Part shown: piece after piece, positions 1 through 64,000 of the stretch
How the letters are laid out: each line of letters opens with the position of its first letter
Position numbering within the stretch: the first letter of the stretch is position 1
NCBI GenBank assembly: GCA_963770045.1
Contig: CAVYOD010000022.1
Location: 41,173-105,172, forward strand
Length of the DNA: 64,000 nt
Source of the DNA: Candidatus Aminicenantes bacterium
Lineage (GTDB): Bacteria > Acidobacteriota > Aminicenantia > Aminicenantales > CAVYOD01
Direction of reading: 5' to 3'
The notes under the pieces: generated by a model
Told to the model about the DNA's origin: nothing
The model's input: only the letters and a program-made list of their open reading frames with translations
Databases searched by the model: none
Program-made: the position numbers and the translations under genes

Positions 1-590
1 TCGTGCGCCGGCTTCGCCTTCGGTCGCGGCTGGTCGACATCTCCCCCATGGTCGATGCCTATTTTGCTGAATTCCCCACGCCCAACAAGGTATTGAGGGG
101 AAATAAAATGGCGCGGGAGAGGATGTCGATCCTGTACGATTTTTCGGCCCGGGAGAAAGCTCTGATTCTGGGAACGAGCAACAAGACCGAGCTCCTGATC
201 GGCTATGGAACCATCCACGGTGACATGGCCTCGGCGATTAACCCCCTGGGAGATCTCTATAAAACCCAAGTCCGTCAGGTCGGCAAGCACCTCGGGATTC
301 CGGACAGGATCCTCCGCAAAGTGCCGACCGCCGGCCTCTGGCCAGGCCAAACCGACGAGGGTGAGCTCGGCCTCAGTTATGGGGAGATCGACGCCATTCT
401 GTATCGCCTTGTTGATATGAGGCTGCCCCAAAAAGAGGTCGTCGCGGCCGGATTCGAGAAGACCAAAGTCGAGAAGATTGCCGGGATGATAAAGAACTCC
501 GAATTCAAGCGCAAGCTCCCGCCCATAGCCAAGCTGTCAGCCCGGACCGTCGGCCACGACTTTCTCTATCCCTACGATTGGGGCAGATAG
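1..590 (+). CDS. nadE: NAD+ synthetase, C-terminal part (5' end lies off-window)
   Basis: ORF open to the window edge. Translation carries ILGTSNKTELLIGYGTIHGDMASAINPLGDLYKTQV and LSYGEIDAIL stretches typical of NadE. Confidence 0.85.
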   Translation, partial: VRRLRLRSRLVDISPMVDAYFAEFPTPNKVLRGNKMARERMSILYDFSAREKALILGTSNKTELLIGYGTIHGDMASAINPLGDLYKTQVRQVGKHLGIPDRILRKVPTAGLWPGQTDEGELGLSYGEIDAILYRLVDMRLPQKEVVAAGFEKTKVEKIAGMIKNSEFKRKLPPIAKLSARTVGHDFLYPYDWGR

Positions 591-610
591 GGCTGAAAGA
601 GGTATAGTCG

Positions 611-1294
611 ATGGAGAACAAGACGGGAACTCTGTACGTTATCGCGACGCCCATTGGTAACCTCGAAGACATAAGCCTCAGGGCCCTGAGGATCCTCAAG
701 GAGGTCGACGCGGTCGCCTGTGAGGACACGCGCCGGACACTGAAACTTCTGAACGCTTACAAGATCCAAAAAAGGCTGATCAGCTATTATCAACCCAAAG
801 AGGGCCGGAAGTCGCCTCTGATCCTGGCGCTTCTCAAAGGAGGAAAAGACATCGCCCTCGTTTCTGATTCCGGGACTCCGGGCCTTTCCGACCCCGGGTT
901 CCGGCTCATCCGGGAAGCCGTCCAGGAAGGGATGACCGTGGTTCCCATCCCCGGAGCCTCAGCCGTCGCCGCGGCTCTGTCGGCGGCCGGGCTTCCCACG
1001 GACAGATTCCTGTTTCTGGGCTTCCCTCCGCCGAAAAGGGAAGCGACCAGAAAACTCCTGGTCTCGCTCAAGGAAGAGAGATCGACACTCGTTTTCTATC
1101 TCCCGACCCGAAAAATCGCCGAATTTCTTCTCCTTCTCGAGGAAGCGCTGGGAACCCGACAAGTGGTCATCGCCAGGGAGCTGACCAAGATCCATGAAGA
1201 GTTCATCAGGGGAGAGGCCAGGGAGTTGCTCTCTCGAATAGGCGAAAAAAAATTGAAGGGTGAGGCCACCGTGCTCGTTCAAGGGCGAAGATGA
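611..1294 (+). CDS. rsmI: 16S rRNA (cytidine1402-2'-O)-methyltransferase
   Basis: 227-aa ORF. N-terminus GTLYVIATPIGNLEDISLRALRILKEVDAVACEDTR is the RsmI/tetrapyrrole-methylase-fold signature. Confidence 0.9.
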   Translation: MENKTGTLYVIATPIGNLEDISLRALRILKEVDAVACEDTRRTLKLLNAYKIQKRLISYYQPKEGRKSPLILALLKGGKDIALVSDSGTPGLSDPGFRLIREAVQEGMTVVPIPGASAVAAALSAAGLPTDRFLFLGFPPPKREATRKLLVSLKEERSTLVFYLPTRKIAEFLLLLEEALGTRQVVIARELTKIHEEFIRGEARELLSRIGEKKLKGEATVLVQGRR

Positions 1295-1439
1295 AGACGA
1301 CGTCCCGGGGGTCAGGAGTCTTCGAGGGGAAACAAAGGGGACATAAGTTGCTCGAGAAGGAATCCTTCCGGCAATCGACAAATAGATACAGGGATAGTAT
1401 AGTAATATTGGCAGCAGATTCACCCTCAGGAGGTTACCG

Positions 1440-1913
1440 ATGGCGATCATAAGATGGGATCCCTTCAGGGACTTGCTCACCCTCCGGGAAAAGATGAACC
1501 GCCTGTTTGAGGACGTCGTCACCGCCCGAGGCCAAGAAAAAGAGTTTATCTCCAGCACCTGGAACCCGGCCGTGGACATCTATGAGAGCGAGAATCAGCT
1601 GGTCCTGACAGCCGAGATTCCTGGAGTCGACGAAAAGGACGTCGAGATCAAAATCGAAGACAACACCCTCTCGATCAAGGGGGAGCGCAGGTTCGAGACG
1701 GAGACGAAGGAAGAAAACTATCACCGCCTGGAAAGGTCCTATGGATCTTTTTATCGGACGTTCACCTTGCCGAACTACGTCGACCAGGACAAGATCCACG
1801 CCGAACACGAGAACGGCGTCTTGAAGATCACAATGCCGAAGCGAACCGACCTTAAGCCCCGGAAAGTGAAGATCCTCAAGCCGACGCTGCCCTCAGAAAA
1901 ACCAAAAAAATAA
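1440..1913 (+). CDS. Hsp20/alpha-crystallin family small heat-shock protein
   Basis: 157-aa ORF with AGGAGG 6 nt upstream. Alpha-crystallin core PAVDIYESENQLVLTAEIPGV...ENGVLKITMPK. Confidence 0.9.
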   Translation: MAIIRWDPFRDLLTLREKMNRLFEDVVTARGQEKEFISSTWNPAVDIYESENQLVLTAEIPGVDEKDVEIKIEDNTLSIKGERRFETETKEENYHRLERSYGSFYRTFTLPNYVDQDKIHAEHENGVLKITMPKRTDLKPRKVKILKPTLPSEKPKK

Positions 1914-1945
1914 ACGGACCAAGCGGGCCGGGTGAAGCTTCGCTC

Positions 1946-2728
1946 TCAAGCCTGAGCGATGGTCAGCGCCCGGACGTCTTTGACTCCCGACTTTTTGAGG
2001 GCCAGAGCACATTCCCTCAGGGTTGAGCCGGTCGTATAGACATCGTCCAGCAGAAGAACAGTTTTCCCCTCGATCTCTTCCGTTTTTTTTATCTTAAATG
2101 CGCCGCGAATGTTGTGGGCCCTCTCCCTGGCTTGGAGAGAAGTCTGGGGAGGCACATTTTTGACTTTCACCAGAGCGTCATCCACCAGGTCGATCCCTTT
2201 GAGCCTGGCGAGCTCCGCGGCGATGACCTGGGCCTGATTGAATCCCCGTTCTCTCCGCCGGCGAGGATGGAGGGGCACCGGGACGATGGCCTCCACGCCC
2301 CACCACAGGCCCTCGTCCCCGCCCAAAGCGCGTTCGGCAAACCTGGCCAGGTCGATGCCGAGGACTCTGAAATGCCGATATTTATAAAGAAGGATGACGT
2401 CCTTCACCTTCCCGCCATAAGAGGAGCAGGAGCGGTGACGGGAGAATGGCGGCATCTCCCGAAGGCAGTCCAGACACAGATGAGCCGGACCTCCGTCCTC
2501 AAAAAAGCGTCCGCAGCTGACGCAGCAGGGCGAGGAGGCGGGCGCCATTTTCCCCAGGCAGGATCGGCAAACGACGCGTTCTCCGTCCTCCTCCAGAAGC
2601 GTCGAGCACACCTTGCAGAAGGAAGGAAAGACGATAAGCTCTCCGAGTTTCCTTGATGAAGAGAAGAGCCTGGAGAGAGGGAGGATCACTGGGATTCTTG
2701 TTCTTGTTTCTCCTGGCAATTGATGCAC
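1946..2728 (-). CDS. comF: ComF family protein (amidophosphoribosyltransferase-like)
   Basis: 260-aa ORF. N-terminal paired CxxC zinc-finger motifs (CKVC..CRSC, CVSC..CLDC) and C-terminal PRTase motif LLLDDVYTTGSTL. Start uncertain because it overlaps the upstream gene by 43 nt. Confidence 0.75.
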   Translation of the reverse strand: MHQLPGETRTRIPVILPLSRLFSSSRKLGELIVFPSFCKVCSTLLEEDGERVVCRSCLGKMAPASSPCCVSCGRFFEDGGPAHLCLDCLREMPPFSRHRSCSSYGGKVKDVILLYKYRHFRVLGIDLARFAERALGGDEGLWWGVEAIVPVPLHPRRRRERGFNQAQVIAAELARLKGIDLVDDALVKVKNVPPQTSLQARERAHNIRGAFKIKKTEEIEGKTVLLLDDVYTTGSTLRECALALKKSGVKDVRALTIAQA

Positions 2729-3051
2729 AGGGCGGTCCAGGGGATCGCCTCCAGGCGCTTTTTCCCGATCTCTTGATGACAGACTTGGCAGATACCGAAT
2801 TCATCGGTGGCGAGTCGTTTCAGGGCCGCGTCGATCCGCATCAACTGGACTCGCTCCGCATCCGAGAGACTCAGAAGGAATTCTTTGGTGTACGAGCTTT
2901 CGGCCTTGTCCACGACGTCCTGGGCGATATCGGTTTCCACTTCCTTGCTTTCGTGGTAGAACTGGCTCAGCTTTTTGAGGATATTATCTTTTTGTTCCAG
3001 GAGTTTCTTCCGATAAACATCTTTTTCTTTCTTGGTCATTTTCTTACTCAA
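2686..3051 (-). CDS. DksA/TraR family C4-type zinc-finger protein
   Basis: 121-aa ORF with a coiled-coil-like N-part and CQVC-x17-CINC zinc finger at the C-terminus. Confidence 0.75.
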   Translation of the reverse strand: MSKKMTKKEKDVYRKKLLEQKDNILKKLSQFYHESKEVETDIAQDVVDKAESSYTKEFLLSLSDAERVQLMRIDAALKRLATDEFGICQVCHQEIGKKRLEAIPWTALCINCQEKQEQESQ

Positions 3052-3062
3052 TTCAGTCTCCC

Positions 3063-3530
3063 CTACTTTGCATAGTGTTGCCCTTTGATCATGGTCAGTG
3101 AGCGGTACAACTGTTCGAGCAGGATGACACGGCTCAATTCGTGCGAGAAGGTCATCCTGGACAGGGACAAAAGGAAATCGGACCTCTTTAAGATCCGCCC
3201 GGCCAGTCCCACGAACCCTCCGACAACAAAAGTCAGAGGCCGGCTCGAGCCTGTGCTGTGCCCTTCCAGAAACCTGGCCAGGTCGAGAGAGGTCATCTCC
3301 TTCCCCTTGTCAAAGAGGCAAATAATATAGTCATCTTTAAAATGCTTTTCAAGGCCTTCCGCCTCGACCGCCAAAATCCGGTCCTTATCTTTATCCTCAA
3401 TTCCTTTGGCCTCTCGGGTCTCAATGATCTCGCACCGGCCAATCCTGCGGATCCTGCCCAAATAATGCTCCTGCAACCTTCTCAGGTTCTCGTCCCTTGT
3501 CTTGCCGGGCCAGATGATCCTGAGGTTCAT
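3063..3530 (-). CDS. rlmH: 23S rRNA (pseudouridine1915-N3)-methyltransferase
   Basis: 155-aa ORF. SPOUT/RlmH pattern LTFVVGGFVGL...SLSRMTFSHELSRVILLEQLYRS. Conserved neighbourhood with rsfS and nadD. Confidence 0.9.
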   Translation of the reverse strand: MNLRIIWPGKTRDENLRRLQEHYLGRIRRIGRCEIIETREAKGIEDKDKDRILAVEAEGLEKHFKDDYIICLFDKGKEMTSLDLARFLEGHSTGSSRPLTFVVGGFVGLAGRILKRSDFLLSLSRMTFSHELSRVILLEQLYRSLTMIKGQHYAK

Positions 3531-3637
3531 GAGTGCCTGTCCATCCGGGCTGGCGCGTGACCGTTCAGCTTCCGAGCCTCAAAAATGGTCAATAAAAAAT
3601 AATGATTTGGGGGAAAAAAGTCAATAGATTTTTTAAA

Positions 3638-4021
3638 TTATTGATATTCCAGCTTCGGGGCGTCCCCCCACAATTTTTCTAAAGAATAATAGTCACGGGT
3701 CTGCTTCGAAAAAACATGGACGATAAAACTGCCGTAGTCCAGCAGGATCCATTCTCCGTGCTCTCTGCCTTCGATGCTGTGGGGGCGGACGCTCACCTTC
3801 CGGAGCTCGTGTTCGATATTTTCATAGAGGGCGACATTCTGCCGGGTCGAATTTCCATTCATGATGATAAAATAGTCCGTAAAGGAGGACACTTCCCTCA
3901 TATCCAGAACCAGGACGCCTTCCCCTTTTTTGGCCAGACCTGCCTTGACCGAGATCCTGACTTCCTCAGGCAAGCCCCTCTTGGTCAACTTTTTTGTCCG
4001 CTGTTCTTCTGTTTCCTTCAT
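3638..4021 (-). CDS. rsfS: ribosome silencing factor
   Basis: 127-aa ORF. Iojap/RsfS motifs DYFIIMNGNSTRQ and WILLDYGSFIVHVF. Confidence 0.9.
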   Translation of the reverse strand: MKETEEQRTKKLTKRGLPEEVRISVKAGLAKKGEGVLVLDMREVSSFTDYFIIMNGNSTRQNVALYENIEHELRKVSVRPHSIEGREHGEWILLDYGSFIVHVFSKQTRDYYSLEKLWGDAPKLEYQ

Positions 4022-4677
4022 CGATATAACCCTTTTTCCTTAATGTAAGCCTCAACCTCTCGGGGGATGAATCCTTCAAGAGAATCTCCGTTTTTGATCC
4101 GTCTCCGGACTTCGGTCGAGGAAACATCGAGAGCGTCGATCCTCAGCAGGAGGATCTTGAAAGTTTGCAAAAGCCCCTCTTCTAAAGGCTTATCGGAGGG
4201 CACGAGGTACATTTCTCTCTGGAATCTTCCACCCAGGATGTCCCTGGCTCTGTCCAGTTCATACCCCGGCCTCGAAATAACGACGAATGAACACTGAGAT
4301 AGGACCCGTTCATACTCCCGCCACGTTTCGATCTCCAAGAAAGAATCGACCCCAAGAATAAAGTAGATCGAAGACCCGCGGTAGATTCTCTTTATTTTTT
4401 CCAGGGTCAGGATCGAATAGGATTTCTCTCTGGCCTCGACTTCGATAGCGCAGGGCTTGAAGAGGGCGTTTCCTGCCAGGGCGAGCTCGACCATCATCAG
4501 ACGGTCTTGCGGGGAAGCGATCTCCTGGGTGACTTTGTGGGGCGGGATATAGGACGGAATGAAGAGGACCTGGCTGAGCGAAAACGTCTCCTGAACTATC
4601 TCCGCCGCCCGCAGGTGCCCCGAGTGGATCGGGTTGAAGGTGCCGCCGAAAAGCCCTATTCTTTCCTTATCCGCCAT
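4018..4677 (-). CDS. nadD: nicotinate-nucleotide adenylyltransferase
   Basis: 219-aa ORF. IGLFGGTFNPIHSGH nucleotidyltransferase motif. 4-nt overlap with rsfS. Confidence 0.9.
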   Translation of the reverse strand: MADKERIGLFGGTFNPIHSGHLRAAEIVQETFSLSQVLFIPSYIPPHKVTQEIASPQDRLMMVELALAGNALFKPCAIEVEAREKSYSILTLEKIKRIYRGSSIYFILGVDSFLEIETWREYERVLSQCSFVVISRPGYELDRARDILGGRFQREMYLVPSDKPLEEGLLQTFKILLLRIDALDVSSTEVRRRIKNGDSLEGFIPREVEAYIKEKGLYR

Positions 4678-5710
4678 GGCTTTCCTCAGCCGGCCTCGCC
4701 GCCTCCTTCGACATCCGCTCCAGGGTCCTCGCGATGGCCGAAACGAGCGGCCTCAGCCCCTGTGAATGGAGCGCGGAAATGGCGAAAAACGGGATCTTTT
4801 CCCTTTTCGCCAGGCGCTCGATTTTTTCTAACCGAGTCCCGCTCTCTCCGAGAAGGTCGATTTTGTTCGCGACCAAAATCTGCCTTCTCCTAGCAAGCTC
4901 GGGATTAAAAGCTTTCAACTCAGACATGACGACCGAAAAATCCTGCTCCGGATCCCTTCCCGTAGAGGGTGAGACGTCGACCAGGTGGACCAGGATCTTG
5001 GTCCTCTCGATGTGCTTGAGAAAGCGCGTGCCCAGTCCGGCCCCCTGATGAGCGCCCTTGATCAGCCCCGGGATATCTGCGACCACAAAACTCTTTCTCG
5101 TTCCCGGCTCTACGACCCCCAAGGTGGGCAGCAACGTCGTAAAGGGATAATCGGCGATAACCGGCCGGGCGGCTGAGATCTTGGAGATCAGGCTGGACTT
5201 CCCGACGTTGGGAAAACCGATCAGTCCGACATCCGCGATGAGCTTCAGCTCGAGGAGGAGCTCTTTTTCTTCTCCCGGTTTGCCGGTTTCCGACTGACGC
5301 GGGGCCTGGTTGGTCGAAGTGGCAAAAGACGCGTTTCCTCGCCCGCCCTTGCCCCCTTTGACGGCAAGGTAGCGTTGGCCCGGCTCCGTGAAATCAAATA
5401 AAATCGCGGTTTGTCCCTTTTCTCGAACGATTGTTCCAACAGGGACTTTCAAAAAGAGGTCTGTCCCCTTCTTCCCCTGCCGGTTGCTGCCTTCGCCGTG
5501 GGAGCCGTTCCTGGCCCTGTTGAGTGGATGGAACCGAAAATACCCCAGCGAGTTGAGGTCCGTATCTGAATCCAGATAGACGTTGCCCCCGTCACCTCCC
5601 CGGCCTCCGTCCGGTCCCCCCTTGGGGACGCGGTATTCCCTCCGGAAACTCACGCAGCCATTTCCTCCCTTGCCGGCCCGGAGGATGACACTGACCTGAT
5701 CAATAAACAT
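4667..5710 (-). CDS. obg: GTPase Obg
   Basis: 347-aa ORF. Obg-fold N-terminus (MFIDQV..GGNGCVSFRRE..GGPDGGRGGDGGNV) plus GTPase boxes GFPNVGKSS, DIPGL, NKID. Confidence 0.95.
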   Translation of the reverse strand: MFIDQVSVILRAGKGGNGCVSFRREYRVPKGGPDGGRGGDGGNVYLDSDTDLNSLGYFRFHPLNRARNGSHGEGSNRQGKKGTDLFLKVPVGTIVREKGQTAILFDFTEPGQRYLAVKGGKGGRGNASFATSTNQAPRQSETGKPGEEKELLLELKLIADVGLIGFPNVGKSSLISKISAARPVIADYPFTTLLPTLGVVEPGTRKSFVVADIPGLIKGAHQGAGLGTRFLKHIERTKILVHLVDVSPSTGRDPEQDFSVVMSELKAFNPELARRRQILVANKIDLLGESGTRLEKIERLAKREKIPFFAISALHSQGLRPLVSAIARTLERMSKEAARPAEESHGG

Positions 5711-5785
5711 CCTGGGAGATGCCTGGACTCTTAGCCCCTTCCGCTTTTTTAAGGTGAGAGTTGATAATTCTTAGGCCGCCCACAG

Positions 5786-6040
5786 TCATGCAGGGAGCAC
5801 CGAAACGATCTTGTGTCCCTTGCCTTTATTTTCGAAATGAACAATCCCCGTGATCTTGGCAAAGAGGGTGTCGTCCTTCCCTCTCCCGACGTTGAAACCG
5901 GGCTTGAAAGGTGTGCCTCGCTGACGGACAAGAATACTCCCGGCGTTTACTTTCTGTCCGCCGAAGCGTTTAACGCCGAGCCTTTGGCCCTGGCTGTCCC
6001 GTCCATTCTTCGCGCTCCCGCCGGCTTTTTTGTGAGCCAT
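5786..6040 (-). CDS. rpmA: 50S ribosomal protein L27
   Basis: 84-aa ORF starting [24 protein letters not shown]. Confidence 0.95.
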
Positions 6041-6044
6041 CGTC

Positions 6045-6584
6045 TTACTCCTTCGTTTTGGTCGCCTGCTTTCTGGGTTTGGCCGCCGGCTTGGCGACCG
6101 CTTTCTTCCTGGAGACCGGCTTCCCTTTGGCGGCTTCCGCCGGGCCGACTTTGATCTCTTTTTTAGCCTTGGGTTCCTTCCTGGCGACTTTTTTCTCCTC
6201 GGCTCCCGGCACTTCCGTTGTCATCACCCTGCTCTCGAGCTTGACCTTCTCTTCCTCGGACAAACCGCTCCAATCGGGAACTATCTTTTCGATCCTGACA
6301 CGGGTGAGCTCCTGGCGGTGGCCCCTCGTCCGCCGGTATTGTTTTCTTCTCTTTTTCTTGAAAATGAGCACCTTTTCATCCTTAAAATTCTCAAGGACTT
6401 CTGCCTGAACTCGAGCATTCTCAAGGACCGGGGTGCCGACAAACGTGGCTTCGCCGTCGTCGATCAGGAGAATCCGATCAAACCCGACTTTTTCTCCTTT
6501 TTCCGCGCCGAGCTTCTCCACCGAGAGGACATCTCCTTCCTGGACCTTGTACTGTTTTCCGCCAGTCTTAATCACTGCGAACAT
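6045..6584 (-). CDS. rplU: 50S ribosomal protein L21 with Lys/Ala/Glu-rich C-terminal extension
   Basis: 179-aa ORF. The first ~100 aa are L21 ([18 protein letters not shown]...). The last ~75 aa are a low-complexity K/A/E/P tail. Confidence 0.9.
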
Positions 6585-6620
6585 GGTTTTTCCTTTTGTA
6601 AATATAGAAACCGGATGCTA

Positions 6621-6649
6621 AATTTAGCACAGGGAAGCTTTTATGTCAA
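6621..6649 (-). promoter_or_regulatory. sigma-70-type promoter candidate for rplU-rpmA-obg
   Basis: Minus strand reads TTGACA-17 nt-TAAATT, about 35 nt upstream of the rplU ATG. Confidence 0.4.
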
Positions 6650-6871
6650 ATTGGTTACGTACCCCGCACCCCGTACCGCGTTCCCCGTTTTGTAGTCAGG
6701 AAAACATTCAAAGAAGAAAGAATACTTCAAACGCCCATCGTGCCCGTTCCCCGCGCATGGAAAACGACGAGATAGAGGTATGAGCTGTAAGCCGTTAGAA
6801 CAAATATGACTTTAAAAAATAAGAATGACGACTTCTCACGCCTCAGTGCTCACGGCTCACTTCTTGAGGGG

Positions 6872-6900
6872 TTGACAAAGCCTTTTCTTTTCCTTACTTT
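6872..6900 (+). promoter_or_regulatory. sigma-70-type promoter candidate for tRNA-Val
   Basis: TTGACA-17 nt-TACTTT, ending about 35 nt before the tRNA 5' end. Confidence 0.4.
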
Positions 6901-6934
6901 AGGGGGGATCTGAGGGGCAAATCCCGAGAAACAC

Positions 6935-7006
6935 GGGCGGTTAGCTCAGCGGTAGAGTACCGGTCTTACAAACCGGGGGTCACTGGTTCGAACCCAGTAC
7001 CGCCCA
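6935..7006 (+). tRNA. tRNA-Val (anticodon TAC)
   Basis: Hand-folded cloverleaf. Acceptor GGGCGGT/ACCGCCC, D-stem GCTC/GAGT, anticodon arm CCGGT-CTTACAA-ACCGG, variable GGGTC, T-arm ACTGG-TTCGAAC-CCAGT, discriminator A. CCA not encoded. Confidence 0.95.
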
Positions 7007-7013
7007 TCCTGCT

Positions 7014-7109
7014 ACCCGAAACGCCTTCATGCCACAAATCCCCCTTGATTTCTCAAGGGGGATAAGGGGGATTAATATTGCTAGGTGAATTCTGAGAGGC
7101 GTTTCGGGT
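7014..7109. repeat. structured ~90-nt repeat element, copy A
   Basis: 12-bp terminal inverted repeat ACCCGAAACGCC / GGCGTTTCGGGT encloses an inner hairpin CCCCCTTGA-TTTC-TCAAGGGGG and a core GGGGGATTAATATTGCTAGGTGAATTCTGAGAGGC. The core recurs at 7133-7208 and 46436-46522. Confidence 0.6.
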
Positions 7110-7132
7110 TCAAAAATAATTTGGAGGCCAAC

Positions 7133-7208
7133 CTTCTTCCCCGTCCAATTCCTAGGAGGGGAAGGGGAGGTTAATTTCCAAAATTAGAAGTCTTAGAGGC
7201 GTTTGCGG
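7133..7208. repeat. structured repeat element, copy B (partial)
   Basis: Inner hairpin CTTCCCC...GGGGAAG followed by GGGGAGGTTAATTTCCAAAATTAGAAGTCTTAGAGGCG. Alignable by eye with copies A and C. Confidence 0.55.
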
Positions 7209-7547
7209 ATTCTAGGTTTCCCAAAACACCCACCAGCCCTGATAAGATGTCGGGCCGCGGCCTCGTTTATCACACACGTCTCTCACCAGCACGCTGGGTT
7301 GGGATCTCCTGCCCACGAAAAAAAAGCTCGTCTATCTCGCGATCCGGTAGGGAGCGGGCAATCGGAGGCGGCCTGGAAGGGAGGCCGGGATGATAAGTCG
7401 CTGTTTAAGCTGTTTAATCGGATTTCAAGATGAGCTGAAGGCCCTAAGAATCTTCCTTCAGCTTCACCGCACAGCGCATATAACCGGGGACATGTACCTC
7501 TAGTCCTTGTCCCGCATCTTGATCTGCTGATCCGCGGATCCCGCTTC

Positions 7548-9080
7548 CTATGACGTCACCGTGGCCACGTGCTTGTGGCATTTCGGGCAGGAATATTCAG
7601 CAACGTAGAGCTCGGTCGATTTGTCGTCGAGGGCCGGATTGATCGGCCCTACGCTCCCGTCGCTGTAGCGAATCCGCGTCGGGTAGCCGCATTCGCAGTA
7701 CAGGACGGAAGCCCCTTGACTGAGCCAACCCGCGGCACGGAGGATCCCTTGGATCTTTTCCCGTTTTTCCGCTTCGCTCCCCGGCTCGCTGATGATGGAC
7801 GACAAAATCGAACTCAACGGCCGCTCGCCGTACACGAATTTGAATATCTTTTCATTTATCTGGGGATCAGAAGCCAAGCGGCCGGCGTCGAGATGGCGTT
7901 TCAGCTCAGGGATCGCCTCCCGGGCGCCGATCCCGACGAGCAGGGCCGCCAGGGCATAGATGCCCACCTCGTCCCGGTTCATCGCCTCCACGATTGCCGG
8001 GACGGCATCCTGGCCCGCGTTAACCAGAATTTCGCGGGCCGCCGGCCGTCGACTTCCGAGCTGGAACGCGGCGCTGTAGTCCCTGCTGTTGAAAATCGCG
8101 GCCAGAGCCGCATAGTCTCTCTTTGCGCCCAGATCCTGGGCCCAGGGGCGCACGTCGCCGTAGATGAAGCGCGCGACTTCGGCGGCGACATTCTGCCGCA
8201 ACCGGCCGTTTTCAATCCATTGGCGAAGGAATGGCCCCGCTTCGGAAAAACCGGTCTGGGCCAGGATCAGGGCCAGGACGTGGGCGATGTTTTCCATGGA
8301 CTTGACTTTGGCAAACCTCTCCATGATCAGCCGCGCGGAGGCGTCGGCCGGGAAGTGTTTGACCAGCCCCTCTGCGGACTCTCTCATCTCGGAGGAGTTC
8401 CAATCCGAGGACCGCACGAAGAGTTCCTTCCAAGCCTCGCCGACCGCCTCCGCGTTCTGCGTGTCGACGGGCATGGTCGTGATTCCCCGGGCTTTGAGCT
8501 CCTCCGCCCTGAGGCTTTGCCCGTCGGCCCAGCGCGGGTCGGGGTGCGATATATAGCGCAGATAATCGAATAGCAGGGTCCAGGTACTGCTCTTTTTGAT
8601 TTCCTGGCGCATCTTCTCCAGCTTTTCCTCTTTTTCTTGTTTGGTGCGCTCTGTCTCTATGCCCAGGCGTTCCTTCAGGAGTTCCTTCATCGAGGCCTTG
8701 GCCGCGGCGGCGACCTCCGGGTCCTGATCTTTCGCCGCATGTCCCAAGGCCGAGATCGCCCGAGTGTCCCTCATTTTCCCCAGGGCAGTCGCGGCCATCA
8801 ACCGGGCTCCTCGATCGGGGTGCCTGAGATGATTGATCAACGGCTGAACCGCTTGCGGCCCGAGGGAGATCATCTTCGTGAGCGATTCTTCCCGCAAACC
8901 TGCATCGGGCGAATTCAACTTGAACAACAGGGCCTCCACCTCTTTTTTCACGTCCCCTTTATGGGGAGCATCTCTGCGGGTGGACTGGGGGACAGCCGCA
9001 GGTCTATGAGGGCTCCCCCCAAGGTTGGCCTCTGTGAGTTCCGCCTTCTCTTTGCCCCAGAGTCTCTTTAAAAGCCCCAT
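7548..9080 (-). CDS. HEAT-repeat protein with C-terminal zinc-ribbon-like motif, function unknown
   Basis: 510-aa ORF. N-terminal HEAT/PBS-lyase-type repeats (AVQPLINHLRHPDRGARLMAATALGKMRDTRAISALGHAAKDQDPEVAAAA). C-terminal CEC...CPKC. Confidence 0.6.
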   Translation of the reverse strand: MGLLKRLWGKEKAELTEANLGGSPHRPAAVPQSTRRDAPHKGDVKKEVEALLFKLNSPDAGLREESLTKMISLGPQAVQPLINHLRHPDRGARLMAATALGKMRDTRAISALGHAAKDQDPEVAAAAKASMKELLKERLGIETERTKQEKEEKLEKMRQEIKKSSTWTLLFDYLRYISHPDPRWADGQSLRAEELKARGITTMPVDTQNAEAVGEAWKELFVRSSDWNSSEMRESAEGLVKHFPADASARLIMERFAKVKSMENIAHVLALILAQTGFSEAGPFLRQWIENGRLRQNVAAEVARFIYGDVRPWAQDLGAKRDYAALAAIFNSRDYSAAFQLGSRRPAAREILVNAGQDAVPAIVEAMNRDEVGIYALAALLVGIGAREAIPELKRHLDAGRLASDPQINEKIFKFVYGERPLSSILSSIISEPGSEAEKREKIQGILRAAGWLSQGASVLYCECGYPTRIRYSDGSVGPINPALDDKSTELYVAEYSCPKCHKHVATVTS

Positions 9081-9538
9081 ATCGCTCTCCTTTTCCCCAT
9101 GTCCGGGCTCATGCCTCGGTCCGGTTGCGCGACTTTATCATTCCTGGGTTAGATATTCAAGAAAAACAAGAGGCAATTGGGGATAGGAAATTCCTTTTTC
9201 GCACCGTATGGTTACCCCGCCTATCAGGCTCGGAACCGATGTCTCCCATCACGAAATAATGATATCCAGGGCTGGTGATCGGATTCAAAAAGGAGGTTTT
9301 TGTCACGAAACGGGAAGGAGTCTATCAGAAAAATGCGCCCTGGACTCAAAATCCTCCAGGAAGAAAAATTGGCTTATACCGTTAAGCCCAGCATTGTCAG
9401 CAACTTGCTAGGGAATTAACAACTTATAAGAAAAAGTGGCGGGTCATACCGTTCCCACCGTTTGCATTGTTTGCGTGGAATAATGCAAATAGGTAACACA
9501 TAAGTGACACAGTGGGAATATGCCTTTTATTCAAACCT

Positions 9539-9585
9539 CTGGCCTGTCACGCCCGAGGTCGCGAGTTCAAGCCTCGCTTCCCCTG
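9539..9585 (+). pseudogene. 3' remnant of a tRNA-Asp(GTC) gene
   Basis: Reads anticodon arm CTGGC-CTGTCAC-GCCCG, variable AGGTC, T-arm GCGAG-TTCAAGC-CTCGC, 3' acceptor strand TTCCCCT, discriminator G. The 27 nt upstream (9512-9538) cannot form a D-arm, so the gene is not intact. Confidence 0.55.
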
Positions 9586-9650
9586 CCGGTAAACTCGTAC
9601 ACTCCGCCCGCTTGTCCGCCTAACTGACACTTACCCGCCGCACATTCGCC

Positions 9651-10784
9651 TCACATCTTCACGAACTCGACCCTGCGGTTGTTGGCCTTCCCGGCAGCGG
9701 TATCGTTTGTGTCCGCGGGCTGCGTCTCGCCCAAACCATCGGTCGCCATCCGAGCCGCATCGATCCCGAATTCGGCAGCGAGCGTGCTCTTCACGGCTGC
9801 CGCCCGCCGCTTGGAGAGATCCAGATTGGCCGTGGCGTCACCGTCCGAATCCGTGTGGCCGATGATCTTCACCTTGAGTCCCGGGTTCTCATTCAACACG
9901 GACGCGATCTCCTTGAGCGTGCCGTAGGACTCGCCCCGGATCCTGTCGCTATTCACGTCGAACAGAATTCCGTGCGTGACCCACTTGCCTTCGGTCATGA
10001 GTTTATTGCGGGTGTCGGGCGCGCCGACGGCGAGCCGCACGTTGCTCATGTAATACAGAAAGTCTGGCCCCGCATCGTGGATGTAGAAGATAATACTGTT
10101 GTACTTACCTCCGGGCACCATCGCCTTGGGCACGTCCCAGACTTTCTGTTCGTTGAAGTACACGCGCACACGCTCTTTCTGCCGCCAGATGGCGACGTGC
10201 GCCACACCGTCGTTCTTTGCCTCGAATGGCTCTATCTGCACCTGAACCGCGGCTTCGCCCACGCCATCCTGCCTTCGATCGGAGCTCGACGCCCCCTTTG
10301 GATGCGCGGTGAACGTGAACCGGTTGTTGGCGCCATGCCAGCCGGCTGGTTGCTTCACATTCGACAGTTCGGCGATGCTCGTGGAAATCACGGTTCCATA
10401 CTTGAATGGCTTGCTGGCCAACAAGTCAAACTCGAAGGTGAAATTCTCTGGCAACGCGGGTCCGACATCCGGCACGAACACACCGCCTTTGGTGAACATC
10501 AGCCAGCGCCCCGGCTTCCCTTCGATCGTCACCACTTCGGCCGCCGCATTGGTATCCCAACCGCTGGGGAAGTCTCCGATGGCATCCCCCATGAAGTCGT
10601 AGAAGGCGACGACTTTCGCGCCTGGAACGAAATCGTACTTGCTGAAGGCTTTAATGTCCGTGGCGTTCTGGGCATGCGCCGCGAACGTGCTCGACAGGAA
10701 CGCCGCTACGAAAATGGCCCGGGTTATGATTCTTCCCCTGGCCGCGGGACGACGTGACGTCGGCCTGCTGGTGCGTGTGCTCAT
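9651..10784 (-). CDS. OmpA family protein (secreted, peptidoglycan-binding C-terminal domain)
   Basis: Start moved to ATG at 10784 (AGGAG 6 nt upstream), giving a signal-peptide-like N-terminus ...AIFVAAFLSSTFAAHA. C-terminal OmpA motif IIGHTDSDGDATANLDLSKRRAAAVKSTL...NRRVEFV. Confidence 0.85.
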   Translation of the reverse strand: MSTRTSRPTSRRPAARGRIITRAIFVAAFLSSTFAAHAQNATDIKAFSKYDFVPGAKVVAFYDFMGDAIGDFPSGWDTNAAAEVVTIEGKPGRWLMFTKGGVFVPDVGPALPENFTFEFDLLASKPFKYGTVISTSIAELSNVKQPAGWHGANNRFTFTAHPKGASSSDRRQDGVGEAAVQVQIEPFEAKNDGVAHVAIWRQKERVRVYFNEQKVWDVPKAMVPGGKYNSIIFYIHDAGPDFLYYMSNVRLAVGAPDTRNKLMTEGKWVTHGILFDVNSDRIRGESYGTLKEIASVLNENPGLKVKIIGHTDSDGDATANLDLSKRRAAAVKSTLAAEFGIDAARMATDGLGETQPADTNDTAAGKANNRRVEFVKM

Positions 10785-11168
10785 GGGTATCTCCTCTTGA
10801 TTGTGGTCGCGAAGTATCGGAATTTGGGTTTTCGCTGCGCTGGGGGAATGGGAAATCTGATCGTTATCTTCCCATCCAAGCATCGTGAAAAAGTTTAGAA
10901 CACTGCCCAAAAGATGTCAAGGACGGCTTGAGTGCGCGAGGCCCGCAATCATAAGATTCTTGCCTGTGGCGAGGCCATCACCCCGTCTCTGCTTTTTCTC
11001 CCCCCTTGGGGTTATGAAAACATCTCAAAAATCACCCCCCGAATCCTTCTAAATGGCTATTCCCCTCGGCTCGCGAAGGCCTGTAAACTGAGTCGAGCTC
11101 TGACGGGTCTGTCCGCCGGAATCCGAGGACACGGGCCCAAAAAAAGCATTCTATCGAGGTATCTGAGC

Positions 11169-14100
11169 ATGGCCAACAAAAAAACGCGCCCTGGGAAGTA
11201 TCTTAAGAGATCATCAAATCGGAATAAGAAAGAGTCTTCCCATCTCCGCTCAGCATTCCCTCGGAAAGAACAGGATTCTCCGGTTCCTCCGCAAGGGAGC
11301 GACCGCGAGCTTTTCAGGATGGTCCGGCTGATGTGCGATAACGTCCCCGATATGATCTGGGCAAAGGACCTCAAGAAAAGGTTCATCTTCGCCAACAAAG
11401 CCATCTGCCAAAAGCTTCTCAACGCCAAGAGCACGGACGAGCCGGTCGGAAAAACCGATATGTTCTTTGCCCAACGCGAGCGGGCTTCACACGCCAGAAA
11501 CTTGAGCTACCATACATTCGGCGAGATCTGCAGGGATTCCGACGCCATCGTGATGAAGGAGAGAAAACCTCAAAGGTTTGAGGAATTCGGCAATGTCCAA
11601 GGCAAATTCCTTTATCTGGATGTCTACAAAGCGCCTTTTCTGGACGAACGCGGCAGGATGATCGGGACCGTCGGCAGCGGCCGGGATGTGACCAAAGAAA
11701 AGCAGATGCAAAAGGAGCACCTCAAGATCCTGGAAGAACTGAAGAAAAGCGAATCGAAATACCGGATCCTGTTTGAAACATGCACCGATGCGATCTTCCT
11801 TCAGCCATCCGAGGGGCCTATCATCGACTGCAACAAGGCAGCTTGTGAGATGTTCGGATACAGTAAGAAAGAAATGCTCAAATTTTCCGCCGTCGACCTG
11901 GTCCCCAAGAAGAATCAAACCCGATTCCGCCAGGGCTTTAAAAAAATGCGGGAAGCCGGCGAGATCCTGGCTGCAACCTATGGCCAAAAAAAGACAGGGG
12001 AAATCTTCCCTTGCGTGGTCAATGCGCGGCACGCGGAAATTGAGGGCGAACTCATGACCGTCGCCTTTGTCAGCGACATCAGCCAGAGCAAGAAGGCCGA
12101 AGAAGCGCTCCAGGAAAGCAAGCGCTTTCTATCCAGCATCTTCAGCAGCATTCAGGATGGGATCAGCATCCTGGACAAAGAGTTCCGCATCATCCAGGTC
12201 AACCCGGCCATGGAGAAATGGTATGCGGACGCCATGCCCCTGGTGGGGAAAAAATGCTATGCGGCCTTCCACGACAGGAGCCGAACCTGCAAAGTTTGTC
12301 CTTCGCGTCAGACCATGAAGACGGGCAAACCGGCCATGAAATTGTCCCCTTGAAAGTGCAGGGGAACGAGCGTTCCGGGATGGCTGGAAGTCTTTTCCTT
12401 CCCTCTTAAAGACGAACTGACAGGAAGAACCCGGGGAGTCATTGAATACGTCCGTAATATTACCGAGCGTAAACTCACAGAGCAGAAACTCCAGGAAAGC
12501 GAAGAAAAATATTCGCTTGTCACCAAGGAAACCGGACAAGTGATCTATGACTACAATATCGAGACGGGAGACATTGCCTGGAGTGGAGCTATCAGGGAAG
12601 TGACAGGGTATGCGCCCCAAGAATTTGTTTTCAACATCGATGAATGGGAGAAAAGAATTCACCCCGAGGACCGGGGGTTGGCCATGAGGCTTCTTGCCGA
12701 GGCCAGGAGAAAAGGCCAGAGATACCTGGCTGAATACCGTTTTCAGGTGAAAGACGGGCGGTACCGGGAGATGAGAGACACCGGTATCTTCCTCAAAGAC
12801 AAAAGAGGAAGGCCCTTTAGGATGATCGGCACGATGACCGATGTCACCCAGCACAAGCGGGCGGACCGGGTCAAAGACGCCGTCTACAAAATATCTGAGG
12901 CCGTGAATTCGGTGGAGAACCTCGAAGAACTTTTCCATTCCATCCACAATATCATCGTCGAGTTGATGCCGGCCAAGAACTTTTATATAGCCCTCTATGA
13001 CCGCGCTTCAGAAACCCTCAGTTTCCCTTACTTTATTGACGAATTCGATCCCATGCCCGCTCCTCACAAGCTCGGGCGAGGTCTGACCGAATATGTTCTC
13101 CGGACCGGAGAGCCCCTGCTCGCCCTGCCCGAAAAATTCGAGGAGCTCGTCCAGAGCGGGCAGGTCGAATCTATCGGCGCCCCCTCGATCGATTGGCTGG
13201 GAGTCCCCCTGAAGACGAAGGACCGGACGATCGGTGTCCTCGTCGTCCAGACCTACACGGAAGGCGTCCGGTATCGCGAAGAAGACAAGGACATGCTCAT
13301 GTTCGTGTCCACCCAGGCGGCCATGGCCATCGAGCGGAAACGGGCCGAAGAGGACCTTCGCCGGAGCGAAGAAACGGCCAGGGCCATCCTCAATGCTTCG
13401 CCGGATTTGGCCTTCTTGATCGACACCAGGGGGACGATTCTGGCTTTGAACGATTCCTTTGCCCAAACTCTCGGCAGGAGCAAGGAAGAGCTCCTCGGGA
13501 CGACCGCCTATGGGCATATCCCCCCCGATCTCGGCTCAGCCCGGAAAGAGCACATTGAGGAGGTCGTTCGGACGGGAGTCCCGGTCCGCTTCGAGGACGA
13601 GAGGGGCGGGAAATTCTTTGATAACGCCGTCTATCCTATTCTGAATCTTCAGGGAAGGGCCGAAAGGGTCGCAATATTCGCGAAAGATATCACCGCGCGG
13701 AAGCTCTTCGAGAAAGCCCTCCTCGACTCCCTGAAAGAAAAAGAAGTCCTCCTCAAGGAAATCCATCACCGGGTGAAGAACAACATGCAGGTCATCTCGA
13801 GCCTCCTCAACCTTCAATCCAAATACCTCAAAGATCCAACCGCGCTGGAGATGTTCAAGGAGAGCCAGAACCGCATCCGGTCCATGGCCCTCGTCCACGA
13901 AAAGCTCTACCAATCCAAGGATCTGTCCCGGATCAATTTTGCCGAATATCTCCAGAGTGTCGTCAGCTACCTCTTTCGCTCCTATCAAGTCGACTCGAAC
14001 CTTGTCCAACTCAAACTGAATCTGGAGGAAACGTTTATGAACATAAACGTCGCCATCCCCTGCGGACTGATCGTCAATGAGCTCGTCTCGAACTGTCTGA

Positions 14101-14361
14101 AGCATGCTTTCCCCGAGGGCCGGTCGGGCCGTGTGGCGATCGAGTTCAAGCGAAAAGAAGACCACGAGATACGGGCTGATCATCCAGGACGACGGCGTCG
14201 GGTTTCCACAGAATTTGGACTTTGAGAAGACCGAGACCTTTGGAATGCAGGTCGTCAAAACGCTGGTCGATCAGATCGACGGGGCTGTCAAGTTAGACCG
14301 GCGAGGAGGCACGACCTTCACCATCGAATTCGGAGAGCCTCCCGATAAACCCAGGCTGTAG
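11169..14361 (+). pseudogene. multi-PAS/GAF sensor histidine kinase (HisKA_2-type H-box), interrupted by three frameshifts or sequencing indels
   Basis: Three ORF pieces (10932-12353, 12540-14225, 14104-14361) join into one protein. It has PAS modules, a GAF-like region, H-box EIHHRVKNNMQVISSLL and an ATPase G-box IIQDDGVGFP...GGTTFTIEF. Frame changes occur near 12330-12337, 12380 and 14169. Likely start is the ATG at 11169. Confidence 0.8.
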
Positions 14362-14365
14362 AAGA

Positions 14366-15670
14366 GTGTCTAAGATCAAGATCTTGGCCGTGGAGGACGA
14401 GAGTCTCGTCGCCTGGAATGTCAAAAATATGCTCATCAGTCTGGGCTATGAGGTCGCGGGCGTGGTCTCGACCGGAGAGAAGGCTCTTCAGAAAGCGGAG
14501 GAGACGCGGCCCAACCTCGTGCTTATGGACATCGTCTTGAAGGGAACCGTCGATGGGATAACGACGGCCGGGAAGATCATGACCGACTTCGGCATTCCCG
14601 TCGTCTACCTGACGGCTTATGCAGATGAGACCACCCTCCAGCGGGCCAAGGTGACGAAACCTTTCGGCTATCTTCTCAAGCCCTTTGATGAAAAAGAGCT
14701 GCAATCGACGATCGAAATGGCTCTCTACAAATCCCAGATGGAAAAGGTCCTGAGCGAGCGGGAACGCTGGCTATCGACCGTCCTCCGAAGCATCGGAGAC
14801 GCGGTCATGGCCACGGACAACGAAGGCCGCGTCACCTTCATGAACCCCGTGGCCGAGGAATTGACCGGGCGGAGTCAGGAGGAGAGCATCCAAGAGCCGC
14901 TCAACGCCGTTCTCGCCCTTCGCAGCGAAGGCTCCAATACGCCGATCAAGATCCGGGTCAAGGAGATCATAAGGCTGGGGCACTGGCCGCTTCCCCAGCA
15001 GAGCTATCTGAGGGCGAAGAATGGTGGCGAGGTCCCGATCGATCTCAACGCGGCCTTCATCAGGGACGAGAAGGAAGAGCCGACCGGGATCGTCCTGGTC
15101 TTTCGCGACATCACCGAGCGCAAGCAGCACGAAGAGAAGCTCAACTTCCTGGCCATCCATGACTCTCTGACCGGCTTGCCCAATCGCGCCCTCTTCAACG
15201 ACCACCTGGCCCTGGCCATTGCCAATGCCAGGAGGACCCGACACAGGGTGGTCTTGATGATGCTTGACTTGGATAGGTTCAAAAAGGTCAACGATTCGAT
15301 GGGGCATGATGTCGGAGACCGATTGCTGAGAGCCGTCGGGGAACGCCTGCTCTTGCTCCGGCGTCAGGGGGATACGGTCGCCAGATTGAGCGGAGATGAG
15401 TTCATGCTGCTCTGTCCGGACGTCCCCGAGCCGGAGGCGGCAACGGAGATCGCCCTCAGGATGCTGGCTTCATTCCAGGAAGGCTTCTCTCTCGGCGGAA
15501 GCAGGATCCACATCACGGCGAGCATTGGAATCTCCTTGTATCCCGATGACGGCCGTGATCCGGAGGATTTGATCAAGAAGGCCGACATGGCCATGTACGG
15601 GGCGAAGGAGGCCGGGCGGAACACCTGCCAGCGCTACGCTCCGGGGATGAGACCTCTTGTTCTCGAGTAG
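14366..15670 (+). CDS. response regulator receiver-PAS-GGDEF protein (diguanylate cyclase, SGDEF variant)
   Basis: 434-aa ORF. REC (ILAVEDE..LVLMDIVL..LKP), PAS (WLSTVLRSIGDAVMATDNEGRVTFMNPVAEELTG), GGDEF domain with RLSGDEFMLL. Confidence 0.9.
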   Translation: MSKIKILAVEDESLVAWNVKNMLISLGYEVAGVVSTGEKALQKAEETRPNLVLMDIVLKGTVDGITTAGKIMTDFGIPVVYLTAYADETTLQRAKVTKPFGYLLKPFDEKELQSTIEMALYKSQMEKVLSERERWLSTVLRSIGDAVMATDNEGRVTFMNPVAEELTGRSQEESIQEPLNAVLALRSEGSNTPIKIRVKEIIRLGHWPLPQQSYLRAKNGGEVPIDLNAAFIRDEKEEPTGIVLVFRDITERKQHEEKLNFLAIHDSLTGLPNRALFNDHLALAIANARRTRHRVVLMMLDLDRFKKVNDSMGHDVGDRLLRAVGERLLLLRRQGDTVARLSGDEFMLLCPDVPEPEAATEIALRMLASFQEGFSLGGSRIHITASIGISLYPDDGRDPEDLIKKADMAMYGAKEAGRNTCQRYAPGMRPLVLE

Positions 15671-15735
15671 GTCGTGAAGAAAGTGACTTTCGAAATTCAA
15701 CCGGTGGAGTTAAAATACGTTTTCGGAGTCTGATC

Positions 15736-17109
15736 ATGTCCAAGGTCAAAGTCCTGGTTGTCGAAGACGAGGGCCTCGTCGCCCGTGACGTCGAGAACAT
15801 GCTCAAGAGCCTGGGATATGAAGTGCCGGCCGTGGTCTCGACGGGCGAGATGGCGATTCGGAGCGCCCAAGAGTTGCTGCCCGACCTGGTTTTGATGGAT
15901 ATCGTCTTGAAGGGAGATGTGAGCGGCATCGCCGCCGCCGAAAAGATCTGGGAGAACCTGAAGATCCCGGTTATCTACCTGACCGCCTACGCAGATGAAA
16001 AGACTTTGCAGGAGGCCAAAAAGACCGACCCCTTCGGCTACATCCTCAAGCCGTTCGAGGAGCGGGAATTGCAGACCGCGATTGAGATGGCCCTCTACAA
16101 GTCCGGCATGGAGAAAAAGCTGAGGGAACGGGAGCGCTGGCTCTCCACGGTACTCCAGAGCATCGGAGACGGCGTCATCGCCACGAGCGAAGAGGGAAGG
16201 GTGACCTTCATGAACCCGCTCGCCGAGAGGATCTCCGGCCTGAGACAGGTCGAAGCCCTGGGAAAGCCTCTGGAAAAAGTGTTCAAGACGAGTCCCGAAA
16301 CACAGCATCCTCTCTTCCCGGCCACAGGCACGGACGCGAGCGGAGGTGATGGCCGAGGCACGACCACGGAGAGCCTCCTCATCACCCGGGATGGCCGCAG
16401 GGTCCCCCTGGAGGAGAGCTTTGCGCCGATCATAGACGACAAGCGGAACGTCATCGGCAAGGTCCTTGTGTTCCGCGACATCGAGGAGAGAAAGAACGCC
16501 GAGGCCGAGCTCAAGCGGAGCTGGGAGAAACTCAAAAAAGCCCTGGAGGGCACAATCCAGGCCATGGCTCTGACGGTCGAGACAAGAGATCCCTACACGG
16601 CCGGCCATCAGCGGAGAGTGAGCCGGCTCTCTTATGCGATGGCCCAGGAGATGGGTCTCGACGAAGTCCAATGCGAAGGAATTCGGTTGGCCGGAGAGAT
16701 CCATGATATCGGCAAGATCTACGTGCCGGCCGAGATCCTGAGCAAGCCGGGCCAAATCACCGAGATCGAGTACACCATCATCAAAACTCATCCCCAGGTA
16801 GGTTATGATATCCTCAAGACGATCGAATTTCCCTGGCCCATCGCCGAGATTATCTATCAACATCATGAATGGATAGACGGCTCCGGATACCCTCGGGGGC
16901 TCAAGGGGGACCAGATCATTCTCGAGGCTCGGATTATCTCGGTCGCGGATATTGTCGAGGCGATGTCCTCGCACCGTCCTTACAGGCCGGCCTACGGGAT
17001 TGACAGGGCACTCGAAGAAATCATCCAACGGAAAGGAATCCTCTACGACGCCGACGCGGTCGAGGCCTGCCTCAGGATGTTCCTGAACAAGGGATTTCGT
17101 TTTGAATAG
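15736..17109 (+). CDS. response regulator receiver-PAS-HD-GYP protein (c-di-GMP phosphodiesterase type)
   Basis: 457-aa ORF. REC and PAS closely parallel the upstream gene. C-terminal HD-GYP motifs HQRRVS, IHDIGK, HHEWIDGSGYPRGL. Confidence 0.9.
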   Translation: MSKVKVLVVEDEGLVARDVENMLKSLGYEVPAVVSTGEMAIRSAQELLPDLVLMDIVLKGDVSGIAAAEKIWENLKIPVIYLTAYADEKTLQEAKKTDPFGYILKPFEERELQTAIEMALYKSGMEKKLRERERWLSTVLQSIGDGVIATSEEGRVTFMNPLAERISGLRQVEALGKPLEKVFKTSPETQHPLFPATGTDASGGDGRGTTTESLLITRDGRRVPLEESFAPIIDDKRNVIGKVLVFRDIEERKNAEAELKRSWEKLKKALEGTIQAMALTVETRDPYTAGHQRRVSRLSYAMAQEMGLDEVQCEGIRLAGEIHDIGKIYVPAEILSKPGQITEIEYTIIKTHPQVGYDILKTIEFPWPIAEIIYQHHEWIDGSGYPRGLKGDQIILEARIISVADIVEAMSSHRPYRPAYGIDRALEEIIQRKGILYDADAVEACLRMFLNKGFRFE

Positions 17110-17386
17110 GACTGTCTCTTCTCTCCTTCTCGCCGCGAGCATTCTTTTGTCCTTGGGAGGCATCGCCGCTTTTGTCGTCCTTTTCGTCCTGGAATTTAAC
17201 GTCTATTGGCTTATTCTTTCCCCCGTCATCTTCGCCGTCTACCAGATACCCGCGGTGTTTGTCTACTGGATCTGGAAAAGAAGGAAGACCCCCATCGCCG
17301 AAGAAGAGCCTTCCGAAGGCGGCCCGCCGAGCTCGGACGATCCCGGACCCGAAAACAACGGTGAACATCCTCCTCTCGGCCATTAA
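17102..17386 (+). CDS. small hypothetical membrane protein (two predicted TM helices)
   Basis: 94-aa ORF with a TTG start overlapping the upstream stop. Two hydrophobic stretches, then an acidic/Pro-rich tail. No homology recognised. Confidence 0.4.
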   Translation: MNRTVSSLLLAASILLSLGGIAAFVVLFVLEFNVYWLILSPVIFAVYQIPAVFVYWIWKRRKTPIAEEEPSEGGPPSSDDPGPENNGEHPPLGH

Positions 17387-17535
17387 GAAAGCCGAAGACG
17401 GACGACGAGAGAGGTCTTTTGTTGAGGACATATTCCGAAGACGCTTTTCAGATCCTGTTTAGCAATCTTCCACCCCCCTTCCCCGCTTCTAAGATATGGG
17501 GGCAAGAAGCAAGTCAGCATCTTCGGTAGAGGGAG

Positions 17536-17609
17536 CGCCCCCGACGGGATTTGAACCCGTGTTGCCGCCTTGAAAGGGCGATGTCCTGACCGGGCTAGAC
17601 GACAGGGGC
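17536..17609 (-). tRNA. tRNA-Glu (anticodon TTC)
   Basis: Minus-strand cloverleaf. Acceptor GCCCCTG/CGGGGGC, 3-bp D-stem GTC/GAC, anticodon arm TCGCC-CTTTCAA-GGCGG, T-arm ACGGG-TTCAAAT-CCCGT, discriminator G. Confidence 0.95.
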
Positions 17610-17619
17610 AAAACGAAGA

Positions 17620-17691
17620 TGAGCCGTGCTGGACTCGAACCAGCGACACCCGGCTTAAAAGGCCGGTGCTCTCCCTCTGAGCTAACGGCCC
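17620..17691 (-). tRNA. tRNA-Lys (anticodon TTT)
   Basis: Minus-strand cloverleaf. Acceptor GGGCCGT/ACGGCTC, D-stem GCTC/GAGC, anticodon arm CCGGC-CTTTTAA-GCCGG, T-arm GCTGG-TTCGAGT-CCAGC, discriminator A. Confidence 0.95.
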
Positions 17692-17764
17692 ACGCGAAAT
17701 AAATTAGTATCTATAAAGGAATTAAGAAAAAGAGTCAATGCCCAATGGATGATGATTCCGAAGG

Positions 17765-18460
17765 TCAGCCCTGCGCTTCGGTTTTGACGATGACCCATCG
17801 CCCCTTCAGATTCATGTTCGATGCCGGGTCCTTCAGAGTGTACTGCCGCAAATAGAATTTGTAGCTCTTGACCGTTCCCGATTTCTCTTTGGCTCTGACC
17901 GTGACTTCTTTGGAATCAACGTCTCCGGTCAGGTCCCGAATGTTGGCCAGTGACCGGACGCCGAGAGAAAAGGCCGTTATCTCTTCTTCCCGGGCAGCGG
18001 CGGCTTTTGCTTCATTGTAGCTTCTTTGCAGTTCCTTGTGCTCGTTAAAGACCTGGTCGTACTTGGCCTGGAGGTCGTCGACCTTCTTTTTGGCGGCGGC
18101 CTTAGCTCCACCCGTCCGGGCGGTATCCCCCTCCTCCTTGGCCGCGTCCACAGCGTCCTTGGCATCAAGCGTCGGGCCCACGTGGTCTTCCAATTTTTTC
18201 TTGAATTCTAGCTCCTTCTTGTTCAACTCGGCCAGAATTGCGGGTTCGATTTTCTCGGGGGTGGAGTTCGTGATATCCCAGCTCTGGGTATCGATCGTGA
18301 TGGGTTCGAGGGCGATCGTGGACATCGTGTTGTTATCATTCAGCGAAATCGCATGAAAGTAATTTTTTAAGAGGGCCTGTTCAGGTTTGGACGAACAGCT
18401 CTGGAGAACAAACAGGAAGGCGACCAAAGACACCACCATGAAACTCTTTTTTCTCATCAT
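17765..18460 (-). CDS. hypothetical lipoprotein
   Basis: 231-aa ORF. Lipobox-type signal MMRKKSFMVVSLVAFLFVLQSC and a central charged coiled-coil-like region. No family recognised. Confidence 0.65.
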   Translation of the reverse strand: MMRKKSFMVVSLVAFLFVLQSCSSKPEQALLKNYFHAISLNDNNTMSTIALEPITIDTQSWDITNSTPEKIEPAILAELNKKELEFKKKLEDHVGPTLDAKDAVDAAKEEGDTARTGGAKAAAKKKVDDLQAKYDQVFNEHKELQRSYNEAKAAAAREEEITAFSLGVRSLANIRDLTGDVDSKEVTVRAKEKSGTVKSYKFYLRQYTLKDPASNMNLKGRWVIVKTEAQG

Positions 18461-18474
18461 TCCTCCTTTAGATC

Positions 18475-19917
18475 TCAGTTTATCTTATTATTTTCAAATT
18501 GTACTTTTTTTTCAAGCAAAAAAGCAAGCTGGAAAATGTCGGCTTCCCGGAAATGGTTCCCCATGACCTGAAGCCCCAAAGGCAAGCCCGTCTGAGACAA
18601 TCCGATGGGCAGGGAAAGGGCCGGAATCCCGGCCAAGTTGGCCGTGACGGTGAATACATCAGAGAGGTACATGGTGATCGGATCTTCCTTGGCTCCGATT
18701 TTGAAAGCTGGCTCCGGAGTTGTCGGAGTGATGATGAAATCAACCTCCTGGAAAGCCTGGGCCAATTCCCTGCAGATGAACTGCCTCGTCTGGGTGGCCT
18801 TGGCATAATAGGCATCATAATAGCCTGAGCTCAAGGCGAAAGTGCCCAGGAGGATCCGCCTTTTCACTTCCTCGCCGAAGCCCGCGGTCCGGGTGTTGAG
18901 ATACATCTCTTTCAGGCTTCCCCGGCCGGGATCGCGAAAGCCGTATCGCACTCCGTCATAACGGGCAAGATTGGAGCTCGCCTCCGAAGGCGCGATGATG
19001 TAATAACAGGCAAGCGCATATTTCCAGGCAGGAAAATCCCTTTCAACCAGCTCGATTCCCAAATCGCTCAAGGCGTGCAGTCCCCGGACGTAGGCCCGTT
19101 TCACTTCGGGATCGATGCCTTCCATGGCCTTGTCCCCAAGAAAAGCCGCTCTGGCCGACGTCAAGTCCCGGTCTAACGCCCGGGCATAATCGGGGACGGG
19201 CTCTGACGCGGAGGTCGAATCCAGGGGGTCGCGGCCGGCGATGACCTGGGTGAGGAGAGCACAATCCTCCACCGACCTGGCCAGCGGGCCGATCTGGTCG
19301 AGAGATGAGGCATAGGCGACCAGGCCGTAGCGAGAGACACGGCCGTAGGTCGGCTTCAGGCCCACCACCCCGCAGAAGGCCGCCGGCTGGCGGACCGAAC
19401 CGCCGGTGTCGGAGCCGAGCCCGGCAACCGCTTCCCCGGAGGCGACCGCGGCCGCTGAGCCCCCGCTCGATCCGCCCGGCACGCGGCTGGTATCCCAGGG
19501 ATTCTTCGTCAGAAAAAAAGCCGATTTTTCGGTGGAGGACCCCATCCCAAACTCATCCAAGTTAGTCTTCCCTATGACAACCGCCCCCTCGGCTTCGAGC
19601 TTCGTCACCGCGGTAGCGCTGTAGGGGGGGACGTAGTTGCCGAGAATTTTTGAAGCGCAGGTGGTCCGGATCTGCCCGGTCACGATGTTATCTTTGATGG
19701 CGATCGGCAGGCCGGCCAACTTCCCCGGGTCTTTTTTCCGGTCAATCTCTCTGGCCCGGGCCAGCGCTTGCTCGCCGCAAACGGTCAAAAAGGCCGAGAT
19801 GTCTTTTTCTCGATCATCGATCCTCTTCAGGTGGGCCTGGATGACCTCTTCGGCCTTGACTTCTTTCTTGTGGATGAGCGAGCGAAGCTCGGCCAACCCG
19901 AGGCTGGTAAGGTTCAT
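18475..19917 (-). CDS. gatA: Asp-tRNA(Asn)/Glu-tRNA(Gln) amidotransferase subunit A
   Basis: 480-aa ORF with amidase signature GGSSGGSAAAVA...GSDTGGSVRQPA. 4-nt overlap with gatC. Confidence 0.95.
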   Translation of the reverse strand: MNLTSLGLAELRSLIHKKEVKAEEVIQAHLKRIDDREKDISAFLTVCGEQALARAREIDRKKDPGKLAGLPIAIKDNIVTGQIRTTCASKILGNYVPPYSATAVTKLEAEGAVVIGKTNLDEFGMGSSTEKSAFFLTKNPWDTSRVPGGSSGGSAAAVASGEAVAGLGSDTGGSVRQPAAFCGVVGLKPTYGRVSRYGLVAYASSLDQIGPLARSVEDCALLTQVIAGRDPLDSTSASEPVPDYARALDRDLTSARAAFLGDKAMEGIDPEVKRAYVRGLHALSDLGIELVERDFPAWKYALACYYIIAPSEASSNLARYDGVRYGFRDPGRGSLKEMYLNTRTAGFGEEVKRRILLGTFALSSGYYDAYYAKATQTRQFICRELAQAFQEVDFIITPTTPEPAFKIGAKEDPITMYLSDVFTVTANLAGIPALSLPIGLSQTGLPLGLQVMGNHFREADIFQLAFLLEKKVQFENNKIN

Positions 19918-20207
19918 TTCTCTTCTATGACCCTCGGGACTTTGATGAAGCCACAGTTTTTTTCCGGGGAATTCGCCAGCGCCTCTTCCACGGAGAGGGA
20001 ATCTCGGGTCTCATCTTCGCGGAAAGGCAGCGGAAGGGGGACGGGGCAAAAAACTTCGGAGCCGGGGTCATTCAGCCGGAGATTGGAGAGCTGCCCGACC
20101 CATTCAATAATCTTGACCATCTGGGGGGCCAGAATCGTCCTCTCTTCGGCCGAGAGCTCGAGGCGGGCAAGGGCGCAGACATAGTCAATATCGATGGGGG
20201 GCTTCAT
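19914..20207 (-). CDS. gatC: Asp-tRNA(Asn)/Glu-tRNA(Gln) amidotransferase subunit C
   Basis: 97-aa ORF immediately upstream of gatA. Typical DIDYVCALARLELSAEE N-terminus. Confidence 0.9.
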   Translation of the reverse strand: MKPPIDIDYVCALARLELSAEERTILAPQMVKIIEWVGQLSNLRLNDPGSEVFCPVPLPLPFREDETRDSLSVEEALANSPEKNCGFIKVPRVIEEK

Positions 20208-20279
20208 GTGGCTGAATTATAAGCAAGTGGAAGCAAAAAATCAATTTTAGAATTATCTCGGAATTTTCCATCTTCATGA

Positions 20280-20308
20280 TTGACAAACCGGGACTTTCTC
20301 ACTAAAAT
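20280..20308 (+). promoter_or_regulatory. near-consensus sigma-70 promoter upstream of hdrC (locus 1)
   Basis: TTGACA-17 nt-TAAAAT. Implies a ~250-nt leader before the hdrC ATG at 20567. Confidence 0.5.
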
Positions 20309-20472
20309 CTCGTCTGGCTATAAGCTTAAGTACAGTTTTCCTATAGTTTTGATATAGTTTATTGATGCAGGAAAAACTTGGGATGTACCGGTAGGCGGAT
20401 TTTTCTCTCGGGGTCTGCCTCCAAAATCGGTGAGTTGAGGTACAATTGAACTTGAAATCGAGCCTCATCTCC

Positions 20473-20508
20473 GGCGCGCCTCAAGGGGCCGGCGCGTCTT
20501 TCTTTGCC
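20473..20508 (+). terminator. terminator-like GC hairpin plus T-rich tract inside the hdrC leader
   Basis: GGCGCGCC-10 nt loop-GGCGCGTC stem (8 bp including one G:T) followed by TTTCTTTG, about 60 nt before the hdrC start. Confidence 0.35.
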
Positions 20509-20566
20509 GACTCAAAGACCGCATTCCCTCTTTATGACAATTCCCTGATTCTCTAAAGGAGGATTT

Positions 20567-21184
20567 ATGGATATCCAGAAAAAAGTTAAGTATGAAGAAG
20601 AATTGGACAGACATTTCCTGGAAGAGATCAAGGATATGTCCGGCTGCGAAGAGATCGACCGCTGCATTCAGTGCGGCACCTGCAGCAGTTCCTGCCCCAT
20701 GTCGATCTATATGGATTATCCCCCGCGCAAGATTATCGCCATGGTCAAGAACGGCTTTAGGGAAGAGGCCCTCAAGAGTTTCACGATCTGGCTCTGCCCC
20801 TCCTGCTACACTTGCCAGGTCCGCTGTCCCGCGAAAATCAAGATCACCGACGTCATGTACGCACTCAAGCGGAAGGCCATCGAGGAAAAAGTCTACCCGT
20901 CCCGCTTCGCCATTCCTGTGCTTGATAAGGAGATGTCAAAGCTGATCGCGGCCAACGGCCGGAGTTCCGATTTGTGGCTTATCCTGAACCTTTATCTCAA
21001 ATCCTGGAACCCCATGGGCCTTCTGAAAATGGCTCCTCTCGGACTGAAGCTCATCAAGACGGGCCGGATGAGCCTGAAAAAGGATGCCATCAAAAACAAG
21101 AAACAACTGCGTACGCTCTTAAAAGCGGTTGTAAGGAGGGAGCTCGATGAACGGCTATGTTTATTTCCCAGGCTGTTCCCTTAA
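20567..21184 (+). CDS. hdrC: heterodisulfide reductase subunit C-like (2x[4Fe-4S])
   Basis: 205-aa ORF with RBS AGGAGG. Motifs CIQCGTCSSSCP and CPSCYTCQVRCP. The 3' end overlaps hdrB by 38 nt. Confidence 0.85.
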   Translation: MDIQKKVKYEEELDRHFLEEIKDMSGCEEIDRCIQCGTCSSSCPMSIYMDYPPRKIIAMVKNGFREEALKSFTIWLCPSCYTCQVRCPAKIKITDVMYALKRKAIEEKVYPSRFAIPVLDKEMSKLIAANGRSSDLWLILNLYLKSWNPMGLLKMAPLGLKLIKTGRMSLKKDAIKNKKQLRTLLKAVVRRELDERLCLFPRLFP

Positions 21185-22031
21185 GGTGAGCGCCAAGCAT
21201 TATGAGGAATCCATCCTTCCTGTTTTCAGGGAAGTCGGACTGCCTCTCGCCGAGCTCGAAGACTGGAACTGCTGCGGCGCCACGGCCTACTCATCGGTGG
21301 ACGATACGATGGCCTCGGCCATCTGTGGCCGCAACCTTTCTCTGGCCGAGAAAACAGGAAAAGACATCATTGCCCCCTGTGCGGGTTGTTATTTGACACT
21401 CAAGAAGTCAAACAAGTTTCTGACCGGAGGTCTTCCCAAAGCCGAAAAAATCCTCAATGATCTGAGAACGGTCGGCTGTGAGTATCAGGGAAATGTCAAG
21501 GTCAAACACCCACTGGAAGTCCTGACCAAGGAGATCGGCCTGGAAAAAATCCGTGAGAGGGTCACCCGGAAGCTCAGCGGGATCAAAGTCGCCTGTTATT
21601 ATGGGTGCCAGCTCGTTCGGCCCTATACCGAGTTCGATGACCCGGATTATCCCATGTCGCTCGATCATCTCATGGAGACGATCGGCGCTCAGCCGGTCGA
21701 TTTTTCGGCCAAGACGCGCTGTTGCGGAGGATCCCTCACCGGCACAATCGAAAACGTCGGCCTCCGGCTGAACTACATCCTTCTCCGGGAAGCCAAAAAA
21801 AAGGGGGCTGATCTCGTCGTCACCATCTGCCCCCTCTGCCAGTTCAATCTCGAAGTCCTCCAAGACAAAATCGTGCGCACCTATAAACAGGACGTGAAGA
21901 TGCCTATTCTCTATTTCAGTCAGCTCATGGGACTGGCTTTTGGCCTGGCCAAGGAGGACCTGGGTTTTTCTCGTTCGATCATACCTCTCAAGGCCCTCTG
22001 GACCAAGCTCGAGAATGGAGGGAAAAGATGA
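21147..22031 (+). CDS. hdrB: heterodisulfide reductase subunit B-like (two CCG domains)
   Basis: 294-aa ORF. YFPGCSL, WNCCGA, APCAGCY, YYGCQ, RCCGG, CPLCQ motifs match the duplicated CCG-domain pattern. Confidence 0.88.
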   Translation: MNGYVYFPGCSLKVSAKHYEESILPVFREVGLPLAELEDWNCCGATAYSSVDDTMASAICGRNLSLAEKTGKDIIAPCAGCYLTLKKSNKFLTGGLPKAEKILNDLRTVGCEYQGNVKVKHPLEVLTKEIGLEKIRERVTRKLSGIKVACYYGCQLVRPYTEFDDPDYPMSLDHLMETIGAQPVDFSAKTRCCGGSLTGTIENVGLRLNYILLREAKKKGADLVVTICPLCQFNLEVLQDKIVRTYKQDVKMPILYFSQLMGLAFGLAKEDLGFSRSIIPLKALWTKLENGGKR

Positions 22032-22882
22032 GCAACCAAAACGGTCAGCCGAGAATCGGAGTCTTTGTCTGCGATTGCGGCACCAATATCGCCGGAAAAG
22101 TCAATGTGCCAGAAGTGGTCGAGTTCGCTTCCCATTTGGACGACGTCATTGTGGCCAGGGAATATAAATTCATGTGCTCGGACCCAGGCCAGGAACTGAT
22201 CAAGCAGAACATCAAGGACCATAACCTGAACCGAGTGGTCGTCGCCTCGTGCTCCCCCCTGATGCACGAACAGACGTTCCGCGAGGTCACGTTTGAGGGC
22301 GGCTTGAATCCTTTTTATTTCCAGATGTCCAATGTTCGCGAGCAGGTCTCCTGGGTGACCAAAGATCCCCAGCAGGCAACCAAAAAGGCCAAGGCGCTGG
22401 TCTCAGCGGCCGTCCGGAGAGTCGCCCTTCATGATCCCCTGACGAAAAAAGAAGTTCCCGTCCGTCCGGAAGTCTTGATCGTCGGCGGCGGGATCGCCGG
22501 AATCCAAGCCGCCTTGACCTACGCCAAGTCCGGGAAAAAAGTCTATCTTGTCGAGAAACAGCCATCCATCGGCGGGCACATGTCCCTGCTCGATAAGACC
22601 TTCCCTACCCTTGATTGTTCCGCCTGCATCCTGACGCCCAAGATGAGCGAAGTCGGAAAACATCCCAACATTGAGCTCCTGACCTGGAGCGAGGTGCAGG
22701 AGATCTCCGGCTACGTCGGGAATTTCAAGGCCAGGATCAAAAAGAAGGCCCGCTTTGTGGATATCGACAAGTGCAACGGCTGCGGCGCCTGCTGGGAAAA
22801 CTGCCCCACCACGATTACCCCGTCGGAACGGATCATCAAAAAAGGCCAGATTGTCATCAAGAAGGTGGACAAAGAAAACTAG
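22028..22882 (+). CDS. hdrA: HdrA N-terminal part (Cys-cluster, FAD-binding fold, first ferredoxin motif) encoded as a separate 284-aa protein
   Basis: GVFVCDCGTNIAGKV, VASCSPLMHE, LIVGGGIAGIQAAL, FPTLDCSACILTPK. Ends with CNGCGACWENCP. ATGA overlap with hdrB. Confidence 0.8.
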   Translation: MSNQNGQPRIGVFVCDCGTNIAGKVNVPEVVEFASHLDDVIVAREYKFMCSDPGQELIKQNIKDHNLNRVVVASCSPLMHEQTFREVTFEGGLNPFYFQMSNVREQVSWVTKDPQQATKKAKALVSAAVRRVALHDPLTKKEVPVRPEVLIVGGGIAGIQAALTYAKSGKKVYLVEKQPSIGGHMSLLDKTFPTLDCSACILTPKMSEVGKHPNIELLTWSEVQEISGYVGNFKARIKKKARFVDIDKCNGCGACWENCPTTITPSERIIKKGQIVIKKVDKEN

Positions 22883-22883
22883 C

Positions 22884-23252
22884 ATGAAACTCAAGGAAGT
22901 TCAGAGCATCCTCGACGCCGAGATCATCTGGGGAAACGAAGCCCAGTTGGAGATCGACATCGACTATGCCGGGGCTTCGGACTTGATGAGCGATGTCTTG
23001 GCCTTCAGCGAGCCTGGGCTTCTCTTCCTCACCGGACTGGCCCACGCTCAGTCCGTCCGGACCGCAAATATCATCGAGGCCAAAGCCATCATTTATGTCC
23101 GCGGCAAGAAGCCGGACATGGAAGGCCTGGAACTGGCCATGGAAAAGGGGATCCCCATCCTCTCTACGAGATGCATGATGTACGAGGCTTGCGGTCTCCT
23201 CCGCAAGCACGGACTCCCTGGAATCACCGAATTCCAAGAAAAAAAGGGATGA
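22884..23252 (+). CDS. DRTGG-domain protein (copy 1)
   Basis: Start set at ATG 22884, 2 nt after the hdrA-N stop. About 122 aa, MKLKEVQSILDAEIIWG...ASDLMSDVLAF...FLTGL...IIYVRGKKP. Resembles the small DRTGG proteins that accompany HydABC-type hydrogenase operons. Confidence 0.7.
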   Translation: MKLKEVQSILDAEIIWGNEAQLEIDIDYAGASDLMSDVLAFSEPGLLFLTGLAHAQSVRTANIIEAKAIIYVRGKKPDMEGLELAMEKGIPILSTRCMMYEACGLLRKHGLPGITEFQEKKG

Positions 23253-23698
23253 TGAACGGCCGAAATGTCTTCACTCGAACTTTCGATATTACCGGCGGCG
23301 ACTTTAGCAAAGCCGGGAATGTCTCGACCCGGATCAAGGACATTCTCAAAGAAATCGGGATCGACTCCTCGATCATCCGCCGCACCGCCATCGCTTCCTA
23401 CGAGGCCGAGATGAATGCGGTCATGTACGCTCATAAGGCTGCGATCACACTGATCTTGAACCCGAAACTCATCGAGCTCAGAATCGATGACCAGGGGCCG
23501 GGGATCCCGGACATCGGATTGGCCATGAAGGAGGGCTATTCTACGGCCACTCAGGAGATGCGCGAGATGGGGTTTGGCGCCGGGATGGGTCTCCCCAATA
23601 TCAAGAAGAATGCCGATAAATTCGAGATCTCATCGACCTTGGGCAAGGGCACCCACCTCGATATCTTTTTTTATCTGGACCAGAAGGGAAAAGCATGA
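23249..23698 (+). CDS. anti-sigma-factor-type Ser/Thr kinase-like ATPase (HATPase_c)
   Basis: Start at ATG 23249 (ATGA overlap). G-box region RIDDQGPGIPD...GFGAGMGLPNIKK...GKGTHL. Confidence 0.7.
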   Translation: MMNGRNVFTRTFDITGGDFSKAGNVSTRIKDILKEIGIDSSIIRRTAIASYEAEMNAVMYAHKAAITLILNPKLIELRIDDQGPGIPDIGLAMKEGYSTATQEMREMGFGAGMGLPNIKKNADKFEISSTLGKGTHLDIFFYLDQKGKA

Positions 23699-25015
23699 TC
23701 CCGTATTTCCACTCGATCCGGGTTGATCGCGAAAAATGCGACGGGCGGATGAAGTGCATGCGGATCTGTCCGACCGAGGCCATCAGAGTCAGAAAAGGGA
23801 AGGCGACGATCATCCCAGAAAAATGCATCGACTGCGGAGAATGCATCACGGCCTGCCCGAACTCGGCTATTATCCCACTGACCAACCCCTTCGGAGAGCT
23901 GACCAAGTTCAGGCACACGATCGCCATCCCGTCTCCAGCGCTTTATGCCCAATTCGGCCGAGAAATTCTGCCCGGGAGAATCCTGGCCGGGTTGAAAAAA
24001 ATAGGCTTCGATGACGCCCACGACCTTGCTTTCACAGCGGGAGAGGTCAGTTTCGCGATCCAGGAATACGTCCGAGAATACAAAGGCCCCAAGCCCCTGA
24101 TATCGAGCACCTGCCCGGTTGTCGTCCGGCTCATCCAAGTCAAGTATCCTGACTTCATAGACCTTATCCTCCCGATTGATAATCCCAGGGAGATCGCCGC
24201 CCGGGAGATCAAAAAAAAGAAATCCAAGCAGTTCGATCTCGAGGAGAAAGAAATCGGCACGTTCTACCTGACTCCCTGTCCGAGCAAGATGATCTCCATC
24301 CGCCAGCCGGCCGAGAAAGGGTCAGTCTCACCTCGACGGGGCCATTGCTATCCAGGATATTTACGGGCCTCTCCTTGCCGCCATGGAAACTATCGAATCG
24401 GAGAGCTACAGGAAAGCGCTGGAGAGCGTTTGCATCCTCGGCATCGGCTGGGCCATGGTGGGAGGGATCTGCCGCACCCTCCGCATGAAGAATTCACTGG
24501 TCGTGTCCGGTTTGCCGGAAATCATCAGAGTTTTCGACGACATCGAGCGCGGAAAGCTGCGCAACATTGATTTTATCGAGGCCTACTCCTGCCCTCAGGG
24601 ATGCGTCGGGGGTTCGCTCACCGTCGAAAACGTCTATATCTCCTATAACAAAATCCTCAAGTTGATTGAGACTCTCGAATTCGAGAAAATCAAGGCGTGT
24701 CCAGACATCCGGGAAGTCAGGAACCTCTACCGGCAGCGGTATTTTCATCTCGAGGGCAAAATAGAACCCCGGCCTCTTAAACCCCTGGATGAGAATCTGG
24801 CCAGGGCCATTTCGAAAAGGAAAGAAAAAGAAAAGATCTATGAATCTTTGCCGCAAACAGACTGCGGAGCCTGCGGCTCCCCGAGCTGCCAGGCCTTCGC
24901 CGAGGATCTCGTCCAGGGAGAGGTCAAGCTCACCGACTGCATCTATAAACTTGCGGGCCTGGAGCGGGCCCGCCCAGAGAGCCTCCCCGGGCAAATAAAA
25001 AAGGATAAACCATGA
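23695..25015 (+). pseudogene. sensory-type [FeFe]-hydrogenase-like protein (2x[4Fe-4S] N-domain, H-domain with variant motifs, C-terminal Cys4 domain); one frameshift as sequenced
   Basis: ORFs 23695-24570 and 24383-25015 join at a GGG run (24319-24321). Motifs: CPTEAI/CIDCGECITACP, L1-like SSTCPVV, L2-like TPCPSK, L3-like EAYSCPQGCVGG, C-terminal CGACGSPSC-x16-C. Confidence 0.75.
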
Positions 25016-25354
25016 AACTCAAAGATGTCGCCGAGAAACTGGGCCTCGAAGTTTTGACCTGCAGAGACAAGACTCGATGGGGAAGTCAGCAACGGTTACG
25101 CCAGCGACCTGCTTTCGGATGTCATCGCTAATTCCCGGGAAAAGAATCTCTGGATCACGCTCCAGACCCATCAAAACATCGTCGCCGTCGCCAAACTCAG
25201 GGACCTGGCCGGGATCATCCTGGTCAATAATCGCCAGCCGGAGGAGCTGACCCTGAAAAAGGCCGAGGAAGAGAAGGTCGTCTTGTTGGCCACTCCCCGC
25301 GCGGCCTTCGAGATTTCGGCCCAACTTTACAGTCTGATGAAAGCCAGGGATTGA
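25012..25354 (+). pseudogene. DRTGG-domain protein (copy 2), frameshifted as sequenced; absent from the supplied ORF track
   Basis: ATG 25012 (ATGA overlap) gives MKLKDVAEKLGLEVLTCRDK. Skipping one base near 25069-25072 continues LDGEVSNGYASDLLSDVIANSREKNLWITLQTHQNIVAVAKLRDLAGIILVNN...LYSLMKARD, with stop at 25352-25354. Confidence 0.7.
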
Positions 25355-25357
25355 TAG

Positions 25358-26089
25358 ATGCTCAAGATTTTTAAAGCGGACCTGCACATTCATACGTGCC
25401 TTTCGCCCTGTTGCGATCTGGAGATGTCCCCGCGAAGCATCGCCGAGCAGGCCAAAAAAAAGGAGCTTCAGATTCTGGGAATTTGCGACCACAACTCGGC
25501 CGAGAATGTCCCGGCGGTTATGAAAGCGGCCAGTCGATTCCAGATCCAAGTCATCCCTGGGATTGAGGTGACATCCCAGGAAGAAGTCCATATCCTGGCC
25601 CTTTTTGCCGACCTCGATTCAGCCTTCGCCCTGCAGGACATCATCTACGGTCACCTCCCCGGAGAAAATGATGAGGCGGCCTTTGGCATGCAGGTTGTGG
25701 TTGACGAGAACGGGGATGTCCTCGGATTTAACAAAAGGCTCCTCATCGGGGCCTCGACGATTGACCTGGAAGGGGTGGTCGTGCGAATCCACACCCTGGG
25801 AGGAATCGCGATCGCATCTCATATCGACCGGGAGGGATTCAGCCTGATCGGTCAGCTCGGTTTTGTCCCCGATAATCTCGGTCTCGACGCCCTGGAAATA
25901 TCTCCGCGGGTTTCATTTCAGACGGCCCGGGAGAGATTCCGTCCCCGCGAGCCTCTGACCACGTCATCGGACGCCCACTTCCTCAGAGATATCGGCCAGA
26001 GCTACACGTCGTTTTCACTTGAGGAGGCGACCCTGGGAGAAATCAAGAAGGCTCTCCTCAACCAGGACGGAAGGAGAATCCTGAACTAG
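25358..26089 (+). CDS. PHP-domain (polymerase/histidinol phosphatase-like) metal-dependent phosphoesterase
   Basis: 243-aa ORF. ADLHIHTCLSPC...GICDHNSAEN...ASHIDR...SSDAH motifs. Confidence 0.8.
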   Translation: MLKIFKADLHIHTCLSPCCDLEMSPRSIAEQAKKKELQILGICDHNSAENVPAVMKAASRFQIQVIPGIEVTSQEEVHILALFADLDSAFALQDIIYGHLPGENDEAAFGMQVVVDENGDVLGFNKRLLIGASTIDLEGVVVRIHTLGGIAIASHIDREGFSLIGQLGFVPDNLGLDALEISPRVSFQTARERFRPREPLTTSSDAHFLRDIGQSYTSFSLEEATLGEIKKALLNQDGRRILN

Positions 26090-26096
26090 GAGAGTC

Positions 26097-26675
26097 ATGG
26101 AAGACCTTTCCCTGCACATCCTGGACATCGCCGAGAACTCCGTCGACGCCCAGGCCAAGACCGTCAGGATCCGGTTAGCGGAAGACCAGCCCAAGGACCT
26201 TCTGGTCCTGGAAATCGCGGATGATGGAAGAGGGATGGACCAAGAAATGATCGAGCGCTCCCTAGACCCCTTTGTGACGACCAAGACGACCCGTAGCGTG
26301 GGCCTGGGCCTTCCCCTTCTGGCCGAAGCCGCCAGAGCAGCTAACGGGAAGCTGCGGATTCAATCGAGGCCCGGTCAGGGAACCCGGGTCAAGGCGACCT
26401 TCCAGTTGAGCCACATCGATACCAAACCGCTGGGAGACATCGCCCAGACCCTGATCACTCTGATCGTCGGGCATCCTGAGGTGGATTTTCTTTACTCCCA
26501 CAAAATCAATAGATTCCGATTTACATTCGACACCCGAGAGCTCAAGGACAAGATCGACGGCCTTCCCCTGCAAGCGCCGCAGGTCGTGAGCTTTATCAAA
26601 AAAAACATCAACGACGGGCTAGACCGAATAAGGAGGAAAAATGAACGAAGTCAAGATCACGGGAATTCTCGGTAA
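26097..26675 (+). CDS. HATPase_c-like ATP-binding protein
   Basis: 192-aa ORF. LHILDIAENSVDA (N-box-like), LEIADDGRGMD, GLGLPLL, GQGTRV. Confidence 0.7.
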   Translation: MEDLSLHILDIAENSVDAQAKTVRIRLAEDQPKDLLVLEIADDGRGMDQEMIERSLDPFVTTKTTRSVGLGLPLLAEAARAANGKLRIQSRPGQGTRVKATFQLSHIDTKPLGDIAQTLITLIVGHPEVDFLYSHKINRFRFTFDTRELKDKIDGLPLQAPQVVSFIKKNINDGLDRIRRKNERSQDHGNSR

Positions 26676-27096
26676 GTACGAATCTGATCCGAGCGATATC
26701 ATCTCCATCCTGCAGGACATCCAGGAAGCCTACAGCTATCTTCCGAGAGAGGCCTTGAAAGAGGTCTCGAAAGAGCTCAACATCCCGCTCAGCCGGATCC
26801 TGAGTCTGGCGACGTTCTACAGGGCCTTCAGCCTGAGGCCTAAAGGCAAACACCCCGTTCACGTCTGCCTGGGAACAGCCTGCCACGTGCGTGGGGCCCA
26901 GCTCGTCTTAGAAAAATTTGAACGAGAACTAGATCTCAAGACGGGAGAAACGTCAACCGATGGCCTCTTCAGTCTAGACATGGTTCGCTGTGTCGGATGC
27001 TGCGGCCTCGCCCCTGTCGTCCAGGTTGGGGAAGAAATCCACGGCAAGATTACCCAGACCAAGGTTTCTGGGCTGGTCAAGAAATATAAAAAGTGA
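26641..27096 (+). CDS. NuoE/HydC-like [2Fe-2S] thioredoxin-fold subunit
   Basis: 151-aa ORF. ATFYRAFSLRPKGKHPVHVCLGTACHVRG...CVGCCGLAPV. Confidence 0.88.
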   Translation: MNEVKITGILGKYESDPSDIISILQDIQEAYSYLPREALKEVSKELNIPLSRILSLATFYRAFSLRPKGKHPVHVCLGTACHVRGAQLVLEKFERELDLKTGETSTDGLFSLDMVRCVGCCGLAPVVQVGEEIHGKITQTKVSGLVKKYKK

Positions 27097-27109
27097 AGAA
27101 GGGGGAGAC

Positions 27110-27499
27110 ATGCCAAAACTCAACATTAACGATCTCGTAAAACTCAGAGAGCAGGCTAAGAAAACAACCCAGATCCGAGAGGGAGGAGAATACCGGGCCA
27201 AAATCAATGTCCACATGGGCACGTGCGGAATCGCGGCCGGGGCCCGAAACATCATGAGCGCCCTCCTCAAGGAGATCGAAGCGCGTGACGTCCGGGACGT
27301 CCTGCTCACCAATTCCGGCTGCGCCGGCCTCTGCAGCCACGAGCCGATGATCACCGTCGAGATGGCCGGCCGTCCTCCCGTCAAATACATCGACCTGACG
27401 GAAAAAAAGACCAAAGAGATTTTCGAAAAGCACATCCTGGGTGGGACGATCCTAAAAGATTACGCGTTGGGGATCGGCAGCGAAAAGACGGATTATTAA
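27110..27499 (+). CDS. thioredoxin-like [2Fe-2S] ferredoxin
   Basis: Start at ATG 27110 (GGGGGAG RBS). 129 aa. INVHMGTCGIAAGA...SGCAGLCSHEPM. Confidence 0.8.
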   Translation: MPKLNINDLVKLREQAKKTTQIREGGEYRAKINVHMGTCGIAAGARNIMSALLKEIEARDVRDVLLTNSGCAGLCSHEPMITVEMAGRPPVKYIDLTEKKTKEIFEKHILGGTILKDYALGIGSEKTDY

Positions 27500-27506
27500 G
27501 AGGTGT

Positions 27507-29345
27507 TTGAAAATGGCAGAGAAAACTAAAGAGAGAAGCTACAGGCTCCATCTGATGGTCTGCGCCGGGACTGGCTGCGTCTCCAACCACTCCTTTGAAG
27601 TCAAGGGGGCCCTGGAAAAAGAAATCAAGAAGCAGGGCCTGGAGAACGAAGTCCTCGTGGTCACCACCGGCTGCAACGGTTTTTGTGAGCGTGGACCTCT
27701 CCTCGTCGTCCAGCCGGGGAATATTTTTTATCAACAGCTGACGGTCAAAGATGTCCCCCATCTCGTCGAGGAACACTTTCTCAAGGGCCGGCCCGTCGCC
27801 AAATTGATGTACACTCCCCCCGAAGAAAAAAATCCTATCCCTGTTCTCAGCGATATCGATTTTTTCAAAAAACAAGTCTTGATCGCCCTCCGGAACCGCG
27901 GCTTGATAGATCCCGAGAAAATCGAGGATTACATCGCCCGCGATGGTTACAAGGCCATGGCCAAAGCCCTGACCGAGATGATCCCGGAGAAGATCATCAT
28001 GGAGATGACCTTCTCCGGCCTTCGCGGAAGAGGGGGAGCCGGATTCCCCACCGGATTGAAATGGCAGCTCGTCCGGAGCGCCGAGAGCGCCAACGGCGGA
28101 GGCAAATACATCATCTGTAACGGTGATGAAGGAGATCCGGGAGCCTTCATGGACAGAAGCATCCTTGAAGCCGATCCTCATTCGGTCTTGGAGGGGATGG
28201 TCATAGGAGCTAAGGCCATCGGCGCCTCCGAAGGGATCATCTATGTCCGGAATGAGTATCCACTGGCCGTGAAAAGAGTAAATCGGGCAATTGAACAGGC
28301 CAGGGAATATGGCCTCCTGGGAAAAGACATTTTGGGCACAGGCTTTGACTTTGATGTCAGAGTCCACAGGGGAGCCGGAGCTTTTGTCTGCGGAGAGGAA
28401 ACAGCCTTGATCTCGTCTATTGAAGGACGGCTGGGCGAACCCCGACCCCGGCCTCCCTATCCCGCCCAGAGCGGGCTCTTTGGAAAGCCCACCTGTATCA
28501 ACAATGTGGAGACTTGGGCCAATGTCCCGGTGATCATTGACCGCGGCGCCAAATGGTATTCGCGAATTGGAACCGAAACCAGCAAAGGGACAAAAGTCTT
28601 CTCCCTGGTCGGGAAGATCAATAACACCGGTCTGGTCGAGGTTCCCATGGGAATATCCCTGAGGGAAATCATCTATGACATCGGGGGGGGAATTCCGGGA
28701 GGCAAAAAGTTCAAGGCGGTTCAAACCGGCGGGCCATCGGGGGGGTGCATTCCCAAAGAAAAAATCGATTTGCCCATCGACTACGAAAGCTTGAGCCAGG
28801 CGGGTTCGATGATGGGCTCGGGCGGCATGGTCGTCATGGACGAAGACACCTGTATGGTTGATGTGGCGAGATACTTTCTCTCCTTTACCCAGGATGAGTC
28901 TTGCGGGAAATGCACACCCTGCCGTGAAGGGACAAAGGCTATGCTGAGCATTTTGACCCGGATCACCGAGGGGAAGGGCACCGGAGACGACATCGCTCTG
29001 CTGGAAGACCTGGCCCACTCCGTGAAGGACACCGCTCTCTGCGGCTTGGGGAAGACCGCGCCTAACCCGGTCCTGACCACTCTCCAGTATTTCCGGGACG
29101 AATATGAAGCCCATATCAAGGAGAAAAGATGTCCCGCCCATGTCTGCCGTCAGCTCAACGTGTACACGATCAACGCGCAAACCTGCGTCAAGGCGGGCCA
29201 CGGCTGTGATGTCTGCCGCCGCAACTGCGCCTCGGATGCGATCGCGGGCGAAAAAGGCGCTGCCCACAAAATTGACCAGCGTAAGTGCATCAAATGCGGC
29301 GTCTGCTATGATGTCTGCAATTTCGGCGCCGTGAAGGTTGAATAG
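27507..29345 (+). CDS. NuoF/HydB-like NAD(H)-binding flavoprotein with N-terminal [2Fe-2S] and C-terminal 2x[4Fe-4S] domains
   Basis: 612-aa ORF. MVCAGTGCVS..TGCNGFC, GRGGAGFPTGLKW, NGDEGDPGAF, ESCGKCTPCREG, CIKCGVCYDVC. Confidence 0.9.
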   Translation: MKMAEKTKERSYRLHLMVCAGTGCVSNHSFEVKGALEKEIKKQGLENEVLVVTTGCNGFCERGPLLVVQPGNIFYQQLTVKDVPHLVEEHFLKGRPVAKLMYTPPEEKNPIPVLSDIDFFKKQVLIALRNRGLIDPEKIEDYIARDGYKAMAKALTEMIPEKIIMEMTFSGLRGRGGAGFPTGLKWQLVRSAESANGGGKYIICNGDEGDPGAFMDRSILEADPHSVLEGMVIGAKAIGASEGIIYVRNEYPLAVKRVNRAIEQAREYGLLGKDILGTGFDFDVRVHRGAGAFVCGEETALISSIEGRLGEPRPRPPYPAQSGLFGKPTCINNVETWANVPVIIDRGAKWYSRIGTETSKGTKVFSLVGKINNTGLVEVPMGISLREIIYDIGGGIPGGKKFKAVQTGGPSGGCIPKEKIDLPIDYESLSQAGSMMGSGGMVVMDEDTCMVDVARYFLSFTQDESCGKCTPCREGTKAMLSILTRITEGKGTGDDIALLEDLAHSVKDTALCGLGKTAPNPVLTTLQYFRDEYEAHIKEKRCPAHVCRQLNVYTINAQTCVKAGHGCDVCRRNCASDAIAGEKGAAHKIDQRKCIKCGVCYDVCNFGAVKVE

Positions 29346-29356
29346 GAGGGCCAAAA

Positions 29357-31114
29357 ATGATTAACCTGACAGTCGACGGAAAGAAGGTTCAAGTTGAAGA
29401 AGGAGCGACAATCCTCCAAGCGGCCAAGAAGGCCGAGATCCAGATTCCGACACTGTGCTACCATCCTGTCGTCGAAGCCTACGCGGCCTGCCGGGTCTGC
29501 ATGGTGGAGTCTATGGTCAAGGGGAAATCCGAGTTGGTAACAGCCTGCAACACGAAAGTCCAGGAAGGGATGGAAGTCCAGACAAGATCAGAGCGCGCCC
29601 TGCGGGCCCGCCGGCTCAACGTGGAGATGCTCATGGCCCGGGCGCCCGCGGCGGAGCCTGTCCAGAAAATCGCCAGGGAGCTAGGAATCGAAAAGACCAG
29701 GTTTGAAATCAAAGATCCGGAAGAAAAATGCATCCTCTGCGGACTGTGCGTCCGGGCCTGCGAGCAAATCGTCGGAGCCAACGCCATCAGTTTTGTCGAT
29801 CGGGGGACCGACCGGAAGGTCATGCCTCCCTTCGGGGAACAATCCGAAGCCTGCATCGGCTGCACCGCCTGCGCCTATTTCTGTCCGACCGGGGCGATCT
29901 CGGTGGAAGATAAATACGGCCGGAAGGTCATCCACGACGAGCTTCATCTCGGCCCTTCGACAGCCATCCGCGTTCCCATCCGCCAGGCTGTTCCGATGGT
30001 CCCGTTTATTGACAAGGATGCCTGTATCCACTTCAAAACCGGGGAATGCAAAGTCTGCGAGAAGGTCTGCGACCGGCTGGCCATTGACCACAAGATGGAG
30101 GACAAGGAGATCGAGATCGAGGTCGGCACCATCATCCTGGCCTCGGGTTTCAAACCTTTTGATGCCAAGAGGATTCCCGCGTACGGCTACGGGAGGTACG
30201 ATAATATCCTCACAGCGATGGACTTTGAAAGGCTGGTCAATGCCTCGAGCCCGACCGGCGGAAAAATTCTCATGACCAACGGGGAAGAACCAAAATCGGT
30301 CGGCATCATCCACTGTGTCGGCTCCCGTGACGAAAATTACAACGAATATTGTTCCCGGGTCTGCTGCATGTATTCTCTCAAGTTCGCCCATCTGCTGCGA
30401 GAAAAAACCAAGGCCGATATCTATGATTTCTATATTGATATGCGCTGTTTCGGCAAGGGCTACGAAGAGTTCTACCACCGCCTTCTCGAGGAAGGAACAA
30501 AGTTCATCAGGGGGAGGGTCTCGGAGATCTCAAGTATCGCCCTGACGGCTCGGGAGGAAGGGAAACTCATCATCCGGGTAGAGGACACTCTCCTGGGAGC
30601 AGTCAGGAGAATCCCGGTGGACATGGCCATCCTGAGTGTGGGGCTGGAGCCCGGACTGGATCACAATCAACTGGCTAGGACTTTCAACATTTCCTGCAGC
30701 CAGGACACCTTCTTCCTGGAACGGCACCCCAAGCTCGCTCCGGTCTCGACATTTTCAGACGGCATTTTCCTTGCGGGGACCTGTCAGGGACCGAAAGATA
30801 TTCCGGATAGCGTCGCTCAAGCCGGGGCAGCGGCTTCGGAGGCCATGGCCCTGGCCGATAAAGGCACGGTCGAGCTAGAACCGGTGACGGCCTCGATCGA
30901 TGAGGAGCTCTGTTCGGGCTGCCAGCTCTGCGTCGGCCTCTGCCCCTTCACGGCCATCACGTTCGACAAGGAAAAAGAGATCTCGGCTATCAACGACGTT
31001 CTCTGCAAGGGCTGTGGAACCTGTGTCGCCGCCTGCCCGAGCGGGGCTTCCGCCCAGAAGCACTTCAGAGATGAGCAAATCTTCGCCGAAATCGAGGGGA
31101 TCCTTGTCGTTTAG
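29357..31114 (+). CDS. fusion protein: NuoG/HydA-N-terminal-like [2Fe-2S] + 2x[4Fe-4S] module joined to the C-terminal two-thirds of HdrA
   Basis: 585-aa ORF. N-part LTVDGKKVQV..IPTLCYHP..CRVCMVE, CILCGLCVRAC, CIGCTACAYFCP. HdrA part AIRVPIRQAVPMVPFIDKDACIHFKTGECKVCEKVC, HCVGSRD..YCSRVCCMYSLK, LAGTCQGPKDIPDS, C-terminal CSGCQLCVGLCP/CKGCGTCVAACP. Confidence 0.8.
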   Translation: MINLTVDGKKVQVEEGATILQAAKKAEIQIPTLCYHPVVEAYAACRVCMVESMVKGKSELVTACNTKVQEGMEVQTRSERALRARRLNVEMLMARAPAAEPVQKIARELGIEKTRFEIKDPEEKCILCGLCVRACEQIVGANAISFVDRGTDRKVMPPFGEQSEACIGCTACAYFCPTGAISVEDKYGRKVIHDELHLGPSTAIRVPIRQAVPMVPFIDKDACIHFKTGECKVCEKVCDRLAIDHKMEDKEIEIEVGTIILASGFKPFDAKRIPAYGYGRYDNILTAMDFERLVNASSPTGGKILMTNGEEPKSVGIIHCVGSRDENYNEYCSRVCCMYSLKFAHLLREKTKADIYDFYIDMRCFGKGYEEFYHRLLEEGTKFIRGRVSEISSIALTAREEGKLIIRVEDTLLGAVRRIPVDMAILSVGLEPGLDHNQLARTFNISCSQDTFFLERHPKLAPVSTFSDGIFLAGTCQGPKDIPDSVAQAGAAASEAMALADKGTVELEPVTASIDEELCSGCQLCVGLCPFTAITFDKEKEISAINDVLCKGCGTCVAACPSGASAQKHFRDEQIFAEIEGILVV

Positions 31115-31124
31115 GAAGAAACGA

Positions 31125-31172
31125 GGGGACGGTTGTCTTCTGGGATGTGAGGGGAGAGCCGTCCCCTTTTTT
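31125..31172 (+). terminator. intrinsic-terminator-like hairpin after the HdrA-C fusion gene
   Basis: AGGGGACGG...CCGTCCCCT stem (9 bp, long loop) followed by TTTTTT. Confidence 0.5.
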
Positions 31173-31180
31173 GAAAAAGA

Positions 31181-31209
31181 TAGAAAATTGTCGTTGACTT
31201 GGATATAAT
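31181..31209 (+). promoter_or_regulatory. promoter candidate upstream of mvhD
   Basis: TAGAAA-17 nt-TATAAT (perfect -10), about 50 nt before the mvhD ATG. Confidence 0.4.
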
Positions 31210-31259
31210 ATGACGTTTTATGGACGATCGGCCAATTCAAATCAGGAGGGATTTATAAG

Positions 31260-31706
31260 ATGAGCAATGGACCGTTTGAACCCAAGCTTGTTGGGTTCTT
31301 ATGCAACTGGTGCTCTTATACCGGCGCCGACCTTGCCGGAACAGCGAGAATGACCTATGCCCCCAACCTCCGCATCATCCGGGTCATGTGCAGCGGGCGC
31401 GTCGATCCTCAATTCGTCTTAAAAGCGTTCGCTGAGGGTGCTGACGGGGTGCTCATCTCCGGCTGCCATCCCGGAGACTGCCACTACCAAGAAGGGAATT
31501 ATAAAGCCTTGCGAAGAGCGAAACTCCTTTCCCGGGTGCTGCAGGAATTCGGCATCGAAAAGGAAAGATTTAGGCTGGAATGGGTTTCCGCTTCGGAGGG
31601 AGTCAAGTTCCAGCATGTCGTCAACGAGTTCACTGCGCAGGTCAAGAAACTGGGGCCGTTGGGTTTCAAAGCGAACGGAGGCAAGCATGAGTCAAGCCAA
31701 GCCTAA
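31260..31706 (+). CDS. mvhD: MvhD-type hydrogenase iron-sulfur subunit
   Basis: 148-aa [18 protein letters not shown]...[10 protein letters not shown]...GCHPGDCHY. Confidence 0.88.
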
Positions 31707-32667
31707 GGTGGCCTTTTACTGGTGTTCATCCTGCGGAGGATGCGAAGAATCCATCGTCGACCTAGCCGCGGACATTTTGAAAGTCGTCGCCGCGGTCGAC
31801 ATCGTCTTCTGGCCGGTCGCGTTGGATTTCAAGAAAAAGGATGTGGAGGCCATGCCCGACGGCTCGATCGCCGTGAGCTTCATCAACGGCGCTGTCCGGA
31901 CCTCAGAGCAGGAAGAGATGGCCCATCTGATGAGGAAAAAATCGCAGCTCGTCGTCGCGCACGGCGCTTGCGCTCATCTGGGCGGAATCCCCGGACTGGC
32001 CAACTTCTGGAACAAAGAGACGATCTTCCGAAAAGTCTATCACACAACCGTCTCCACGGACAACCCCAACAAGACCGTCCCTCAAGAGAAGAGCATGGTT
32101 GACAATTACGAATTAACTCTGCCCCGATTCTGGGACACGGTTTATCCCCTGGACAAGATCATCGATGTGGATTACTACCTGCCCGGGTGCGCGCCTCACC
32201 GTGATCTCATCATCAACGCCGTCAATGCCATTCTCGAAGGAAAGCTTCCGCCCAAGGGTGCCGTTCTCGCTCCGAATAAATCCTGCTGTGATGATTGCGA
32301 GAGGAACAAAACTAAGCCGGAAAAGCTCTCGATCAAGGAAGTCAAACGCCCCTACGAAATCCAGCTCGACCCGGAAAAGTGCTTCCTGGCCCAGGGGGTC
32401 ATCTGCATGGGCCCGGCCACCCGCGGCGGATGCGGCGAACGCTGCATCGAGGGCAACATGCCGTGCCGCGGCTGCATGGGGCCGACCGACCAGGTCTATG
32501 ACCAAGGGGCGAAATTCCTCTCCGCCTTTGCTTCCATCCTGGATACCAACGATGAGAAGGAAATCGAAAAAATCGTCTCGACGATCGTCGACCCTGCCGG
32601 GACCTTTTATCGTTTCAGCCTGCCCTCATCGATTCTCAGACGCAAAAGACTGGAGGCCGTAAGATGA
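31687..32667 (+). CDS. mvhG: Mvh-type (F420-non-reducing) [NiFe]-hydrogenase small subunit
   Basis: Start at ATG 31687 (GGAGG RBS; overlaps the mvhD end). [34 protein letters not shown], medial/distal cluster Cys motifs. Confidence 0.85.
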
Positions 32668-34124
32668 CCCAAAGAATAACCATCGATCCAATCACCAGGC
32701 TTGAAGGCCATGGAAAAATCGAGATCTTCTTAAACGACAAGGGCGACGTGGACCGGGCTATTCTCCAGGTCCCCGAGCTGAGGGGCTTTGAGCAGTTCGC
32801 CGTGGGACGGCCGGTGGAAGAAATGCCCCGGATCACTCCCCGCATCTGCGGAGTTTGTCCCATGGCCCACCACATGGCCGGAACCAAGGCCGTGGACGCC
32901 GTCTTTCACGTCGAACCGACACCCACCGCCCGGAAAATCCGGGAGCTGGTCTACAATGCCTTCACCATGGAGGACCACACCCTCCACTTTTTCTTCCTCG
33001 GCGGCCCGGATTTTGTCGTCGGGCCGCAGGCTCCGGCTGCTGATCGGAATATCCTGGGCGTTATCGGCAAGGTCGGGCTTGAGATCGGAGGCCGGGTCAT
33101 CCACATCCGCGAAGCGGTCCGGGAGATCATGGTCCACCTTGGCGGCAAGGCCATCCATCCGGTCCTGGGGCTGCCGGGCGGCGTCTCCAAGGCTTTGGAC
33201 GAAGAGCACAGGGTCAAGTTCCTGGAGACGGCCAAGGATGCCGTGGAGTTCGCTGAATTCGCCCTCCAGATCTTTGACGACGTCGTCCTCAAAAACAAAA
33301 CCTACGTCGATATCGTTGTCGGCGACGCTTATAAGATCAAGACCTACTACATGGGGATGGTCACGGACAAAAACCAGGTCGAATTCTATGACGGGGACAT
33401 CAAGGTTGTCGACCCAGAGGGAAAGGACTTCGCCCGTTTCAAGGCAAGCCAGTATCTCGAGCATATCGCCGAGCACGTCGAGCCCTGGACCTATGTCAAA
33501 TTCCCCTTCCTGAAGAAAGTCGGCTGGAAGGGCTTTGTCGAGGGGAAGGACAGCGGAGTTTACCGGGTAGCTCCGCTCGCCCGTCTCAATGTCGCCGACG
33601 GAATGCAGACCCCCCGGGCGCAAAAGCACTACGAGCGGATGTACGCTACCCTGGGCGGAAAGCCCGTCCACAACACCCTGGCCTTCCACTGGGCTCGCTT
33701 GATCGAGGCCCTCCAGGCCGCTGAGAAGATGGTCCAGCTTCTGGAAGACAAGTCCATTACCGGCAAAGATATCCGCACGATCCCGACCCAGACCCCGACC
33801 GAAGGGGTGGGTATCGTCGAAGCTCCCCGCGGCCTGCTGATTCACCACTACAAGACCGATGAGAAGGGGATCGTCACCGACGCCAACTTGATCGTGGCCA
33901 CGATCGGAAACGCAGCGGCCATCAACATGTCGATCGAGAAGGCGGCCAAGACGTTCATCAAGGGCGGGATCGTGTCCGAGGGACTCCTGAACATGGCCGA
34001 AATGGCCTTCCGTCCCTATGATCCCTGCCACGGCTGCGGGACTCATTCACTGCCCGGGGAAATGCCGCTGATCATCAATATCTACGACAAAGACAGAGAG
34101 CTGGTGAAGCAGCTCAAGCGATAA
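32664..34124 (+). CDS. mvhA: Mvh-type [NiFe]-hydrogenase large subunit
   Basis: 486-aa ORF. RLEGHG, N-terminal Ni-ligand motif PRICGVCPMAHH and C-terminal DPCHGCGTH followed by a 25-aa tail. Confidence 0.9.
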   Translation: MTQRITIDPITRLEGHGKIEIFLNDKGDVDRAILQVPELRGFEQFAVGRPVEEMPRITPRICGVCPMAHHMAGTKAVDAVFHVEPTPTARKIRELVYNAFTMEDHTLHFFFLGGPDFVVGPQAPAADRNILGVIGKVGLEIGGRVIHIREAVREIMVHLGGKAIHPVLGLPGGVSKALDEEHRVKFLETAKDAVEFAEFALQIFDDVVLKNKTYVDIVVGDAYKIKTYYMGMVTDKNQVEFYDGDIKVVDPEGKDFARFKASQYLEHIAEHVEPWTYVKFPFLKKVGWKGFVEGKDSGVYRVAPLARLNVADGMQTPRAQKHYERMYATLGGKPVHNTLAFHWARLIEALQAAEKMVQLLEDKSITGKDIRTIPTQTPTEGVGIVEAPRGLLIHHYKTDEKGIVTDANLIVATIGNAAAINMSIEKAAKTFIKGGIVSEGLLNMAEMAFRPYDPCHGCGTHSLPGEMPLIINIYDKDRELVKQLKR

Positions 34125-34194
34125 GCAATACAGAAGCTATTCCGATGGTCTCCCTTTTCCGCCCCGCACAAGGCGGGCAAAAGGGAGGAGCGGT

Positions 34195-36180
34195 ATGAAA
34201 TCTCCGAGTTTGTCTTTACGAACGAAGCTCATCCTCAGTTTTCTTGTGGTCATCACGATCGGCGGACTTATTTCTCTCTTTTTCGGTTCCCGCCTGACCA
34301 GAGAGACCTTGATTTCGCAGGCCCAGATCAAAGTCAAACACGATCTCTCCTCGGCCTGGCTGGTTTTTAACGAAAAACTCAGCAGCATCAGGCAGGTCGT
34401 CAGCCTGACCGCCGCCCGGGAAAGCCTGCGGGAGTTGCTCAAGAACGGGCAGACGGAAACTCTTTATCGCTACCTCAAACGGGTCCGAGAGGAATCCGGG
34501 CTGGACATCCTGACGGTTACGGATGCCTCGGGCCGGGTTATCATGAGGACCAGAAACCCACAATCGTCCGGCGACAGCGAAGCCCGGGACGAACTGGTTC
34601 AGAAGGCACTCGGCAAAGGCCTTTACGCCGGGCCGGAAATTGTCCCCCGGGACGAGCTCCTTAAAGAGGGAGAGGCTTTGGCGGATCAGGCCCTCATGAA
34701 CATCGTCCCGACGGCCAAGGCGGCTCCACGCGGCGAAAACAGAGAAACGAGTGGACTGATGCTCAAAGCCGCTGCTTCCGTGACCGACGATGAGAACAGG
34801 TTGCTCGGAGTGCTCTATGGCGGCATTCTGGTCAACAGAAACTACGAGATCGTGGACAGGATCAAAGAGCTCGTCTTTAAGGGAGAAAAGTACAAGGGGA
34901 GGGAGACCGGGACTGCCACCATTTTCCAGAATGACCTCCGCATCTCAACGAATGTCAAAAACGAAAGAGGTGAACGGGCCGTCGGGACACTCGTTTCCAA
35001 CCTGGTCAAAAAGGCCGTTCTGGACGAGGGAATTCCCTGGATCGACCGGGCCTTTGTCGTCAACGACTGGTATATCACCGCCTACGAACCGATCAAAAAC
35101 ATCTCCGGCAAGATCATCGGCATTCTCTACGTCGGAATGCTGGAAAAGCCCTACCTGGACGCGGCCAACCGGCTGATGCTGACTTTTACCGTCCTGGCCG
35201 TTTTATGTGTCCTTTTCCTCCTTGTGATATTGTACTTTTCCACGGCACGGATCATCAAACCGCTTGAAAAAATGGCTGTCGCCACTCAGGAGATCGCCAA
35301 AGGAGACCTTTCGCACAAAGTCGAGATCGATTCCAAGGATGAGATCGGGCGGCTGGCCGATTCTTTCAATCAAATGACCGAGCATCTTCGGGAAGCAAAC
35401 AAAGAACTTATCGAATGGGGCACCACGCTGGAAAAAAAGGTCGACGAACGGACCAAAGAACTCGTGGAAATACAGGGACACTTGATCCAATCGGAAAAAC
35501 TCGCCTCTCTTGGCAAACTGGCCGCCGGCATCGCCCACGAAATCAACAATCCGCTGGGAGGCATCCTGATTTACAGCTACCTTATTCTGGAGGAGACTCC
35601 CAAAGACAACCCGCACTATGACAATCTTAAGAAGATCGTCAAAGAAACGACCCGTTGCAAAGACATCGTCAAGGGCCTGCTCGAATTCGCCCGCCCCAAG
35701 GAGCCGGAGATGTCCCTGACGGATATCAATGACGTCATCGAACGATCTCTTTCCATCGTCGAGCGCCAGGTGCTCTTCCAGAACATCACCATCAAAAAGG
35801 AATACTCCCGCGGCCTGCCCAGGACGATCGCCGATGGCGCTCAGCTCCAGCAGGTTTTTATCAACATGATCATCAACGCCGCTGAGGCCATGAAGGGAAA
35901 CGGAGCCCTCACGATCAAGTCTTCTCTCGAGCAGGACAAGCAATATTTGGCCATCGAATTCACTGACACGGGACACGGGATCAGAGAAGAAGACAAGAAG
36001 CGGCTCTTTGAGCCTTTTTTTACCACGAAGGAGGTGGGCAAAGGCACCGGTTTGGGCCTGGCGATCAGCTATGGCATCATCCAGAAACATAATGGCGCCA
36101 TCATTGTTTCCAGTCAGGTGGGAAAGGGCACGACCTTTAAGGTCAGATTGCCTGTGCGGAAAGAAGTCCAGCATGGTTGA
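34195..36180 (+). CDS. sensor histidine kinase (two TM segments, extracytoplasmic Cache-like domain, HAMP, HisKA, HATPase)
   Basis: 661-aa ORF. TM segments LILSFLVVITIGGLISLFF and LTFTVLAVLCVLFLLVILYF. H-box AAGIAHEINNPLGG. ATPase boxes INMIINAAEAM, DTGHGI, GTGLGLAIS. Confidence 0.88.
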   Translation: MKSPSLSLRTKLILSFLVVITIGGLISLFFGSRLTRETLISQAQIKVKHDLSSAWLVFNEKLSSIRQVVSLTAARESLRELLKNGQTETLYRYLKRVREESGLDILTVTDASGRVIMRTRNPQSSGDSEARDELVQKALGKGLYAGPEIVPRDELLKEGEALADQALMNIVPTAKAAPRGENRETSGLMLKAAASVTDDENRLLGVLYGGILVNRNYEIVDRIKELVFKGEKYKGRETGTATIFQNDLRISTNVKNERGERAVGTLVSNLVKKAVLDEGIPWIDRAFVVNDWYITAYEPIKNISGKIIGILYVGMLEKPYLDAANRLMLTFTVLAVLCVLFLLVILYFSTARIIKPLEKMAVATQEIAKGDLSHKVEIDSKDEIGRLADSFNQMTEHLREANKELIEWGTTLEKKVDERTKELVEIQGHLIQSEKLASLGKLAAGIAHEINNPLGGILIYSYLILEETPKDNPHYDNLKKIVKETTRCKDIVKGLLEFARPKEPEMSLTDINDVIERSLSIVERQVLFQNITIKKEYSRGLPRTIADGAQLQQVFINMIINAAEAMKGNGALTIKSSLEQDKQYLAIEFTDTGHGIREEDKKRLFEPFFTTKEVGKGTGLGLAISYGIIQKHNGAIIVSSQVGKGTTFKVRLPVRKEVQHG

Positions 36181-37528
36181 AGCGGCCAACATCCTGATCA
36201 TCGATGACGAAGAATCCATCCAGGATTCTCTCCGTCAGGTTCTGCGCAAAGAGGGCTTCCAGGTCAAGATTGCCAAGGACGGCCATGAAGGACTCGCCCT
36301 TTTCAACAGCGAGAATTATCAGGCGGTCTTCCTTGACCTGAGGCTTCCCGGGATCAAAGGCATGCAGGTGTTGAGCCAGATCAAAGAGACAAACCCCGAG
36401 ACTCCTGTGATTATCATCACCGGCTATGCTTCGATCGAATCGGCTGTCGAAGCCATCAAACGGGGAGCGTTTGATTATATGGCCAAGCCGTTTACGCCGG
36501 AGGAAGTGCGAATCATCACCAAAAAAGCCCTGGACAGCCGGAAAATGCTCATTGAGAATATCTATCTCCGGAGCGAGCTGGAAGCCAAGACCGATTCCCA
36601 GATGGTCGTGGGCAAGAGCATGGCCATGAAGAAGGTCATGGATATCATCTGCCGGGTGAGCCCGACCGAAACCACTGTCCTGATCACCGGAGAGAGCGGG
36701 ACGGGAAAAGAACTCATCGCCCAGGAGATCCATCGTCACAGCCTCAGGTTCAAAGCGCCTTTTGTCGTTGTCGACTGCGGGGCGCTCGTGGAGACCCTCT
36801 TCGAAAGCGAGCTTTTTGGCCACGTCAAAGGGTCCTTCACCGGGGCCCACGAAACAAAACACGGCCGTTTTGAAGTCGCCCACGGAGGCACGATTTTCTT
36901 CGACGAAATCAGCAATATCAGTCTCAACATCCAGGCCAAACTTCTCCGGGTCATCCAGGAGCGGGAAGTCACCCGGATCGGCAGCTCCAAGCCGATTAAG
37001 GTTGATGTCCGCATTCTCGCCGCGACGAACGAGAATCTGGCCGAGGCGGTAAGCAAAGGGAAGTTCAGGGAAGACCTTTTTTACCGTCTCAGCGTCGTCC
37101 CCGTCCATCTGCCGCCGCTCAGGGAAAGAAAAGAAGACGTCCCTTCTCTGGTGGAGCACTTTCTGCAAAAATATAACAAAAAGGCGAAAAAGAACATCAA
37201 AGGTATATCCCCGCAAGCCCTCAAAGCTCTGACGGAGTATGACTGGCCGGGAAACATCCGGGAGCTCGAAAACACGATTGAGCGAGCCGTTGTCCTTTCC
37301 AAGGGAAACGGTCTGGACATCGAAGACCTCATGTATCACGGCATTAGCGCCAGCTCCTCGATCCTCCCCCCGCTCGGTGGAAAATATAAAACCTTGGAAG
37401 AAATCGAAAAAGAATACATCAAGGGTGTCCTCAGGGCCCAATACGGAAACAAAAGCCGGTCCGCGAACATCCTCGGGATTGATCGTAAAACCCTCTGGGC
37501 CAAAATCAAAAGGTTCGGCTTCAAGTAA
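36173..37528 (+). CDS. sigma-54-dependent response regulator (NtrC family: REC-AAA+-Fis HTH)
   Basis: Start at ATG 36173 (overlaps the kinase stop). ILIIDDEESI..FLDLRLPG, GESGTGKE, ESELFGHVKGSFTGA, C-terminal NKSRSANILGIDRKTLWAKIKRFG. Confidence 0.9.
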   Translation: MVEAANILIIDDEESIQDSLRQVLRKEGFQVKIAKDGHEGLALFNSENYQAVFLDLRLPGIKGMQVLSQIKETNPETPVIIITGYASIESAVEAIKRGAFDYMAKPFTPEEVRIITKKALDSRKMLIENIYLRSELEAKTDSQMVVGKSMAMKKVMDIICRVSPTETTVLITGESGTGKELIAQEIHRHSLRFKAPFVVVDCGALVETLFESELFGHVKGSFTGAHETKHGRFEVAHGGTIFFDEISNISLNIQAKLLRVIQEREVTRIGSSKPIKVDVRILAATNENLAEAVSKGKFREDLFYRLSVVPVHLPPLRERKEDVPSLVEHFLQKYNKKAKKNIKGISPQALKALTEYDWPGNIRELENTIERAVVLSKGNGLDIEDLMYHGISASSSILPPLGGKYKTLEEIEKEYIKGVLRAQYGNKSRSANILGIDRKTLWAKIKRFGFK

Positions 37529-37556
37529 CGAGACGTCCTCTTTTTGCCCAGCGATT

Positions 37557-37569
37557 GGGGAAAAATGCC
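37557..37569 (+). promoter_or_regulatory. candidate enhancer (UAS) motif GGGGAAAAATGCC
   Basis: Identical 13-mer also at 42484-42496 and a near-copy at 53820-53832 (minus). Each lies about 110-135 bp upstream of a sigma-54 -24 element. Confidence 0.45.
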
Positions 37570-37686
37570 ACTATGCCTCGGGCCGGGCGCTTCCCTGATC
37601 GTCATGTCTAACTCCTTGATCCGTCCAATTCCTTTTTTATCAACAAAATAAGAAATCTCGGCGATTCGCCTGTCCAGGCCAGGATT

Positions 37687-37703
37687 AGGCATATAAGTTG
37701 CAT
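37687..37703 (+). promoter_or_regulatory. sigma-54 (-24/-12) promoter upstream of the group 3b-like hydrogenase operon
   Basis: TAGGCAT-ATAAG-TTGCA. GG and GC are separated by exactly 10 nt. About 85 nt before ATG 37787. Confidence 0.65.
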
Positions 37704-37786
37704 TAAAGATGAGCTTACAGGTCGTGTATTTTTATGCGCGATAACGTTTTATCTCTCAGAAAAATATGGACTAAAGGAATAATGGC

Positions 37787-38902
37787 ATGAGAGTCATCAA
37801 ACTCAAGAGGGCACAATTTTACCCTTTTCTAGAAACAATCTCCAAGGAGGCGGAGCTGTGGGCGCCCGTGGCTAAGCCGAGTCACGGCGTTTCCTATGAG
37901 GCCAAGGACGCCTACTGGGTTCCTCTCTCGAACCGAGAGAAATACTCGTTCGAACTGGTCCGGGATTTTTCTCAGATCGCTATGAATGCCACTCGCACAA
38001 TCATCCCGCCCAAAAAACTCTTCCATCCCGCCTACTTCAACACGTTTTTCTTCTCCGAAGACGGCTATAAAGAGGATTTTTCTCATATCCGCAAAAGAAT
38101 CCTCTTCGGCATCCATTCCTGCGATATCCATGGCCTCCTCTTCTTGGACAAGCTCTTTTATCAGGCCTATCTGGATCCCTATTGGCTCAAGGCAAGGGAG
38201 CAAACCCTGATCCTGGGCCTCTCTTGCTGGCCGGATGAGTACTGTTTCTGCCGGTCTACGAGAACCCACCTGATTGAAGAGGGCTACGACCTGTTCTTCA
38301 CCGACCTCGGAGATTATTTCCTGGTCTGGGTGGGTTCGAGCAAAGGTCACGATCTCATCCGGTTGGCCCCGGAGATGTTCGAAGAAAATCTCTCGGATCG
38401 AGATATTCAGGCCTACATTCACTGGCAGGACGAGCGCTCGCGCGCGTTTAAAATGGAAATCAATTTCATCACCATGCCCGACCTCATGGAGCTCAACTTT
38501 CGGGCTCCCTTCTGGGAGAAAGTGGGAAATGCCTGCCTGGCCTGCGGTTCCTGCACGATGGTCTGCCCGGACTGCAATTGCTACAATATTGTCGATAAAG
38601 TCCCCTTGGGCAACAAGCCCGGCAAGAGAATTCGCCATTGGGATTCCTGCACCCTTCACGATTACTCTCTTGTGGCCGGCGGGGAAAACTTCAGGGAGAA
38701 AAAGTCGGAGAGGCTAAAGCTCTGGTACACCCACAAGCTTCAAGCTTATGTGAGCAAGTATGGAAAACCAAGCTGTGTCGGCTGCGGGCGTTGCCTGGTC
38801 ACCTGCCCGGTCGAAATCAACGTCAAGACGGTCGCCGACGCCCTCGAAGGCAAAGAAGCGGATGCTTTTTGGAACAGATTGAAACCCGAGGTGGAAAAAT
38901 GA
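37787..38902 (+). CDS. sulfhydrogenase beta-type subunit (AsrA-like 4Fe-4S protein)
   Basis: 371-aa ORF. CLACGSCTMVCPDCNC and CVGCGRCLVTCP motifs. First gene of a four-gene beta-gamma-delta-alpha arrangement. Confidence 0.8.
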   Translation: MRVIKLKRAQFYPFLETISKEAELWAPVAKPSHGVSYEAKDAYWVPLSNREKYSFELVRDFSQIAMNATRTIIPPKKLFHPAYFNTFFFSEDGYKEDFSHIRKRILFGIHSCDIHGLLFLDKLFYQAYLDPYWLKAREQTLILGLSCWPDEYCFCRSTRTHLIEEGYDLFFTDLGDYFLVWVGSSKGHDLIRLAPEMFEENLSDRDIQAYIHWQDERSRAFKMEINFITMPDLMELNFRAPFWEKVGNACLACGSCTMVCPDCNCYNIVDKVPLGNKPGKRIRHWDSCTLHDYSLVAGGENFREKKSERLKLWYTHKLQAYVSKYGKPSCVGCGRCLVTCPVEINVKTVADALEGKEADAFWNRLKPEVEK

Positions 38903-39759
38903 ACAGAGAATCCCAGTGTTTGTCCGAGGCCAATCCCTTCACGCCTGAGCAGGCCCGCATCGTCCGGACTTACCCCTTGACCCGCGACGTCAGGTTTTTC
39001 CAGGTCCGGTTCGTCGATATGGACAAAGCATTGTCCTTTAAGTATAAAGCGGGGCAGTTCGCCATGATTTCTGTCCCCGGAGCCGGAGAGGCTCCCTTCT
39101 GCCTCTCTTCGACGCCCTCGAGACCCGGCCTGCTCGAATTCTGCATCCGGAAAGTCGGGGCCGTCACCAACGCTCTTTTCCGGATGAAGGAGAACGCCTC
39201 GATCGGAGTCCGGGGTCCTTACGGCAATGGTTTTCCTGTCGAAGCCATGACGGGGAAAGATATCATCATCGTCGTGGGGGGGATGGGTGTCGCCCCGCTC
39301 CGTTCCGTGCTCCTGTACTGTTTGGATAACCGCAATCAGTTCAGGAATGTTTCCCTCCTCTACGGGGCGAAGAGACCTTCGGAAATGATCTTCCGCGAGG
39401 AGTATTTTGCCTTGAAAGAACGAGGGGACCTCGATTGCCACCTCGCCGTCGATGCCGACGACACCGGTCAATGGACCGAGAAGATCGGCGTCGTGACGAC
39501 CCTCTTCCCTTATCTGAAAAAGGTCGACCCCGCCAAAACCTTCGCCCTGGTTTGCGGCCCTCCTGTCATGTATAAATTCGTAATCAAAGAGCTGATCAAG
39601 CTTGACATTCCCAAGGAGCAGATCCTGATGACGCTGGAAAGGCGGATGAAGTGCGGTGTCGGCAAATGCGGCCATTGTGCCATCGATTATATCTACACTT
39701 GCCTCGACGGGCCGGTCTTCAACTACTGGGATGTGATTCACATGAGGGAGCTCATCTGA
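38899..39759 (+). CDS. sulfhydrogenase gamma-type subunit (AsrB/PyrK-like FAD/NAD(P)-binding [2Fe-2S] protein)
   Basis: Start at ATG 38899 (ATGA overlap). RFFQVRF..GQFAMISVPG, VVGGMGVAP, C-terminal RMKCGVGKCGHCAI...C. Confidence 0.8.
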   Translation: MNRESQCLSEANPFTPEQARIVRTYPLTRDVRFFQVRFVDMDKALSFKYKAGQFAMISVPGAGEAPFCLSSTPSRPGLLEFCIRKVGAVTNALFRMKENASIGVRGPYGNGFPVEAMTGKDIIIVVGGMGVAPLRSVLLYCLDNRNQFRNVSLLYGAKRPSEMIFREEYFALKERGDLDCHLAVDADDTGQWTEKIGVVTTLFPYLKKVDPAKTFALVCGPPVMYKFVIKELIKLDIPKEQILMTLERRMKCGVGKCGHCAIDYIYTCLDGPVFNYWDVIHMRELI

Positions 39760-39769
39760 GGAGGAGACG

Positions 39770-40552
39770 ATGGACAAAACGAAACTCAAAATCGGAGTCT
39801 ACGAGCTCACCGGGTGTGCCGGCGATGCCCTCCTGATCCTTGACTGCGAAGAAGAGATCATTAACATTTTCAAAGCGGTCGATATCGAGGCCTTCCTTAT
39901 GGCCAAGAGCGATAATCGCGACGGCAAGCTGGACGTGGCCCTGGTCGAAGGGTCGGTCTCGAGCGAGAAGGAAATCGAAGAACTCCTCGATATCCGCAAG
40001 CGATCCAAGATCGTTGTGGCCATCGGAATCTGTTCCTGCCTCGGAGGGATTCAGGCGGCCTTCCTCGATCCGAAAGATTGGAAGGAGAACTATAAAAAAA
40101 TCTATGGCGACATGGAGATGGTCAACACCAAGGCCCTCCAGCCCAAACCCATCGACGCCTACGTCAAAGTTGACTATTATCTCCCCGGCTGCCCCATCGG
40201 CAAGGATCAATTTCTCTCGACCCTCACCAGGATCATCTCGGGGAATCCCCCGGATATCTATAACTTTCCCGTCTGTGTGGAATGCAAATGGAACGAGAAT
40301 GACTGCCTTCTCAATAAGAATATCCTCTGCCTGGGCCCCCTGACCCTCGCCGGCTGTGGATCGGTCTGTATCAATTACAACCTGCCCTGCGTCGGCTGCT
40401 GGGGTCCCACCGCAGAGGCCAACCGGACCTCCGAATACGAACTCTTGATGGCCAAAGGGTTTGATGAGCGGCACATCAAAAACAAAATGGCCAACTTTAG
40501 CGGCACGCGGGTCAAAGACTTCTTCGCCGGACTGCAAGGAGACAAGAAATGA
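39770..40552 (+). CDS. [NiFe]-hydrogenase small (delta-type) subunit
   Basis: 260-aa ORF. YELTGCAGDALLIL, AIGICSCLGGIQ, YYLPGCP, CVECK...CLGP..AGCGSVC..PCVGCWGP. Confidence 0.85.
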   Translation: MDKTKLKIGVYELTGCAGDALLILDCEEEIINIFKAVDIEAFLMAKSDNRDGKLDVALVEGSVSSEKEIEELLDIRKRSKIVVAIGICSCLGGIQAAFLDPKDWKENYKKIYGDMEMVNTKALQPKPIDAYVKVDYYLPGCPIGKDQFLSTLTRIISGNPPDIYNFPVCVECKWNENDCLLNKNILCLGPLTLAGCGSVCINYNLPCVGCWGPTAEANRTSEYELLMAKGFDERHIKNKMANFSGTRVKDFFAGLQGDKK

Positions 40553-42306
40553 AGACAATAACGATAGAGCACCTGGCCAGGGTGGAAGGGAATGGAGGAG
40601 TCACCGCGACGATCGACGGAAATAAAGTCACCGAGGTGAGATTTTTCGTCAACGAAGCCCCCCGACTCATCGAACGGCTGACCGTGGGGAAAACCCCGGA
40701 AGAAGATGTCAACCTGGTCCCCAGGATTTGTGCCATCTGCACACTCTCCCACAAATATGCGGTCCTCCGAGCCATGGAGCGAGCCCTGGCTGTCAACGTC
40801 CCTCCCAAGGTAACCCTCCTCAGAGATCTGATGCACTTGGGTGAAATGATCGAAAGCCATTCTCTCCACACCTACCTGCTCGCACTCCCTGATTACCTGG
40901 GATTCCCGAATGCCATTGCCATGGCCTCCAAGCATCCCTTCGAGGCCAAGATCGCCCTGGAGATGAAGCAATTCGGCAACCACATCATGGCCATAATGAG
41001 CGGACGGTACATCCACGGGGAAAATCCCGTCATCGGAGGATTTGGAAAATACCCCTCTCGGGAGGAGCTCCTCTGGATTAAGAACCGGGCCCTCCAATTC
41101 TTGCCGTTCGCTCTGAAGACCGCAAAAATATTCGCCGAACTCTCCTATCCGGATAGCCCCGAGGCCGAGACACAATATGCCTGCTGCAATCCCGGCGACG
41201 GGAAATACGGCTTCGTGGGAGACGAGATCATCGTCTCCGGCGGCGAGATCATCGATGCTCAGGACTATCGAACCCTCACTCATGAGTACCTTGTTTCTCA
41301 TTCCTACTGCAAAAGAAGCCTCTACAAAGACAGGCCCTATTCGGTCGGAGCTCTGGCCCGTGTCAATAACCTGGGCGAACGGCTCGATGGAGAAGCGGGC
41401 AAGGCCTTCAAAAAATACTTTGGACCCCGCTGGAAAAAGAATCCACTCTTCAATAACGCGGCTCAGGCCCTCGAACTGCTTTATTCCTTCGAGAGAGTCC
41501 CCGCCGTCATCGATCAGGCTCTTAAGCTCCCGGACCCCGGCTTGGTCAAATACACCAAAACGGCGGGGAAAGGAGCCGGCGCAGTTGAGGCCCCCAGGGG
41601 CACGCTCTTTCATTATTACGAAATCACCAAAGGGAGGGTGAGCTTCAGCGACATCATCACCCCAACGGCCCAGAACGCCGACGATATCGAACGATATTGT
41701 CTCCTGGCCGCCCAGAAACTGCTCGATGCCGGGAAGGAAGAAAGCATCAGGGACAGGATGGACTTGGTCATACGTTCCTATGACCCCTGCATCAGCTGCT
41801 CCGTTCATCTGGCCGAGGTCAGCAAAGCCCCTGAGGACAACTGGAGAGAACAACTCTCTAGGATTCCTCCTGGCCAGCTGCCCGTTTTTGTCGGCTTGGG
41901 GGTGGCGAGCCGGTCCGATGACGGCGTCGGGGCCCGACTGGCTCTGGCCCTGCGCGAGTCAGGATTCAGGGATGCCTGGCTTGAGCCGGAGCCGGCTGCG
42001 AAAGACCTCTGCCAACCAGGTTATTCATCGCGTCCGATCATTTTTATCGATGCCCTGGATTTTGGAGAGAGACCTGGACGGATCGCTTTTTTTCCGCTCC
42101 GGCAAGCTGCCTGGAATTCAGGCCTGAGCCACCGTCTTTCTCCGTTTCTTGGAGCCGGACTGACTTATGCACAGCTTGAAAATTCCTATCTTCTGGGTAT
42201 TCAGCCGGAGAGACTGGAAGAGGGTGACCGGCTTTCCGAGCCGGTCCGCAAAGCCCTGGAAAGAGTTCTTGACGAGATAAAACATCGCCCAGCCTGGCGG
42301 TCATAA
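40549..42306 (+). CDS. [NiFe]-hydrogenase large (alpha-type) subunit fused in frame to a hydrogenase maturation endopeptidase-like domain
   Basis: 585-aa ORF. RICAICTLSH and DPCISCSVH (His at about aa 420). A further 165 aa carry VFVGLGVASRSDDGVG, IIFIDALDFGERPG, SHRLS and LLGIQPE..LSEPV, the HybD/HycI-type pattern. Confidence 0.75.
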   Translation: MKTITIEHLARVEGNGGVTATIDGNKVTEVRFFVNEAPRLIERLTVGKTPEEDVNLVPRICAICTLSHKYAVLRAMERALAVNVPPKVTLLRDLMHLGEMIESHSLHTYLLALPDYLGFPNAIAMASKHPFEAKIALEMKQFGNHIMAIMSGRYIHGENPVIGGFGKYPSREELLWIKNRALQFLPFALKTAKIFAELSYPDSPEAETQYACCNPGDGKYGFVGDEIIVSGGEIIDAQDYRTLTHEYLVSHSYCKRSLYKDRPYSVGALARVNNLGERLDGEAGKAFKKYFGPRWKKNPLFNNAAQALELLYSFERVPAVIDQALKLPDPGLVKYTKTAGKGAGAVEAPRGTLFHYYEITKGRVSFSDIITPTAQNADDIERYCLLAAQKLLDAGKEESIRDRMDLVIRSYDPCISCSVHLAEVSKAPEDNWREQLSRIPPGQLPVFVGLGVASRSDDGVGARLALALRESGFRDAWLEPEPAAKDLCQPGYSSRPIIFIDALDFGERPGRIAFFPLRQAAWNSGLSHRLSPFLGAGLTYAQLENSYLLGIQPERLEEGDRLSEPVRKALERVLDEIKHRPAWRS

Positions 42307-42483
42307 ATCACAAAGTGATATCATAATCATCACTTTGCCTGCCTCATTAATCCTGCATCAATAAATCGCTGCTGGGCGATTCCTTTTCTCATACGACAAA
42401 AATTGATTGCCAGGCGGCCTTCGACATGTTAGAATGCCCGAGGCTGGGCGGTTTCGGAAGCTAGGGAATATTGGACGAGGGAA

Positions 42484-42496
42484 GGGGAAAAATGCC
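42484..42496 (+). promoter_or_regulatory. candidate enhancer (UAS) motif GGGGAAAAATGCC
   Basis: Same 13-mer as 37557-37569. 113 bp upstream of the -24 GG at 42609. Confidence 0.45.
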
Positions 42497-42607
42497 CCAG
42501 ACCCTCTCGGCGAACTCAAGACTCGAGGGCAGGCGCGCTGAATGTCTTGTTATTCGATTATTATCAACAACTTAGAGATAAGCTCTTTTTTCTTAGCAGC
42601 CCAAGGT

Positions 42608-42623
42608 TGGCACATTAATTGCT
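42608..42623 (+). promoter_or_regulatory. sigma-54 (-24/-12) promoter upstream of the REC/REC/hybrid-kinase/hyp gene string
   Basis: TGGCAC-ATTAA-TTGCT, a near-perfect consensus, about 28 nt before ATG 42650. Confidence 0.75.
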
Positions 42624-42649
42624 CTAGGCTGAATATCAGGGATCTCAAG

Positions 42650-43021
42650 ATGGCCGAGCTAGAGAAAAGAGTTTTGATCATTGACGCCGACCCGAAGGCG
42701 AGGAGAGATCTGGCTTCCTCCTTGAAAACTGAAGATTATCATGTTGAAACCGGCCGGGGGCTTTCCGAGGCCATCAAGATGATTTCCCAAGGTTGCTTCG
42801 AATGCCTGATCCTCGACGTGGACCTTCCCGAGATGAAGGGCTATGAGGCCGTCTCGATCCTGAAAAACCTCGATCCGCGCTTAAAAATCATCATGACCAC
42901 GGCGAGGAATAGCAAACGTCTCGAAGCCAAGGTCAGAGAACAGGACATCTTCTTCTATTTCATCAAGTCGTTCGGAAAAGATGAATTGAAGCTCGCAATC
43001 AATAACGCCTTTAACCAGTAA
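42650..43021 (+). CDS. single-domain response regulator (REC only)
   Basis: Start moved to ATG 42650, because the longer ORF would contain the sigma-54 promoter. VLIIDADP...LILDVDLPEMKG...IMTTA...K. Confidence 0.8.
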   Translation: MAELEKRVLIIDADPKARRDLASSLKTEDYHVETGRGLSEAIKMISQGCFECLILDVDLPEMKGYEAVSILKNLDPRLKIIMTTARNSKRLEAKVREQDIFFYFIKSFGKDELKLAINNAFNQ

Positions 43022-43041
43022 AGGAGGAAGGAGAAAACACC

Positions 43042-43449
43042 ATGGCAAAAACCGCGCCAAAGATTTTGGTCATTGATGACGACCCCGATTTCAGGGATGC
43101 CGTGACCCCGATCCTAAAATCGGCCCTGTATGAAGTCGCGACCGCCGCAAACCCCACAGAGGCAAAGGCCAAGATTCTTTCGGAAAAACCCGACCTCATT
43201 CTCCTGGATATCATGATGGACAGCCTCTTTGACGGATTTTCCCTCTGCCATGCCATCAAGACATCTAAAGAATATAAAGACTTCAAAGACACGCCGGTCA
43301 TTTTCGTCTCAGCCGTCAAAGAAATCGCGGGCACCCGATTTCAATTCAAGGGCGATGAACAGGGCATGACCGGTCCCGATGATTACATCGACAAGCCGGT
43401 CAAGCCCGACGATCTGCTGGCCAGGATCGCAAAGCTCCTCAATAAATAA
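43042..43449 (+). CDS. single-domain response regulator (REC only)
   Basis: 135-aa ORF with GGAGGAAGGAG RBS. ILVIDDDPD...LILLDIMMD...IFVSA...DYIDKP. Confidence 0.85.
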   Translation: MAKTAPKILVIDDDPDFRDAVTPILKSALYEVATAANPTEAKAKILSEKPDLILLDIMMDSLFDGFSLCHAIKTSKEYKDFKDTPVIFVSAVKEIAGTRFQFKGDEQGMTGPDDYIDKPVKPDDLLARIAKLLNK

Positions 43450-43467
43450 GGGCGTCATCTCGGCCTG

Positions 43468-43608
43468 GGGGACGTTCCCCAAGGGGCTACCCTGTTCTTC
43501 TTAACAACCGATCATCATCCCTAAGTTCCGTTCGGTCTGATTTTCTTTCTTGACAATTCTGACGCAATGATAAAAATCGCAAAGGATGTCCCCTTGGGGA
43601 ACGTCCCC
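43468..43608. repeat. 19-bp perfect inverted repeat bracketing a 103-bp spacer with a promoter-like sequence
   Basis: Left arm 43468-43486 GGGGACGTTCCCCAAGGGG. Right arm 43590-43608 is its exact reverse complement. The spacer contains TTGACA (43550-43555) followed 15-16 nt later by TAAAAAT. Confidence 0.6.
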
Positions 43609-43719
43609 TATCCACCGTGACTGCGGAAAACACAGATTTTAGCTGAAAATGAAGCTATTATTGGAGTAAAATAAAGGGCTCCCGAGGGCGGGAGGGCAAT
43701 CCCAGAGGAGGCATGTCAG

Positions 43720-44817
43720 GTGGAAGAAAAAAGGCCGGTTATTCTCGTCATCGACGACGAGGAAGCCATGCGGGACTCTTGCTCCCAGATCCTCACCAAA
43801 AGCAACTTCCAGGCTGTAACGGCTGAGGACGGCTCGATTGGCCTGCAGAAACTCAAAGACCTTAAGCCCGAAGTGGCTCTGATCGACCTCAAAATGCCCG
43901 GAATCAGCGGCTTTGACGTATTGGAGAAGCTGCCCGAAATCGACCCCCATATCATTCCCATCGTCATCACCGGTTATGCGACTGTGGACTCAGCCGTCGA
44001 AGCGATGAAAAAAGGGGCCTATGACTTCTTGCCCAAACCTTTCACCCCTGAAGAACTGCGCATCATCATCAAACGCGCCCTGGAGAGGCGAAAACTGATC
44101 CTGGAAGCAGAAACCCTGCGGCAAGAGAAAAAGCTGATGGAAGAGAATTTTATAACGCTGGTGTCCCATCAGCTGCGGTCCCCTCTCGTGGCCATCCAGC
44201 AATATTTTGAAGTGATCCTCGCCGGGATGGCCGGCCAGGTCGACGAAAAAACAAAGGATATGATCCTTCGGGCCCGAGAGAGGCTGGATGGACTTCTCAA
44301 GTTGATCACCGATTGGCTGGATCTGGCCCGGATCAGCCGCGGCCGGATCGTTGACAAGTTCAGGCTATTCGACCTGAAGAGTCTGCTGGAAAAACAAATC
44401 GAGTTCATGCGTCCGTTCGCGCAGGAAAACTCCGTTTCGTTGGAATTGGCCGCCCCTTCGGCTTCGGTCAGCATTCAGGGGGACGAGCAGACCCTGGAAC
44501 AGGTTTTCTCCAACCTGATCAATAACGCCATCAAGTTTAACCGGCCGCAAGGGGTTGTGACGGTTCGCCTGAAGGAGGAGCCGGGCCTCGTTATTATCGA
44601 GGTCGAGGATACGGGAATAGGCATTGCTAAAGAACATATCCCCAACCTCTTCGCCCAATTCTATCAAGTGAACAGGAGAGAAGGACAGAAATACAAGAGC
44701 ACGGGACTCGGCCTTTCCATTGCCAAGAAGATCGTTGAAGCCCATAACGGTTCCATTCAGGTTACGAGTGAACTGGGGAAAGGCAGCACCTTCCGAGTTC
44801 TGTTGCCCAGATCATAA
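43720..44817 (+). CDS. hybrid REC-HisKA-HATPase sensor kinase
   Basis: 365-aa ORF (GTG start). VILVIDDEE..LIDLKMPG, H-box LVSHQLRSPL, NLINNAIKF, DTGIGI, GLGLSIAKK. Confidence 0.88.
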   Translation: MEEKRPVILVIDDEEAMRDSCSQILTKSNFQAVTAEDGSIGLQKLKDLKPEVALIDLKMPGISGFDVLEKLPEIDPHIIPIVITGYATVDSAVEAMKKGAYDFLPKPFTPEELRIIIKRALERRKLILEAETLRQEKKLMEENFITLVSHQLRSPLVAIQQYFEVILAGMAGQVDEKTKDMILRARERLDGLLKLITDWLDLARISRGRIVDKFRLFDLKSLLEKQIEFMRPFAQENSVSLELAAPSASVSIQGDEQTLEQVFSNLINNAIKFNRPQGVVTVRLKEEPGLVIIEVEDTGIGIAKEHIPNLFAQFYQVNRREGQKYKSTGLGLSIAKKIVEAHNGSIQVTSELGKGSTFRVLLPRS

Positions 44818-44834
44818 ACCCTCCAGGCCCCTCG

Positions 44835-45326
44835 ATGAAAACTCTTGTCCTCGGCTTAGGAAATGACCTCTATGGAGACGACGCGGTGGGACTCCGGGTC
44901 GTCCGGACCCTCAAGGAACAATCCGCCCTCTCTCGAAACCCGGCGGCCGCAAACGAAGAGGTCGGTTTTGAAGAATGCTCTCTGACGGGCCTTGCCCTCC
45001 TCGACGTTATCATCGGCTACGATGCGCTCGTGATCATCGATACGATCAAGAAACCGGATCCCCTGACCGGCCGGATCCATGTCCTCGACGGAAAAGACCT
45101 GCGGGCCATCCCCGGACCTTCCCCCCATTATGTCTCCGTGCCCCAGATGATCGAGATCGGCCGAGCCTCGGGAGTCCATGTGCCGTCCACGATCAAGGTC
45201 GTCGCCGTCGAAGCCAAAAACATCTACAATCTGGGTGAGGGGCTGAGCCCGGAGATGCGAAAGAGCATCCCTGCGGTCATCAAAAAAGTGAAAGAAGTCC
45301 TGATCTCCCTAAAAGGTAATAACTGA
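44835..45326 (+). CDS. stand-alone hydrogenase maturation endopeptidase (HyaD/HybD/HycI family)
   Basis: 163-aa ORF. LVLGLGNDLYGDDAVG, LVIIDTIK, SPHYVS, VVAVEAK..LSPEM. Confidence 0.85.
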   Translation: MKTLVLGLGNDLYGDDAVGLRVVRTLKEQSALSRNPAAANEEVGFEECSLTGLALLDVIIGYDALVIIDTIKKPDPLTGRIHVLDGKDLRAIPGPSPHYVSVPQMIEIGRASGVHVPSTIKVVAVEAKNIYNLGEGLSPEMRKSIPAVIKKVKEVLISLKGNN

Positions 45327-45394
45327 AAATGAGGATACCCGTTCGGTGGCCCGGCCGCTCAAATCCGGCGTTTAAAAAGAATAAAGAAAAGAAG

Positions 45395-46075
45395 ATGAAT
45401 AAAGTCGTGAAGAAGGAAATCACGGTCTTGGAGGATATCCTCGGCTCGAACAAGAAGATCGCTTCGGAGATCAGGAAAAAACTGGAAGAAAGAGGCATCT
45501 TGACCATAAATCTCATGAGTTCCCCCGGTGCCGGAAAAACGACCCTGCTCGAGGCGATCGCCGAACGGCTCAAACCTCATTCCCGGATGGCCGTGGTCGA
45601 GGGCGATATCGAGACAGAACGCGACGCCGAAAGGATCCGCGCCAAGGGAATCCCGGCCTGGCAGATCACGACCGGCGGCGCCTGCCATCTGGAGGCCAAA
45701 ATGCTGGCCAAGATCTTCCCGCAAATCCCGGAAGACCTGGATTTCCTGTTCATCGAAAACGTAGGCAATCTGGTCTGTCCGGCGAGCTACGACCTAGGTG
45801 AGAACCTCCGCTGCGTCCTCCTTTCTTCTCCCGAGGGGGATGACAAGCCCAAAAAATATCCCAAGGCCTTTATCTCGTCCCATTGTCTGATCATTACAAA
45901 GGCGGATCTCGTGCCTCTCGTTCCCTTCGACCCAGAAAAAGCCATGAAAGAGGCTCTCGAGCTAAACCCCAAACTGAAAGTGTTTATCGTCTCGGCCCTG
46001 ACCGGAGCAGGTGTCGACGACCTCGTCGAGTATTTCCGATCAGAACTCTTGAAGTTGAAAAAAGCCGATGCATGA
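45395..46075 (+). CDS. hypB: hydrogenase nickel-incorporation GTPase HypB
   Basis: P-loop SSPGAGKTTLL, EGDIETERDAERI, ENVGNLVCP, ITKADL. Start could alternatively be the ATG at 45329. Confidence 0.88.
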   Translation: MNKVVKKEITVLEDILGSNKKIASEIRKKLEERGILTINLMSSPGAGKTTLLEAIAERLKPHSRMAVVEGDIETERDAERIRAKGIPAWQITTGGACHLEAKMLAKIFPQIPEDLDFLFIENVGNLVCPASYDLGENLRCVLLSSPEGDDKPKKYPKAFISSHCLIITKADLVPLVPFDPEKAMKEALELNPKLKVFIVSALTGAGVDDLVEYFRSELLKLKKADA

Positions 46076-46412
46076 ACTTTCGATCATCGCCAGCCTGTTC
46101 GACATCCTCCTCGAAAAAGCAAAGGAGCAGAACGCCAAAAAGATCGTCCGCGTCATCCTCAAAGTCGGCCGCTTGTCGGGCGCTGTTCCCGACTTCTTAG
46201 AATCGTCCTTCGACATTTATAAGAAGGATACTCTGGCCGAGGAGGCTATCCTGGAGGTTACGGCCGTCCCGCTCAAAGTCCGCTGCGCACCCTGCGGGAC
46301 GGAGACCATCAAGGATGATTATATCTTTGTCTGCCCGGCCTGCGGCTCGACAGACCTCAAGATCATTGAAGGAACCGAGCTGTTATTGGAGAAGATCGAA
46401 TTAGAGGTTTAA
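46068..46412 (+). CDS. hypA: hydrogenase nickel-insertion protein HypA
   Basis: 114-aa ORF. MHELSI N-terminus (Ni site) and CAPCG...CPACG zinc motif. Confidence 0.9.
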   Translation: MHELSIIASLFDILLEKAKEQNAKKIVRVILKVGRLSGAVPDFLESSFDIYKKDTLAEEAILEVTAVPLKVRCAPCGTETIKDDYIFVCPACGSTDLKIIEGTELLLEKIELEV

Positions 46413-46435
46413 CTGGGGGACGTTCGGCCTGCTCT

Positions 46436-46522
46436 GAAGAGGCGTGCCTGTTTCCTTCCCTGATTCCCAGGGAGGGTTGGGTAGGTTAATATCGCTAATT
46501 AAGATTCCTGAGACGCCTCTTC
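46436..46522. repeat. structured ~90-nt repeat element, copy C
   Basis: 10-bp terminal inverted repeat GAAGAGGCGT / ACGCCTCTTC. Inner hairpin CCCTGATTCCCAGGG. Core GGGTAGGTTAATATCGCTAATTAAGATTCCTGAGACGC alignable with copies at 7014-7208. Confidence 0.55.
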
Positions 46523-46573
46523 AAGCAAGAGATAATCTTCCGAAGTCGCGCTTACGGACTCTGAATAGACAGA

Positions 46574-48349
46574 CTATTTCGCGTCGCTCAGCACGCCCTC
46601 GATCTCAGAAAAGATCTGCTCGTCCTTGAAGTGCCTCTGATAGGAGGCGGAACTCGGGCAGGCCGCGACACAGGTCCCACAGCCCTTGCAGAGGGCCTCG
46701 ATCACCTTGGAAATATTCTCTTCGGCTGAAAATTCGATCGCGCTGTAGGGACAGAGGTCGTTGCAGACCCGGCAGCCGGCGCAGAGCTCAGGGTCGATGT
46801 AGGCCGTGATCGGCGCGATCTCGACCTCGCCCTTGGCGATGACGGCAAGGATCCGGGCCGCGGCAGAACTGGCCTGAGCGACCGTATCGGGAATATCCTT
46901 AGGCCCCTGGCAACAGCCGGCGATAAAGACCCCATCCGTGGCCGTGGCTGTGGGGTCAAGCTTGGGATGCTTTTCCAGGAAGAATCCATCCGGGCTCCGG
47001 CTGATCGAAAAGAGCCGCTGGATCCTGTCCGCGTCCTTCTGGGGCTCGACGGCGCCGCAGAGGATAACGGCATCTACCGGGATTTCCCGGAATTTCCTGA
47101 TCAGAGTATCTTCGCACCGAACAAGCAAGACTCCTTCATCTTTCTTCGACCAGCTCGCCTTCACGACCTCGGCCACCCGGCCGCGGATGACATTGACACC
47201 CTCGTCCAGGATCCGGCTGTAGAATTCCTCGTAGCCTTTTCCGAAGGCTCGCATGTCGATGTAGAACTGATAGACCTCGGCACCCTCCATCCGGTCCCTG
47301 ATCAGATGGGCGAACTTCAGGGCGTACATGCAGCAAATGCGCGAACAATAGGCATGGTGGTTGATATCACGTGAGCCGACGCAATGGACGATGGCCACCG
47401 CTCTGGGCTCCTTGCCGTTTTTGAGGAGGATTTTGCCTCCGGTCGGCCCAGAGGAATTGAGCATGTACTCCACCTCGAGGCTTGTATAGACGTTATCCAG
47501 CTGGCCGTAGCCGTACTCGGCCATCTTACGGGCGTCGAACAGATCATATCCGGTGGTGAGCAGGATCTGACCGACCTCGAACTCATCGAAGCGCGGCTCC
47601 TGTTTGTGGTTGATGGCCATGGGCTCGCAGACTCTCTCGCAGATTTTGCATCCGCCCGTCTTGAAATGGATACAGGCCTCCTCGTCGATCACCGGGATCT
47701 TGGGGACGGCCTGGAAAGTGGGAATGTAGATCGCACTTTCGGGCCCGAGGGTGAATTCCCTCGTCTCTCCCGGGCGCTCCCAGGACGGCTCGATCCGGAT
47801 GTGCTTGGTCGGACACACGGCGGCGCAGGCGCCACAGCCGATGCAGGCCTCGGTATCGATCTCGAAGGGAGTGCAGATCTCGCGGTGGACTCCTCGTCCT
47901 TCCCAGCCGATCGCGTTCGCCTGGACGACTTCGCTGCACATCCGGACGCAGAGGCCGCAGCCGATGCAGGTCTCGTTGAGTTTCTTGAACCTGGTTTCCT
48001 TGACTCCGTATTCTTCGGCCAGCGCCTTGATAACATCCACCTCGGGGCAACGGGCCAGGAGGAGCTCCAGAATCAGCTTCCGATTCTCGATGACCCAGTC
48101 GGTGTTCGTGAAGATCTCTTCTCCCTCCTGGGCGGGGTAATTGCAGGCCGTGACCAGCCGTTTTTTGCGCCCCTTGCGCATCTCCACCGAACAGACCCGG
48201 CAGCTCCCGTAAGGCTCGAGGAAGTCCCAGTGGCAGAGGGTCGGGATGCGGATCCCCAACTGAGCGGCCAGCTTGATCACCGGGGTTCCCCGGGGAGCTT
48301 TGACCTCGTTTCCGTCTATCTTCAGGGTGACGATCTTCTTTTCTTCCAT
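46574..48349 (-). CDS. second [2Fe-2S]/2x[4Fe-4S]::HdrA C-part fusion protein (paralogue of 29357-31114)
   Basis: 591-aa ORF, colinear with the locus-1 fusion. IPTLCHWD..CRVCSVE, CIGCGLCVRMC, CIGCGACAAVCP, AIYIPTFQAVPKIPVIDEEACIHFKTGGCKICERVC, HCVGSRD..YCSRICCMYALK, CKGCGTCVAACP. Confidence 0.8.
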   Translation of the reverse strand: MEEKKIVTLKIDGNEVKAPRGTPVIKLAAQLGIRIPTLCHWDFLEPYGSCRVCSVEMRKGRKKRLVTACNYPAQEGEEIFTNTDWVIENRKLILELLLARCPEVDVIKALAEEYGVKETRFKKLNETCIGCGLCVRMCSEVVQANAIGWEGRGVHREICTPFEIDTEACIGCGACAAVCPTKHIRIEPSWERPGETREFTLGPESAIYIPTFQAVPKIPVIDEEACIHFKTGGCKICERVCEPMAINHKQEPRFDEFEVGQILLTTGYDLFDARKMAEYGYGQLDNVYTSLEVEYMLNSSGPTGGKILLKNGKEPRAVAIVHCVGSRDINHHAYCSRICCMYALKFAHLIRDRMEGAEVYQFYIDMRAFGKGYEEFYSRILDEGVNVIRGRVAEVVKASWSKKDEGVLLVRCEDTLIRKFREIPVDAVILCGAVEPQKDADRIQRLFSISRSPDGFFLEKHPKLDPTATATDGVFIAGCCQGPKDIPDTVAQASSAAARILAVIAKGEVEIAPITAYIDPELCAGCRVCNDLCPYSAIEFSAEENISKVIEALCKGCGTCVAACPSSASYQRHFKDEQIFSEIEGVLSDAK

Positions 48350-48358
48350 GGTCTCCTC

Positions 48359-50203
48359 CTAACTCTTTTTGATGGCGTCGAACTTGCAGAGGGAATAACA
48401 GACGTCACACTTGATGCACTTGGACTGGTCGATCTTGTGGGGCTTCTGCTTTTCGCCGGAGATCGCGCTGGACGGACAGTTGCGTCCACAGATCATGCAG
48501 CCGGTGCAGAGCCCTGGATCGATCGACAGGTCATAGAGAGCCGAGCAGACGCCCGCCGGGCACTTCTTGTCGCGGATGTGGACCTCGTATTCATCGCGGA
48601 AATACTTGAGCGAGGAGAGAACCGGGTTCGGCGCGCTCTGGCCCAGGGCACAGAGAGAGGCCGCGATCATGGTCTTGGACATATCCTCCAGGGTTTTGAG
48701 GTCGGCTTCGGTGCCTTCGCCCTTGCAGATTTTTTCCAGCACATCGAGCATGTGCCTCAGCCCTTCCCGGCAGGGGATGCATTTCCCGCAGGACTCCTCC
48801 TGAAGGAAGTTGATGAAATACTTGGCCATGTCGACGATGCAGGAAGACTCGTCGCCGACGACCATGCCTCCCGAGCCCATCATCGAGCCGGCCTCGGTCA
48901 GGCTGTCAAAATCGACCGGCAAGTCGAGCAGGCTCCCGGGCAGGAATCCGCCGGAGGGCCCTCCTGTCTGGACGTACTTGAATTTCCTTCCTTTCTCCAG
49001 GCCGCCGCCGATGTTGAAGATGATCTCACGGAGGGTGATGCCCATCGGGACTTCGATCAAGCCGGTGTTGGCGACGTTGCCGGTCAGGGAGAAGACCTTG
49101 GTTCCCTTGCTTCCGCCCCAGGGATTGTTGGTGACATCGCCCGTGCCGATGGTCGTGAACCACTTGGCGCCCTTGTTGATGATGATCGGAACGTTGGCCC
49201 AGGTCTCGACATTATTGAGACAGCTGGGCTTATTCCAGACGCCGTATTCGACGGTGTGGATGTACTTGGCCCTCGGGATTCCGGCCTTGCCTTCGAGCGA
49301 GGCCATCAGGGCAGTGGATTCCCCGCAGACAAAAGCGCCGGCTCCGCGGTGGATCTCCATGTCAAAGTCGAAACCAGTGCCCAGGATGTCTTTCCCCAGA
49401 AGTCCGTACTCCCGGGCCTGTTTGATCGCGATGTTGAGCTTGTCGCAGGCCAGTGGATACTCCTTGCGGATATAAACATAACCCCGGTGGGCGCCGATGG
49501 CGAAAGCGCCTATCGTCATCCCTTCGATGACGGAATGGGGGTCGGATTCGACAACGCTCCGGTCCATGAAGGCCCCCGGGTCGCCTTCGTCGGCGTTGCA
49601 GATAACATACGGCTCTTCACCTCTCTCTTCCCCCGCATGCCGGCAGGTTTCCCATTTGACTCCGGCCGGAAATCCGCCTCCGCCCCTTCCCCGCAGCCCG
49701 GAATCCTTGATCTCCTTGATGATCTGCCGCGGAGTCATCGTGGTCAGAGCCTTGGCCAGGGCGATGTATCCGTCGCGAGCGATATAATCCTCAATCTTCT
49801 CGGGATCGATGAGCCCACGGTTCCGCAGGGCGATCAGAATCTGCTGTTTGAAGAAGGGAATGTCATTAAGGACGGGGATGGGGGTCTTTTCTTCCGGAGG
49901 CGAGTACATGAACTTTTGAACCGGACGGCCCTTGAGGAAGTGCTCCTCCACCAGGTGGGGGATATCCTTGACTGTAAGTTGCTGATAGAAAATATTGCCG
50001 GGCTGGACGACCAGGAGCGGACCACGGGCGCAGAAGCCGTTGCAGCCGGTGTTGACGACCAGAACCTCGTCCTCGAGGTGTTGTTTTTTGATCTCTTTCT
50101 CTAGGGCGGCTTTGATCTCAAAGGAATTGTTGGAGACGCAGCTTGTGCCCGCGCAAACCATGAGCTGGACTCGATAAACCTTGTCTTTTGCTTTCTCCGC
50201 CAT
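48359..50203 (-). CDS. second NuoF/HydB-like flavoprotein (paralogue of 27507-29345)
   Basis: Start at ATG 50203 (GAGGAGG RBS). About 80% identical by eye to the locus-1 protein over the first ~155 aa. Same FMN/NADH and Fe-S motifs. Confidence 0.9.
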   Translation of the reverse strand: MAEKAKDKVYRVQLMVCAGTSCVSNNSFEIKAALEKEIKKQHLEDEVLVVNTGCNGFCARGPLLVVQPGNIFYQQLTVKDIPHLVEEHFLKGRPVQKFMYSPPEEKTPIPVLNDIPFFKQQILIALRNRGLIDPEKIEDYIARDGYIALAKALTTMTPRQIIKEIKDSGLRGRGGGGFPAGVKWETCRHAGEERGEEPYVICNADEGDPGAFMDRSVVESDPHSVIEGMTIGAFAIGAHRGYVYIRKEYPLACDKLNIAIKQAREYGLLGKDILGTGFDFDMEIHRGAGAFVCGESTALMASLEGKAGIPRAKYIHTVEYGVWNKPSCLNNVETWANVPIIINKGAKWFTTIGTGDVTNNPWGGSKGTKVFSLTGNVANTGLIEVPMGITLREIIFNIGGGLEKGRKFKYVQTGGPSGGFLPGSLLDLPVDFDSLTEAGSMMGSGGMVVGDESSCIVDMAKYFINFLQEESCGKCIPCREGLRHMLDVLEKICKGEGTEADLKTLEDMSKTMIAASLCALGQSAPNPVLSSLKYFRDEYEVHIRDKKCPAGVCSALYDLSIDPGLCTGCMICGRNCPSSAISGEKQKPHKIDQSKCIKCDVCYSLCKFDAIKKS

Positions 50204-50217
50204 TGTATGGCTCCTCC

Positions 50218-50607
50218 TCAATAATCCGTTTTCTCGCTGCCCATGCCCAGGGCGTATTCCTTGACGATCGCTCCGCCCAGGACGTGCTTCTCAAAAATCT
50301 CCTTGATCTTCTTCTCATCGAGGTCGATGTACTTCACCGGGGCTTGGTCCTTGATCTCGATCGTGACCATGGGCTCATGGCTGCAGAGTCCGGCGCAGCC
50401 CGAGTTGACAAGCAGGACATCGCGCACATTCTTGGCCTCGATCTCCTTGAGCAGGACGTTCATGATCGTCCTCGCGCCCGCGGCGATCCCGCAGGTCCCC
50501 ATGTGGACGTTGACTTTGGCCCGGTATTCCCCGCCCTCGCGGAGCGAGACCGTTTTCCTCGCCGCGTCCCTTATCTTGGCCAGGTCTTCTATTTTGAGCT
50601 TAGCCAT
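50218..50607 (-). CDS. second thioredoxin-like [2Fe-2S] ferredoxin
   Basis: 129-aa ORF. VNVHMGTCGIAAGA...SGCAGLCSHEPM. Colinear with 27110-27499. Confidence 0.8.
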   Translation of the reverse strand: MAKLKIEDLAKIRDAARKTVSLREGGEYRAKVNVHMGTCGIAAGARTIMNVLLKEIEAKNVRDVLLVNSGCAGLCSHEPMVTIEIKDQAPVKYIDLDEKKIKEIFEKHVLGGAIVKEYALGMGSEKTDY

Positions 50608-50619
50608 CTTATCCCCTCC

Positions 50620-51081
50620 TCACTTTTTGTATTTTTTCAGGATCGCCGGGACTTTGGATTGGGAAACCTTGCCGAAGACGTCCTTCCCGACCGTGATCAC
50701 GGGCGCGATCCCGCAGCAGCCGAGGCAGCGGGCCACGTCCAGGCTGAACTGTTTGTCATCGCTCGTTTCCCCCTCCTTGATGTTGAGCTCTCTCACGAGC
50801 GAATCGAAGACGAGCTTGGCCCCGCGGACGTGACAGGCTGTGCCCAGGCAGACCTGGATCGGATGCTTTCCCTTCGGCTTCAGACTGAAGGCCCTGTAAT
50901 AGGTAGCGACCTCGTAAATCTGGTTCAAGGGAATAGCCAAAACCTTGGAGATCTCAACCAGGACCTCTCGCGGCAGATAGCTGTACACATCCTGGACATC
51001 CTGAAGGATCTCGATCAGAAAGTCCTTGCGGATTTCCCATTTCTTGACGATATCGTTGACGGGGCTAAAATCGATACTCAT
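50620..51081 (-). CDS. second NuoE/HydC-like [2Fe-2S] subunit
   Basis: 153-aa ORF. ATYYRAFSLKPKGKHPIQVCLGTACHVRG...CLGCCGIAPV. Confidence 0.88.
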   Translation of the reverse strand: MSIDFSPVNDIVKKWEIRKDFLIEILQDVQDVYSYLPREVLVEISKVLAIPLNQIYEVATYYRAFSLKPKGKHPIQVCLGTACHVRGAKLVFDSLVRELNIKEGETSDDKQFSLDVARCLGCCGIAPVITVGKDVFGKVSQSKVPAILKKYKK

Positions 51082-51112
51082 GATGCCTCCCTCGTAGGAT
51101 TCGTATGAAGCC

Positions 51113-51958
51113 TCATTTCAGTTCTTTGACCACCTGGTCGGCCAGTTTGATCACGCGGCGCCTGGGGATGCGAGTCGCCGGACAGCTGTTATAGCAGATA
51201 CCGCAGCCCGTGCATTTGGTCTCATCCACATAGCGCGGCTTGCGGAGAACCTTGACCTTGAAATTCCCGATCGATCCGGATACGTTGTCCACCTCGCTCC
51301 AGCTGAGGAGGTGGATGTTCTTGCGCTGTCCCACGCTCACCATCTTGGGCGTGAGGATGCAGGCCGAGCAGTCCAGAGTTGGGAAGGTCTTATCCAGCAG
51401 GGCCATCTTGCCGCCGATCGAGGGCTCTTTCTCCACGAGATAGACTTCGCTGCCGGACTCGGAGATCTCCAGGGCCGCCTGGATTCCGGCCACTCCGCCC
51501 CCGACGACGAGCGTCGCCGGGTTGATCTTCACCTTCTTCGCCTCGAGCGGCTCGTTGTAGTAAACCCGGCGCACCGCCGCGACCACCAGCAGCTTTGCCT
51601 TTTCGGTGGCCACTTTCCTGTCTTTGTGCACCCAGGAGCAGTGCTCGCGGATGTTGGACATCTGAAAGAGGTAGCGGTTCAGCCCGCCCGTCTCGCAGGT
51701 CTTCTGAAAGGTCGGCTCGTGCATCAGCGGCGAACAGGAGGCGACAACGACGCGGTTGACGCCGAGCTCCCGGATGTCCTTCCGAATCAACTCTTGTCCC
51801 GGGTCCGAGCACATGAACTTGTACTCCCGGGCGATCGCCACGTGAGGCTGCTTGGCGATATAATCCCTGACCGCGACGACGTCCACCGTCTGGGCGATGT
51901 TGGAGCCGCAGTGGCAGATATAGACTCCGATCTTTCTTTCACCGCCGTTGGTTTTCAT
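51113..51958 (-). CDS. hdrA: second HdrA N-terminal part (281 aa)
   Basis: GVYICHCGSNIAQTV, VASCSPLMHE, LVVGGGVAGIQAAL, FPTLDCSACILTPK. Ends with CTGCGICYNSCP, the same break point as locus 1. Confidence 0.8.
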   Translation of the reverse strand: MKTNGGERKIGVYICHCGSNIAQTVDVVAVRDYIAKQPHVAIAREYKFMCSDPGQELIRKDIRELGVNRVVVASCSPLMHEPTFQKTCETGGLNRYLFQMSNIREHCSWVHKDRKVATEKAKLLVVAAVRRVYYNEPLEAKKVKINPATLVVGGGVAGIQAALEISESGSEVYLVEKEPSIGGKMALLDKTFPTLDCSACILTPKMVSVGQRKNIHLLSWSEVDNVSGSIGNFKVKVLRKPRYVDETKCTGCGICYNSCPATRIPRRRVIKLADQVVKELK

Positions 51959-52825
51959 ATCTGGCCTCCTGTAATCTCCTTGCCCACGGGAACGAGATTC
52001 TGGCTGAAACCGATCTCATCCCGGTTTGCTCCCAGGGCGAAGGCTAAAAGCTGGGTAAAAAACAATATCGGCATTTTGAACTTGGTGTTGAATTTCTTGT
52101 TGATCTTGTCTTGATAGCCGTCGAGGTTGATTTGGCAGAGCGGGCAGGTCGTGACCAGGCAGTCCGCCCCGCCCTCGGTGGCGCACTCGATAATCTCCTT
52201 GTTGAGCTTGAGGGCGACCTCGGGGAACGTCGTCATCAGCATTCCTCCGCAGCAGCGGACCTTCATCGGGAAATAGACGTTCTGGGCTCCCAGGGCCTCA
52301 AACAGCCGGTCCATGGTCGTCGGGTTTTCCTTGTCATCAAAAACACCGTCGGGACGGACGATCTGACAGCCGTAGTATTGGGCGATCTTGAGTCCCTTCA
52401 AGCTCCGAGTCGTTTTGGCCAGGATCTTTTCCAGGCCGATATCATTCACCAAGACATCCAGGGGATGCCGGACCTTGACCCCGAGGTTATACTTCAGCCC
52501 GTCACGTTTCAGAGACTGGTCGACCTTGGCTTTGAGGACGAAGTTGTCTTTCAGGATCTTGTTTGTTTTGTTGAGGATCGTATAACAAGAGCTGCAGGGC
52601 GCGACCAGATCGCCCGCTCAGTTTTTCAGCCAGAGCAAGGTTTCGGGCCGAAAACACAAGAGAGATGGTTTCTTTTATGGACATATACATCGTTGCCCCG
52701 CAGCAGTTCCAGTCCTCGATCTCCTCGAGCTCCTGTCCCAGCGCTTTGAAGACATAGCGGGTTGACCAATCGTAACATTTGGATGATGATTCCAAGCTGC
52801 ATCCCGGATAATAAGCATAAGTCAT
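51955..52825 (-). pseudogene. hdrB: second HdrB-like CCG-domain protein, one frameshift as sequenced
   Basis: ORFs 52502-52825 and 51955-52452 join if one G is removed from the minus-strand GGG run at 52613-52615. Joined reading ...NLALAEKLSGDLVAPCSSCYTILNK... is colinear with HdrB of locus 1. Confidence 0.75.
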
Positions 52826-52838
52826 CAGAACCTCCTTG

Positions 52839-53523
52839 TTAGACCTCTTGACCGTTCATGCCGGAAGACGCGATTCTTCTTCGGAAGGTGAGTGAGCGGC
52901 AGGGCAACGCGGTCACAGGGACGATCATCTCCATGATCTCCGCTTCCTTCAAGATCTTGGCGAGCTGTTTTCTCCTTTTGACCATTTTTGGGAAAAAGGC
53001 CGATCCGCCCCTTTTTGAACATCCGAAGGCCAAACGGGGCCATCGCGATCAATTTGAGAGGCTTCTTGGTTTTGAGATAATAAAGCACGAGAAGCCCGAC
53101 CTCATAGCCTCGCCCAAAAAGATTGGTCATGGTCACAAAAGACTTCGACAAAGCGAAAACGGGAAGTTTCTTGGGGAAGAGGTCCTTCTCCATGGCCATC
53201 CGTTTCAAAGCATAAAGGATATCAGTGACCTTAATGCCCATCGGACAGCGGACCGTGCAAGCGTAGCAAGACGCGCAAATCCAGATCGTCCGGCTGTTGA
53301 AAATCGATTCGAGGTCGCCAGCCCGGAAAAGGGCGATAATTTCCCTTGGCGGAATGTCCATGGTATAGCTAACGGGACAGGAACCTGAACATGTTCCGCA
53401 CTGAATACATTTTTTGATCTTATCTCCGCCCGGAATATTCGAGACTTGGTAGAGGAAGGTCGCCCTGAGCTCACTTTCTTTTTTGTCCAAAGCACCGGGT
53501 TCTTTTGATGTATTAAGAGCCAT
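52839..53523 (-). pseudogene. hdrC: second HdrC-like 2x[4Fe-4S] protein, probable frameshift near its 3' end
   Basis: Start at ATG 53523 (GGAGG RBS). CIQCGTCSGSCP and CASCYACTVRCP. After ...KKGRIGLFPK the homologous continuation VKRRKQLAKILKEA (compare KNKKQLRTLLKAV in locus 1) is in another frame. The shift lies in the T5/C3/A5 tract at 52984-52999. Confidence 0.65.
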
Positions 53524-53678
53524 TACTCCTAACCTCCTGTTCCTAAACATGAAGAATGACATAGAGAAACCGAACCTCGTTTTCGGGCCAGCTTGGCTCT
53601 CTCTCTCTTCCTTCCAAACGGACCGTTGAACATGTTCGGACGATTGCGCATAGCACTTCTCTCTGAATCGAAATAACC

Positions 53679-53694
53679 TGCAATTTTAGTACCA
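53679..53694 (-). promoter_or_regulatory. sigma-54 (-24/-12) promoter upstream of hdrC of locus 2
   Basis: Minus strand reads TGGTAC-TAAAA-TTGCA, about 155 nt upstream of ATG 53523. Confidence 0.65.
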
Positions 53695-53772
53695 ACCTCC
53701 AAAATAATCAAGTATTTTCAAGGTTCTTGTAACTTATTGATTTTAAATTTATTATCGGCCTTTGCCGGGACC

Positions 53773-53832
53773 AGGAAAATGCCCATCTTAAAAATGTGAG
53801 GCGTAATTCCCCAATTTATGGCATTTTCTCCC
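53773..53832. promoter_or_regulatory. pair of inverted GGAAAATGCC-type motifs (candidate enhancer sites) upstream of the locus-2 sigma-54 promoter
   Basis: Plus strand GAAAATGCC (53775-53783) and its reverse complement GGCATTTTC (53820-53828). On the promoter strand the distal site reads GGGAGAAAATGCC. Confidence 0.45.
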
Positions 53833-54003
53833 GTTTCTTGAAGTGGAGTCGACATTCTCCCTCAACCGGAGATGGCCTGTTTTGAAGATTCCCCGTTTGT
53901 GATAAAATTAGCTTTTCAGTTTTCAGGTCGAGTCAGAATCATCGTCTTGGCGGGAGTTCTCACGTCCTGAAAAACGTCGTGCCTTTTTTTACAGGAGTTT
54001 AAT

Positions 54004-56880
54004 ATGAAAACCCTGAGAGAGATCGCCGAATCATCGGCCCTCAAAGAAAGCCAGCTCCAACAGATCGAAGAGATCATTCTCAGCCACGGCCATTACACCC
54101 AGCTCGCCGTGCGGGACGAACTCGATTGGTTTTGCGCCGGGATCGGGATGAGCGACTTTTATTTCAGAACGACTCCCCTGGAAACCATTGCCAGCCACGT
54201 CGAGGCCCTCAAAGCGGCCGAGATCATGACCACGGTCCGGAACGAGAAGATCGTCCAGGTCGACCTCGGGACGGAGCATGAAAACGAGGCTATCTACCTG
54301 GTCGACGATTTCCACTATCGGGCCCTGGCGGTCGAGCGCCGGATCGAAGATAAGTATCCGCACTACAGGCTTCAGACCTATCGCACACTCCGCAAGGCTC
54401 TGGGGCTTGAGCATCTCCGGATGTATGTCGTCTACAAGCCCTCGTTTCCCAGCGAACAGGTGCTCAAGGATGAGACCGACATCACCAAGGTTGCAGATAA
54501 GACTTTTCTCAGTACCGTCCCCAAGGAAACCCTGGCCCGCTACAGGGATCTCCTCGAGAAATCCAAAGGCTATGAAACCCCGCTGATCGATGTCTGTTTC
54601 GAGCCCAAGTCCAAAGAAGTGCGCATTACCGTGGTCACCAACCGCGAATCAAGCTTGCACTTTTTCTCCAATGTGTCCGACGTCCTTCACTCGCACGGCC
54701 TCGTCTCCAACCGGAAGTACATCGAGCATTTCAATAACGGCAAGACCGTCTACACAATCTATATCAATGAGATCCAGGACGAGCGGCTGCTTCAGGACGT
54801 GATCGAGGATATCACGCTCATCTACGTCATCCCCGAAAGCCCGCTCTCCCAGCACTTCAGGGAGGGCAAGCTCAACGCCCAGGAGATGGTCTTTGGTGTC
54901 GCGGCCTGGAGCTTCGCCCATCAATTCCTGAGCGGCTACAACGAAGAGTATCTCAAGCTGGCCGATGTGCTCAAAGACTCTCCCGAACTGCTGGGCATCC
55001 TGAGGAATCTCAAAACCAAGCTGGCCAAAGACACTTACACCGAATCCCGGGTTTGGGACGCCTTTATGGATTGCTACGAATACATCAAAAAACTGTTCCG
55101 GCTTTTCAACAAAAAATTCAGCCCGGGCCAGCAGGACCACGGCATCAAATCCGAAATGGCCGAGCTCAAAAAGGAGATCGCCAGAAAACTCACCGTCGAA
55201 ATTGACCGAGCCATCTTTCTGGCCGCCGCCACCTTCATCGAGGTCATCCTGAAGACCAATTTTTATATCAAGGAAAAGACGTCGCTCTCCTTCATGCTCG
55301 ACGGCCGCTTCCTCAACAAGATCGACTATCCCGAACCGCCCTTCGGACTCTTTTTCGTCATCGGAAGCGACTTCCGCGGCTTTCACATTCGTTTCCGCGA
55401 TATCGCCCGCGGCGGGATCAGGATTGTCCGCTCCTCCAACATCCAGAGCTACCTCAACAACAGCGATTTCATCTTCGACGAGAATTACAACCTGGCCTCC
55501 ACCCAGCAGCGCAAGAACAAGGATCTTCCCGAGGGCGGGTCCAAGGGAACGATCCTTCTCCGCTGGGGTTTCCAGGACAAATCCGAATCGGCCTTTAAAA
55601 AATACATCGACGGGCTGCTCGATCTGATGCTGCCCGAAGATAACATTGTCGATTATTACGGGCAGGAGGTTATCCTCTTCCTCGGACCGGACGAGGGGAC
55701 GGCCGACCTCATGGAATGGGCATCCCTCAGGGCGCGGAGGAGGGGTTACAAGTTCTGGAGGGCCTTCACGACCGGAAAACCGGTCAGCATGGGCGGCATC
55801 CCACACGATCTCTACGGAATGACGACCAATTCGGTTCACGAGTTCGTCCTCCAAACACTCAACCGGCTGGGCCTCAAAGAGGAGGACGTCCCCAAGGTGA
55901 TGACCGGCGGCCCGGACGGGGACCTGGGCAGCAATGAGATCTTGATCTCCAAGGACAAGATCCTGGCCATCATCGACGGCTCGGGCGTGCTCTACGACCC
56001 GGAAGGGATCAACCGCAAAGAGCTGGAGCGGCTGGCCAGGGCCAGGAAGATGATCGAACACTTCAACGCCCAGCTGCTCTCTCGGCAGGGGTTTATGGTC
56101 AATGTCAAGGACAATGACCTGCGCCTGCCCAGCGGGGAAAAGGTCGAGAGCGGCCTGGAATTCCGAAATTCCTTTCATCTCGATCCGAGGTTCAAGGCCG
56201 ACCTTTTCGTCCCCTGCGGAGGCCGGCCGGCATCGATCAACATCAACAACTGGACGACCTACCTGGATGCCCAGGGGAAGCCCCGGTTCAAGATCATCGT
56301 CGAGGGAGCCAACCTGTTCATCACCCAGCAGGCCCGTCTCAGGCTCGAGGAGCAGGGGGTTATCATTTATAAGGACGCCTCGGCCAACAAAGGCGGCGTC
56401 ACCTCCTCCTCCCTCGAAGTGCTGGCCAGCCTGGCCCTTCACGATGAAGAGTATGATCAGCTCATGTGCATCAAAAACGGAAATGTCCCCGGGTTCCGGA
56501 AAAAATACGTTGAGGAGATCATCGAGATCATCAAGACAAACGCCCGGATGGAGTTCGAGGTCATCTGGAGGGAGCACGAGAGGAAGAACATCCCCCGGGC
56601 CATTCTGACCGATATGATCAGCGAGAAGATCAACCAGATCAAGGACTCCATCCTCAACTCGGACCTGTGGACGGATCAGGTCCTTTTCCGAAAGACAATG
56701 GAGTGCTGCATCCCGCCGGTTCTTATCAGCCAGGCCGGCCTCGAGAAGATCGTCGGGCGTGTCCCTCAGACCTACCTCAAGGCGTTGTTCGCTTCGCGTC
56801 TGGCCGGCCCGTATGTCTACAAATTCGGGTTGGATGCCAACGAGATCCATTTCTATCAGTTCCTGAAAGAGCTAAAGTAA
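54004..56880 (+). CDS. gdh: large (~108 kDa) NAD-type glutamate dehydrogenase
   Basis: 958-aa ORF. FRGFHIRFRDIARGGIRIVRSS and TQQRKNKDLPEGGSKGTILL match the large NAD-GDH class best known from fungi. Rossmann region TGGPDGDLGSNE. Confidence 0.7.
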   Translation: MKTLREIAESSALKESQLQQIEEIILSHGHYTQLAVRDELDWFCAGIGMSDFYFRTTPLETIASHVEALKAAEIMTTVRNEKIVQVDLGTEHENEAIYLVDDFHYRALAVERRIEDKYPHYRLQTYRTLRKALGLEHLRMYVVYKPSFPSEQVLKDETDITKVADKTFLSTVPKETLARYRDLLEKSKGYETPLIDVCFEPKSKEVRITVVTNRESSLHFFSNVSDVLHSHGLVSNRKYIEHFNNGKTVYTIYINEIQDERLLQDVIEDITLIYVIPESPLSQHFREGKLNAQEMVFGVAAWSFAHQFLSGYNEEYLKLADVLKDSPELLGILRNLKTKLAKDTYTESRVWDAFMDCYEYIKKLFRLFNKKFSPGQQDHGIKSEMAELKKEIARKLTVEIDRAIFLAAATFIEVILKTNFYIKEKTSLSFMLDGRFLNKIDYPEPPFGLFFVIGSDFRGFHIRFRDIARGGIRIVRSSNIQSYLNNSDFIFDENYNLASTQQRKNKDLPEGGSKGTILLRWGFQDKSESAFKKYIDGLLDLMLPEDNIVDYYGQEVILFLGPDEGTADLMEWASLRARRRGYKFWRAFTTGKPVSMGGIPHDLYGMTTNSVHEFVLQTLNRLGLKEEDVPKVMTGGPDGDLGSNEILISKDKILAIIDGSGVLYDPEGINRKELERLARARKMIEHFNAQLLSRQGFMVNVKDNDLRLPSGEKVESGLEFRNSFHLDPRFKADLFVPCGGRPASININNWTTYLDAQGKPRFKIIVEGANLFITQQARLRLEEQGVIIYKDASANKGGVTSSSLEVLASLALHDEEYDQLMCIKNGNVPGFRKKYVEEIIEIIKTNARMEFEVIWREHERKNIPRAILTDMISEKINQIKDSILNSDLWTDQVLFRKTMECCIPPVLISQAGLEKIVGRVPQTYLKALFASRLAGPYVYKFGLDANEIHFYQFLKELK

Positions 56881-56884
56881 AAAC

Positions 56885-56940
56885 GGGGAAGGGCTGCTTT
56901 TTTTCTTAAATCAAGGAAAGCAGCCTGTCCCCTTTTCCTT
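56885..56940 (+). terminator. intrinsic-terminator-like hairpin after gdh
   Basis: GGGGAAGGGCTGCTTT...AAAGCAGCCTGTCCCC stem followed by TTTTCCTT. Confidence 0.5.
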
Positions 56941-57097
56941 CTTGACAAGGCGGCGCGTTTTTATAAAAATATGCGCGTTGAAACTTTTTGGAACTTGGTG
57001 GCGCGGCCCAAAAAGTGAAGTTGTTTGTTTCGCGGACGGGGGGCTCGGCTAACACTAAAAAGCCCTCTGGATCGAGCGGCTCTCACAAGATAAGCGC

Positions 57098-59827
57098 ATG
57101 AAAGAGAAGGGCGACATGATCAACCGAAATAGAGGCGCGTTTTTTATTGTCTTGCTCTCATTTCTCGTTTTGACTGTATCCGGCCGCTTTTTTGGGACCA
57201 CAGGCAAATCCGGAACGACCGTTTCTCAAAAAGCAGGACCCGGCAAAAAAGAGAAGGTCGCAGCGGCCTCAACCCGGGTCATCGTCAAGTTCAAGAAAGG
57301 CGCCTTCAAGAACTTCGGCCTCAAGAAGATCAAGCATTTTCGGCTGATCGACGCTTATGTCTACGAAGTTCCGGCTGGAGAAACGGCCAAGGGCCTGGTG
57401 AAAAAGTTATCCTCGGACGGCAGCGTTAAGTATGCCGAACTGGACTACAAACAGTCCGTCGCCCAGACGATACCCAATGATGCCCTCTTCAACCAGCTCT
57501 GGGGTCTGCACAACACCGGCCAGACGGGAGGAACCGCGGGCGCAGACATCGATGCGCCCGAGGCATGGGACCACACCACGGGAAGCGGGGATATCGTGGT
57601 CGCGGTCATCGACACCGGAGTCGATTATAAACATCCCGACCTTGTTGATAACATCTGGACCAATCCCGACGAAATCCCGGGAGACGGAATCGATAACGAC
57701 GGAAACGGCTATATCGACGATGTCCACGGGATCAATGCCATAACCGGCAGCGGCGATCCTATGGATGATAACAGCCACGGCACCCACTGCTCCGGCACGA
57801 TTGGGGCCGTGGGCAATAATGGCATCGGCGTGGCGGGGGTCTGCTGGAACGTTAAGATCATGGGCCTCAAGTTCCTGGATTCCGATGGAAGCGGCTATAC
57901 TTCTGATGCGATCAGCTGCATCGAATATGCCATCGACAAAGGGGCCAACGTCATGAGCAATAGCTGGGGGGGCGGCGGCTATTCCCAGGCCCTCAGGGAC
58001 GCCATCGAGGCGGCCAAAAATGCCGGAATCCTTTTTATCGCTGCCGCTGGCAATGCCGGCACGGACAACGACGCAATCCCGTCCTATCCGGCCAGCTATG
58101 ATAATAACAATATCATCGCTGTCGCCGCCACGGACCACAATGACCAATTGGCCGGGTTCTCCTGTTACGGCCTTAACTCCGTGGATGTGGCCGCACCCGG
58201 CGTTAATATCCTGAGCACGATCCCCGGAGGAGGATACGATTCCTATTCCGGAACGTCGATGGCTACGCCGCATGTCTCCGGACTGGCAGCGCTCTTGAAG
58301 TCCTATGACCCGACCTGGACCTGGGACAAGATCAAGTCCCGCATCCTGGCCGGCGCCGTACCGCTGGCGAGTTTGAACGGGCTCATCCTGACCGGCGGCC
58401 GGATCAACGCCTACGACTCTCTCTTTGTCAACCTCGACACCCCGCACATTTATTCTATGGATCCCTCAGCCTGCGTCGTTGGAACCCCCGTCAAGATCCT
58501 CGGCTTTTCCTTTGGGGGCTCCCAGGGCGCCGGCTACGTGGAATTCGCCGGCAACGTCCAGGCGACCATCAATTCCTGGAGCGATGGCGAGATCGACTGT
58601 GTCGTTCCCGAGGGGACCCAGACTGGGGATGTTCACGTCTACGATGCCAATTCGGTCTCCAGCAACCCTTTTCCAGTTCCGCATCCAAACGCCTTGCTAT
58701 GCCGAGTCCCTCATTTCCAATGAGTTCCAGGGCGGCGGGACCGCACTTGGTTTCAAAACCGATGACGGGATCGTGGAATACGCGCTCCCCTTCGGCTTTA
58801 ATTTTTTCGGCACGACCTACCCGGCTGGGAACGATCATCCACATCTGTTCCAACGGCTACATCGATTTTGCCAGCACGGCGGCGGATTATGCCAACGCTC
58901 CCCAAAAGCTCAAATACAACGTCCGCATCGCGCCTCTCTGGATGGACCTGTTGACCAATGGGACGGCCCAAGCCGGAGAGGACGTTTATGTAACCCAGAC
59001 GGCGACTTCTCTGAAGATCCGCTGGGTCGCCGAGACTTTTTTATATGAGGACCCGATGGATTTCGAAGTCGTCCTCTCGGCCGACGGCCGCATAAAATTC
59101 AACTACGGACCCGGGAATGCGAATTTTCATTCCTATTGGTCCACCGGACCGACGATCGGCATCTCCTGCGGACAATGCGATTATTTTTATGATCTGTCCC
59201 AGTATGACAACATCACGAATCTCAATATGGTTGAAACAGACCTTTTTATACCGGGCAACATGCCGACCATTCAAGTGACCTCACCCGATGCGGGCTCAAT
59301 CTGGCTGAAGAAGTCCGCCCAGCAGATCACCTGGGCAAAATCGGGGGCCCAGGACTCGAATGTCAAAATCCAGCTCTGGCGGAACGCGAAGAAAGGTCAG
59401 AGACATCAAGGCCATCGCCCCTAACAATGGAAGCTATCCTTGGACCGTCCCCGGCGACCTGACGGCGGCTTCGAATTATTTCATCCGCATCACAACTCAT
59501 GATAACCTGGTTACGGATGATAGCCCGCTCTTCAGAATCACCGGCCCCACTTTCATTGTGACGGCACCTGATTCGTCAAGCGTCTGGCCGAGAGGGACGA
59601 CCCAGTCCATTCTCTGGACAAGATTGGGGACCCAGGGCGCAAAGGTCAACATTATCCTCCGGCGGAATGGTGTCAAGATCAAGGATATCGCCCTCGGCAC
59701 AGCAGACGACGGGAGTTATGATTGGAATATCCCGGCGAACCTGAAGGCCCAATCCGGCTATGTGATCCGGGTGAAGACGCCTAACGGAAAATATTGGGGT
59801 GAGAGTGCGCCGTTCGCCCTCAATTGA
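57098..59827 (+). pseudogene. secreted multi-domain S8 (subtilisin-family) peptidase, three +1 frameshifts as sequenced
   Basis: Signal peptide and I9-like propeptide. Catalytic triad VAVIDTGVD / HGTHCSG / GTSMATPHV. IPT/TIG-like segment, a middle domain, then two ~85-aa Ig-like repeats (ITW..NGSYPWTVP / ILW..DGSYDWNIP). Pieces 57098-58723, 58425-59048, 58699-59424 and 59360-59827 join at about 58664-58676, 58824-58834 and 59388-59396. Confidence 0.75.
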
Positions 59828-60110
59828 AATTGAAGGGGAGTTCCGTTATTGCTTGACTAATAGGCCCTTTTTCAATATCCTTGCTGGCGTAAATTCATAA
59901 GAGTTCCTTAAGGAGGAGAAGCGCCTGGGAGCAGAGTGGCCATTTCCGAAGTCCGGATGCGTCTCCTCGGTGGTGTCCTCTTTCCTTTTTTCCATCTAAA
60001 TTCTGGACGGGATTTCTTGGCAAGAAGGGAGGTGAGAATTCAAAAAGGGAGCAGAACAATGTCCAGGCTCTTGTTCGTCTAGTCAATCTCAGCAAAGGAG
60101 GATTTTAAGA

Positions 60111-61772
60111 ATGAAAGGTTTGATGAAACCGAAGTTTTTGTTGATACTTATGGTTGTCGGGCTGATCCTTTCTTGGTCCTTTGGCGGACCCGCCCCCGAC
60201 AAAAAAATGGGCAAGCTGACAACCCCAATCAAGCGAGCGGGGCAACCATTTCTCTCCGGCAAAACGCAAGCGGAAAAAGAAGCGATCATCGCCAAGATGA
60301 GCGGACCCCTCATGCTCAAACTGGCTAAGGTCCACGGCATCACGTCGATCATGGGTAAAGCCATCACCCAGGGCCCCTCCACCAAGTCCCCGGCAAATCG
60401 ACACACGATCGCCGAAAATCCGGTGGGCGCCGATCCCAACCTCATAGAGAACGAGCCGAGTATCACCGTGCACCCGAAGAAGCCCAATATCATAGTAGCC
60501 GCCTGTCACAATTACGTCGCCGGCGGCACCGTCAACATCGGGACTTACACCAGCCTCGACAGCGGAGCGACCTGGAGTTCGCCTGTCTTATTGCCCAAGC
60601 GTTTTCCGACGGACACCCTTTCGGATCCTGTGGTGAGGTTTGCTCCGAACGGTTCGTGCGTTTATGCTTCTTACCTGTCAATCAGGTATGACGGTTCAAG
60701 CGACGACGTCATGGTGACGAAGTCCACGAATTCTGGAAAAACCTGGCTGGCGCCGAAGGTGGCCATTTCGGGTGGTATGGACCTTGACCAGGACGGCACG
60801 GCGGATATGCCCGACAAACCCTGGCTTGACGTTCACCCCTTTCCGGATTCTTCAGCCGCCAACGGCATGGTCTACGTAACCTCCACGGTTTTTGGAAGCA
60901 CAGGACGCCCCTTTATCGTTTTCACTCGCTCCACAAATTCTGTTGGTTCCAACTCCTTCAACAGTTTGTGGTATTTTTACTATACCAACAACAGGACGGT
61001 CCAGGGCGCGAGGGCCATCGGCGGCCGAGGCGGAGATGTGCTGCTTTGCTTTTACTCGGCGTCCGATGATGGCTGGGGACCCGGTTCGGGTGGAGGCGGA
61101 TACTTCGATCTCGAAGCAATCAGGTTTACAGGCTACGGAGTCACGTCTTCGACCTGGGTGGACGCCATCTACCATGTGAATTATGAACTTCCCTACTGGC
61201 TGGGCCCTTTTGCATCTGGCCAAACGGTCGGTCAGTATCATCGGTGGTGGGGCGGAATGTTTCCCTCGGTCGCGATGACACCTGCTGGAGAGGCCTATAT
61301 CTCTTTTACGGCCGACCCGGTGTCGGGGCAGTCGGAACTGAGCTCCGAAGACGGCGATGTTTACTGGGCCAAAGCTTCCAGGCCCTATACAAACTGGACC
61401 TTACCGGTTGACCTCTCTACATACAACTCTAAAGCCCAGGGATATCCGACTATCTACGCCAAAAAGGTCACCGGAGGTGCCGTTATCACGGTTGCCTGGG
61501 AAGATCACACCTGGTCGATCGTTGATAACGAGCTCTATGATATCGTTGCCAGAGATAACACCGGGCTGACTGGCGGTTATCCGACCAGAATCACCGACTT
61601 TTCTTCTTATAGTGACTCTTTGTTCATCGGCGATTATATTGACAGCAGCGGTTCGGCGAGTGTTCTGGACAAAGTCGTTCACGTCGTCTGGACTGACCGG
61701 AGCGACGAAGTGACGGCCACAGATCATGATTCCGATGTCTATGAGGACATCATCCAGCTGATCATTCTTTAA
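60111..61772 (+). CDS. secreted BNR/Asp-box repeat protein (sialidase-fold-like), paralogue 1
   Basis: 553-aa ORF with AGGAGG RBS and a signal peptide. Asp-box motifs SLDSGATW and STNSGKTW. Confidence 0.7.
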   Translation: MKGLMKPKFLLILMVVGLILSWSFGGPAPDKKMGKLTTPIKRAGQPFLSGKTQAEKEAIIAKMSGPLMLKLAKVHGITSIMGKAITQGPSTKSPANRHTIAENPVGADPNLIENEPSITVHPKKPNIIVAACHNYVAGGTVNIGTYTSLDSGATWSSPVLLPKRFPTDTLSDPVVRFAPNGSCVYASYLSIRYDGSSDDVMVTKSTNSGKTWLAPKVAISGGMDLDQDGTADMPDKPWLDVHPFPDSSAANGMVYVTSTVFGSTGRPFIVFTRSTNSVGSNSFNSLWYFYYTNNRTVQGARAIGGRGGDVLLCFYSASDDGWGPGSGGGGYFDLEAIRFTGYGVTSSTWVDAIYHVNYELPYWLGPFASGQTVGQYHRWWGGMFPSVAMTPAGEAYISFTADPVSGQSELSSEDGDVYWAKASRPYTNWTLPVDLSTYNSKAQGYPTIYAKKVTGGAVITVAWEDHTWSIVDNELYDIVARDNTGLTGGYPTRITDFSSYSDSLFIGDYIDSSGSASVLDKVVHVVWTDRSDEVTATDHDSDVYEDIIQLIIL

Positions 61773-61815
61773 ATCAGCGCGGCAGTAGCCAGAATCTGAG
61801 GCTTCGACCAAACGA

Positions 61816-61850
61816 AGAGGGGAGAGCAGTGTGCTCTTCCCTCTTTTTTT
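61816..61850 (+). terminator. intrinsic terminator after BNR paralogue 1
   Basis: AGAGGGGAGAGCA-GTG-TGCTCTTCCCTCT stem followed by TTTTTTT. Confidence 0.7.
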
Positions 61851-61967
61851 GGGGGATAGGTTCCGAATTCAGAAATCCTGGTCTATTTCGCCAGATTATT
61901 CTCCGGGCCCGACTCTTGAACATTTCCGGTAGAATGAATGTTCCTTGGGCTGACCCCATTCAGCTGA

Positions 61968-61996
61968 TTGACATTTTCTCGATTTTTTTTTATCTT
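61968..61996 (+). promoter_or_regulatory. sigma-70-type promoter candidate for BNR paralogue 2
   Basis: TTGACA-17 nt-TATCTT. Confidence 0.4.
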
Positions 61997-62162
61997 AAAC
62001 GGCGGCATTTCAGGGCACCCAAAGGCATTTTCTTGTTTCGCAGAATATCTATTCTCAATGAAAATATCTCAGGGAGAAAGGGGGTGAGAGAGCGGAGAAC
62101 AGAACAAAAAATCTCAATGGGTTTTTCCTTAAAATGCGTTTAATGAAAGGAGACTTAAAAGG

Positions 62163-63851
62163 ATGAGCAAAACAAAAGTTTTCCTATGTTTTGTGCTTGT
62201 TGTCGCGATCGCCGGGCTTGCCTTTGGGCAGCCGGCTCCCGAAAAGAAGATCATTAAAATGGCACGCGCCCCGAAACCGGGCGGACTGCCGTTTCTTTAC
62301 GGCATGACGGCGACCCAGAAAGAAGAAATCCTCTCCAAGATGAGCGGTATGGCCATGATCCAGCTAGCCAAGAAGGCTGGGCTCACGGCCATCAGAGGAA
62401 AGGATATCACTCAATATCCCAAGCTGACAAAGTCTGCCGCTAATAGAATGACTCTTACGGACAGCCCCGTGGCCACTGACCCGAGTTACTATGAAAACGA
62501 GCCGAGCATCGCGGTCAGGCCCACGAGTCTAAATATCATCGCCCTGGCCTGTCACCACTATGCTGGTTCCGGCCCCGTCGATATCGTTGTCTACACGAGC
62601 TTTAACAGCGGCAGCACCTGGAGCGGACCTCATTTCGTGCCGAAGAGATACCCGACTGACACTCTCTCTGACCCGGTCATCCGCTACGCTCCGAATGGGA
62701 AATATCTCTATGCTTCCTACATGTCAATCAGGGCTGACGCCTCAAATGCCGACATTATGGTGACGCGGTCGACCAATAATGGCTTGACCTGGCAGGCGGC
62801 AAAAGTCGCGATCCCGGGTGCCGATTACGACGGCGATGGGAAAATCGATGTCCCCGATAAGCCGTGGCTGGATGTCCATCCGTTCCCGAATTCTTCAGCC
62901 GCCAACCCGATGGTTTATGTAACCTCCACGCTGTTCTTAGGCACTGGCGCGACCAATATCGCTTTTGTCCGTTCATATAATTACGCAACCTCATTCAGCG
63001 GAGGAATCTGGAGGCTTTCTTATACCGATAACAGGCTTATGCAGGGCTCGAGGCCAATCGGAGGTCTCAACGGAGACGTTTTTGTTTCCTTTTACGATGC
63101 AGGTAGCGACGGCTGGGGTCCGGGCAATAGCCTCAATCCCCCTTACAGTGGAGGCGGAGTCTTCGACATAAACGCAGTCCGCTTCTCAAACTTTGGCGCA
63201 ACTCTTAGCAATTGGGAATTTGCTGCCAAAGACGTGTCCTACGAGCTCCCCTACTATCTGGGCCCGGCTGACCCTGTTACCGGAAATGGGAAATATCACC
63301 GCTGGTGGGGTGGGATGTTTCCGTCTGTCGCCATGCTTCCCAATGGAACGGTTTTTATCGTGTTCACAGCCGACGACGTCGACCCGAGTGTCGATCCTTT
63401 CAACCCCGAATGCGGCCAGATTTATATTACCAGGTCTTTTTCACCCTATACTCAATGGATTCCCTTTTCCGGGCCAATTTCCGGTAATAATCCTGGCCAC
63501 GGCCACGGCTATCCGACGATCGGCGTGAAGAAGATAACCGGGAACGCTATTATCACTGTCGCCTGGGAAGACCATGGCTCTTCCCTAATCGATAACGAGC
63601 TTTATGATATTAATGCCATAAAGCATATTGACAGCATCCTACCACCCATCTTTCCCCTTGTGGTCAGCGACTTTTCTTCCTATTCCGACTACCTCTTCAT
63701 TGGCGATTATATTGACTGCGGCGCTTCCGCCAAAGTGACCACAAATGTCACAGATAGAGTGATTTACATCGTCTGGACAGACAGGAGTGACCAGACGACA
63801 ACCTCCGGTGAATCCGACGTCTGGGCTGACATGATCGAGCTCTTCTACTGA
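62163..63851 (+). CDS. secreted BNR/Asp-box repeat protein, paralogue 2
   Basis: 562-aa ORF with a signal peptide. SFNSGSTW and STNNGLTW. Colinear with 60111-61772 over its whole length. Confidence 0.7.
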   Translation: MSKTKVFLCFVLVVAIAGLAFGQPAPEKKIIKMARAPKPGGLPFLYGMTATQKEEILSKMSGMAMIQLAKKAGLTAIRGKDITQYPKLTKSAANRMTLTDSPVATDPSYYENEPSIAVRPTSLNIIALACHHYAGSGPVDIVVYTSFNSGSTWSGPHFVPKRYPTDTLSDPVIRYAPNGKYLYASYMSIRADASNADIMVTRSTNNGLTWQAAKVAIPGADYDGDGKIDVPDKPWLDVHPFPNSSAANPMVYVTSTLFLGTGATNIAFVRSYNYATSFSGGIWRLSYTDNRLMQGSRPIGGLNGDVFVSFYDAGSDGWGPGNSLNPPYSGGGVFDINAVRFSNFGATLSNWEFAAKDVSYELPYYLGPADPVTGNGKYHRWWGGMFPSVAMLPNGTVFIVFTADDVDPSVDPFNPECGQIYITRSFSPYTQWIPFSGPISGNNPGHGHGYPTIGVKKITGNAIITVAWEDHGSSLIDNELYDINAIKHIDSILPPIFPLVVSDFSSYSDYLFIGDYIDCGASAKVTTNVTDRVIYIVWTDRSDQTTTSGESDVWADMIELFY

Positions 63852-64000
63852 GGTCCGTTCTGAGCACCAGACCTTTTTACTTCCGTCCCGGTCCTGCGTT
63901 TTTTAGCTCGTCGCAGCTCAGCGCTCACTTTTTTTGAACTTGGACGAGGGCCGGGACGCGGAGTATGGGGGCAGGATGCACGGGGGACAGAGAAAAGGGT

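Follow-up and report, generated by a model that had tools for sequence, protein, structure and literature searches.

The nearest described case to the locus reported here is class II benzoyl-CoA reductase (BCRII), which also joins HydBC-type and HdrA-type modules, and given this enzyme the combination can no longer be regarded as unprecedented. In HdrA-type modules the inserted ferredoxin domain serves as the low-potential output (BCRII preprint). Here we describe an array in which this very domain is divided between two genes, with an NADH/ferredoxin (Bfu) module lying between them and an Mvh-type [NiFe] hydrogenase following.

Gene content and ligand conservation

The window analysed is a stretch of 64,000 nucleotides from an uncultured Candidatus Aminicenantes bacterium. 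ORF calls, Pfam and NCBIfam place at 20567-34124, on the + strand throughout, the order hdrC, hdrB, hdrA N-part, regulatory cassette, nuoE-like, thioredoxin-like, nuoF-like, fusion gene, mvhD, mvhG and mvhA. A preliminary description of this DNA had proposed such a co-directional array, and its genes lie where it put them; the thirteen redox genes counted there are ten by our recount, and its six regulatory genes are indeed six, two of them broken in the window and intact in relatives. At every junction but one, neighbouring genes either overlap by 4-38 nt or lie 1-13 nt apart; the exception is a spacing of 145 nt (31115-31259). Every NCBIfam match in the array falls below the equivalog cutoff, so no substrate can be assigned.

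The iron-sulfur subunit encoded by hdrC (20567-21184; Pfam Fer4_8) carries two 4-Cys motifs for [4Fe-4S] clusters, whose eight cysteines are invariant in 27 homologues; its top NCBIfam match is HdrC, under the equivalog cutoff. The hdrB product (21147-22031) matches Pfam CCG twice (E 6e-28) and NCBIfam HdrB with 208 bits (cutoff 345). Its two CCG domains are the predicted sites of non-cubane clusters and thereby of disulfide reduction, and the cysteine sets C10, 42, 43, 78, 81 and C154, 192, 193, 228, 231 are kept in 37-39 of 39 sequences.

The Bfu block begins with a NuoE/HydC/BfuC-like [2Fe-2S] subunit (26641-27096; Pfam 2Fe-2S_thioredx, E 4e-48), which has four invariant cysteines and NfnC, 9MQX_C and HydC as top PDB matches. 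It is followed by a small thioredoxin-like ferredoxin-fold protein (27110-27499) with just three conserved cysteines and a weak Pfam match (23.2 bits, under cutoff), and by a NuoF/HydB/BfuB-like flavoprotein (27507-29345). In the latter Pfam recognizes an N-terminal Trx-like [2Fe-2S] domain, the FMN/NADH domain expected from the preliminary description, NADH_4Fe-4S and a C-terminal 2x[4Fe-4S] domain; its cysteines are kept in the homologues examined. It scores 870 bits against 7T2R_B, subunit B of the bifurcating NiFe-HydABCSL, with colinearity over residues 12-609. By its extra N- and C-terminal clusters, and following the criteria for HydB/BfuB of Schut et al. 2022 (PMC9304861), the module is predicted to be of the bifurcating type.

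The hydrogenase genes comprise mvhD (31260-31706; Pfam FlpD, E 9e-57), for a [2Fe-2S] adaptor subunit with five cysteines invariant in 64 sequences; mvhG (31687-32667; Pfam Oxidored_q6, top NCBIfam match VhuG), for a small subunit with twelve invariant cysteines; and mvhA (32664-34124; Pfam NiFeSe_Hases), for an Mvh/Vhu-like large subunit. MvhA has VhuA as top NCBIfam match (419 bits), scores 402 bits against 5ODC_F and 395 bits against 7T2R_D, and conserves the NiFe ligands C62, C65, C455 and C458. Cofactor ligands are thus conserved in HdrC, HdrB, NuoE and all three Mvh proteins, as they are in the two HdrA-derived proteins described below.

Between the two parts of hdrA lies a cassette that opens with a DRTGG-domain gene (22884-23252; E 3e-4, under the gathering score), whose position is conserved across Aminicenantes loci, and a histidine-kinase-like ATPase (HATPase_c, 23249-23698; Pfam and synteny). 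A putative [FeFe]-hydrogenase-like sensor (23695-25015; Pfam on both halves) combines 2x[4Fe-4S], Fe_hyd_lg_C and a C-terminal FeS domain; one extra base at ~24316 breaks it into two ORFs in the window, and alignment shows it in frame in L001-L003. A second DRTGG-like gene (25012-25354), recognized by three-frame translation against the intact L001 and L006 genes, is likewise frameshifted by a single extra base at ~25072, and tblastn finds DRTGG matches at this position in most loci. The cassette ends with a PHP-domain putative phosphoesterase (25358-26089; Pfam PHP and PHP_C) and a second HATPase_c protein (26097-26675; Pfam), a homologue of which is found directly 5' of nuoE in L005 and L026 and 5' of a BfuA-like gene in L075. 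With its hydrogenase-like sensor, the cassette would probably let H2 or redox state govern the complex proposed below or its expression.

A divided HdrA and its recurrence

The hdrA N-part (22028-22882, 284 aa) covers the first 40% of HdrA, with the N-terminal [4Fe-4S] domain, the GxGxxG loop for FAD, a CxxC close to the flavin and, from the inserted ferredoxin domain, the first Cys motif. Its residues 7-265 align with residues 3-261 of HdrA 5ODC_A (E 8e-99); of its ten cysteines, nine occur in every one of 58 homologues and C200 in 54 of them. The remaining 60% stands in a fusion protein of 585 aa (29357-31114; Fer2_4 and 2x[4Fe-4S]::HdrA-C). Residues 1-196 of this protein are a short BfuA ([2Fe-2S] and 2x[4Fe-4S]) resembling that of Wor-Bfu (residues 2-196 against 9MQX_A, E 3e-40); residues ~198-585 are the HdrA C-part, which contributes the other Cys motif of the inserted domain, the cysteines for the [4Fe-4S] cluster next to FAD, Lys342 and the C-terminal ferredoxin domain. 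Residues 165/198-583 match HdrA 245/265-649 (E 1e-113 to 3e-122), C320/332/336/337 corresponding to HdrA C386/399/403/404 and K342 to K409, and none of the 28 motif cysteines, nor K342, varies among 30 homologues. The earlier suggestion that an HdrA-derived protein takes the slot of HydA is supported by these matches: a HydA/NuoG-type Fe-S N-domain is retained, and the catalytic part is replaced by HdrA ~265-650. An AlphaFold2 model of the fusion protein alone was poor (pLDDT 59.7) and lends no geometric support.

On the NCBIfam HdrA2 model, HdrA-N occupies positions 1-258, the fusion protein 262-640 and MvhD 647-775. HdrA-N and the fusion protein are thus exact complements, with the break at HdrA residue ~262, within the inserted ferredoxin domain. 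The parts of the FAD site are divided: HdrA-N carries the GxGxxG loop and CxxC, and the fusion protein carries Lys342 and the cysteines of the neighbouring [4Fe-4S] cluster. The inserted 2x[4Fe-4S] domain leaves one Cys motif on each polypeptide. Neither half alone has all that the flavin site requires, or both motifs of the inserted domain.

The synteny search recovered the complete array in ~25 Aminicenantes-type species genomes, with ~13 further loci truncated by contig ends. Two Chloroflexota MAG loci (L037 and L038) have the array without the cassette: nuoE, nuoF and the fusion gene come directly after hdrA-N, and L038 also has hdrC and hdrB upstream and a 4-nt overlap of the fusion gene with mvhD. 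The gene order thus recurs more than chance would allow. Elsewhere HdrA-N::NuoE is a single polypeptide of 300-424 aa (L074, L076, L078, L079), and L076 encodes BfuA::HdrA-C::MvhD in 706 aa. The electron-donor module seems to be exchangeable, as L005 continues its nuoE-trx-nuoF-fusion-mvhD block with formate dehydrogenase in place of mvhGA. One Aminicenantes locus (L020) lacks mvhDGA at this place. HdrL-type HdrA (described in PMC2702500) with a GltD-like insert in cis occurs in L050 and in the first L038 cluster, and NuoF::GltD variants are also found among the compared loci; from these cases it appears that pyridine-nucleotide modules have been grafted repeatedly at the inserted-ferredoxin site of HdrA.

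A proposed single complex and its alternatives

We infer that the array encodes one soluble multi-subunit redox complex, in which a Bfu module was inserted in the hdrA of an hdrCBA-mvhDGA operon, and put the probability of this reading, with the wiring set out below, at roughly 0.55. Mvh had been thought to be appended to a HydABC-like operon; this polarity must be reversed, because in near relatives an uninterrupted hdrA precedes mvhDGA, in contiguous hdrCBA-mvhDGA operons, and the NuoE/NuoF/short-BfuA block lies inside hdrA. A canonical bacterial hdrCBA-mvhDGA operon would thus have taken up the HydBC-like module at the HdrA inserted ferredoxin domain. The two HdrA polypeptides would reassemble to form the FAD site and the inserted 2x[4Fe-4S] domain, and therefore the BfuA clusters, then BfuB and BfuC, would be pinned to the low-potential (ferredoxin) arm of HdrA. 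In the H2-oxidising direction, electrons would pass from MvhA through MvhG and MvhD to the C-terminal and N-terminal clusters of HdrA and the bifurcating FAD, one then taking the high-potential branch through HdrC and HdrB to a putative disulfide, and the other the split inserted ferredoxin domain and the BfuA clusters to the FMN/Fe-S site of BfuBC, where BfuB would provide the FMN, the NAD(H) site and the ferredoxin-binding clusters for the reduction of NAD+ and/or ferredoxin. When H2 is low, the entire chain should be reversible. The earlier idea of one assembly in which two flavins, FAD and FMN, link H2, NAD(H), ferredoxin and a putative disulfide gains comparative support as to its unity from the complementary HdrA halves, the cassette-free Chloroflexota loci, the fused polypeptides and the ~25 Aminicenantes genomes that keep the array; its substrates and direction stay putative. 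The proposed wiring follows adjacency in primary structure, ~20 residues separating the last BfuA motif from the HdrA-derived segment, and in an HdrA dimer with domain-swapped contacts the BfuA clusters could sit nearer another HdrA cluster.

That the blocks are independent neighbours (HdrBC with an HdrA remnant, a Bfu-type enzyme having one subunit derived from HdrA, and Mvh on a transcript of its own) is very unlikely, despite the 3.8-kb cassette between hdrA-N and nuoE, the locus lacking mvhDGA and the signals 5' of mvhD. The terminator-like hairpin once taken as a sign of a separate mvhDGA transcript is real (31123-31172; 12-bp G+C-rich stem, then T6; MFE -45.1 kcal/mol and z = -2.85 on folding 31110-31265), and together with the promoter-like site found by promoter scan just 3' of it (31181-31209) it allows such transcription in the window. 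It is nonetheless weak evidence for independence because it is lineage-specific: a comparable hairpin and T-run is shared only with the closest relative (L001), and in other relatives 11-21 nt separate the fusion gene from mvhD, while in Chloroflexota the two overlap. Nor would independence explain why both incomplete HdrA halves retain all ligands (~58 and 30 homologues, respectively), why the cassette is missing from the Chloroflexota loci, or why other lineages have HdrA-N joined to NuoE and BfuA::HdrA-C joined to MvhD. Somewhat less improbable, but still unlikely, is that the complex is built as we propose and HdrBC reduces, in place of a disulfide, a protein carrier, for instance an electron-transferring flavoprotein. 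Bacteria of this kind are not known to contain CoM-S-S-CoB; relatives of the chimeric core have as neighbours the genes for EtfAB and acyl-CoA dehydrogenase in L074 and L076, and for an FAD-oxidase/CCG protein in L079. BamD of BCRII, which delivers electrons to ETF and binds no heterodisulfide, is a precedent, but most of its homologues have a disrupted distal cluster (BCRII preprint), unlike the window's HdrB with both CCG Cys sets conserved, and no etf genes were found in or beside the array in Aminicenantes loci.

The more serious, if still doubtful, alternative keeps one complex and makes Bfu a confurcating input like BamGHI, drawing mid-potential electrons for the HdrA flavin from NADH and reduced ferredoxin, and Mvh would take up or deliver electrons in parallel at that potential. 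In effect the enzyme would be a [NiFe] hydrogenase of the NiFe-HydABCSL kind, dependent on NADH and ferredoxin and extended by an HdrBC branch. Such wiring would suit the fermentative life generally ascribed to Aminicenantes, in which NADH and reduced ferredoxin would have to be discharged as H2. Bfu and HdrA are so coupled in BCRII, the only solved Bfu-HdrA complex, which counts against our preferred explanation; so does the energy that very low-potential electrons would waste, relative to canonical Mvh-Hdr, in a Bfu port normally near -400 mV. The H2 couple (-414 mV) fits the third-port potential of Bfu enzymes, and MvhA is nearly as similar to its NiFe-Bfu counterpart 7T2R_D as to 5ODC_F. 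Against this wiring, BfuA and, elsewhere, NuoE are covalently linked to the halves of the inserted ferredoxin domain and not to the C-terminal domain or MvhD, both of which already have MvhGA as their partner, as in 5ODC, and the strong conservation of HdrB, HdrC and the flavin hallmarks (K342, CxxC) would be needless for a simple electron wire.

Comparison with known enzymes

In the searchable literature we found no description of the split-hdrA/Bfu/Mvh arrangement. The replacement of mvhGA by formate dehydrogenase in L005 mirrors the Mvh/Fdh exchange known for Hdr of methanogens. In BCRII, Bfu feeds the input side of HdrA through the C-terminal ferredoxin domain and an MvhD-like adaptor, whereas in the complex we favour it would be attached at the inserted domain; if so, two electron-bifurcating energy-coupling machines would be joined in one enzyme.

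Gene order and boundaries of the array

The array occupies 20567-34124 of the + strand, and open reading frame listing combined with Pfam and NCBIfam scans bore out the gene order given in the preliminary description. It opens with hdrC (20567-21184), hdrB (21147-22031, in which Pfam places the CCG domain twice) and a gene for the N-terminal part of HdrA (HdrA-N, 284 aa; 22028-22882). A regulatory cassette follows, encoding a DRTGG protein (22884-23252), a HATPase (23249-23698), an [FeFe]-hydrogenase-like sensor (23695-25015), a second DRTGG protein (25012-25354), a PHP protein (25358-26089) and another HATPase (26097-26675). Beyond it lie genes for a NuoE-like protein (26641-27096), a small thioredoxin-like protein (27110-27499), a NuoF-like protein (27507-29345) and a fusion protein of 585 aa (29357-31114), and the array closes with mvhD (31260-31706), mvhG (31687-32667) and mvhA (32664-34124), all on the + strand. 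We count ten redox genes instead of the thirteen claimed at first. Neighbouring genes overlap by 4-38 nt or are separated by 1-13 nt, the sole exception being the 145 nt 5' of mvhD. The genes upstream of the array lie on the opposite strand (amidase), and hdrC is preceded by an unusually long intergenic or leader region of ~360 nt (20208-20566) with a near-consensus promoter-like TTGACA-17-TAAAAT at 20280-20308. The length of a CT-rich tract in this leader differs between the window and L001, the nearest locus from another genome (92% nucleotide identity; the window itself is from a Candidatus Aminicenantes genome).

The number of regulatory genes, six, agrees with the first count, but two of them are interrupted in the window: single-base insertions relative to all relatives, at ~24316 in the sensor and ~25072 in the second DRTGG gene, put both out of frame. 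Both are intact in the relatives, and all redox genes of the window array are intact. The frameshifts could be long-read indel errors, or the sensor cassette could truly be decaying in this strain; sequencing error is favoured because L001 has a 1-nt indel of its own in the fusion gene, at the position equivalent to window 29461. Chimeric assembly of the array was considered and rejected, as the gene order is found again in dozens of independent MAGs. The thioredoxin-like protein encoded between nuoE and nuoF scores under the Pfam gathering threshold and has only three conserved cysteines (C39, C71 and C75; n = 36 homologues), and its [2Fe-2S] binding is putative at most.

Downstream, the array is separated from a second [NiFe] hydrogenase operon by genes for a Cache/HAMP histidine kinase and for a sigma-54-dependent response regulator (34195-37528), both of which show conserved synteny in relatives. 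This second operon (37787-42306) encodes a Fer4_22 protein, an FAD/NAD and DHODB-FeS protein, and small and large subunits in a group 3b/sulfhydrogenase-like layout, with an unusually long large subunit (585 aa); it is syntenic with the array in most Aminicenantes loci. A sigma-54 promoter scan of the window returned 20 matches against 21 expected by chance and no site upstream of hdrC. One weak sigma-54-like site, AGGCAT-N5-TTGCA at 37687-37702, lies 85 nt 5' of the second operon, such matches occurring at chance frequency.

HdrA in two parts and the genes between them

Residues 7-265 of HdrA-N correspond to residues 3-261 of HdrA from Methanothermococcus thermolithotrophicus (5ODC_A; E 8e-99), and residues 198-583 of the fusion protein to HdrA 265-649 (E 1e-113 to 3e-122), which upholds the earlier view of the 585-aa protein as HdrA-related. 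On the NCBIfam HdrA2 model, which represents HdrA fused to MvhD, HdrA-N covers positions 1-258, the fusion protein 262-640 and MvhD 647-775. As aligned, the split of HdrA is exact, with no recognisable feature lost. The break falls at HdrA residue ~262, within the inserted ferredoxin domain: the first motif of this domain, CxxCxxCxxxCP (C249-C259), is the last feature of HdrA-N, and the second lies in the fusion protein (C223-C238). The FAD site is likewise composite, with the GxGxxG loop and a CxxC (C197, C200) on HdrA-N, and C320/332/336/337 (5ODC_A C386/399/403/404) together with K342 (5ODC_A K409) on the fusion protein. We take the roles of these four cysteines and Lys409 in 5ODC_A to be those assigned by Wagner et al. 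in 2017. A lysine at the flavin is a hallmark of HdrA-type modules (Appel et al., 2026; preprint, 10.64898/2026.04.10.717634), and all other HdrA-type features (TrxR-like FAD domain, adjacent [4Fe-4S] cluster, CxxC and three cluster domains) are also present, distributed over the two polypeptides. Of the residues concerned, HdrA-N carries C15, C17, C50, C75, C197, C200 and C249-259, and the fusion protein C223-238, C320-337, K342 and C519-560. All 28 motif cysteines of the fusion protein and K342 are invariant among 30 homologues, and the ligands of HdrA-N, HdrB, HdrC, NuoE, MvhD, MvhG and MvhA are conserved (27-64 homologues each).

HdrA is thus not a single polypeptide in the window: a stop follows residue 284 of HdrA-N, and the remainder is encoded 6.5 kb downstream of HdrA-N, joined to a BfuA, a subunit of the HydBC-type NADH/ferredoxin module Bfu. 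The stop is conserved, with a median open reading frame of 284 aa in 58 homologues. A decaying hdrA pseudogene was rejected on the grounds of this conserved stop and the retention of every ligand. A split gene like hdrA-N is readily written off as a fragment, and the present case suggests that such genes can be functional halves. An AlphaFold2 model of the fusion protein alone (28-sequence alignment) had a mean pLDDT of 59.7 and was confident in the N-terminal ~130 residues only, a quality insufficient for structural conclusions.

Bifurcating HydB (BfuB) differs from plain NuoF in having an extra N-terminal Trx-like [2Fe-2S] domain and a C-terminal 2x[4Fe-4S] domain (Schut et al., 2022; PMC9304861). 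The NuoF-like protein of the array contains 2Fe-2S_thioredx (residues 13-89), Complex1_51K, NADH_4Fe-4S and Fer4 (555-609), with conserved cysteines, and over residues 12-609 is colinear with 7T2R_B, the B subunit of bifurcating NiFe-HydABCSL (870 bits); the Complex1_51K match and this colinearity confirm the FMN/NADH domain that had been proposed for it. The NuoE-like protein, encoded beside this BfuB (Pfam E 4e-48), has four invariant cysteines and finds its best PDB matches in NfnC, 9MQX_C and HydC; it has the features of a BfuC, the subunit with one [2Fe-2S] cluster. Residues 1-196 of the fusion protein hold Fer2_4 and two four-cysteine motifs, and no motif for a His-ligated cluster; residues 2-196 align with the short BfuA of Wor-Bfu (9MQX_A, 247 aa; E 3e-40). 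Bfu enzymes couple the oxidation or reduction of NAD(H) and ferredoxin to a third substrate; BfuA shuttles electrons between that substrate and the core, and its Type 2 consists of A1, A2 and A4 only (Schut et al., 2022; PMC9304861). From its predicted clusters ([2Fe-2S] plus two [4Fe-4S]), the fusion N-terminus is a Type 2 BfuA, and the sequence features of the Bfu family are present in the array for BfuA, BfuB and BfuC. The proposal that an HdrA-derived protein holds the HydA slot can accordingly be sharpened: since a BfuA-type N-terminus is joined to HdrA-C, the slot is held by a short BfuA with the C-terminal 60% of HdrA in the place of its catalytic domain.

The hydrogenase subunits find their best NCBIfam families in VhuA, VhuG and VhuD, with scores below the cutoffs. 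The L1 motif of MvhA, RICGVCPMAHH, fits ICGxCxxxH, and its L2 motif, PYDPCHGCGTH, has G in place of A relative to AYDPCxxCATH. MvhA scores 402 bits against 5ODC_F and 395 bits against 7T2R_D, a marginal lead, and it likely belongs to the group 3c [NiFe] hydrogenases (Mvh/Vhu type).

Distribution and variants

Every protein of the window was compared by tblastn with 73 related loci. This search for the exact gene order recovered the full hdrC-to-mvhA array in ~25 species-level genomes, with ~13 more loci in which it is interrupted by contig ends. Many of the loci are titled "uncultured Eubacteriales/Clostridia bacterium" (L002, L004, L007, L009, L012 and others); they share 75-85% identity with the Aminicenantes proteins and have the identical synteny, and these labels look wrong. 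Two Chloroflexota MAGs (L037 and L038) carry hdrA-N, nuoE, nuoF, the fusion gene, mvhD, mvhG and mvhA without the regulatory cassette, and L038 also has hdrC and hdrB just 5' of hdrA-N. A contiguous hdrA followed by mvhDGA occurs in Anaerolineae, Thermoleophilia, Planctomycetota and archaeal loci. On a rough neighbour-joining tree of HdrA-N, without support values, all Aminicenantes group together, and the contiguous-hdrA loci are near relatives of the split forms, those of Chloroflexota standing beside contiguous HdrAs. In a library-wide search, the BfuA::HdrA-C architecture itself accounts for a dozen or more separate clusters at 50% identity.

Several loci vary the module between the halves of HdrA. 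A GltD/NfnB-like FAD/NAD(P)H module of ~460 aa is found between NuoF and the fusion gene, or joined to NuoF, in an Aminicenantes subset (L004, L010, L012, L016, L017, L022, L025, L030, L033, L034, L036 and L045), in the Chloroflexota (L037 and L038) and in L078; in L038 the fusion with NuoF reaches 1055 aa. It would add a third flavin. Aminicenantes arrays with and without this module are interleaved in the HdrA-N tree, and identity is far lower in NuoE and NuoF (46-76%) than in the genes on either side (80-89%), a pattern suggestive of replacement of the cassette within the operon. In L074, L076, L078 and L079, HdrA-N is fused in frame to NuoE. Taken with BfuA::HdrA-C, this means that in some lineage each half of the inserted ferredoxin domain is covalently tied to a Bfu subunit; in L076, moreover, MvhD forms the C-terminal end of the fusion protein.

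The partners vary too. At L005 (4797-11328), nuoE-trx-nuoF-fusion-mvhD is followed, in place of mvhGA, by genes for an Fe-S protein and a molybdopterin-type formate dehydrogenase, then for a formate channel of the FocA type, FdhD and MobA; formate dehydrogenase appears to have taken the place of the hydrogenase on the same core. More distant relatives of the core at L074 (1796-10941), L076 (363-9928) and L079 (584-7866) comprise HdrA-N::NuoE, NuoF and BfuA::HdrA-C, with or without MvhD; no hydrogenase is encoded at these three loci, and the neighbours of the core are acyl-CoA dehydrogenase with EtfAB or an FAD-oxidase/CCG protein. These relatives suggest that the chimeric core may be a general platform. 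In one Aminicenantes genome, at L020 (11746-12268), the array runs from hdrC to the fusion gene with the histidine kinase directly 3' and no mvhDGA at the locus.

Electron path and relation to known enzymes

Routes for electrons into HdrA, out of it and on to HdrCB were reportedly described by Wagner et al. in 2017. Electrons enter HdrA-type modules through MvhD and the C-terminal ferredoxin domain, leave at low potential through the inserted ferredoxin domain, and reach HdrC and HdrB by way of the FAD-adjacent cluster (preprint, 10.64898/2026.04.10.717634). Applied to the window, Mvh would retain the canonical entry to HdrA, and Bfu, tethered to the low-potential outlet, would take over from free ferredoxin. 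H2 would then reduce the HdrA flavin, from which one electron would pass through HdrCB to a putative disulfide acceptor, and the other through the BfuA clusters to the FMN/Fe-S site and so to NAD+ and/or ferredoxin; the whole chain would be reversible at low H2. We consider this path the best explanation of the array, with a probability of about 0.55. By our own estimate the H2-oxidising direction is thermodynamically feasible, and so is the reverse direction at ~1 Pa H2, given a thiol couple near -250 mV.

The sole characterised pairing of Bfu with HdrA offers a different wiring. It is the class II benzoyl-CoA reductase (BCRII), in which the HydBC/Bfu-type BamGHI is combined with the HdrA-type BamE, the MvhD-like BamF and the HdrBC-like BamD; the Bfu-HdrA coupling was predicted by Schut et al. 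(2022; PMC9304861), and coupling of the modules in series was seen by cryo-EM (Appel et al., 2026; preprint, 10.64898/2026.04.10.717634). There BamI, the BfuA, delivers electrons to the C-terminal ferredoxin domain and the MvhD-like adaptor on the input side, and the inserted domain passes them to the tungsten enzyme. Were the window array wired in this way, Bfu would be a confurcating input. We regard this as unlikely, given that the primary structure ties BfuA, and NuoE elsewhere, to the inserted ferredoxin domain.

The high-potential electron might also go to a protein acceptor such as ETF instead of a disulfide, which we judge distinctly improbable; both CCG cysteine sets of HdrB are conserved. 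All NCBIfam scores for HdrA, HdrB and HdrC are far under the cutoffs of the CoM-S-S-CoB equivalogs (HdrB 208 against 345; HdrA2 379 and 452 against 1100). Least probable of all, in our estimate, is that the blocks are independent enzymes that happen to be neighbours. Between the fusion gene and mvhD there is a hairpin followed by T6 (31123-31172) and then a promoter-like site (31181-31209), features that would let mvhDGA be transcribed to some extent separately, or with attenuation, in the window organism. Among the loci compared, only the window and L001 have a hairpin of this kind with a T-run, and the fusion gene shares 4 nt with mvhD in L038.

The searchable literature yielded neither an account of an array combining Hdr, Mvh and Bfu nor one of a split HdrA joined to Bfu subunits, though an earlier mention is possible, and neither Aminicenantes nor Hdr is listed in the supplement text of Schut et al. 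(2022). The fusion protein goes by generic public names ("heterodisulfide reductase subunit A", "2Fe-2S iron-sulfur cluster-binding protein"). Only four kinds of electron-bifurcating enzyme are recognised, and their combination has been shown once so far, in benzoyl-CoA reductase in 2026 (10.64898/2026.04.10.717634); the array would be a second, differently wired combination, with a hydrogenase, and it is common in Aminicenantes, an uncultured phylum. Tentatively, and at rather less than even odds, the observations taken jointly may point to an undescribed and widespread "double-bifurcating" enzyme class. In such a class, HdrA (FAD) would be split and would bear Bfu (FMN/Fe-S) on its low-potential arm, with a polarity opposite to that of benzoyl-CoA reductase, and a core would act on four substrates: NAD(H), ferredoxin, a donor at mid potential and, reached via HdrBC, an acceptor at high potential. 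Mvh, formate dehydrogenase, Etf/acyl-CoA dehydrogenase and lactate-oxidase-like proteins would be its exchangeable modules in uncultured anaerobes, and in Aminicenantes it would set the balance of H2, NADH, ferredoxin and the thiol pool. If the wiring is right, one machine balances H2 (or formate) oxidation with the thiol/disulfide couple, NAD(H) and ferredoxin, and energy-metabolism models of such organisms, annotated now with "MvhADG/HdrABC" or "heterodisulfide reductase subunit A", need to change; the fusions would also be a natural construct, tethered covalently, in which to study the transfer of low-potential electrons from HdrA to a partner.

With MvhAGD-HdrABC of hydrogenotrophic methanogens (5ODC), the array shares HdrC, the two-CCG HdrB, all domains and ligands of HdrA, MvhD, MvhG and MvhA, and the order hdrCBA-mvhDGA (HdrA-N, E 8e-99; HdrA-C, E 1e-113; MvhA, E 3e-119). 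It differs in that HdrA is split at ~262, with NuoE, NuoF, the short BfuA and the regulatory cassette in the gap, whereas the methanogen enzyme lacks an NAD(H) site and delivers electrons to free ferredoxin. The host of the array is a bacterium and is not known to have CoM-S-S-CoB. NiFe-HydABCSL of Acetomicrobium mobile (7T2R) also combines a BfuBC core with a [NiFe] hydrogenase (BfuB 870 bits, large subunit 395 bits), but its long BfuA joins the hydrogenase small subunit directly, and HdrA, HdrBC, MvhD and FAD are absent. Among solved structures, residues 2-196 of the fusion protein are best matched by the short BfuA of A. mobile Wor-Bfu (9MQX; PMC12318220), with 247 aa, [2Fe-2S] and 2x[4Fe-4S], Type 2 in the scheme of Schut; its partner is a tungsten aldehyde oxidoreductase, and it is free-standing, unfused to HdrA. 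HdrL of Desulfobacterium autotrophicum is a fusion of HdrA with glutamate synthase (PMC2702500), and in HdrL-type proteins at L050 and L038 a GltD-like insert interrupts the inserted ferredoxin domain at the site where HdrA is split in the window. HdrL has a single GltD/NfnB-like FAD domain in cis and an unsplit HdrA, whereas the window has a three-subunit FMN Bfu module. FlxABCD-HdrABC of sulfate reducers is a further case of an NAD(P)H-linked module attached to HdrA. The closest characterised system is BCRII, Bam[(BC)2DEFGHI]2 (Bam-Bfu). Its BamE is a fused HdrA dimer, whereas HdrA of the window is split; it has no hydrogenase, whereas the window array has one; and with Mvh at the canonical input and Bfu covalently tied to the inserted ferredoxin domain, the array would, judged by this linkage, be wired with the opposite polarity.

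Follow-up and report, generated by a model that had tools for sequence, protein, structure and literature searches.

An HdrA made as two polypeptides around a predicted Bfu bifurcating core in Aminicenantes

Hydrogen-using microbes normally split electron pairs with the flavoprotein HdrA. In the window studied here (the whole 64,000-nt stretch of Candidatus Aminicenantes DNA) this protein is encoded as two polypeptides, and between them these hold each element of a bifurcating HdrA once and once only. Judged from their sequences, the genes nested between the halves encode BfuC, an HndB-like protein and BfuB, which together make up a complete Bfu bifurcating core. The arrangement occurs at two paralogous loci (Table 1); it belongs to a widespread family and is not confined to the source genome.

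Table 1. Features of the two split-HdrA loci, in window coordinates
Feature	Coordinates	Strand	Basis or content
hdrC, locus 1, 2x[4Fe-4S] subunit	20567..21184	+	Pfam Fer4_8/Fer4_17
hdrB, locus 1, two CCG domains	21147..22031	+	Pfam CCG, two stretches
HdrA N-half (N1), locus 1	22028..22882	+	284 aa; ORF confirmed exactly as predicted
N1 contents			N-terminal cluster domain; FAD Rossmann part of TrxR fold; Cys197 equivalent; inserted-ferredoxin-domain Cys motif 1
DRTGG-domain protein, locus 1	22884..23252	+	Pfam DRTGG, E 3e-4, below curated cutoff
Histidine-kinase-like ATPase, locus 1	23249..23698	+	Pfam HATPase_c / HATPase_c_2
HydS-like sensory [FeFe]-hydrogenase homolog	23695..25015	+	Pfam Fer4 + Fe_hyd_lg_C + PF04060 FeS
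Second DRTGG-like small gene	25012..25351	+	Three-frame reading against intact L006 ortholog
PHP-domain phosphoesterase, locus 1	25358..26089	+	Pfam PHP and PHP_C
Second histidine-kinase-like ATPase, locus 1	26097..26675	+	Pfam HATPase_c, E 4e-18
BfuC (NuoE-like [2Fe-2S] subunit), locus 1	26641..27096	+	Pfam 2Fe-2S_thioredx, E 4e-48
HndB-like small [2Fe-2S] protein, locus 1	27110..27499	+	8OH5_B residues 2-90, E 1e-13
BfuB (NuoF-like), locus 1	27507..29345	+	7T2R_B full-length match
BfuA-N::HdrA C-half (C1), locus 1	29357..31114	+	585 aa; ORF confirmed exactly as predicted
C1 BfuA-type N-terminal module (aa 1-197)	29357..29947	+	Matches 9MQX_A
C1 HdrA C-half proper (aa 198-585)	29948..31114	+	HdrA matches and 5ODC_A alignment
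C1 inserted-ferredoxin-domain Cys motif 2			C223, 231, 234, 238
C1 remaining TrxR/FAD fold			E291, K342
C1 TrxR-domain cluster			C320, 332, 336, 337
C1 C-terminal domain			2x[4Fe-4S]
mvhD	31260..31706	+	Pfam FlpD, E 9e-57
mvhG, [NiFe]-hydrogenase small subunit	31687..32667	+	Pfam Oxidored_q6; start codon located separately
mvhA, [NiFe]-hydrogenase large subunit, Mvh / group 3 type	32664..34124	+	PDB matches
BfuA-N::HdrA C-half, locus 2	46574..48349	-	591 aa, 52% identical to C1
BfuB, locus 2	48359..50221	-	620 aa; ORF
HndB-like protein, locus 2	50218..50607	-	Translation nearly colinear with locus-1 protein
BfuC, locus 2	50620..51081	-	ORF; translation clearly homologous to locus-1 BfuC
HdrA N-half, locus 2	51113..51958	-	281 aa, 58% identical to N1
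hdrB, locus 2	51955..52825	-	Three-frame translation; one frameshift near 52.6 kb (~52610)
hdrC, locus 2	52825..53562	-	ORF and similarity to hdrC

Two chains tile one HdrA

Residues 7-265 of N1 match HdrA 5ODC_A residues 3-261 (E 7.7e-99), with the best non-HdrA match at E 2e-7, which refutes a grouping of the N-piece with unrelated FAD oxidoreductases; C1 residues 198-583 match residues 265-642 of another HdrA, 8RVV_A (E 3e-122). Aligned to 5ODC_A, N1 plus C1(198-585) are 53.4% identical over 638 positions, leaving 9 of the 647 residues compared (3-649) unpaired, and the locus-2 halves reach 53.2%. The pieces do not overlap and omit no segment, whereas extensive overlap or a missing essential segment would have spoken against a divided HdrA; insertions of five or more residues are confined to two places, the tail of the N-piece and Cys motif 2, which gains 5 aa. 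Each of the 26 cluster cysteines, and flavin residues E356 and K409, is found once across both pieces. The ligand cysteines are 100% conserved in 35 N-pieces (ten residues: 15, 17, 50, 75, 197, 200, 249, 252, 255 and 259) and 39 C-pieces, including both window paralogs and Chloroflexota sequences.

As originally predicted, N1 carries the N-terminal cluster motif (VCDCGTNI), the FAD fold (GGGIAG) and one CNGCGACWENCP motif; it stops shortly after this last motif, with a 25-aa tail, and so not immediately behind it as had been claimed. The break falls inside the inserted ferredoxin domain, between its two Cys motifs. Because the clusters of a 2x[4Fe-4S] ferredoxin fold are each ligated by three cysteines of one motif and one of the other, both inserted-domain clusters must be ligated 3+1 across the chain boundary. 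The flavin site is likewise shared, with the GxGxxG Rossmann part and Cys197 on the N-half, and E356, K409 and the second FAD segment on the C-half; because the inserted domain sits inside the thioredoxin-reductase fold, both chains must associate to build it. The halves lie 6,474 nt apart in locus 1, close to the 6.5 kb first estimated, and 2,763 nt apart in locus 2.

A Bfu module between and on the halves

The C-half begins, as had been proposed, with a [2Fe-2S] domain (Fer2_4 at residues 1-78, E 5e-20) followed by an 8Fe motif (two CxxCxxCxxxC stretches, 125-135 and 166-176). Its fusion to a NuoG/HydA-N-like module is borne out by residues 2-196, which match both a BfuA (9MQX_A, E 2.7e-40) and the N-terminus of HydA1 (8A6T_A, E 1e-32). 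This BfuA-type module holds ligands for one [2Fe-2S] cluster (C34, 45, 48, 64) and two [4Fe-4S] clusters (C125-135, C166-176), is without the His-ligated cluster region, and is joined through its ferredoxin-like domain to HdrA motif 2 by only ~20 residues.

NuoEF-type genes do lie between the halves, and their closest relatives refine that assignment to a Bfu-type core instead of a plain NADH dehydrogenase module. For locus-1 BfuC, the best PDB matches come from bifurcating enzymes, each time from the BfuC subunit (NfnC 9N5U_C, Wor 9MQX_C, HydC 8A6T_C). BfuB matches A. mobile NiFe-HydB 7T2R_B over its full length (E 7e-261, residues 12-609 against 4-594), as it does bifurcating HydB, NfnB and Wor BfuB chains, and non-bifurcating NuoF chains align to residues 135-548 only. 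Its sites comprise FMN/NAD, B1 and B2 ligands, the C-terminal 2x[4Fe-4S] (B3/B4) and the N-terminal [2Fe-2S] (B5), with the B2 residues C438, T (replacing C476), H525, C531 and C536 conserved. The HndB-like protein, which had no match in a Pfam search at locus 1, is a paralog of the BfuB N-terminal domain.

Gene context of the two loci

Locus 1 is flanked by hdrCB upstream and mvhDGA downstream. The hdrB product matches HdrB 8RVU_b (E 1.6e-49) with both CCG cysteine motifs readable, the end of the gene and the start of hdrA_N share 4 nt, and hdrC lies directly upstream of hdrB in ~40 loci. Neighbours overlap or lie at most 15 nt apart in two stretches, one running from hdrC to the HydS-like gene and the other from PHP to the C-half; a 145-nt gap precedes the overlapping mvhD, mvhG and mvhA, the last encoding a match to MvhA 5ODC_F (E 3e-119) and 7T2R_D (E 5e-117).

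Six regulatory genes occupy the locus-1 gap (DRTGG, HATPase, HydS-like, second DRTGG, PHP, second HATPase) and probably serve H2-responsive regulation. The first DRTGG gene is syntenic in Aminicenantes loci. The HydS-like gene is frameshifted in the window near 24318-24322, where it has one nucleotide more than L001 and L002, and an apparent 342-nt gap between it and the PHP gene is filled by the second DRTGG gene, itself frameshifted near 25080; many loci have DRTGG-like matches at this position. Neither locus 2 nor the Chloroflexota loci have any of the six. No mvh (hydrogenase) genes were found at locus 2, whose hdrB is frameshifted in the assembly; both points weigh against the electron routing proposed below.

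Distribution and unsplit relatives

The claim that break and fusion recur in the paralogous locus, and are no assembly artefact, extends well beyond this genome. Piece lengths are constant in at least 120 protein clusters of the N-piece (281-288 aa) and at least 120 of the C-piece (584-593 aa), gene order is kept in ~40 genome loci, and the split is repeated in >100 Aminicenantes assemblies, in Chloroflexota and in one complete Dehalococcoidia genome. Every complete locus keeps hdrCB. Two Chloroflexota loci (L037 and L038) read hdrCB-hdrA_N-nuoE-nuoF-AC-mvhDGA, and the Dehalococcoidia genome CP070819.1 has hdrC-hdrB-143-aa N-piece-nuoE-nuoF-1080-aa C-piece.

The search for unsplit or intermediate forms succeeded. 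Two single-chain relatives, P0276 (870 aa) and P0277 (883 aa), carry the BfuA module and share 65% identity with N1 and 56% with C1; the combined length of the window's halves (284 + 585 = 869 aa) agrees with theirs, and such natural single chains indicate that the two halves belong to one unit. An AF2 model of P0276 (pLDDT 80.8, pTM 0.72) superposes on HdrA 5ODH_A (TM 0.88 normalised to target), and its inserted module on Wor BfuA 9MQX_A at 1.8 Å rmsd; its low-confidence linker (residues 260-277) coincides with the window's gene cut. P0277 has no adjacent nuoEF, so the BfuA-like insertion may sometimes act as an extended Fe-S wire only. Other intermediates are HdrA_N::NuoE fusions followed by NuoF and BfuA-N::HdrA_C (L074, L075, L077), and bacterial GltD insertions at the same HdrA site (L050, Planctomycetota; L038, Chloroflexota).

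The original prediction had read the layout as gene fission within the ferredoxin insertion. The split there stands, but a bfuCBA cassette set inside hdrA seems a better description of the layout than plain fission, given that both edges are fused in some relatives and that unsplit forms carry the BfuA module. A neighbour-joining tree separated neither fission from fusion nor one split origin from several.

Proposed electron routes

In canonical Mvh-Hdr, low-potential electrons leave by way of the inserted ferredoxin domain and reduce free ferredoxin. On balance we favour a single supercomplex, MvhADG + HdrA(N+C)BC + BfuBC, in which this ferredoxin-reducing exit would be hard-wired to the Bfu core; we infer both wiring and direction from sequence and analogy. 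The HdrA FAD would bifurcate electrons from H2, one branch passing through HdrBC to a disulfide and the other to the Bfu core, to be shared out to NAD+ and ferredoxin; the low-potential exit would be covalently tethered to the BfuA cluster chain toward the FMN of BfuB, and the entire scheme could also run in reverse. The inserted domain serves HdrA as its ferredoxin exit (PMC9012536) and is a known insertion site for NAD(P)H-linked modules (PMC12054007), and Type 1 Bfu enzymes carry an extra domain after the BfuA ferredoxin-like domain that feeds electrons through cluster A4 (PMC9304861).

The same assembly may instead be wired the opposite way, which we consider unlikely. In the class II benzoyl-CoA reductase BCRII, the sole characterised Hdr + Bfu supercomplex, Bfu feeds the HdrA-like BamE through a C-terminal ferredoxin domain and an MvhD-like adaptor (bioRxiv 10.64898/2026.04.10.717634), that is, as an input and not a low-potential exit, which counts against the exit wiring. 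By this account Bfu would confurcate NADH and reduced ferredoxin and give the HdrA FAD a second source of electrons, in addition to Mvh or in its place; the inserted-domain fusion would be a tether only, and the true low-potential output would go to free ferredoxin or another partner. It would suit locus 2, where Bfu would be the only obvious electron donor for want of hydrogenase genes, and those relatives that adjoin ETF and acyl-CoA dehydrogenase or AOR genes, not hydrogenases. The shortness of the linker to motif 2 argues the other way, as do the canonical input port already present in locus 1 (mvhD and an intact C-terminal ferredoxin domain) and the interpretation of GltD insertions at the same site as repurposing of the ferredoxin site (PMC12054007).

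Less probable still is a [NiFe] version of a confurcating hydrogenase, in which Bfu would join NADH and reduced ferredoxin from fermentation to make H2, with electrons passing via HdrA and MvhD to MvhAG, HdrA mainly an adaptor and HdrBC regulatory or minor. Aminicenantes are usually predicted to be fermenters, which fits, and the H2-sensor-type cassette of locus 1 (HydS-like, PHP, HATPase) resembles those beside Bfu hydrogenase operons. Against this, the conserved bifurcation hallmarks K409 and E356, the intact CCG motifs of HdrB and the constant presence of hdrCB argue for a functional disulfide branch. That a frameshift, stop codon or misassembly broke a normal hdrA can be dismissed almost entirely: three neighbouring genes are frameshifted in the window (HydS near 24320, second DRTGG near 25080, hdrB2 near 52610), but conserved, intact genes span the 6.5 kb between the halves, >100 independent assemblies share the break at constant protein lengths, the break is also present in the ~40 syntenic loci, in both window paralogs and in other phyla (CP070819.1 among them), and the ligand cysteines are invariant.

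If the exit wiring holds, half of the low-potential electrons would drop to NAD+, making H2 oxidation feasible at lower H2 pressure, and H2, a disulfide, NAD(H) and ferredoxin would be linked in one enzyme. We found no earlier description in the literature of a split HdrA joined to a Bfu module, and the family points to a widespread, undescribed enzyme joining two bifurcation machines.

Comparison with known systems

Hydrogenotrophic methanogens have an MvhADG-HdrABC (PDB 5ODC; Wagner et al. 2017) with hdrC, hdrB, hdrA, mvhD, mvhG and mvhA in common with the window, together with all six HdrA clusters, Cys197, E356 and K409 (N1 + C1 53% identical) and both CCG motifs of HdrB. Unlike it, the window's HdrA is cut in the inserted ferredoxin domain, with a BfuA module on the C-half and Bfu core genes plus, in locus 1, a sensor cassette between the halves; its host is a bacterium, so the disulfide is probably not CoM-S-S-CoB.

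The window's BfuB/BfuC core is as complete (clusters B1-B5, C1, FMN) as in Type 1 BfuABC enzymes (HydABC, Nfn-Bfu, F420-Bfu; Schut et al. 2022, PMC9304861), its BfuA clusters ([2Fe-2S] and two [4Fe-4S]) resemble those of the clade with Wor-, F420- and Bam-Bfu, and a redox domain likewise follows the BfuA ferredoxin-like domain. Here, in contrast, two-thirds of another bifurcating flavoprotein make up the extra domain, which is incomplete without the separate N-half, a type with no counterpart in that classification.

BCRII BamBCDEFGHI (bioRxiv 10.64898/2026.04.10.717634) combines HdrA-type and HydBC/Bfu-type modules in one assembly, as the window's proteins are predicted to do, with an MvhD-like adaptor and an HdrBC-like subunit. 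In BCRII, however, the fused HdrA dimer BamE is unsplit, BamI forms a subunit of its own and the tungsten enzyme BamBC receives electrons from the inserted ferredoxin domain, whereas the window has a [NiFe] hydrogenase and no AOR genes. Type III HdrA of ANME-1 and Bathyarchaeota (PMC12054007, PMC9012536) also accepts a foreign NAD(P)H-linked module at the same site, but as a single GltD/NfnB-like domain in one polypeptide and not as a three-to-four-subunit Bfu module with the host gene physically split. The closest solved relative of the window's BfuB is A. mobile NiFe-HydABCSL (PDB 7T2R), which the window's [NiFe] large subunit matches almost as well (E 5e-117); its hydrogenase docks directly on BfuA via cluster A3, whereas the window's BfuA is without the A3 region and HdrA and MvhD stand between hydrogenase and Bfu.

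Two ORFs together tile HdrA

The four open reading frames named in the original prediction, an N-half and a C-half at each of two paralogous loci, are all present at the positions it gave (see table). The N-half of locus 1 (N1) aligns over residues 7–265 with residues 3–261 of solved HdrA (5ODC_A, E 7.7e-99), its best non-HdrA match in a search of solved chains having E 2e-7. The 585-aa product (C1) had been described as an N-terminal Fe–S module followed by the rest of HdrA, and its chain matches bear out the chimera: residues 198–583 match residues 265–642 of HdrA 8RVV_A (E 3e-122), and residues 2–196 match the short BfuA subunit of a bifurcating tungsten aldehyde oxidoreductase (9MQX_A, E 2.7e-40), along with the amino termini of HydA and NuoG. 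The prediction was to be checked by aligning both pieces to a full-length HdrA and by asking whether together they carry each cluster Cys and FAD contact once. With the 5ODC_A sequence rebuilt from alignments, N1 plus C1 residues 198–585 tile HdrA without overlap, at 53.4% identity over 638 positions and with 9 of the 647 residues compared (3–649) unpaired. All 26 ligand Cys map exactly once, as do E356 and K409, literature hallmarks of the bifurcating HdrA flavin (PMC12054007).

Ten of these ligand Cys lie on the N-half (those of the N-terminal domain, C194/C197 and motif 1 of the inserted ferredoxin domain) and 16 on the C-half, which also carries the two hallmark residues as E291 and K342 (E294 and K345 at locus 2). 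The HdrA N-terminal cluster Cys (5ODC C11, C13, C46 and C71) and Cys197 are represented by N1 C15, C17, C50, C75, C197 and C200, 100% conserved in 35 orthologs. The TrxR-like FAD fold is divided over the two chains, with GGGIAG (GxGxxG) on the N-half and the Glu/Lys pair on the C-half. The TrxR-domain [4Fe-4S] Cys (C386, C399, C403 and C404) and those of the inserted (8 Cys) and C-terminal (8 Cys) ferredoxin domains are also present, motif 2 and the remaining cluster Cys lying on the C-half and each mapping once. The locus 2 halves behave in the same way (53.2% identity to 5ODC_A) and share 58% (N) and 52% (C) identity with their paralogs. Judged by sequence, the pair has every feature of HdrA except the single polypeptide of about 650 aa, the two ORFs lying 6,474 nt apart at locus 1 and 2,763 nt apart at locus 2. 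N-half and C-half very probably form one HdrA.

HMMER aligns the second Cys motif of the BfuA module to HdrA motif 1, and we therefore considered whether this motif stands in for motif 1 and renders the N-half dispensable. Substitution was ruled out: both BfuA motifs are needed for the two clusters of BfuA itself, GxGxxG is found only on the N-half, and the N-half motif 1 is invariant.

The split is conserved across relatives

Constant lengths, synteny and invariant Cys support the earlier view that the split is not a local assembly artefact. N-half homologs fall into at least 120 clusters (90% identity) with lengths of 281–288 aa throughout, and those of the C-half into at least 120 clusters of 584–593 aa; across 35 N-halves and 39 C-halves, no ligand Cys varies. 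Scanning one genome per species recovered 73 loci, about 40 of them from Aminicenantes, and about 40 loci keep the order hdrC, hdrB, hdrA_N, regulatory cassette, nuoE, hndB-like, nuoF, C-half, mvhD, mvhG, mvhA. The window is 96% identical to a chromosome-level Aminicenantes MAG (OY969586.1). Three nearby frameshifts had raised the artefact hypothesis, which we rejected on this conservation evidence.

The frameshifts themselves lie in other genes. Compared with its orthologs in two relatives (loci L001 and L002), the HydS-like gene carries a 1-nt insertion that yields two overlapping ORFs, either an assembly indel or a pseudogene. The 342 nt that appear empty between this gene and PHP contain a second small DRTGG-like gene, intact in the relative locus L006 and frameshifted in the window, and the hdrB of locus 2 has a single frameshift. 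Three frameshifts in about 30 kb suggest long-read indel errors, not gene decay. Fully syntenic loci about 80% identical to the Aminicenantes locus occur in MAGs titled 'uncultured Eubacteriales' or 'Clostridiales bacterium' (L002, L003, L004, L007, L009 and others), labels that are probably wrong. Current annotations of the two halves vary between "FAD-dependent oxidoreductase", "2Fe-2S-binding protein" and "heterodisulfide reductase subunit A", so that metabolic reconstruction from genomes miscounts HdrA and overlooks how these Mvh–Hdr systems link to NAD(H).

A Bfu core lies between the halves

NuoEF-type genes had been placed between the halves; they are present, and we can now assign the NuoF-like gene as a true BfuB and the NuoE-like gene as nearest to BfuC. 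From end to end, BfuB matches the B subunits of structurally characterised bifurcating enzymes (A. mobile NiFe-HydB, HydB, Wor BfuB and NfnB; for A. mobile NiFe-HydB, 7T2R_B, E 7e-261 over the full length), whereas complex I NuoF chains align with residues 135–548 only. It has the FMN/NAD site, the B1 and B2 ligands, C-terminal B3/B4 and N-terminal B5 of a Bfu enzyme. Published BfuB criteria include a B2 ligand set of Cys, Cys/Thr, His, Cys and Cys (PMC9304861), and the window protein conserves C438, T (for C476), H525, C531 and C536, the unusual set C, T, H, C, C. An N-terminal [2Fe-2S] domain carries CAGTGC...GCNGFC, and a C-terminal 2x[4Fe-4S] domain carries two Cys motifs. The BfuC candidate has the [2Fe-2S] thioredoxin-like domain (PF01257, E 4e-48), its best PDB matches being BfuC subunits, and the intervening 129-aa gene encodes a free-standing, HndB-like copy of the BfuB N-terminal [2Fe-2S] domain.

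BfuA is supplied by the C-half, which has A1/A2 and A4 in a Fer2_4 domain and two CxxCxxCxxxC motifs; cluster A4 marks the BfuA clade with Wor-, F420- and Bam-Bfu (PMC9304861). Read directly, residues 80–120, where a His-ligated cluster would be expected, contain no Cys or His. As far as primary structure can tell, all testable features of a Bfu enzyme are in place, and the Bfu core is complete. This core likely belongs to the same complex as the HdrA halves.

In a subset of loci (L004, L010, L017, L034, L036 and L045 of Aminicenantes; L037/L038 of Chloroflexota; L077 and L078) BfuB is about 1020–1080 aa long, with a GltD/NfnB-like domain (Fer4_20 + Pyr_redox_2) in place of the C-terminal 2x[4Fe-4S] domain. 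These domains come from a Pfam run for L004 and L038 and precomputed Pfam for L077 and L078; the remaining loci are assigned because they share the truncated nuoF match and a gap of 1.4 kb. The replacement suggests NADPH rather than ferredoxin as a partner of the long forms.

Unsplit and intermediate forms

A search for unsplit or intermediate relatives, also part of the original prediction, found both. The unsplit proteins P0276 (870 aa) and P0277 (883 aa) join N-half, short linker and C-half in a single chain, 65% (N) and 56% (C) identical to the window pieces, and P0276 is encoded directly 3′ of hdrC–hdrB. Three loci show fusions at both edges: a 423–424-aa HdrA_N::NuoE protein, joining the FAD-Rossmann/motif-1 piece to BfuC (L074 6858–8129, L075 2794–4065, L077 1221–2495), is followed by NuoF and BfuA-N::HdrA_C. 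ETF genes near the L074 and L075 fusions, and an acyl-CoA dehydrogenase near that of L074, hint that these forms take part in fatty-acid oxidation or syntrophy. The complete Dehalococcoidia genome CP070819.1 encodes hdrC, hdrB, a 143-aa N-piece, nuoE, nuoF and a 1080-aa C-piece, and Chloroflexota L037 and L038 carry a minimal Mvh-linked version. BfuA-N::HdrA_C occurs widely: of the 150 best representatives (50% identity), at least 12 start with a BfuA module. For one such protein, the 120 best relatives are mostly about 1060–1125 aa long, from named sources comprising Chloroflexota, Dehalococcoidia, WOR-3, TA06, Poribacteria, Planctomycetes and Thermoplasmata.

Other inserts occur in the same region. 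The sole extra in P0132, an unsplit HdrA, is a 2x[4Fe-4S] unit between motifs 1 and 2, and P0133, likewise a single chain, has no N-terminal domain and adjoins AOR-type and Fer4 genes. HdrAs of 1109–1129 aa in Planctomycetota (L050 7685–11074) and Chloroflexota (L038 105–3434) carry a GltD/NfnB-like insertion at the same inserted ferredoxin domain site, matching the type III HdrA of ANME-1 and Bathyarchaeota (PMC12054007, PMC9012536); in the literature examined we found no description of type III outside those two groups. Overall, the variants depict a bfuCBA cassette nested within hdrA, in a position that has repeatedly admitted foreign redox modules. In a neighbour-joining tree of the shared TrxR C-part (37 split, unsplit and inserted forms, 100 bootstraps), backbone supports are mostly below 50. 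Separately, in unsplit HdrAs of Anaerolineae and other Chloroflexota (L055, L062, L065 and L068) an in-frame TGA occupies exactly the Cys197 position (DCAA*IL), where it most likely encodes selenocysteine in place of the ligand to the N-terminal cluster of the partner subunit.

P0276 offers a natural stand-in for N plus C, and we modelled it as a single chain from a 60-sequence alignment (pLDDT 80.8, pTM 0.72). Two main low-confidence linkers were predicted, one at residues 260–277, directly after motif 1 and at the position of the stop codon of the window N-half, the other at residues 473–485, linking the BfuA ferredoxin-like domain to the HdrA segment. By Foldseek, the model aligns with HdrA 5ODH_A at a TM score of 0.88 (normalised to target), and the inserted module superimposes on 9MQX_A with an rmsd of 1.8 Å over 186 columns.

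Genes around the two loci

At locus 1, mvhD, mvhG and mvhA are encoded with hdrABC, as in Mvh–Hdr, in which a group 3c [NiFe]-hydrogenase is joined to HdrABC, whereas locus 2 is without mvh genes. HdrB of locus 1 has both CCG domains, and the hydrogenase large subunit is about equally near MvhA (E 3e-119) and the A. mobile Bfu hydrogenase large subunit (E 5e-117). The disulfide substrate of the Mvh–Hdr complex is CoM-S-S-CoB; no methanogenesis genes were found among the window ORFs examined. The cassette between the halves of locus 1 comprises DRTGG, HATPase, a HydS-like sensory [FeFe]-hydrogenase homolog, the second DRTGG, PHP and a second HATPase; it is absent from locus 2 and the Chloroflexota loci, and is therefore an add-on and not core design. 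Beside the gene for unsplit P0277, L079 (7521–9494) encodes a HydS-like protein of 657 aa that carries fused HisKA and HATPase domains, then two response regulators; the fusion is a one-protein version of the window's multi-gene sensor cassette.

In two runs of genes, hdrC to the HydS-like gene and PHP to the C-half, neighbours overlap or lie at most 15 nt apart. A 145-nt gap lies 5′ of mvhD, and mvhD, mvhG and mvhA overlap. Promoter-like sites precede hdrC and mvhD, and terminator-like sites occur at chance level in a terminator scan. The stretch between the two Hdr–Bfu loci (34195–46412) is a hydrogen-metabolism island.

Coordinates of the two Hdr–Bfu loci and neighbouring features in the window
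Feature	Position	Strand	Remarks
Promoter-like site upstream of hdrC	20280-20308		best site, 11/12 matches (weak evidence only)
N-half, locus 1	22028-22882	+	284 aa
HydS-like gene	23695-25015		1-nt insertion at 24318-24322
Second DRTGG-like small gene	25012-25351		frameshifted near 25080
BfuB	27507-29345		
C-half, locus 1	29357-31114	+	585 aa
Promoter-like site before mvhD	31181-31209		10/12 matches (weak evidence only)
Cache/HAMP sensor kinase and sigma-54 response regulator	34195-37528		
Four-gene [NiFe] hydrogenase operon	37787-42306		Fer4_22 and FAD/NAD-binding subunits; resembles group 3b (sulfhydrogenase) type
Hybrid kinase	43720-44817		
Likely maturation protease, hypB, hypA	44835-46412		assigned from translations, not family search
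C-half, locus 2	46574-48349	-	
N-half, locus 2	51113-51958	-	
hdrB, locus 2	51955-52825	-	single frameshift after ...LALAEK, ~52600-52620

Proposed working of the complex

Because the inserted ferredoxin domain lies inside the TrxR fold, the split leaves the FAD site shared between two chains, one with the Rossmann/GxGxxG part and Cys197, the other with the remainder. From HdrA anatomy, the [4Fe-4S] clusters of the inserted domain would each be ligated by three Cys of one chain and a single Cys of its partner. The fused BfuA module would dock BfuBC as in other Bfu enzymes. Type 1 Bfu enzymes bear an extra domain after the BfuA ferredoxin-like domain and exchange electrons through cluster A4 (PMC9304861), and in HdrA the inserted ferredoxin domain is the exit to ferredoxin (PMC9012536); since both analogies point there, the low-potential branch of HdrA may be wired to the Bfu core. 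At locus 1, Mvh would oxidise H2 and the FAD would bifurcate the electrons to HdrBC, reducing a disulfide, and to Bfu, which would then deliver them to NAD+ and ferredoxin in an overall reaction that may be reversible. Textbook potentials give an estimated average acceptor potential of about −270 mV, versus about −320 mV for the methanogen enzyme, so that the H2 reaction would still be favourable at lower H2 pressure. We give this exact wiring and direction, which rest on analogy, slightly less than an even chance.

A role like that in the Bam-type class II benzoyl-CoA reductase (BCRII), with Bfu as electron input to HdrA, would follow the one complex, reported only in 2026, in which HdrA and Bfu are united (bioRxiv 10.64898/2026.04.10.717634), and we consider this role unlikely; a mainly H2-evolving, confurcating role is less likely still. 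The low-potential output module of BCRII is a tungsten AOR-type BamB/BamC, and no AFOR gene was found in or beside either locus. On the favoured reading, in which electrons leave HdrA for Bfu, the split HdrA and nested Bfu genes would represent a widespread class of double-bifurcation supercomplex in uncultured anaerobes, with HdrA FAD and Bfu FMN/Fe–S wired in series via the low-potential branch of HdrA, and with the FAD pocket and two exit-domain clusters lying across a subunit interface. In its Mvh-linked form, H2 oxidation would drive reduction of disulfide, NAD+ and ferredoxin together. We advance this whole only tentatively. The class would range over Aminicenantes and Chloroflexota, including Dehalococcoidia, and with other partner modules over many further phyla.

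Comparison with known systems

HdrA and Bfu are two of the four enzyme families known to bifurcate electrons. Nearest among known systems are Mvh–Hdr (5ODC), the Bfu family, BCRII (Bam) and type III HdrA. In the literature searched we found no description of a split HdrA or an HdrA–BfuA fusion, though prior mention is possible, and the supplement to the Bfu classification has no Hdr or Aminicenantes entries (PMC9304861). Two bifurcation modules in one complex were, according to the BCRII preprint, previously unreported (bioRxiv 10.64898/2026.04.10.717634). Unlike BCRII, the window system is without a tungsten module, its HdrA is split and Bfu is attached at a different point; with type III HdrA it shares the insertion site, but the insert is BfuA-type and the gene is split. 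These loci offer a natural experiment on which parts of HdrA are separable (FAD fold and 2x[4Fe-4S] domain built from two chains) and on how the HdrA ferredoxin exit becomes repurposed. The window locus would be a second, differently wired union of HdrA and Bfu, with the genes of one system nested in the flavoprotein gene of the other, here tied to a [NiFe] hydrogenase and common in abundant uncultured bacteria of sediment and subsurface.

Follow-up and report, generated by a model that had tools for sequence, protein, structure and literature searches.

Gene organization of the split-hdrA locus

The window analyzed here is a 64,000-nucleotide stretch of contig CAVYOD010000022.1 from a Candidatus Aminicenantes bacterium, and its plus strand carries an operon in which the heterodisulfide reductase gene hdrA is split in two. 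The operon opens with hdrC (positions 20567 to 21184; 205 aa), which encodes a 4Fe-4S dicluster protein (Pfam Fer4_8/Fer4_17) and is syntenic in related loci, followed by hdrB (21147 to 22031; 294 aa), whose product contains two CCG domains (Pfam, 97 bits, two stretches). Upstream of hdrC, a consensus scan found a sigma-70-like promoter (TTGACA-17-TAAAAT; 20280 to 20308), a consensus match only, at 11 of 12 positions. The N-terminal part of HdrA (22028 to 22882; 284 aa) aligns with residues 3-261 of PDB entry 5ODC_A (E = 8e-99) and stops after the first Cys motif, which is aligned to HdrA residues ∼245-261.

The rest of HdrA is found downstream, in a 585-aa fusion protein (29357 to 31114) that, judging from Pfam and PDB matches, combines BfuA/HydA/NuoG-like 2Fe-2S and 4Fe-4S domains (residues ∼1-196) with the HdrA C-terminal part (∼165-583). 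Its residues 2-196 align with the NuoG-like chain 9MQX_A, residues 1-187 with HydA1 (8A6T_A), and residues 165-582 with residues 245-649 of HdrA (5ODC_A). The fusion gene is preceded by those for a NuoE/HydC/BfuC-like [2Fe-2S] subunit (26641 to 27096; 151 aa; PF01257, 163 bits), a HydD-like small thioredoxin-like [2Fe-2S] protein (27110 to 27499; 129 aa; partial PF01257 match, 23 bits) that is syntenic in all related loci, and a NuoF/HydB/BfuB-like flavoprotein (27507 to 29345; 612 aa) in which Pfam places a Trx-like 2Fe-2S domain at the N terminus and a 2x[4Fe-4S] domain at the C terminus. The NuoF-like protein scores far better against NiFe-HydB (7T2R_B, 870 bits) and HydB (7Q4V_B, 827 bits), its best PDB matches, than against complex I NuoF (∼395 bits), so that the kinship to HydBC-associated proteins considered in the first-pass annotation of this DNA is borne out. 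The fusion gene is followed by mvhD (31260 to 31706; 148 aa; PF02662 FlpD, 191 bits) and the genes for an MvhG-like [NiFe] small subunit (31687 to 32667; PF01058, 78 bits; start chosen at MSQAKPKV) and an MvhA-like [NiFe] large subunit (32664 to 34124; 486 aa; PF00374, 116 bits).

The MvhADG-HdrABC complex (group 3c [NiFe] hydrogenase-heterodisulfide reductase; PDB 5ODC) has the same HdrA (here in two pieces), two-CCG HdrB, HdrC, MvhD, MvhG, and MvhA components. In contrast to that system, the HdrA of this operon is broken near residue 261-275, with a BfuA-like domain fused at that point, and nine genes (a six-gene cassette and those for NuoE, HydD, and NuoF) separate the two halves. Since the cassette, BfuC, HydD, BfuB, and the BfuA-like domain lie within the split hdrA and are flanked by hdrCB and mvhDGA, the operon probably encodes an Hdr-Bfu-[NiFe]Mvh complex without a catalytic [FeFe] hydrogenase. 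No catalytic HydA is encoded in the window, just as had been proposed for this locus: a bona fide HydA query matches only the HydS-like protein described below (30% identity) and FeS domains.

The six-gene cassette

The cassette (22884 to 26675) is bounded by the N-terminal part of hdrA on one side and by the NuoE gene on the other. The domains and gene order initially assigned to it agree with the Pfam results and all six families hold, but not all six open reading frames are intact: the HydS-like and DRTGG2 genes are frameshifted. For these two, Pfam scores refer to frames repaired by deleting one base. The cassette starts with DRTGG1 (22884 to 23252; 122 aa; PF07085, 20.9 bits), the stop codon of which overlaps the start of the next gene (ATGA). 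DRTGG2 (25012 to 25354; 113 aa after repair; PF07085, 22.4 bits) is interrupted at 25072. Both scores fall below the gathering score of 25.2, but homologues and fusion proteins with scores above it (P0202, 36.1 bits; P0125, 28.8 bits) support the assignments. In DRTGG1, Asp33, Ser36, Asp37, Val38, and Thr50 are conserved among 148 homologues.

The two ATPases differ in type. ATPase1 (23249 to 23698; 149 aa; HATPase_c, 32.7 bits; HATPase_c_2, 29.1 bits) is a small GHKL ATPase of the anti-sigma (SpoIIAB/RsbW) type with N, G1, and G2 boxes that are at least 90% conserved; its match to SpoIIAB structures is weak (E = 3e-3). ATPase2 (26097 to 26675; 192 aa; HATPase_c, 66.4 bits) is a stand-alone histidine kinase-type catalytic ATP-binding domain that matches the KinB catalytic domain (E = 1e-9), retains the N, G1, F, and G2 boxes, lacks the DHp/His domain, and has a C-terminal domain of ∼85 aa. 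The PHP-family metal-dependent phosphoesterase (25358 to 26089; 243 aa; PHP, 41.6 bits; PHP_C, 28.1 bits) retains the HxH, DH, E, H, and DxH residues at 90% conservation or more. Its closest solved structures are 3E0F, 2YB1, and EndoQ, i.e., nucleotide phosphoesterases and EndoQ, with no protein phosphatases among them. Pfam searches detected no STAS, PP2C, DHp, or receiver domains in the cassette, which leaves it without an assignable canonical phosphorelay; no DNA-binding domain was detected either. The operon genes are tightly packed, with stop codons overlapping start codons. Given this packing, the single sigma-70-like promoter, and the lack of a DNA-binding domain, the cassette proteins are expected to be produced along with the enzyme subunits.

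The HydS-like protein

The third cassette gene (23695 to 25015; interrupted at 24316) encodes a group D (M2e)-type [FeFe]-hydrogenase homologue of 439 aa after repair (Fe_hyd_lg_C, 101 bits; FeS, PF04060, 55.7 bits; two Fer4 domains). All four H-cluster-ligating Cys residues are invariant in 31 Aminicenantes sequences; among 104 representatives of the whole family, three are invariant and the fourth (Cys195) is found in 103. The proton-relay Cys (Cys299 in CpI) is replaced by Thr, Ala, or Ser and Met353 by Thr or Ser, the C-terminal Cx2Cx4Cx16C motif is conserved, and no PAS domain is recognized by Pfam. In the Aminicenantes proteins, the first ferredoxin motif is one Cys short (C-x5-C-x3-C). 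At the sequence level, the HydS-like protein displays every testable feature of the putatively sensory group D (M2e) [FeFe] hydrogenases; the same set has been given for TamHydS of Thermoanaerobacter mathranii (PMC8163306). Even for the characterized group D enzymes, the sensory role is only putative and the partners are unknown (PMC13104023).

Compared through its published features, TamHydS has in common with the HydS-like protein the N-terminal 2x[4Fe-4S] domain, the H-domain with four cluster Cys residues, the replacement of the proton-relay Cys and of Met353/Met497, the C-terminal Cx2Cx4Cx16C motif, the lack of a PAS domain, an adjoining histidine kinase-like ATPase, and a site just upstream of NuoE/NuoF-type genes. 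Genes for a trimeric bifurcating HydABC lie downstream of the TamHydS gene (PMC8163306, PMC13104023), whereas the block in the window interrupts hdrA and its partner is the HdrA C-terminal half with the MvhDGA [NiFe] hydrogenase rather than HydA. The HydS-like protein in the window also differs in the missing ferredoxin Cys, the frameshifted gene, and the absence of an adjacent AraC-type regulator.

Distribution and gene neighborhoods

The full collinear gene order is found on 40 distinct contigs from Aminicenantes, Terriglobia, Vicinamibacterales, and Ignavibacteria, and the layout recurs in ∼40 uncultured bacterial species. Recurrence of the full block is far beyond chance. A six-gene cassette previously known beside [FeFe]-hydrogenase genes is thus present inside a split Hdr/[NiFe]-hydrogenase operon.

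The first-pass annotation regarded such cassettes as typical of the region upstream of HydABC genes. That is the case in Bacillota, where the cassette lies directly upstream of NuoE-(ATPase2)-HydD-NuoF-HydA, with ATPase2 placed between nuoE and hydD; 16 HydS-like genes show this layout, and for six more a HydA is found elsewhere on the locus. However, the association is not specific to HydABC. The cassette accompanies Bfu genes together with those for a NuoG/Fdh-like protein and NfnAB-like genes in Bacteroidota, Calditrichota, and Zixibacteria, or with a gene for a GltB-like protein in an Aminicenantes paralogue, and it is also found alone, with no NuoF nearby. Given that it accompanies NuoEF modules with varied partners, its common partner is the Bfu (HydBC-type) module and not HydA.

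Conversely, the enzyme genes occur without the cassette. A paralogous locus 2 in the window (minus strand, 53562 to 46574; 42-75% identity) lacks it, as had been noted previously, and the same is true of Chloroflexota loci with the split-HdrA/Bfu arrangement; the NuoF of locus 2 nests among those of cassette-bearing loci. These cassette-free loci can be read as indicating that the cassette is dispensable for the enzyme. It had been proposed that the regulatory genes were retained while the catalytic partner was replaced. The presence of a HydA/NuoG-like N terminus and the HdrA C-terminal part in a single 585-aa protein fits a swap of the catalytic partner, but its direction does not follow from the data, with deep branching in the HydS tree unresolved and the cassette absent from Chloroflexota loci and locus 2.

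Natural fusions combine DRTGG with HydS, HATPase with HydS, and HydS with DRTGG; DRTGG2 is attached to the C terminus of HydS in P0142, P0171, P0174, P0192, and P0262. Adjacent genes also form single open reading frames, namely, DRTGG1-ATPase1 in 13 loci, HydS-DRTGG2 in 2, and PHP-ATPase2 in 2 (L091 and L094). The DRTGG-ATPase fusions suggest direct contact between these proteins. Some of the fusion proteins could be gene-calling artifacts of metagenome assemblies.

Frameshifts in the window copy

Compared with the related locus L001 (92.3% identical DNA), the reading frame of the HydS-like gene shifts at 24316 (GAG-AAG in L001, GAGAAAG in the window) and that of DRTGG2 at 25072 (CAAG-CTC in L001, CAAGACTC in the window), both through one-base insertions. 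A third one-base insertion affects hdrB2 (52613), a core gene outside the cassette; no others were found in the ∼43 kb of the window that could be compared with L001. The values of dN/dS against L001 are 0.08-0.16 in all six cassette genes, including the two repaired ones.

The two cassette frameshifts are most likely assembly errors and otherwise would be very recent inactivations. It is possible, if rather unlikely, that they are real and the cassette is a decaying relic here, with HydS-like and DRTGG2 pseudogenes and an Hdr-Bfu-Mvh complex left unregulated as in locus 2. Two independent insertions only 756 bp apart in adjacent genes, with just one further frameshift across the comparable ∼43 kb, would also fit real inactivation, and locus 2 and the Chloroflexota loci apparently have a working enzyme without the cassette. 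Against such decay, the repaired genes are full-length, 96-98% identical to those of L001, under dN/dS of 0.084 and 0.095, and free of other lesions; each of the three frameshifts in the window is an insertion of one base, and the core gene hdrB2 is among the genes hit. Sporadic core-gene frameshifts likewise occur in related metagenome-assembled genomes (L006, L031, and L060; the fusion gene of L001 carries an indel of its own), and in the 40 other complete loci every cassette gene is free of frameshifts.

Relation to other regulatory and enzymatic systems

The group C HydS systems of Thermotoga maritima and Ruminococcus albus resemble the cassette in having an H-cluster protein without a proton pathway but with an extra C-terminal cluster, and kinase-like and phosphatase-like genes beside a bifurcating hydrogenase. 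In R. albus, the gene context reportedly consists of a PAS domain-containing HydS, a PP2C phosphatase, and an anti-sigma-type kinase. The cassette in the window, in contrast, lacks PAS and PP2C domains and contains DRTGG proteins and a PHP hydrolase instead. With partner-switching modules (SpoIIAB/RsbW kinase, STAS antagonist, PP2C), it shares a small anti-sigma-type GHKL ATPase accompanied by small partners and a hydrolase, but it has no STAS protein, PP2C, or sigma factor, and the SpoIIAB match is the weak one given above.

Members of the Bfu family (Schut et al. 2022, PMC9304861) include Bam-Bfu, in which BfuABC is joined to an HdrA module, and the Acetomicrobium mobile enzyme NiFe-HydABCSL. 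The window shares with this family the BfuB architecture (best matches 7T2R_B and 7Q4V_B), a BfuC-like NuoE, a BfuA-like N-terminal FeS domain, and a [NiFe] hydrogenase and HdrA-type module in one gene cluster; it differs in that HdrA is split and BfuA is fused to its C-terminal half, and in the presence of HdrBC and MvhDGA together. The passages of PMC9304861 that match the search terms name no Hdr-Mvh-Bfu type, and the paper's treatment of flanking regulatory genes is limited to unlabelled text in a figure.

The embedding of the cassette among enzyme subunit genes, extending in Bacillota to ATPase2 between nuoE and hydD, raises the question of whether HydS-like is itself a low-activity hydrogenase or electron-transfer subunit feeding Bfu, with the ATPases, DRTGG proteins, and PHP hydrolase serving as assembly or maturation factors for the Bfu module. 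The conservation of all H-cluster ligands and of three accessory cluster sites, as well as H2 turnover by TamHydS (PMC8163306), would agree with such a role. It is nonetheless improbable, as the cassette is missing from the paralogous Hdr-Bfu locus of the same genome and from Chloroflexota loci, occurs without NuoF nearby, and encodes a protein devoid of proton-transfer residues, as in the sensory groups. The HydABC and HydABCD enzymes in the literature are reported to have been isolated with those subunits alone, which also counts against a subunit role.

Predicted function of the cassette

Directly downstream of mvhA, the window encodes a sensor histidine kinase (661 aa) and an NtrC-like sigma-54-type response regulator (34195 to 37528 for the pair), through which the cassette might act on transcription and control other hydrogenase loci. 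A sigma-54-like element (TGGTAC-N5-TTGC; 53680 to 53694, minus strand) indeed lies 118 nt upstream of locus 2, where the first-pass annotation had assumed a sigma-54 promoter, and another one upstream of a group 3b-like hydrogenase (37686 to 37700). However, such matches are at chance frequency in the window (3 found versus 2.7 expected). With the window proteins as the only queries, the kinase-regulator pair falls outside the conserved block in other phyla, and the cassette lacks DNA-binding, DHp, and receiver domains, making transcriptional output very improbable.

The cassette is best regarded (with a probability of about 0.6) as a conserved accessory built around a putatively H2-sensing HydS-like protein, which travels with Bfu-type NADH/ferredoxin modules whatever their third catalytic partner and has a post-translational output. 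Read in this way from gene content and domain composition, it would be a dispensable H2- or redox-sensing accessory of the Bfu module, and its signalling chemistry can be proposed in outline. HydS-like would report H2 or redox state via its H-cluster and FeS clusters, as a member of a complex that would also contain DRTGG1, ATPase1, and DRTGG2, contacts that are supported by the fusion proteins. The output might then be switched by the binding of ATP or by a phosphorylation that the GHKL ATPases carry out, with the PHP hydrolase reversing the switch. The result may be a post-translational adjustment of the Bfu/Hdr/Mvh complex, in either its activity or its coupling; as in the initial proposal for this locus, we infer post-translational tuning of the Hdr/[NiFe] complex by H2.

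Organization of locus 1

All genes of locus 1 are located on the plus strand. It starts with hdrC (20567-21184), hdrB (21147-22031), and a gene for the 284-aa N-terminal part of HdrA (22028-22882), continues through the six small cassette genes (22884-26675), the nuoE-like (26641-27096), hydD-like (27110-27499), and nuoF-like (27507-29345) genes and the gene for a 585-aa fusion protein (29357-31114), and ends with mvhD (31260-31706), mvhG (31687-32667), and mvhA (32664-34124). Neighboring genes overlap or abut, as in the ATGA at 23249 and the overlaps at 23695-23698, 25012-25015, and 26641-26675, and the best sigma-70-like promoter of the region is found upstream of hdrC, at 20280-20308. Judging from the sequence, this layout looks like a single operon.

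The domains initially assigned to the six small genes were confirmed by Pfam searches, gene by gene. In the order of transcription, the cassette encodes DRTGG1 (20.9 bits), ATPase1 (HATPase_c/HATPase_c_2), a HydS-like protein (Fe_hyd_lg_C, 101 bits; two Fer4 motifs; PF04060 "FeS," 55.7 bits; all in the repaired frame), DRTGG2 (22.4 bits), a protein with PHP and PHP_C domains, and ATPase2 (HATPase_c, 66 bits). Both DRTGG scores are below the Pfam gathering score of 25.2. An exact-protein lookup with the PHP protein returned no record.

The 284-aa HdrA piece corresponds to residues 3-261 of HdrA in the PDB entry 5ODC, and residues 165-582 of the fusion protein align to HdrA residues 245-649, so that hdrA is split in two. 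The break point presumably corresponds to the inserted ferredoxin domain of HdrA. Nine genes, from DRTGG1 through nuoF, separate the two halves, and the downstream half is fused to a BfuA-like domain: approximately residues 1-196 of the fusion protein match the N-terminal FeS domains of NuoG-like and HydA proteins (9MQX_A, 8A6T_A [HydA1], and 7T2R_A). In the NuoF-like protein, the FMN/NADH-binding domain is preceded by a Trx-like [2Fe-2S] domain and followed by a 2x[4Fe-4S] domain, which is the HydB/BfuB architecture in Pfam terms. It scores 870 bits against NiFe-HydB (7T2R_B) and 827 bits against Acetobacterium woodii HydB (7Q4V_B), versus ∼395 bits against Nqo1/NuoF of complex I. The NuoE-like (BfuC) protein matches PF01257 with 163 bits. 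HdrA (as two polypeptides), HdrB (two CCG domains), HdrC, MvhD, MvhG, and MvhA are all encoded together, and locus 1 thus joins a Bfu core to HdrABC and an Mvh-type [NiFe] hydrogenase. It shares the full gene set with the Mvh-Hdr systems (group 3c) but carries HdrA in two polypeptides; with the Bfu family, it shares the BfuB architecture, the BfuC-like NuoE, and the BfuA-like N-terminal FeS domain. In Schut et al. (2022; PMC9304861), Bam-Bfu is a Bfu enzyme that includes an HdrA module, and NiFe-Bfu is treated as a type of its own; the passages of that paper that matched our search terms contain no Hdr-Mvh-Bfu type.

Conservation of the gene block

Relatives of the fusion protein were found at 73 loci in collections containing one genome per species. 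The complete collinear run (hdrA N-terminal part, six cassette genes, nuoE, hydD, nuoF, and fusion gene) is present at 41 loci pooled from the fusion-protein and HydS searches. These represent 40 distinct contigs, as two of the loci (L003 and L081) lie on the same one, and in view of this recurrence a chance adjacency was rejected. The complete runs are distributed over Aminicenantes, Terriglobia/Bryobacterales, Vicinamibacterales, and Ignavibacteria, and most of them are followed by mvhDGA. This arrangement occurs widely among uncultured Acidobacteriota and Ignavibacteria; no description of it was found in the searchable literature, where the topics covered were DRTGG in connection with hydrogenase, HydS/HydABC/PHP, HdrA/NuoF/Mvh, and the hydrogenases of Aminicenantes.

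The NuoF proteins of the Hdr-linked loci fall into two size classes, of ∼610 aa or ∼1020 aa. A long NuoF (∼1020 to 1055 aa) is encoded in six Aminicenantes loci (L004, L010, L017, L022, L034, and L036), in L093, in L121, and in two loci from Chloroflexota (L037 and L038); the Chloroflexota proteins have a GltD/NfnB-like C terminus. The long form takes the place of the 612-aa NuoF in a subset of loci that are the same in all other respects. The Chloroflexota loci contain the split hdrA, nuoE, the long nuoF, and the fusion gene; the cassette is absent.

In a neighbor-joining tree of NuoF (100 bootstraps; unrooted in effect and oriented on Bacteroidota sequences), all 43 Hdr-linked cassette-bearing sequences belong to a single group of 51 (90%). 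The other eight members come from truncated or incomplete Aminicenantes loci (L005, L026, L031, and L045) and from L082, L086, L087, and L116. The two Chloroflexota sequences join this group next (70%), with the Bacillota HydB beyond them. The join to Bacillota HydB has ∼20% bootstrap support. The tree and the PDB ranking support designation of the NuoF-like protein as "HydB-type" but do not establish in which order the events took place. In the neighbor-joining tree of HydS, the Aminicenantes clade is supported at 100% and the nodes below it at <40%, which leaves the origin of the Hdr-linked cassette undecided.

Frameshifts in the window copy

The cassette noticed in the first-pass annotation is real, but two of its six genes are frameshifted in the window. 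Three-frame translation places the shifts near 24316 in the HydS-like gene and near 25072 in DRTGG2. Comparison with L001 (OY969586.1), a complete Aminicenantes MAG with 92.3% DNA identity across window positions 19365-41105, showed each to be a one-base insertion in the window. Removal of one base per gene results in a 439-aa HydS-like protein and a 113-aa DRTGG2, with respective identities to the L001 proteins of 98% and 96% and dN/dS ratios of 0.084 and 0.095, which are in the same range as those of the neighboring genes and indicate purifying selection. A third one-base insertion, at 52613 (CCC versus CC), splits the minus-strand hdrB2, whose product has two CCG domains; its counterpart in a relative is unbroken (a 321-aa stop-to-stop ORF, L154:14581-15546). 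Ten further ORF pairs that looked suspicious were examined with Pfam, and none proved to be a split gene.

These frameshifts are probably assembly errors, as judged from sequence comparisons: the L001 fusion gene has a one-base indel of its own, L006, L031, and L060 contain frameshifts in core genes, and a cassette frameshift is seen in none of the other loci. That two of the three lie less than 760 bp apart is a fair argument for a real, very recent inactivation. Programmed frameshifting was rejected, as the gene appears uninterrupted in L001 and in the 120 database homologs listed (420 to 469 aa, all with a coverage of the repaired query of 95% or more). In a separate Aminicenantes MAG (L031:7870-10001), most of the cassette, nuoE, and hydD are absent, which leaves nuoF attached to DRTGG1 and half of ATPase1, and hdrC, hdrB, and the fusion gene each carry a frameshift; this arrangement could reflect either a deletion or a misassembly.

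The HydS-like protein

The repaired HydS-like protein has an H-domain with the four Cys residues that would ligate the H-cluster cubane and bridge, in the motifs SSTC140P, TPC195, and C299PQGC303. All four are invariant in 31 of 31 Aminicenantes sequences. Searching 1.84 billion representative proteins without a profile yielded 338 clusters at E ≤ 1e-30; in 104 full-length family representatives, three of the Cys residues are invariant and C195 is found in 103. The positions of C299, M353, and M497 of CpI are occupied by Thr (SSTCP), Thr (TPC), and Tyr (YSC), respectively. Across the family, the respective residues are Ala/Ser/Phe/Thr, Thr/Ser, and Arg/Leu/Tyr, and Cys is never found at the C299 position among the residues listed for the 104 representatives. 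The C terminus carries a Cx2Cx4Cx16C motif (as CGACGSPSC-x16-C), and Pfam searches detected no PAS domain. In the N-terminal ferredoxin-like domain, the second [4Fe-4S] motif is complete, and the first (C-x5-C-x3-C-P) is one Cys short throughout the Aminicenantes copies and in some relatives.

Land et al. (PMC8163306) give, among the features of the group D (M2e) enzyme TamHydS, a missing proton-relay Cys (C299 of CpI) and substitutions at M353 and M497. The HydS-like protein resembles TamHydS, as described there, in the four Cys residues, the replaced C299, M353, and M497, the Cx2Cx4Cx16C motif, and the lack of a PAS domain; it differs from the two-motif N-terminal domain of group D in the incomplete first ferredoxin motif of the Aminicenantes proteins. 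Group D enzymes have been referred to as "functionally undefined" or "putatively sensory" (PMC11216029; PMC13104023), and according to a 2026 study, neither the proteins they interact with nor the route by which they signal are known (PMC13104023).

The cassette in other gene contexts

A wider survey with an alignment of eight HydS family sequences identified 80 cassette loci. In Bacillota, the gene order is DRTGG-ATPase-HydS-DRTGG-PHP-NuoE-ATPase2-HydD-NuoF-HydA, and in one example the HydA assignment was verified by a score of 787 bits against HydA1 of A. woodii. Here, the initial claim that such cassettes are typically found upstream of HydABC holds; elsewhere, they accompany Bfu modules with other partners. 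Bacteroidota, Calditrichota, Zixibacteria, and some Ignavibacteria encode a short cassette (DRTGG, DRTGG, ATPase1, and HydS), followed by NuoE, NuoF, a 770- to 856-aa NuoG/Fdh-like protein, and NfnAB-like genes. In L087 and L116, a second Aminicenantes cassette is found with NuoE-HydD-NuoF, to which a GltB-like protein and a small FeS protein are added. Approximately 33 of the 80 cassettes, some on truncated contigs, have no NuoF in range. The broader rule is that the cassette associates with the NuoE/NuoF (Bfu) module.

In two loci, L093:9159-21302 (a Firmicutes MAG) and L121:9157-21290 (a Syntrophorhabdus MAG), the cassette-HydABC operon is directly followed by NuoE, the long NuoF, and a fusion-like gene, whose product shares 51 to 56% identity with the HdrA fusion; such a layout may represent either an intermediate or a tandem arrangement. 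L086:6138-12961 contains tandem HydS cassettes, the first a short form that includes a DRTGG-ATPase fusion and the second, separated from it by nuoE, the full six-gene form; both precede HydD, NuoF, a 783-aa NuoG/Fdh-like protein, and NfnAB-like genes. HydA carries TSCSPGW rather than the textbook TSCCPGW in 22 of 22 Bacillota-type cassette loci with detected HydA (L092 to L153, e.g., L153:15776-17494), for which the CCPxW search pattern had to be relaxed; TSCSPGW is also found in A. woodii HydA1 (PDB 7Q4V_A).

Evidence for joint action and possible mechanism

Several family representatives are fusions of cassette components: DRTGG-HydS (P0125 and P0202), HATPase-HydS (P0150), and HydS-DRTGG (P0142, P0171, P0174, P0192, and P0262). 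In the genome loci, single ORFs join DRTGG1 with ATPase1 (13 cases), HydS with DRTGG2 (2 cases), and PHP with ATPase2 (2 cases). Conservation is at least 90% for the N, G1, and G2 boxes in both ATPases, for the residues of PHP that bind metal, and for S36 and T50 in the DRTGG proteins. ATPase1 shows a weak match to SpoIIAB structures (E = 3e-3), ATPase2 matches the catalytic domains of histidine kinases, and the nearest solved structures for PHP are TrpH-like phosphoesterases and EndoQ.

The cassette conforms neither to a canonical partner-switching system nor to a canonical two-component system. Unlike the SpoIIAB/STAS/PP2C systems, it has no Pfam match to STAS or PP2C and contains DRTGG and PHP proteins instead. 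Unlike in two-component systems, ATPase2 consists of the catalytic ATP-binding domain alone, with no DHp domain, and Pfam searches found neither HisKA nor Response_reg in 22884-26675. The HydS-like protein is proposed to sense H2 or the redox state and to form a complex with the DRTGG proteins and ATPase1; an ATP-dependent switch, reversed by PHP, would modulate the Hdr-Bfu-Mvh complex. Post-translational action is suggested by the co-operonic placement and the lack of DNA-binding, DHp, or receiver domains. The first-pass interpretation, a retained regulatory module tuning an Hdr/[NiFe] complex, is partly supported.

A further, tentative reading, with a probability of roughly 0.3, is that group D HydS-like proteins, DRTGG proteins, GHKL ATPases, and PHP constitute a general ATP-dependent H2/redox governor that docks on Bfu-type modules and gates them post-translationally. 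In Acidobacteriota and Ignavibacteria, this [FeFe]-type sensor would govern a double-bifurcating Hdr-Bfu-[NiFe]Mvh supercomplex of a type not described before, and the fusions would identify the long-sought partners of group D enzymes. Synteny and the DRTGG-HydS, ATPase-HydS, and DRTGG-ATPase fusions provide specific candidates for such partners. The cassette accompanies the NADH/ferredoxin (Bfu) module whichever catalytic partner is present, with at least four different ones seen, which suggests this module as its target. The combination of HdrABC, Bfu core, and Mvh-type [NiFe] hydrogenase via a split and fused HdrA, in a conserved operon, would make a candidate complex with two bifurcation sites, whose hosts are abundant uncultured bacteria of sediments and soils.

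The cassette-free locus 2 and the nearby hydrogenase

Locus 2 occupies the minus strand and consists of hdrC2 (52825-53562), the frameshifted hdrB2 (51955-52825), the N-terminal part of hdrA2 (51113-51958), nuoE2 (50620-51081), hydD2 (50218-50607), nuoF2 (48359-50221), and fusion2, a second BfuA/HdrA-C fusion (46574-48349). Its proteins are 42 to 75% identical to those of locus 1. No gene separates the hdrA2 N-terminal part from nuoE2, so the cassette is absent, as are adjacent mvh genes. NuoF2 falls inside the cassette-bearing clade (88%), beside Vicinamibacterales sequences (97%). The cassette is therefore dispensable for an Hdr-Bfu type enzyme, which is more in line with an accessory or regulatory function than with a structural one, and locus 2 provides a built-in control for direct comparison in the same genome. 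It had also been proposed that locus 2 uses a sigma-54 promoter in place of the cassette. A sigma-54-like TGGTAC-N5-TTGC is indeed present on the minus strand at 53680-53694, 118 nt upstream of hdrC2, but such matches are no more numerous in the window than expected by chance.

The group 3b-like (sulfhydrogenase-type) [NiFe] hydrogenase at 37787-42306 was considered as locus 2 and rejected, the true paralog being the minus-strand cluster at 46574-53562. The group 3b-like cluster encodes Fer4_22 and FAD/NAD-binding subunits together with a small subunit and a large one, the latter 585 aa in length with a long extension at its C terminus, and is followed by genes resembling a maturation protease and HypB (44835-46075). 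Approximately 90 nt upstream of the 37787 gene is another sigma-54-like element, aGGCAt-N5-TTGCA (37686-37700, plus strand), of the kind whose match count is no higher than chance; a gene for an NtrC-type regulator ends at 37528.

Both Hdr loci are opposed by long antisense ORFs (906, 306, 267, 212, and 657 aa; 47384-52749 on the plus strand and 27381-29354 on the minus strand) without Pfam matches. A 909-aa plus-strand ORF was rejected as a gene and considered an antisense artifact of nuoF2/fusion2. Such ORFs, lying opposite the real nuoF, fusion, and hdr genes, may mislead ORF-based gene calling.
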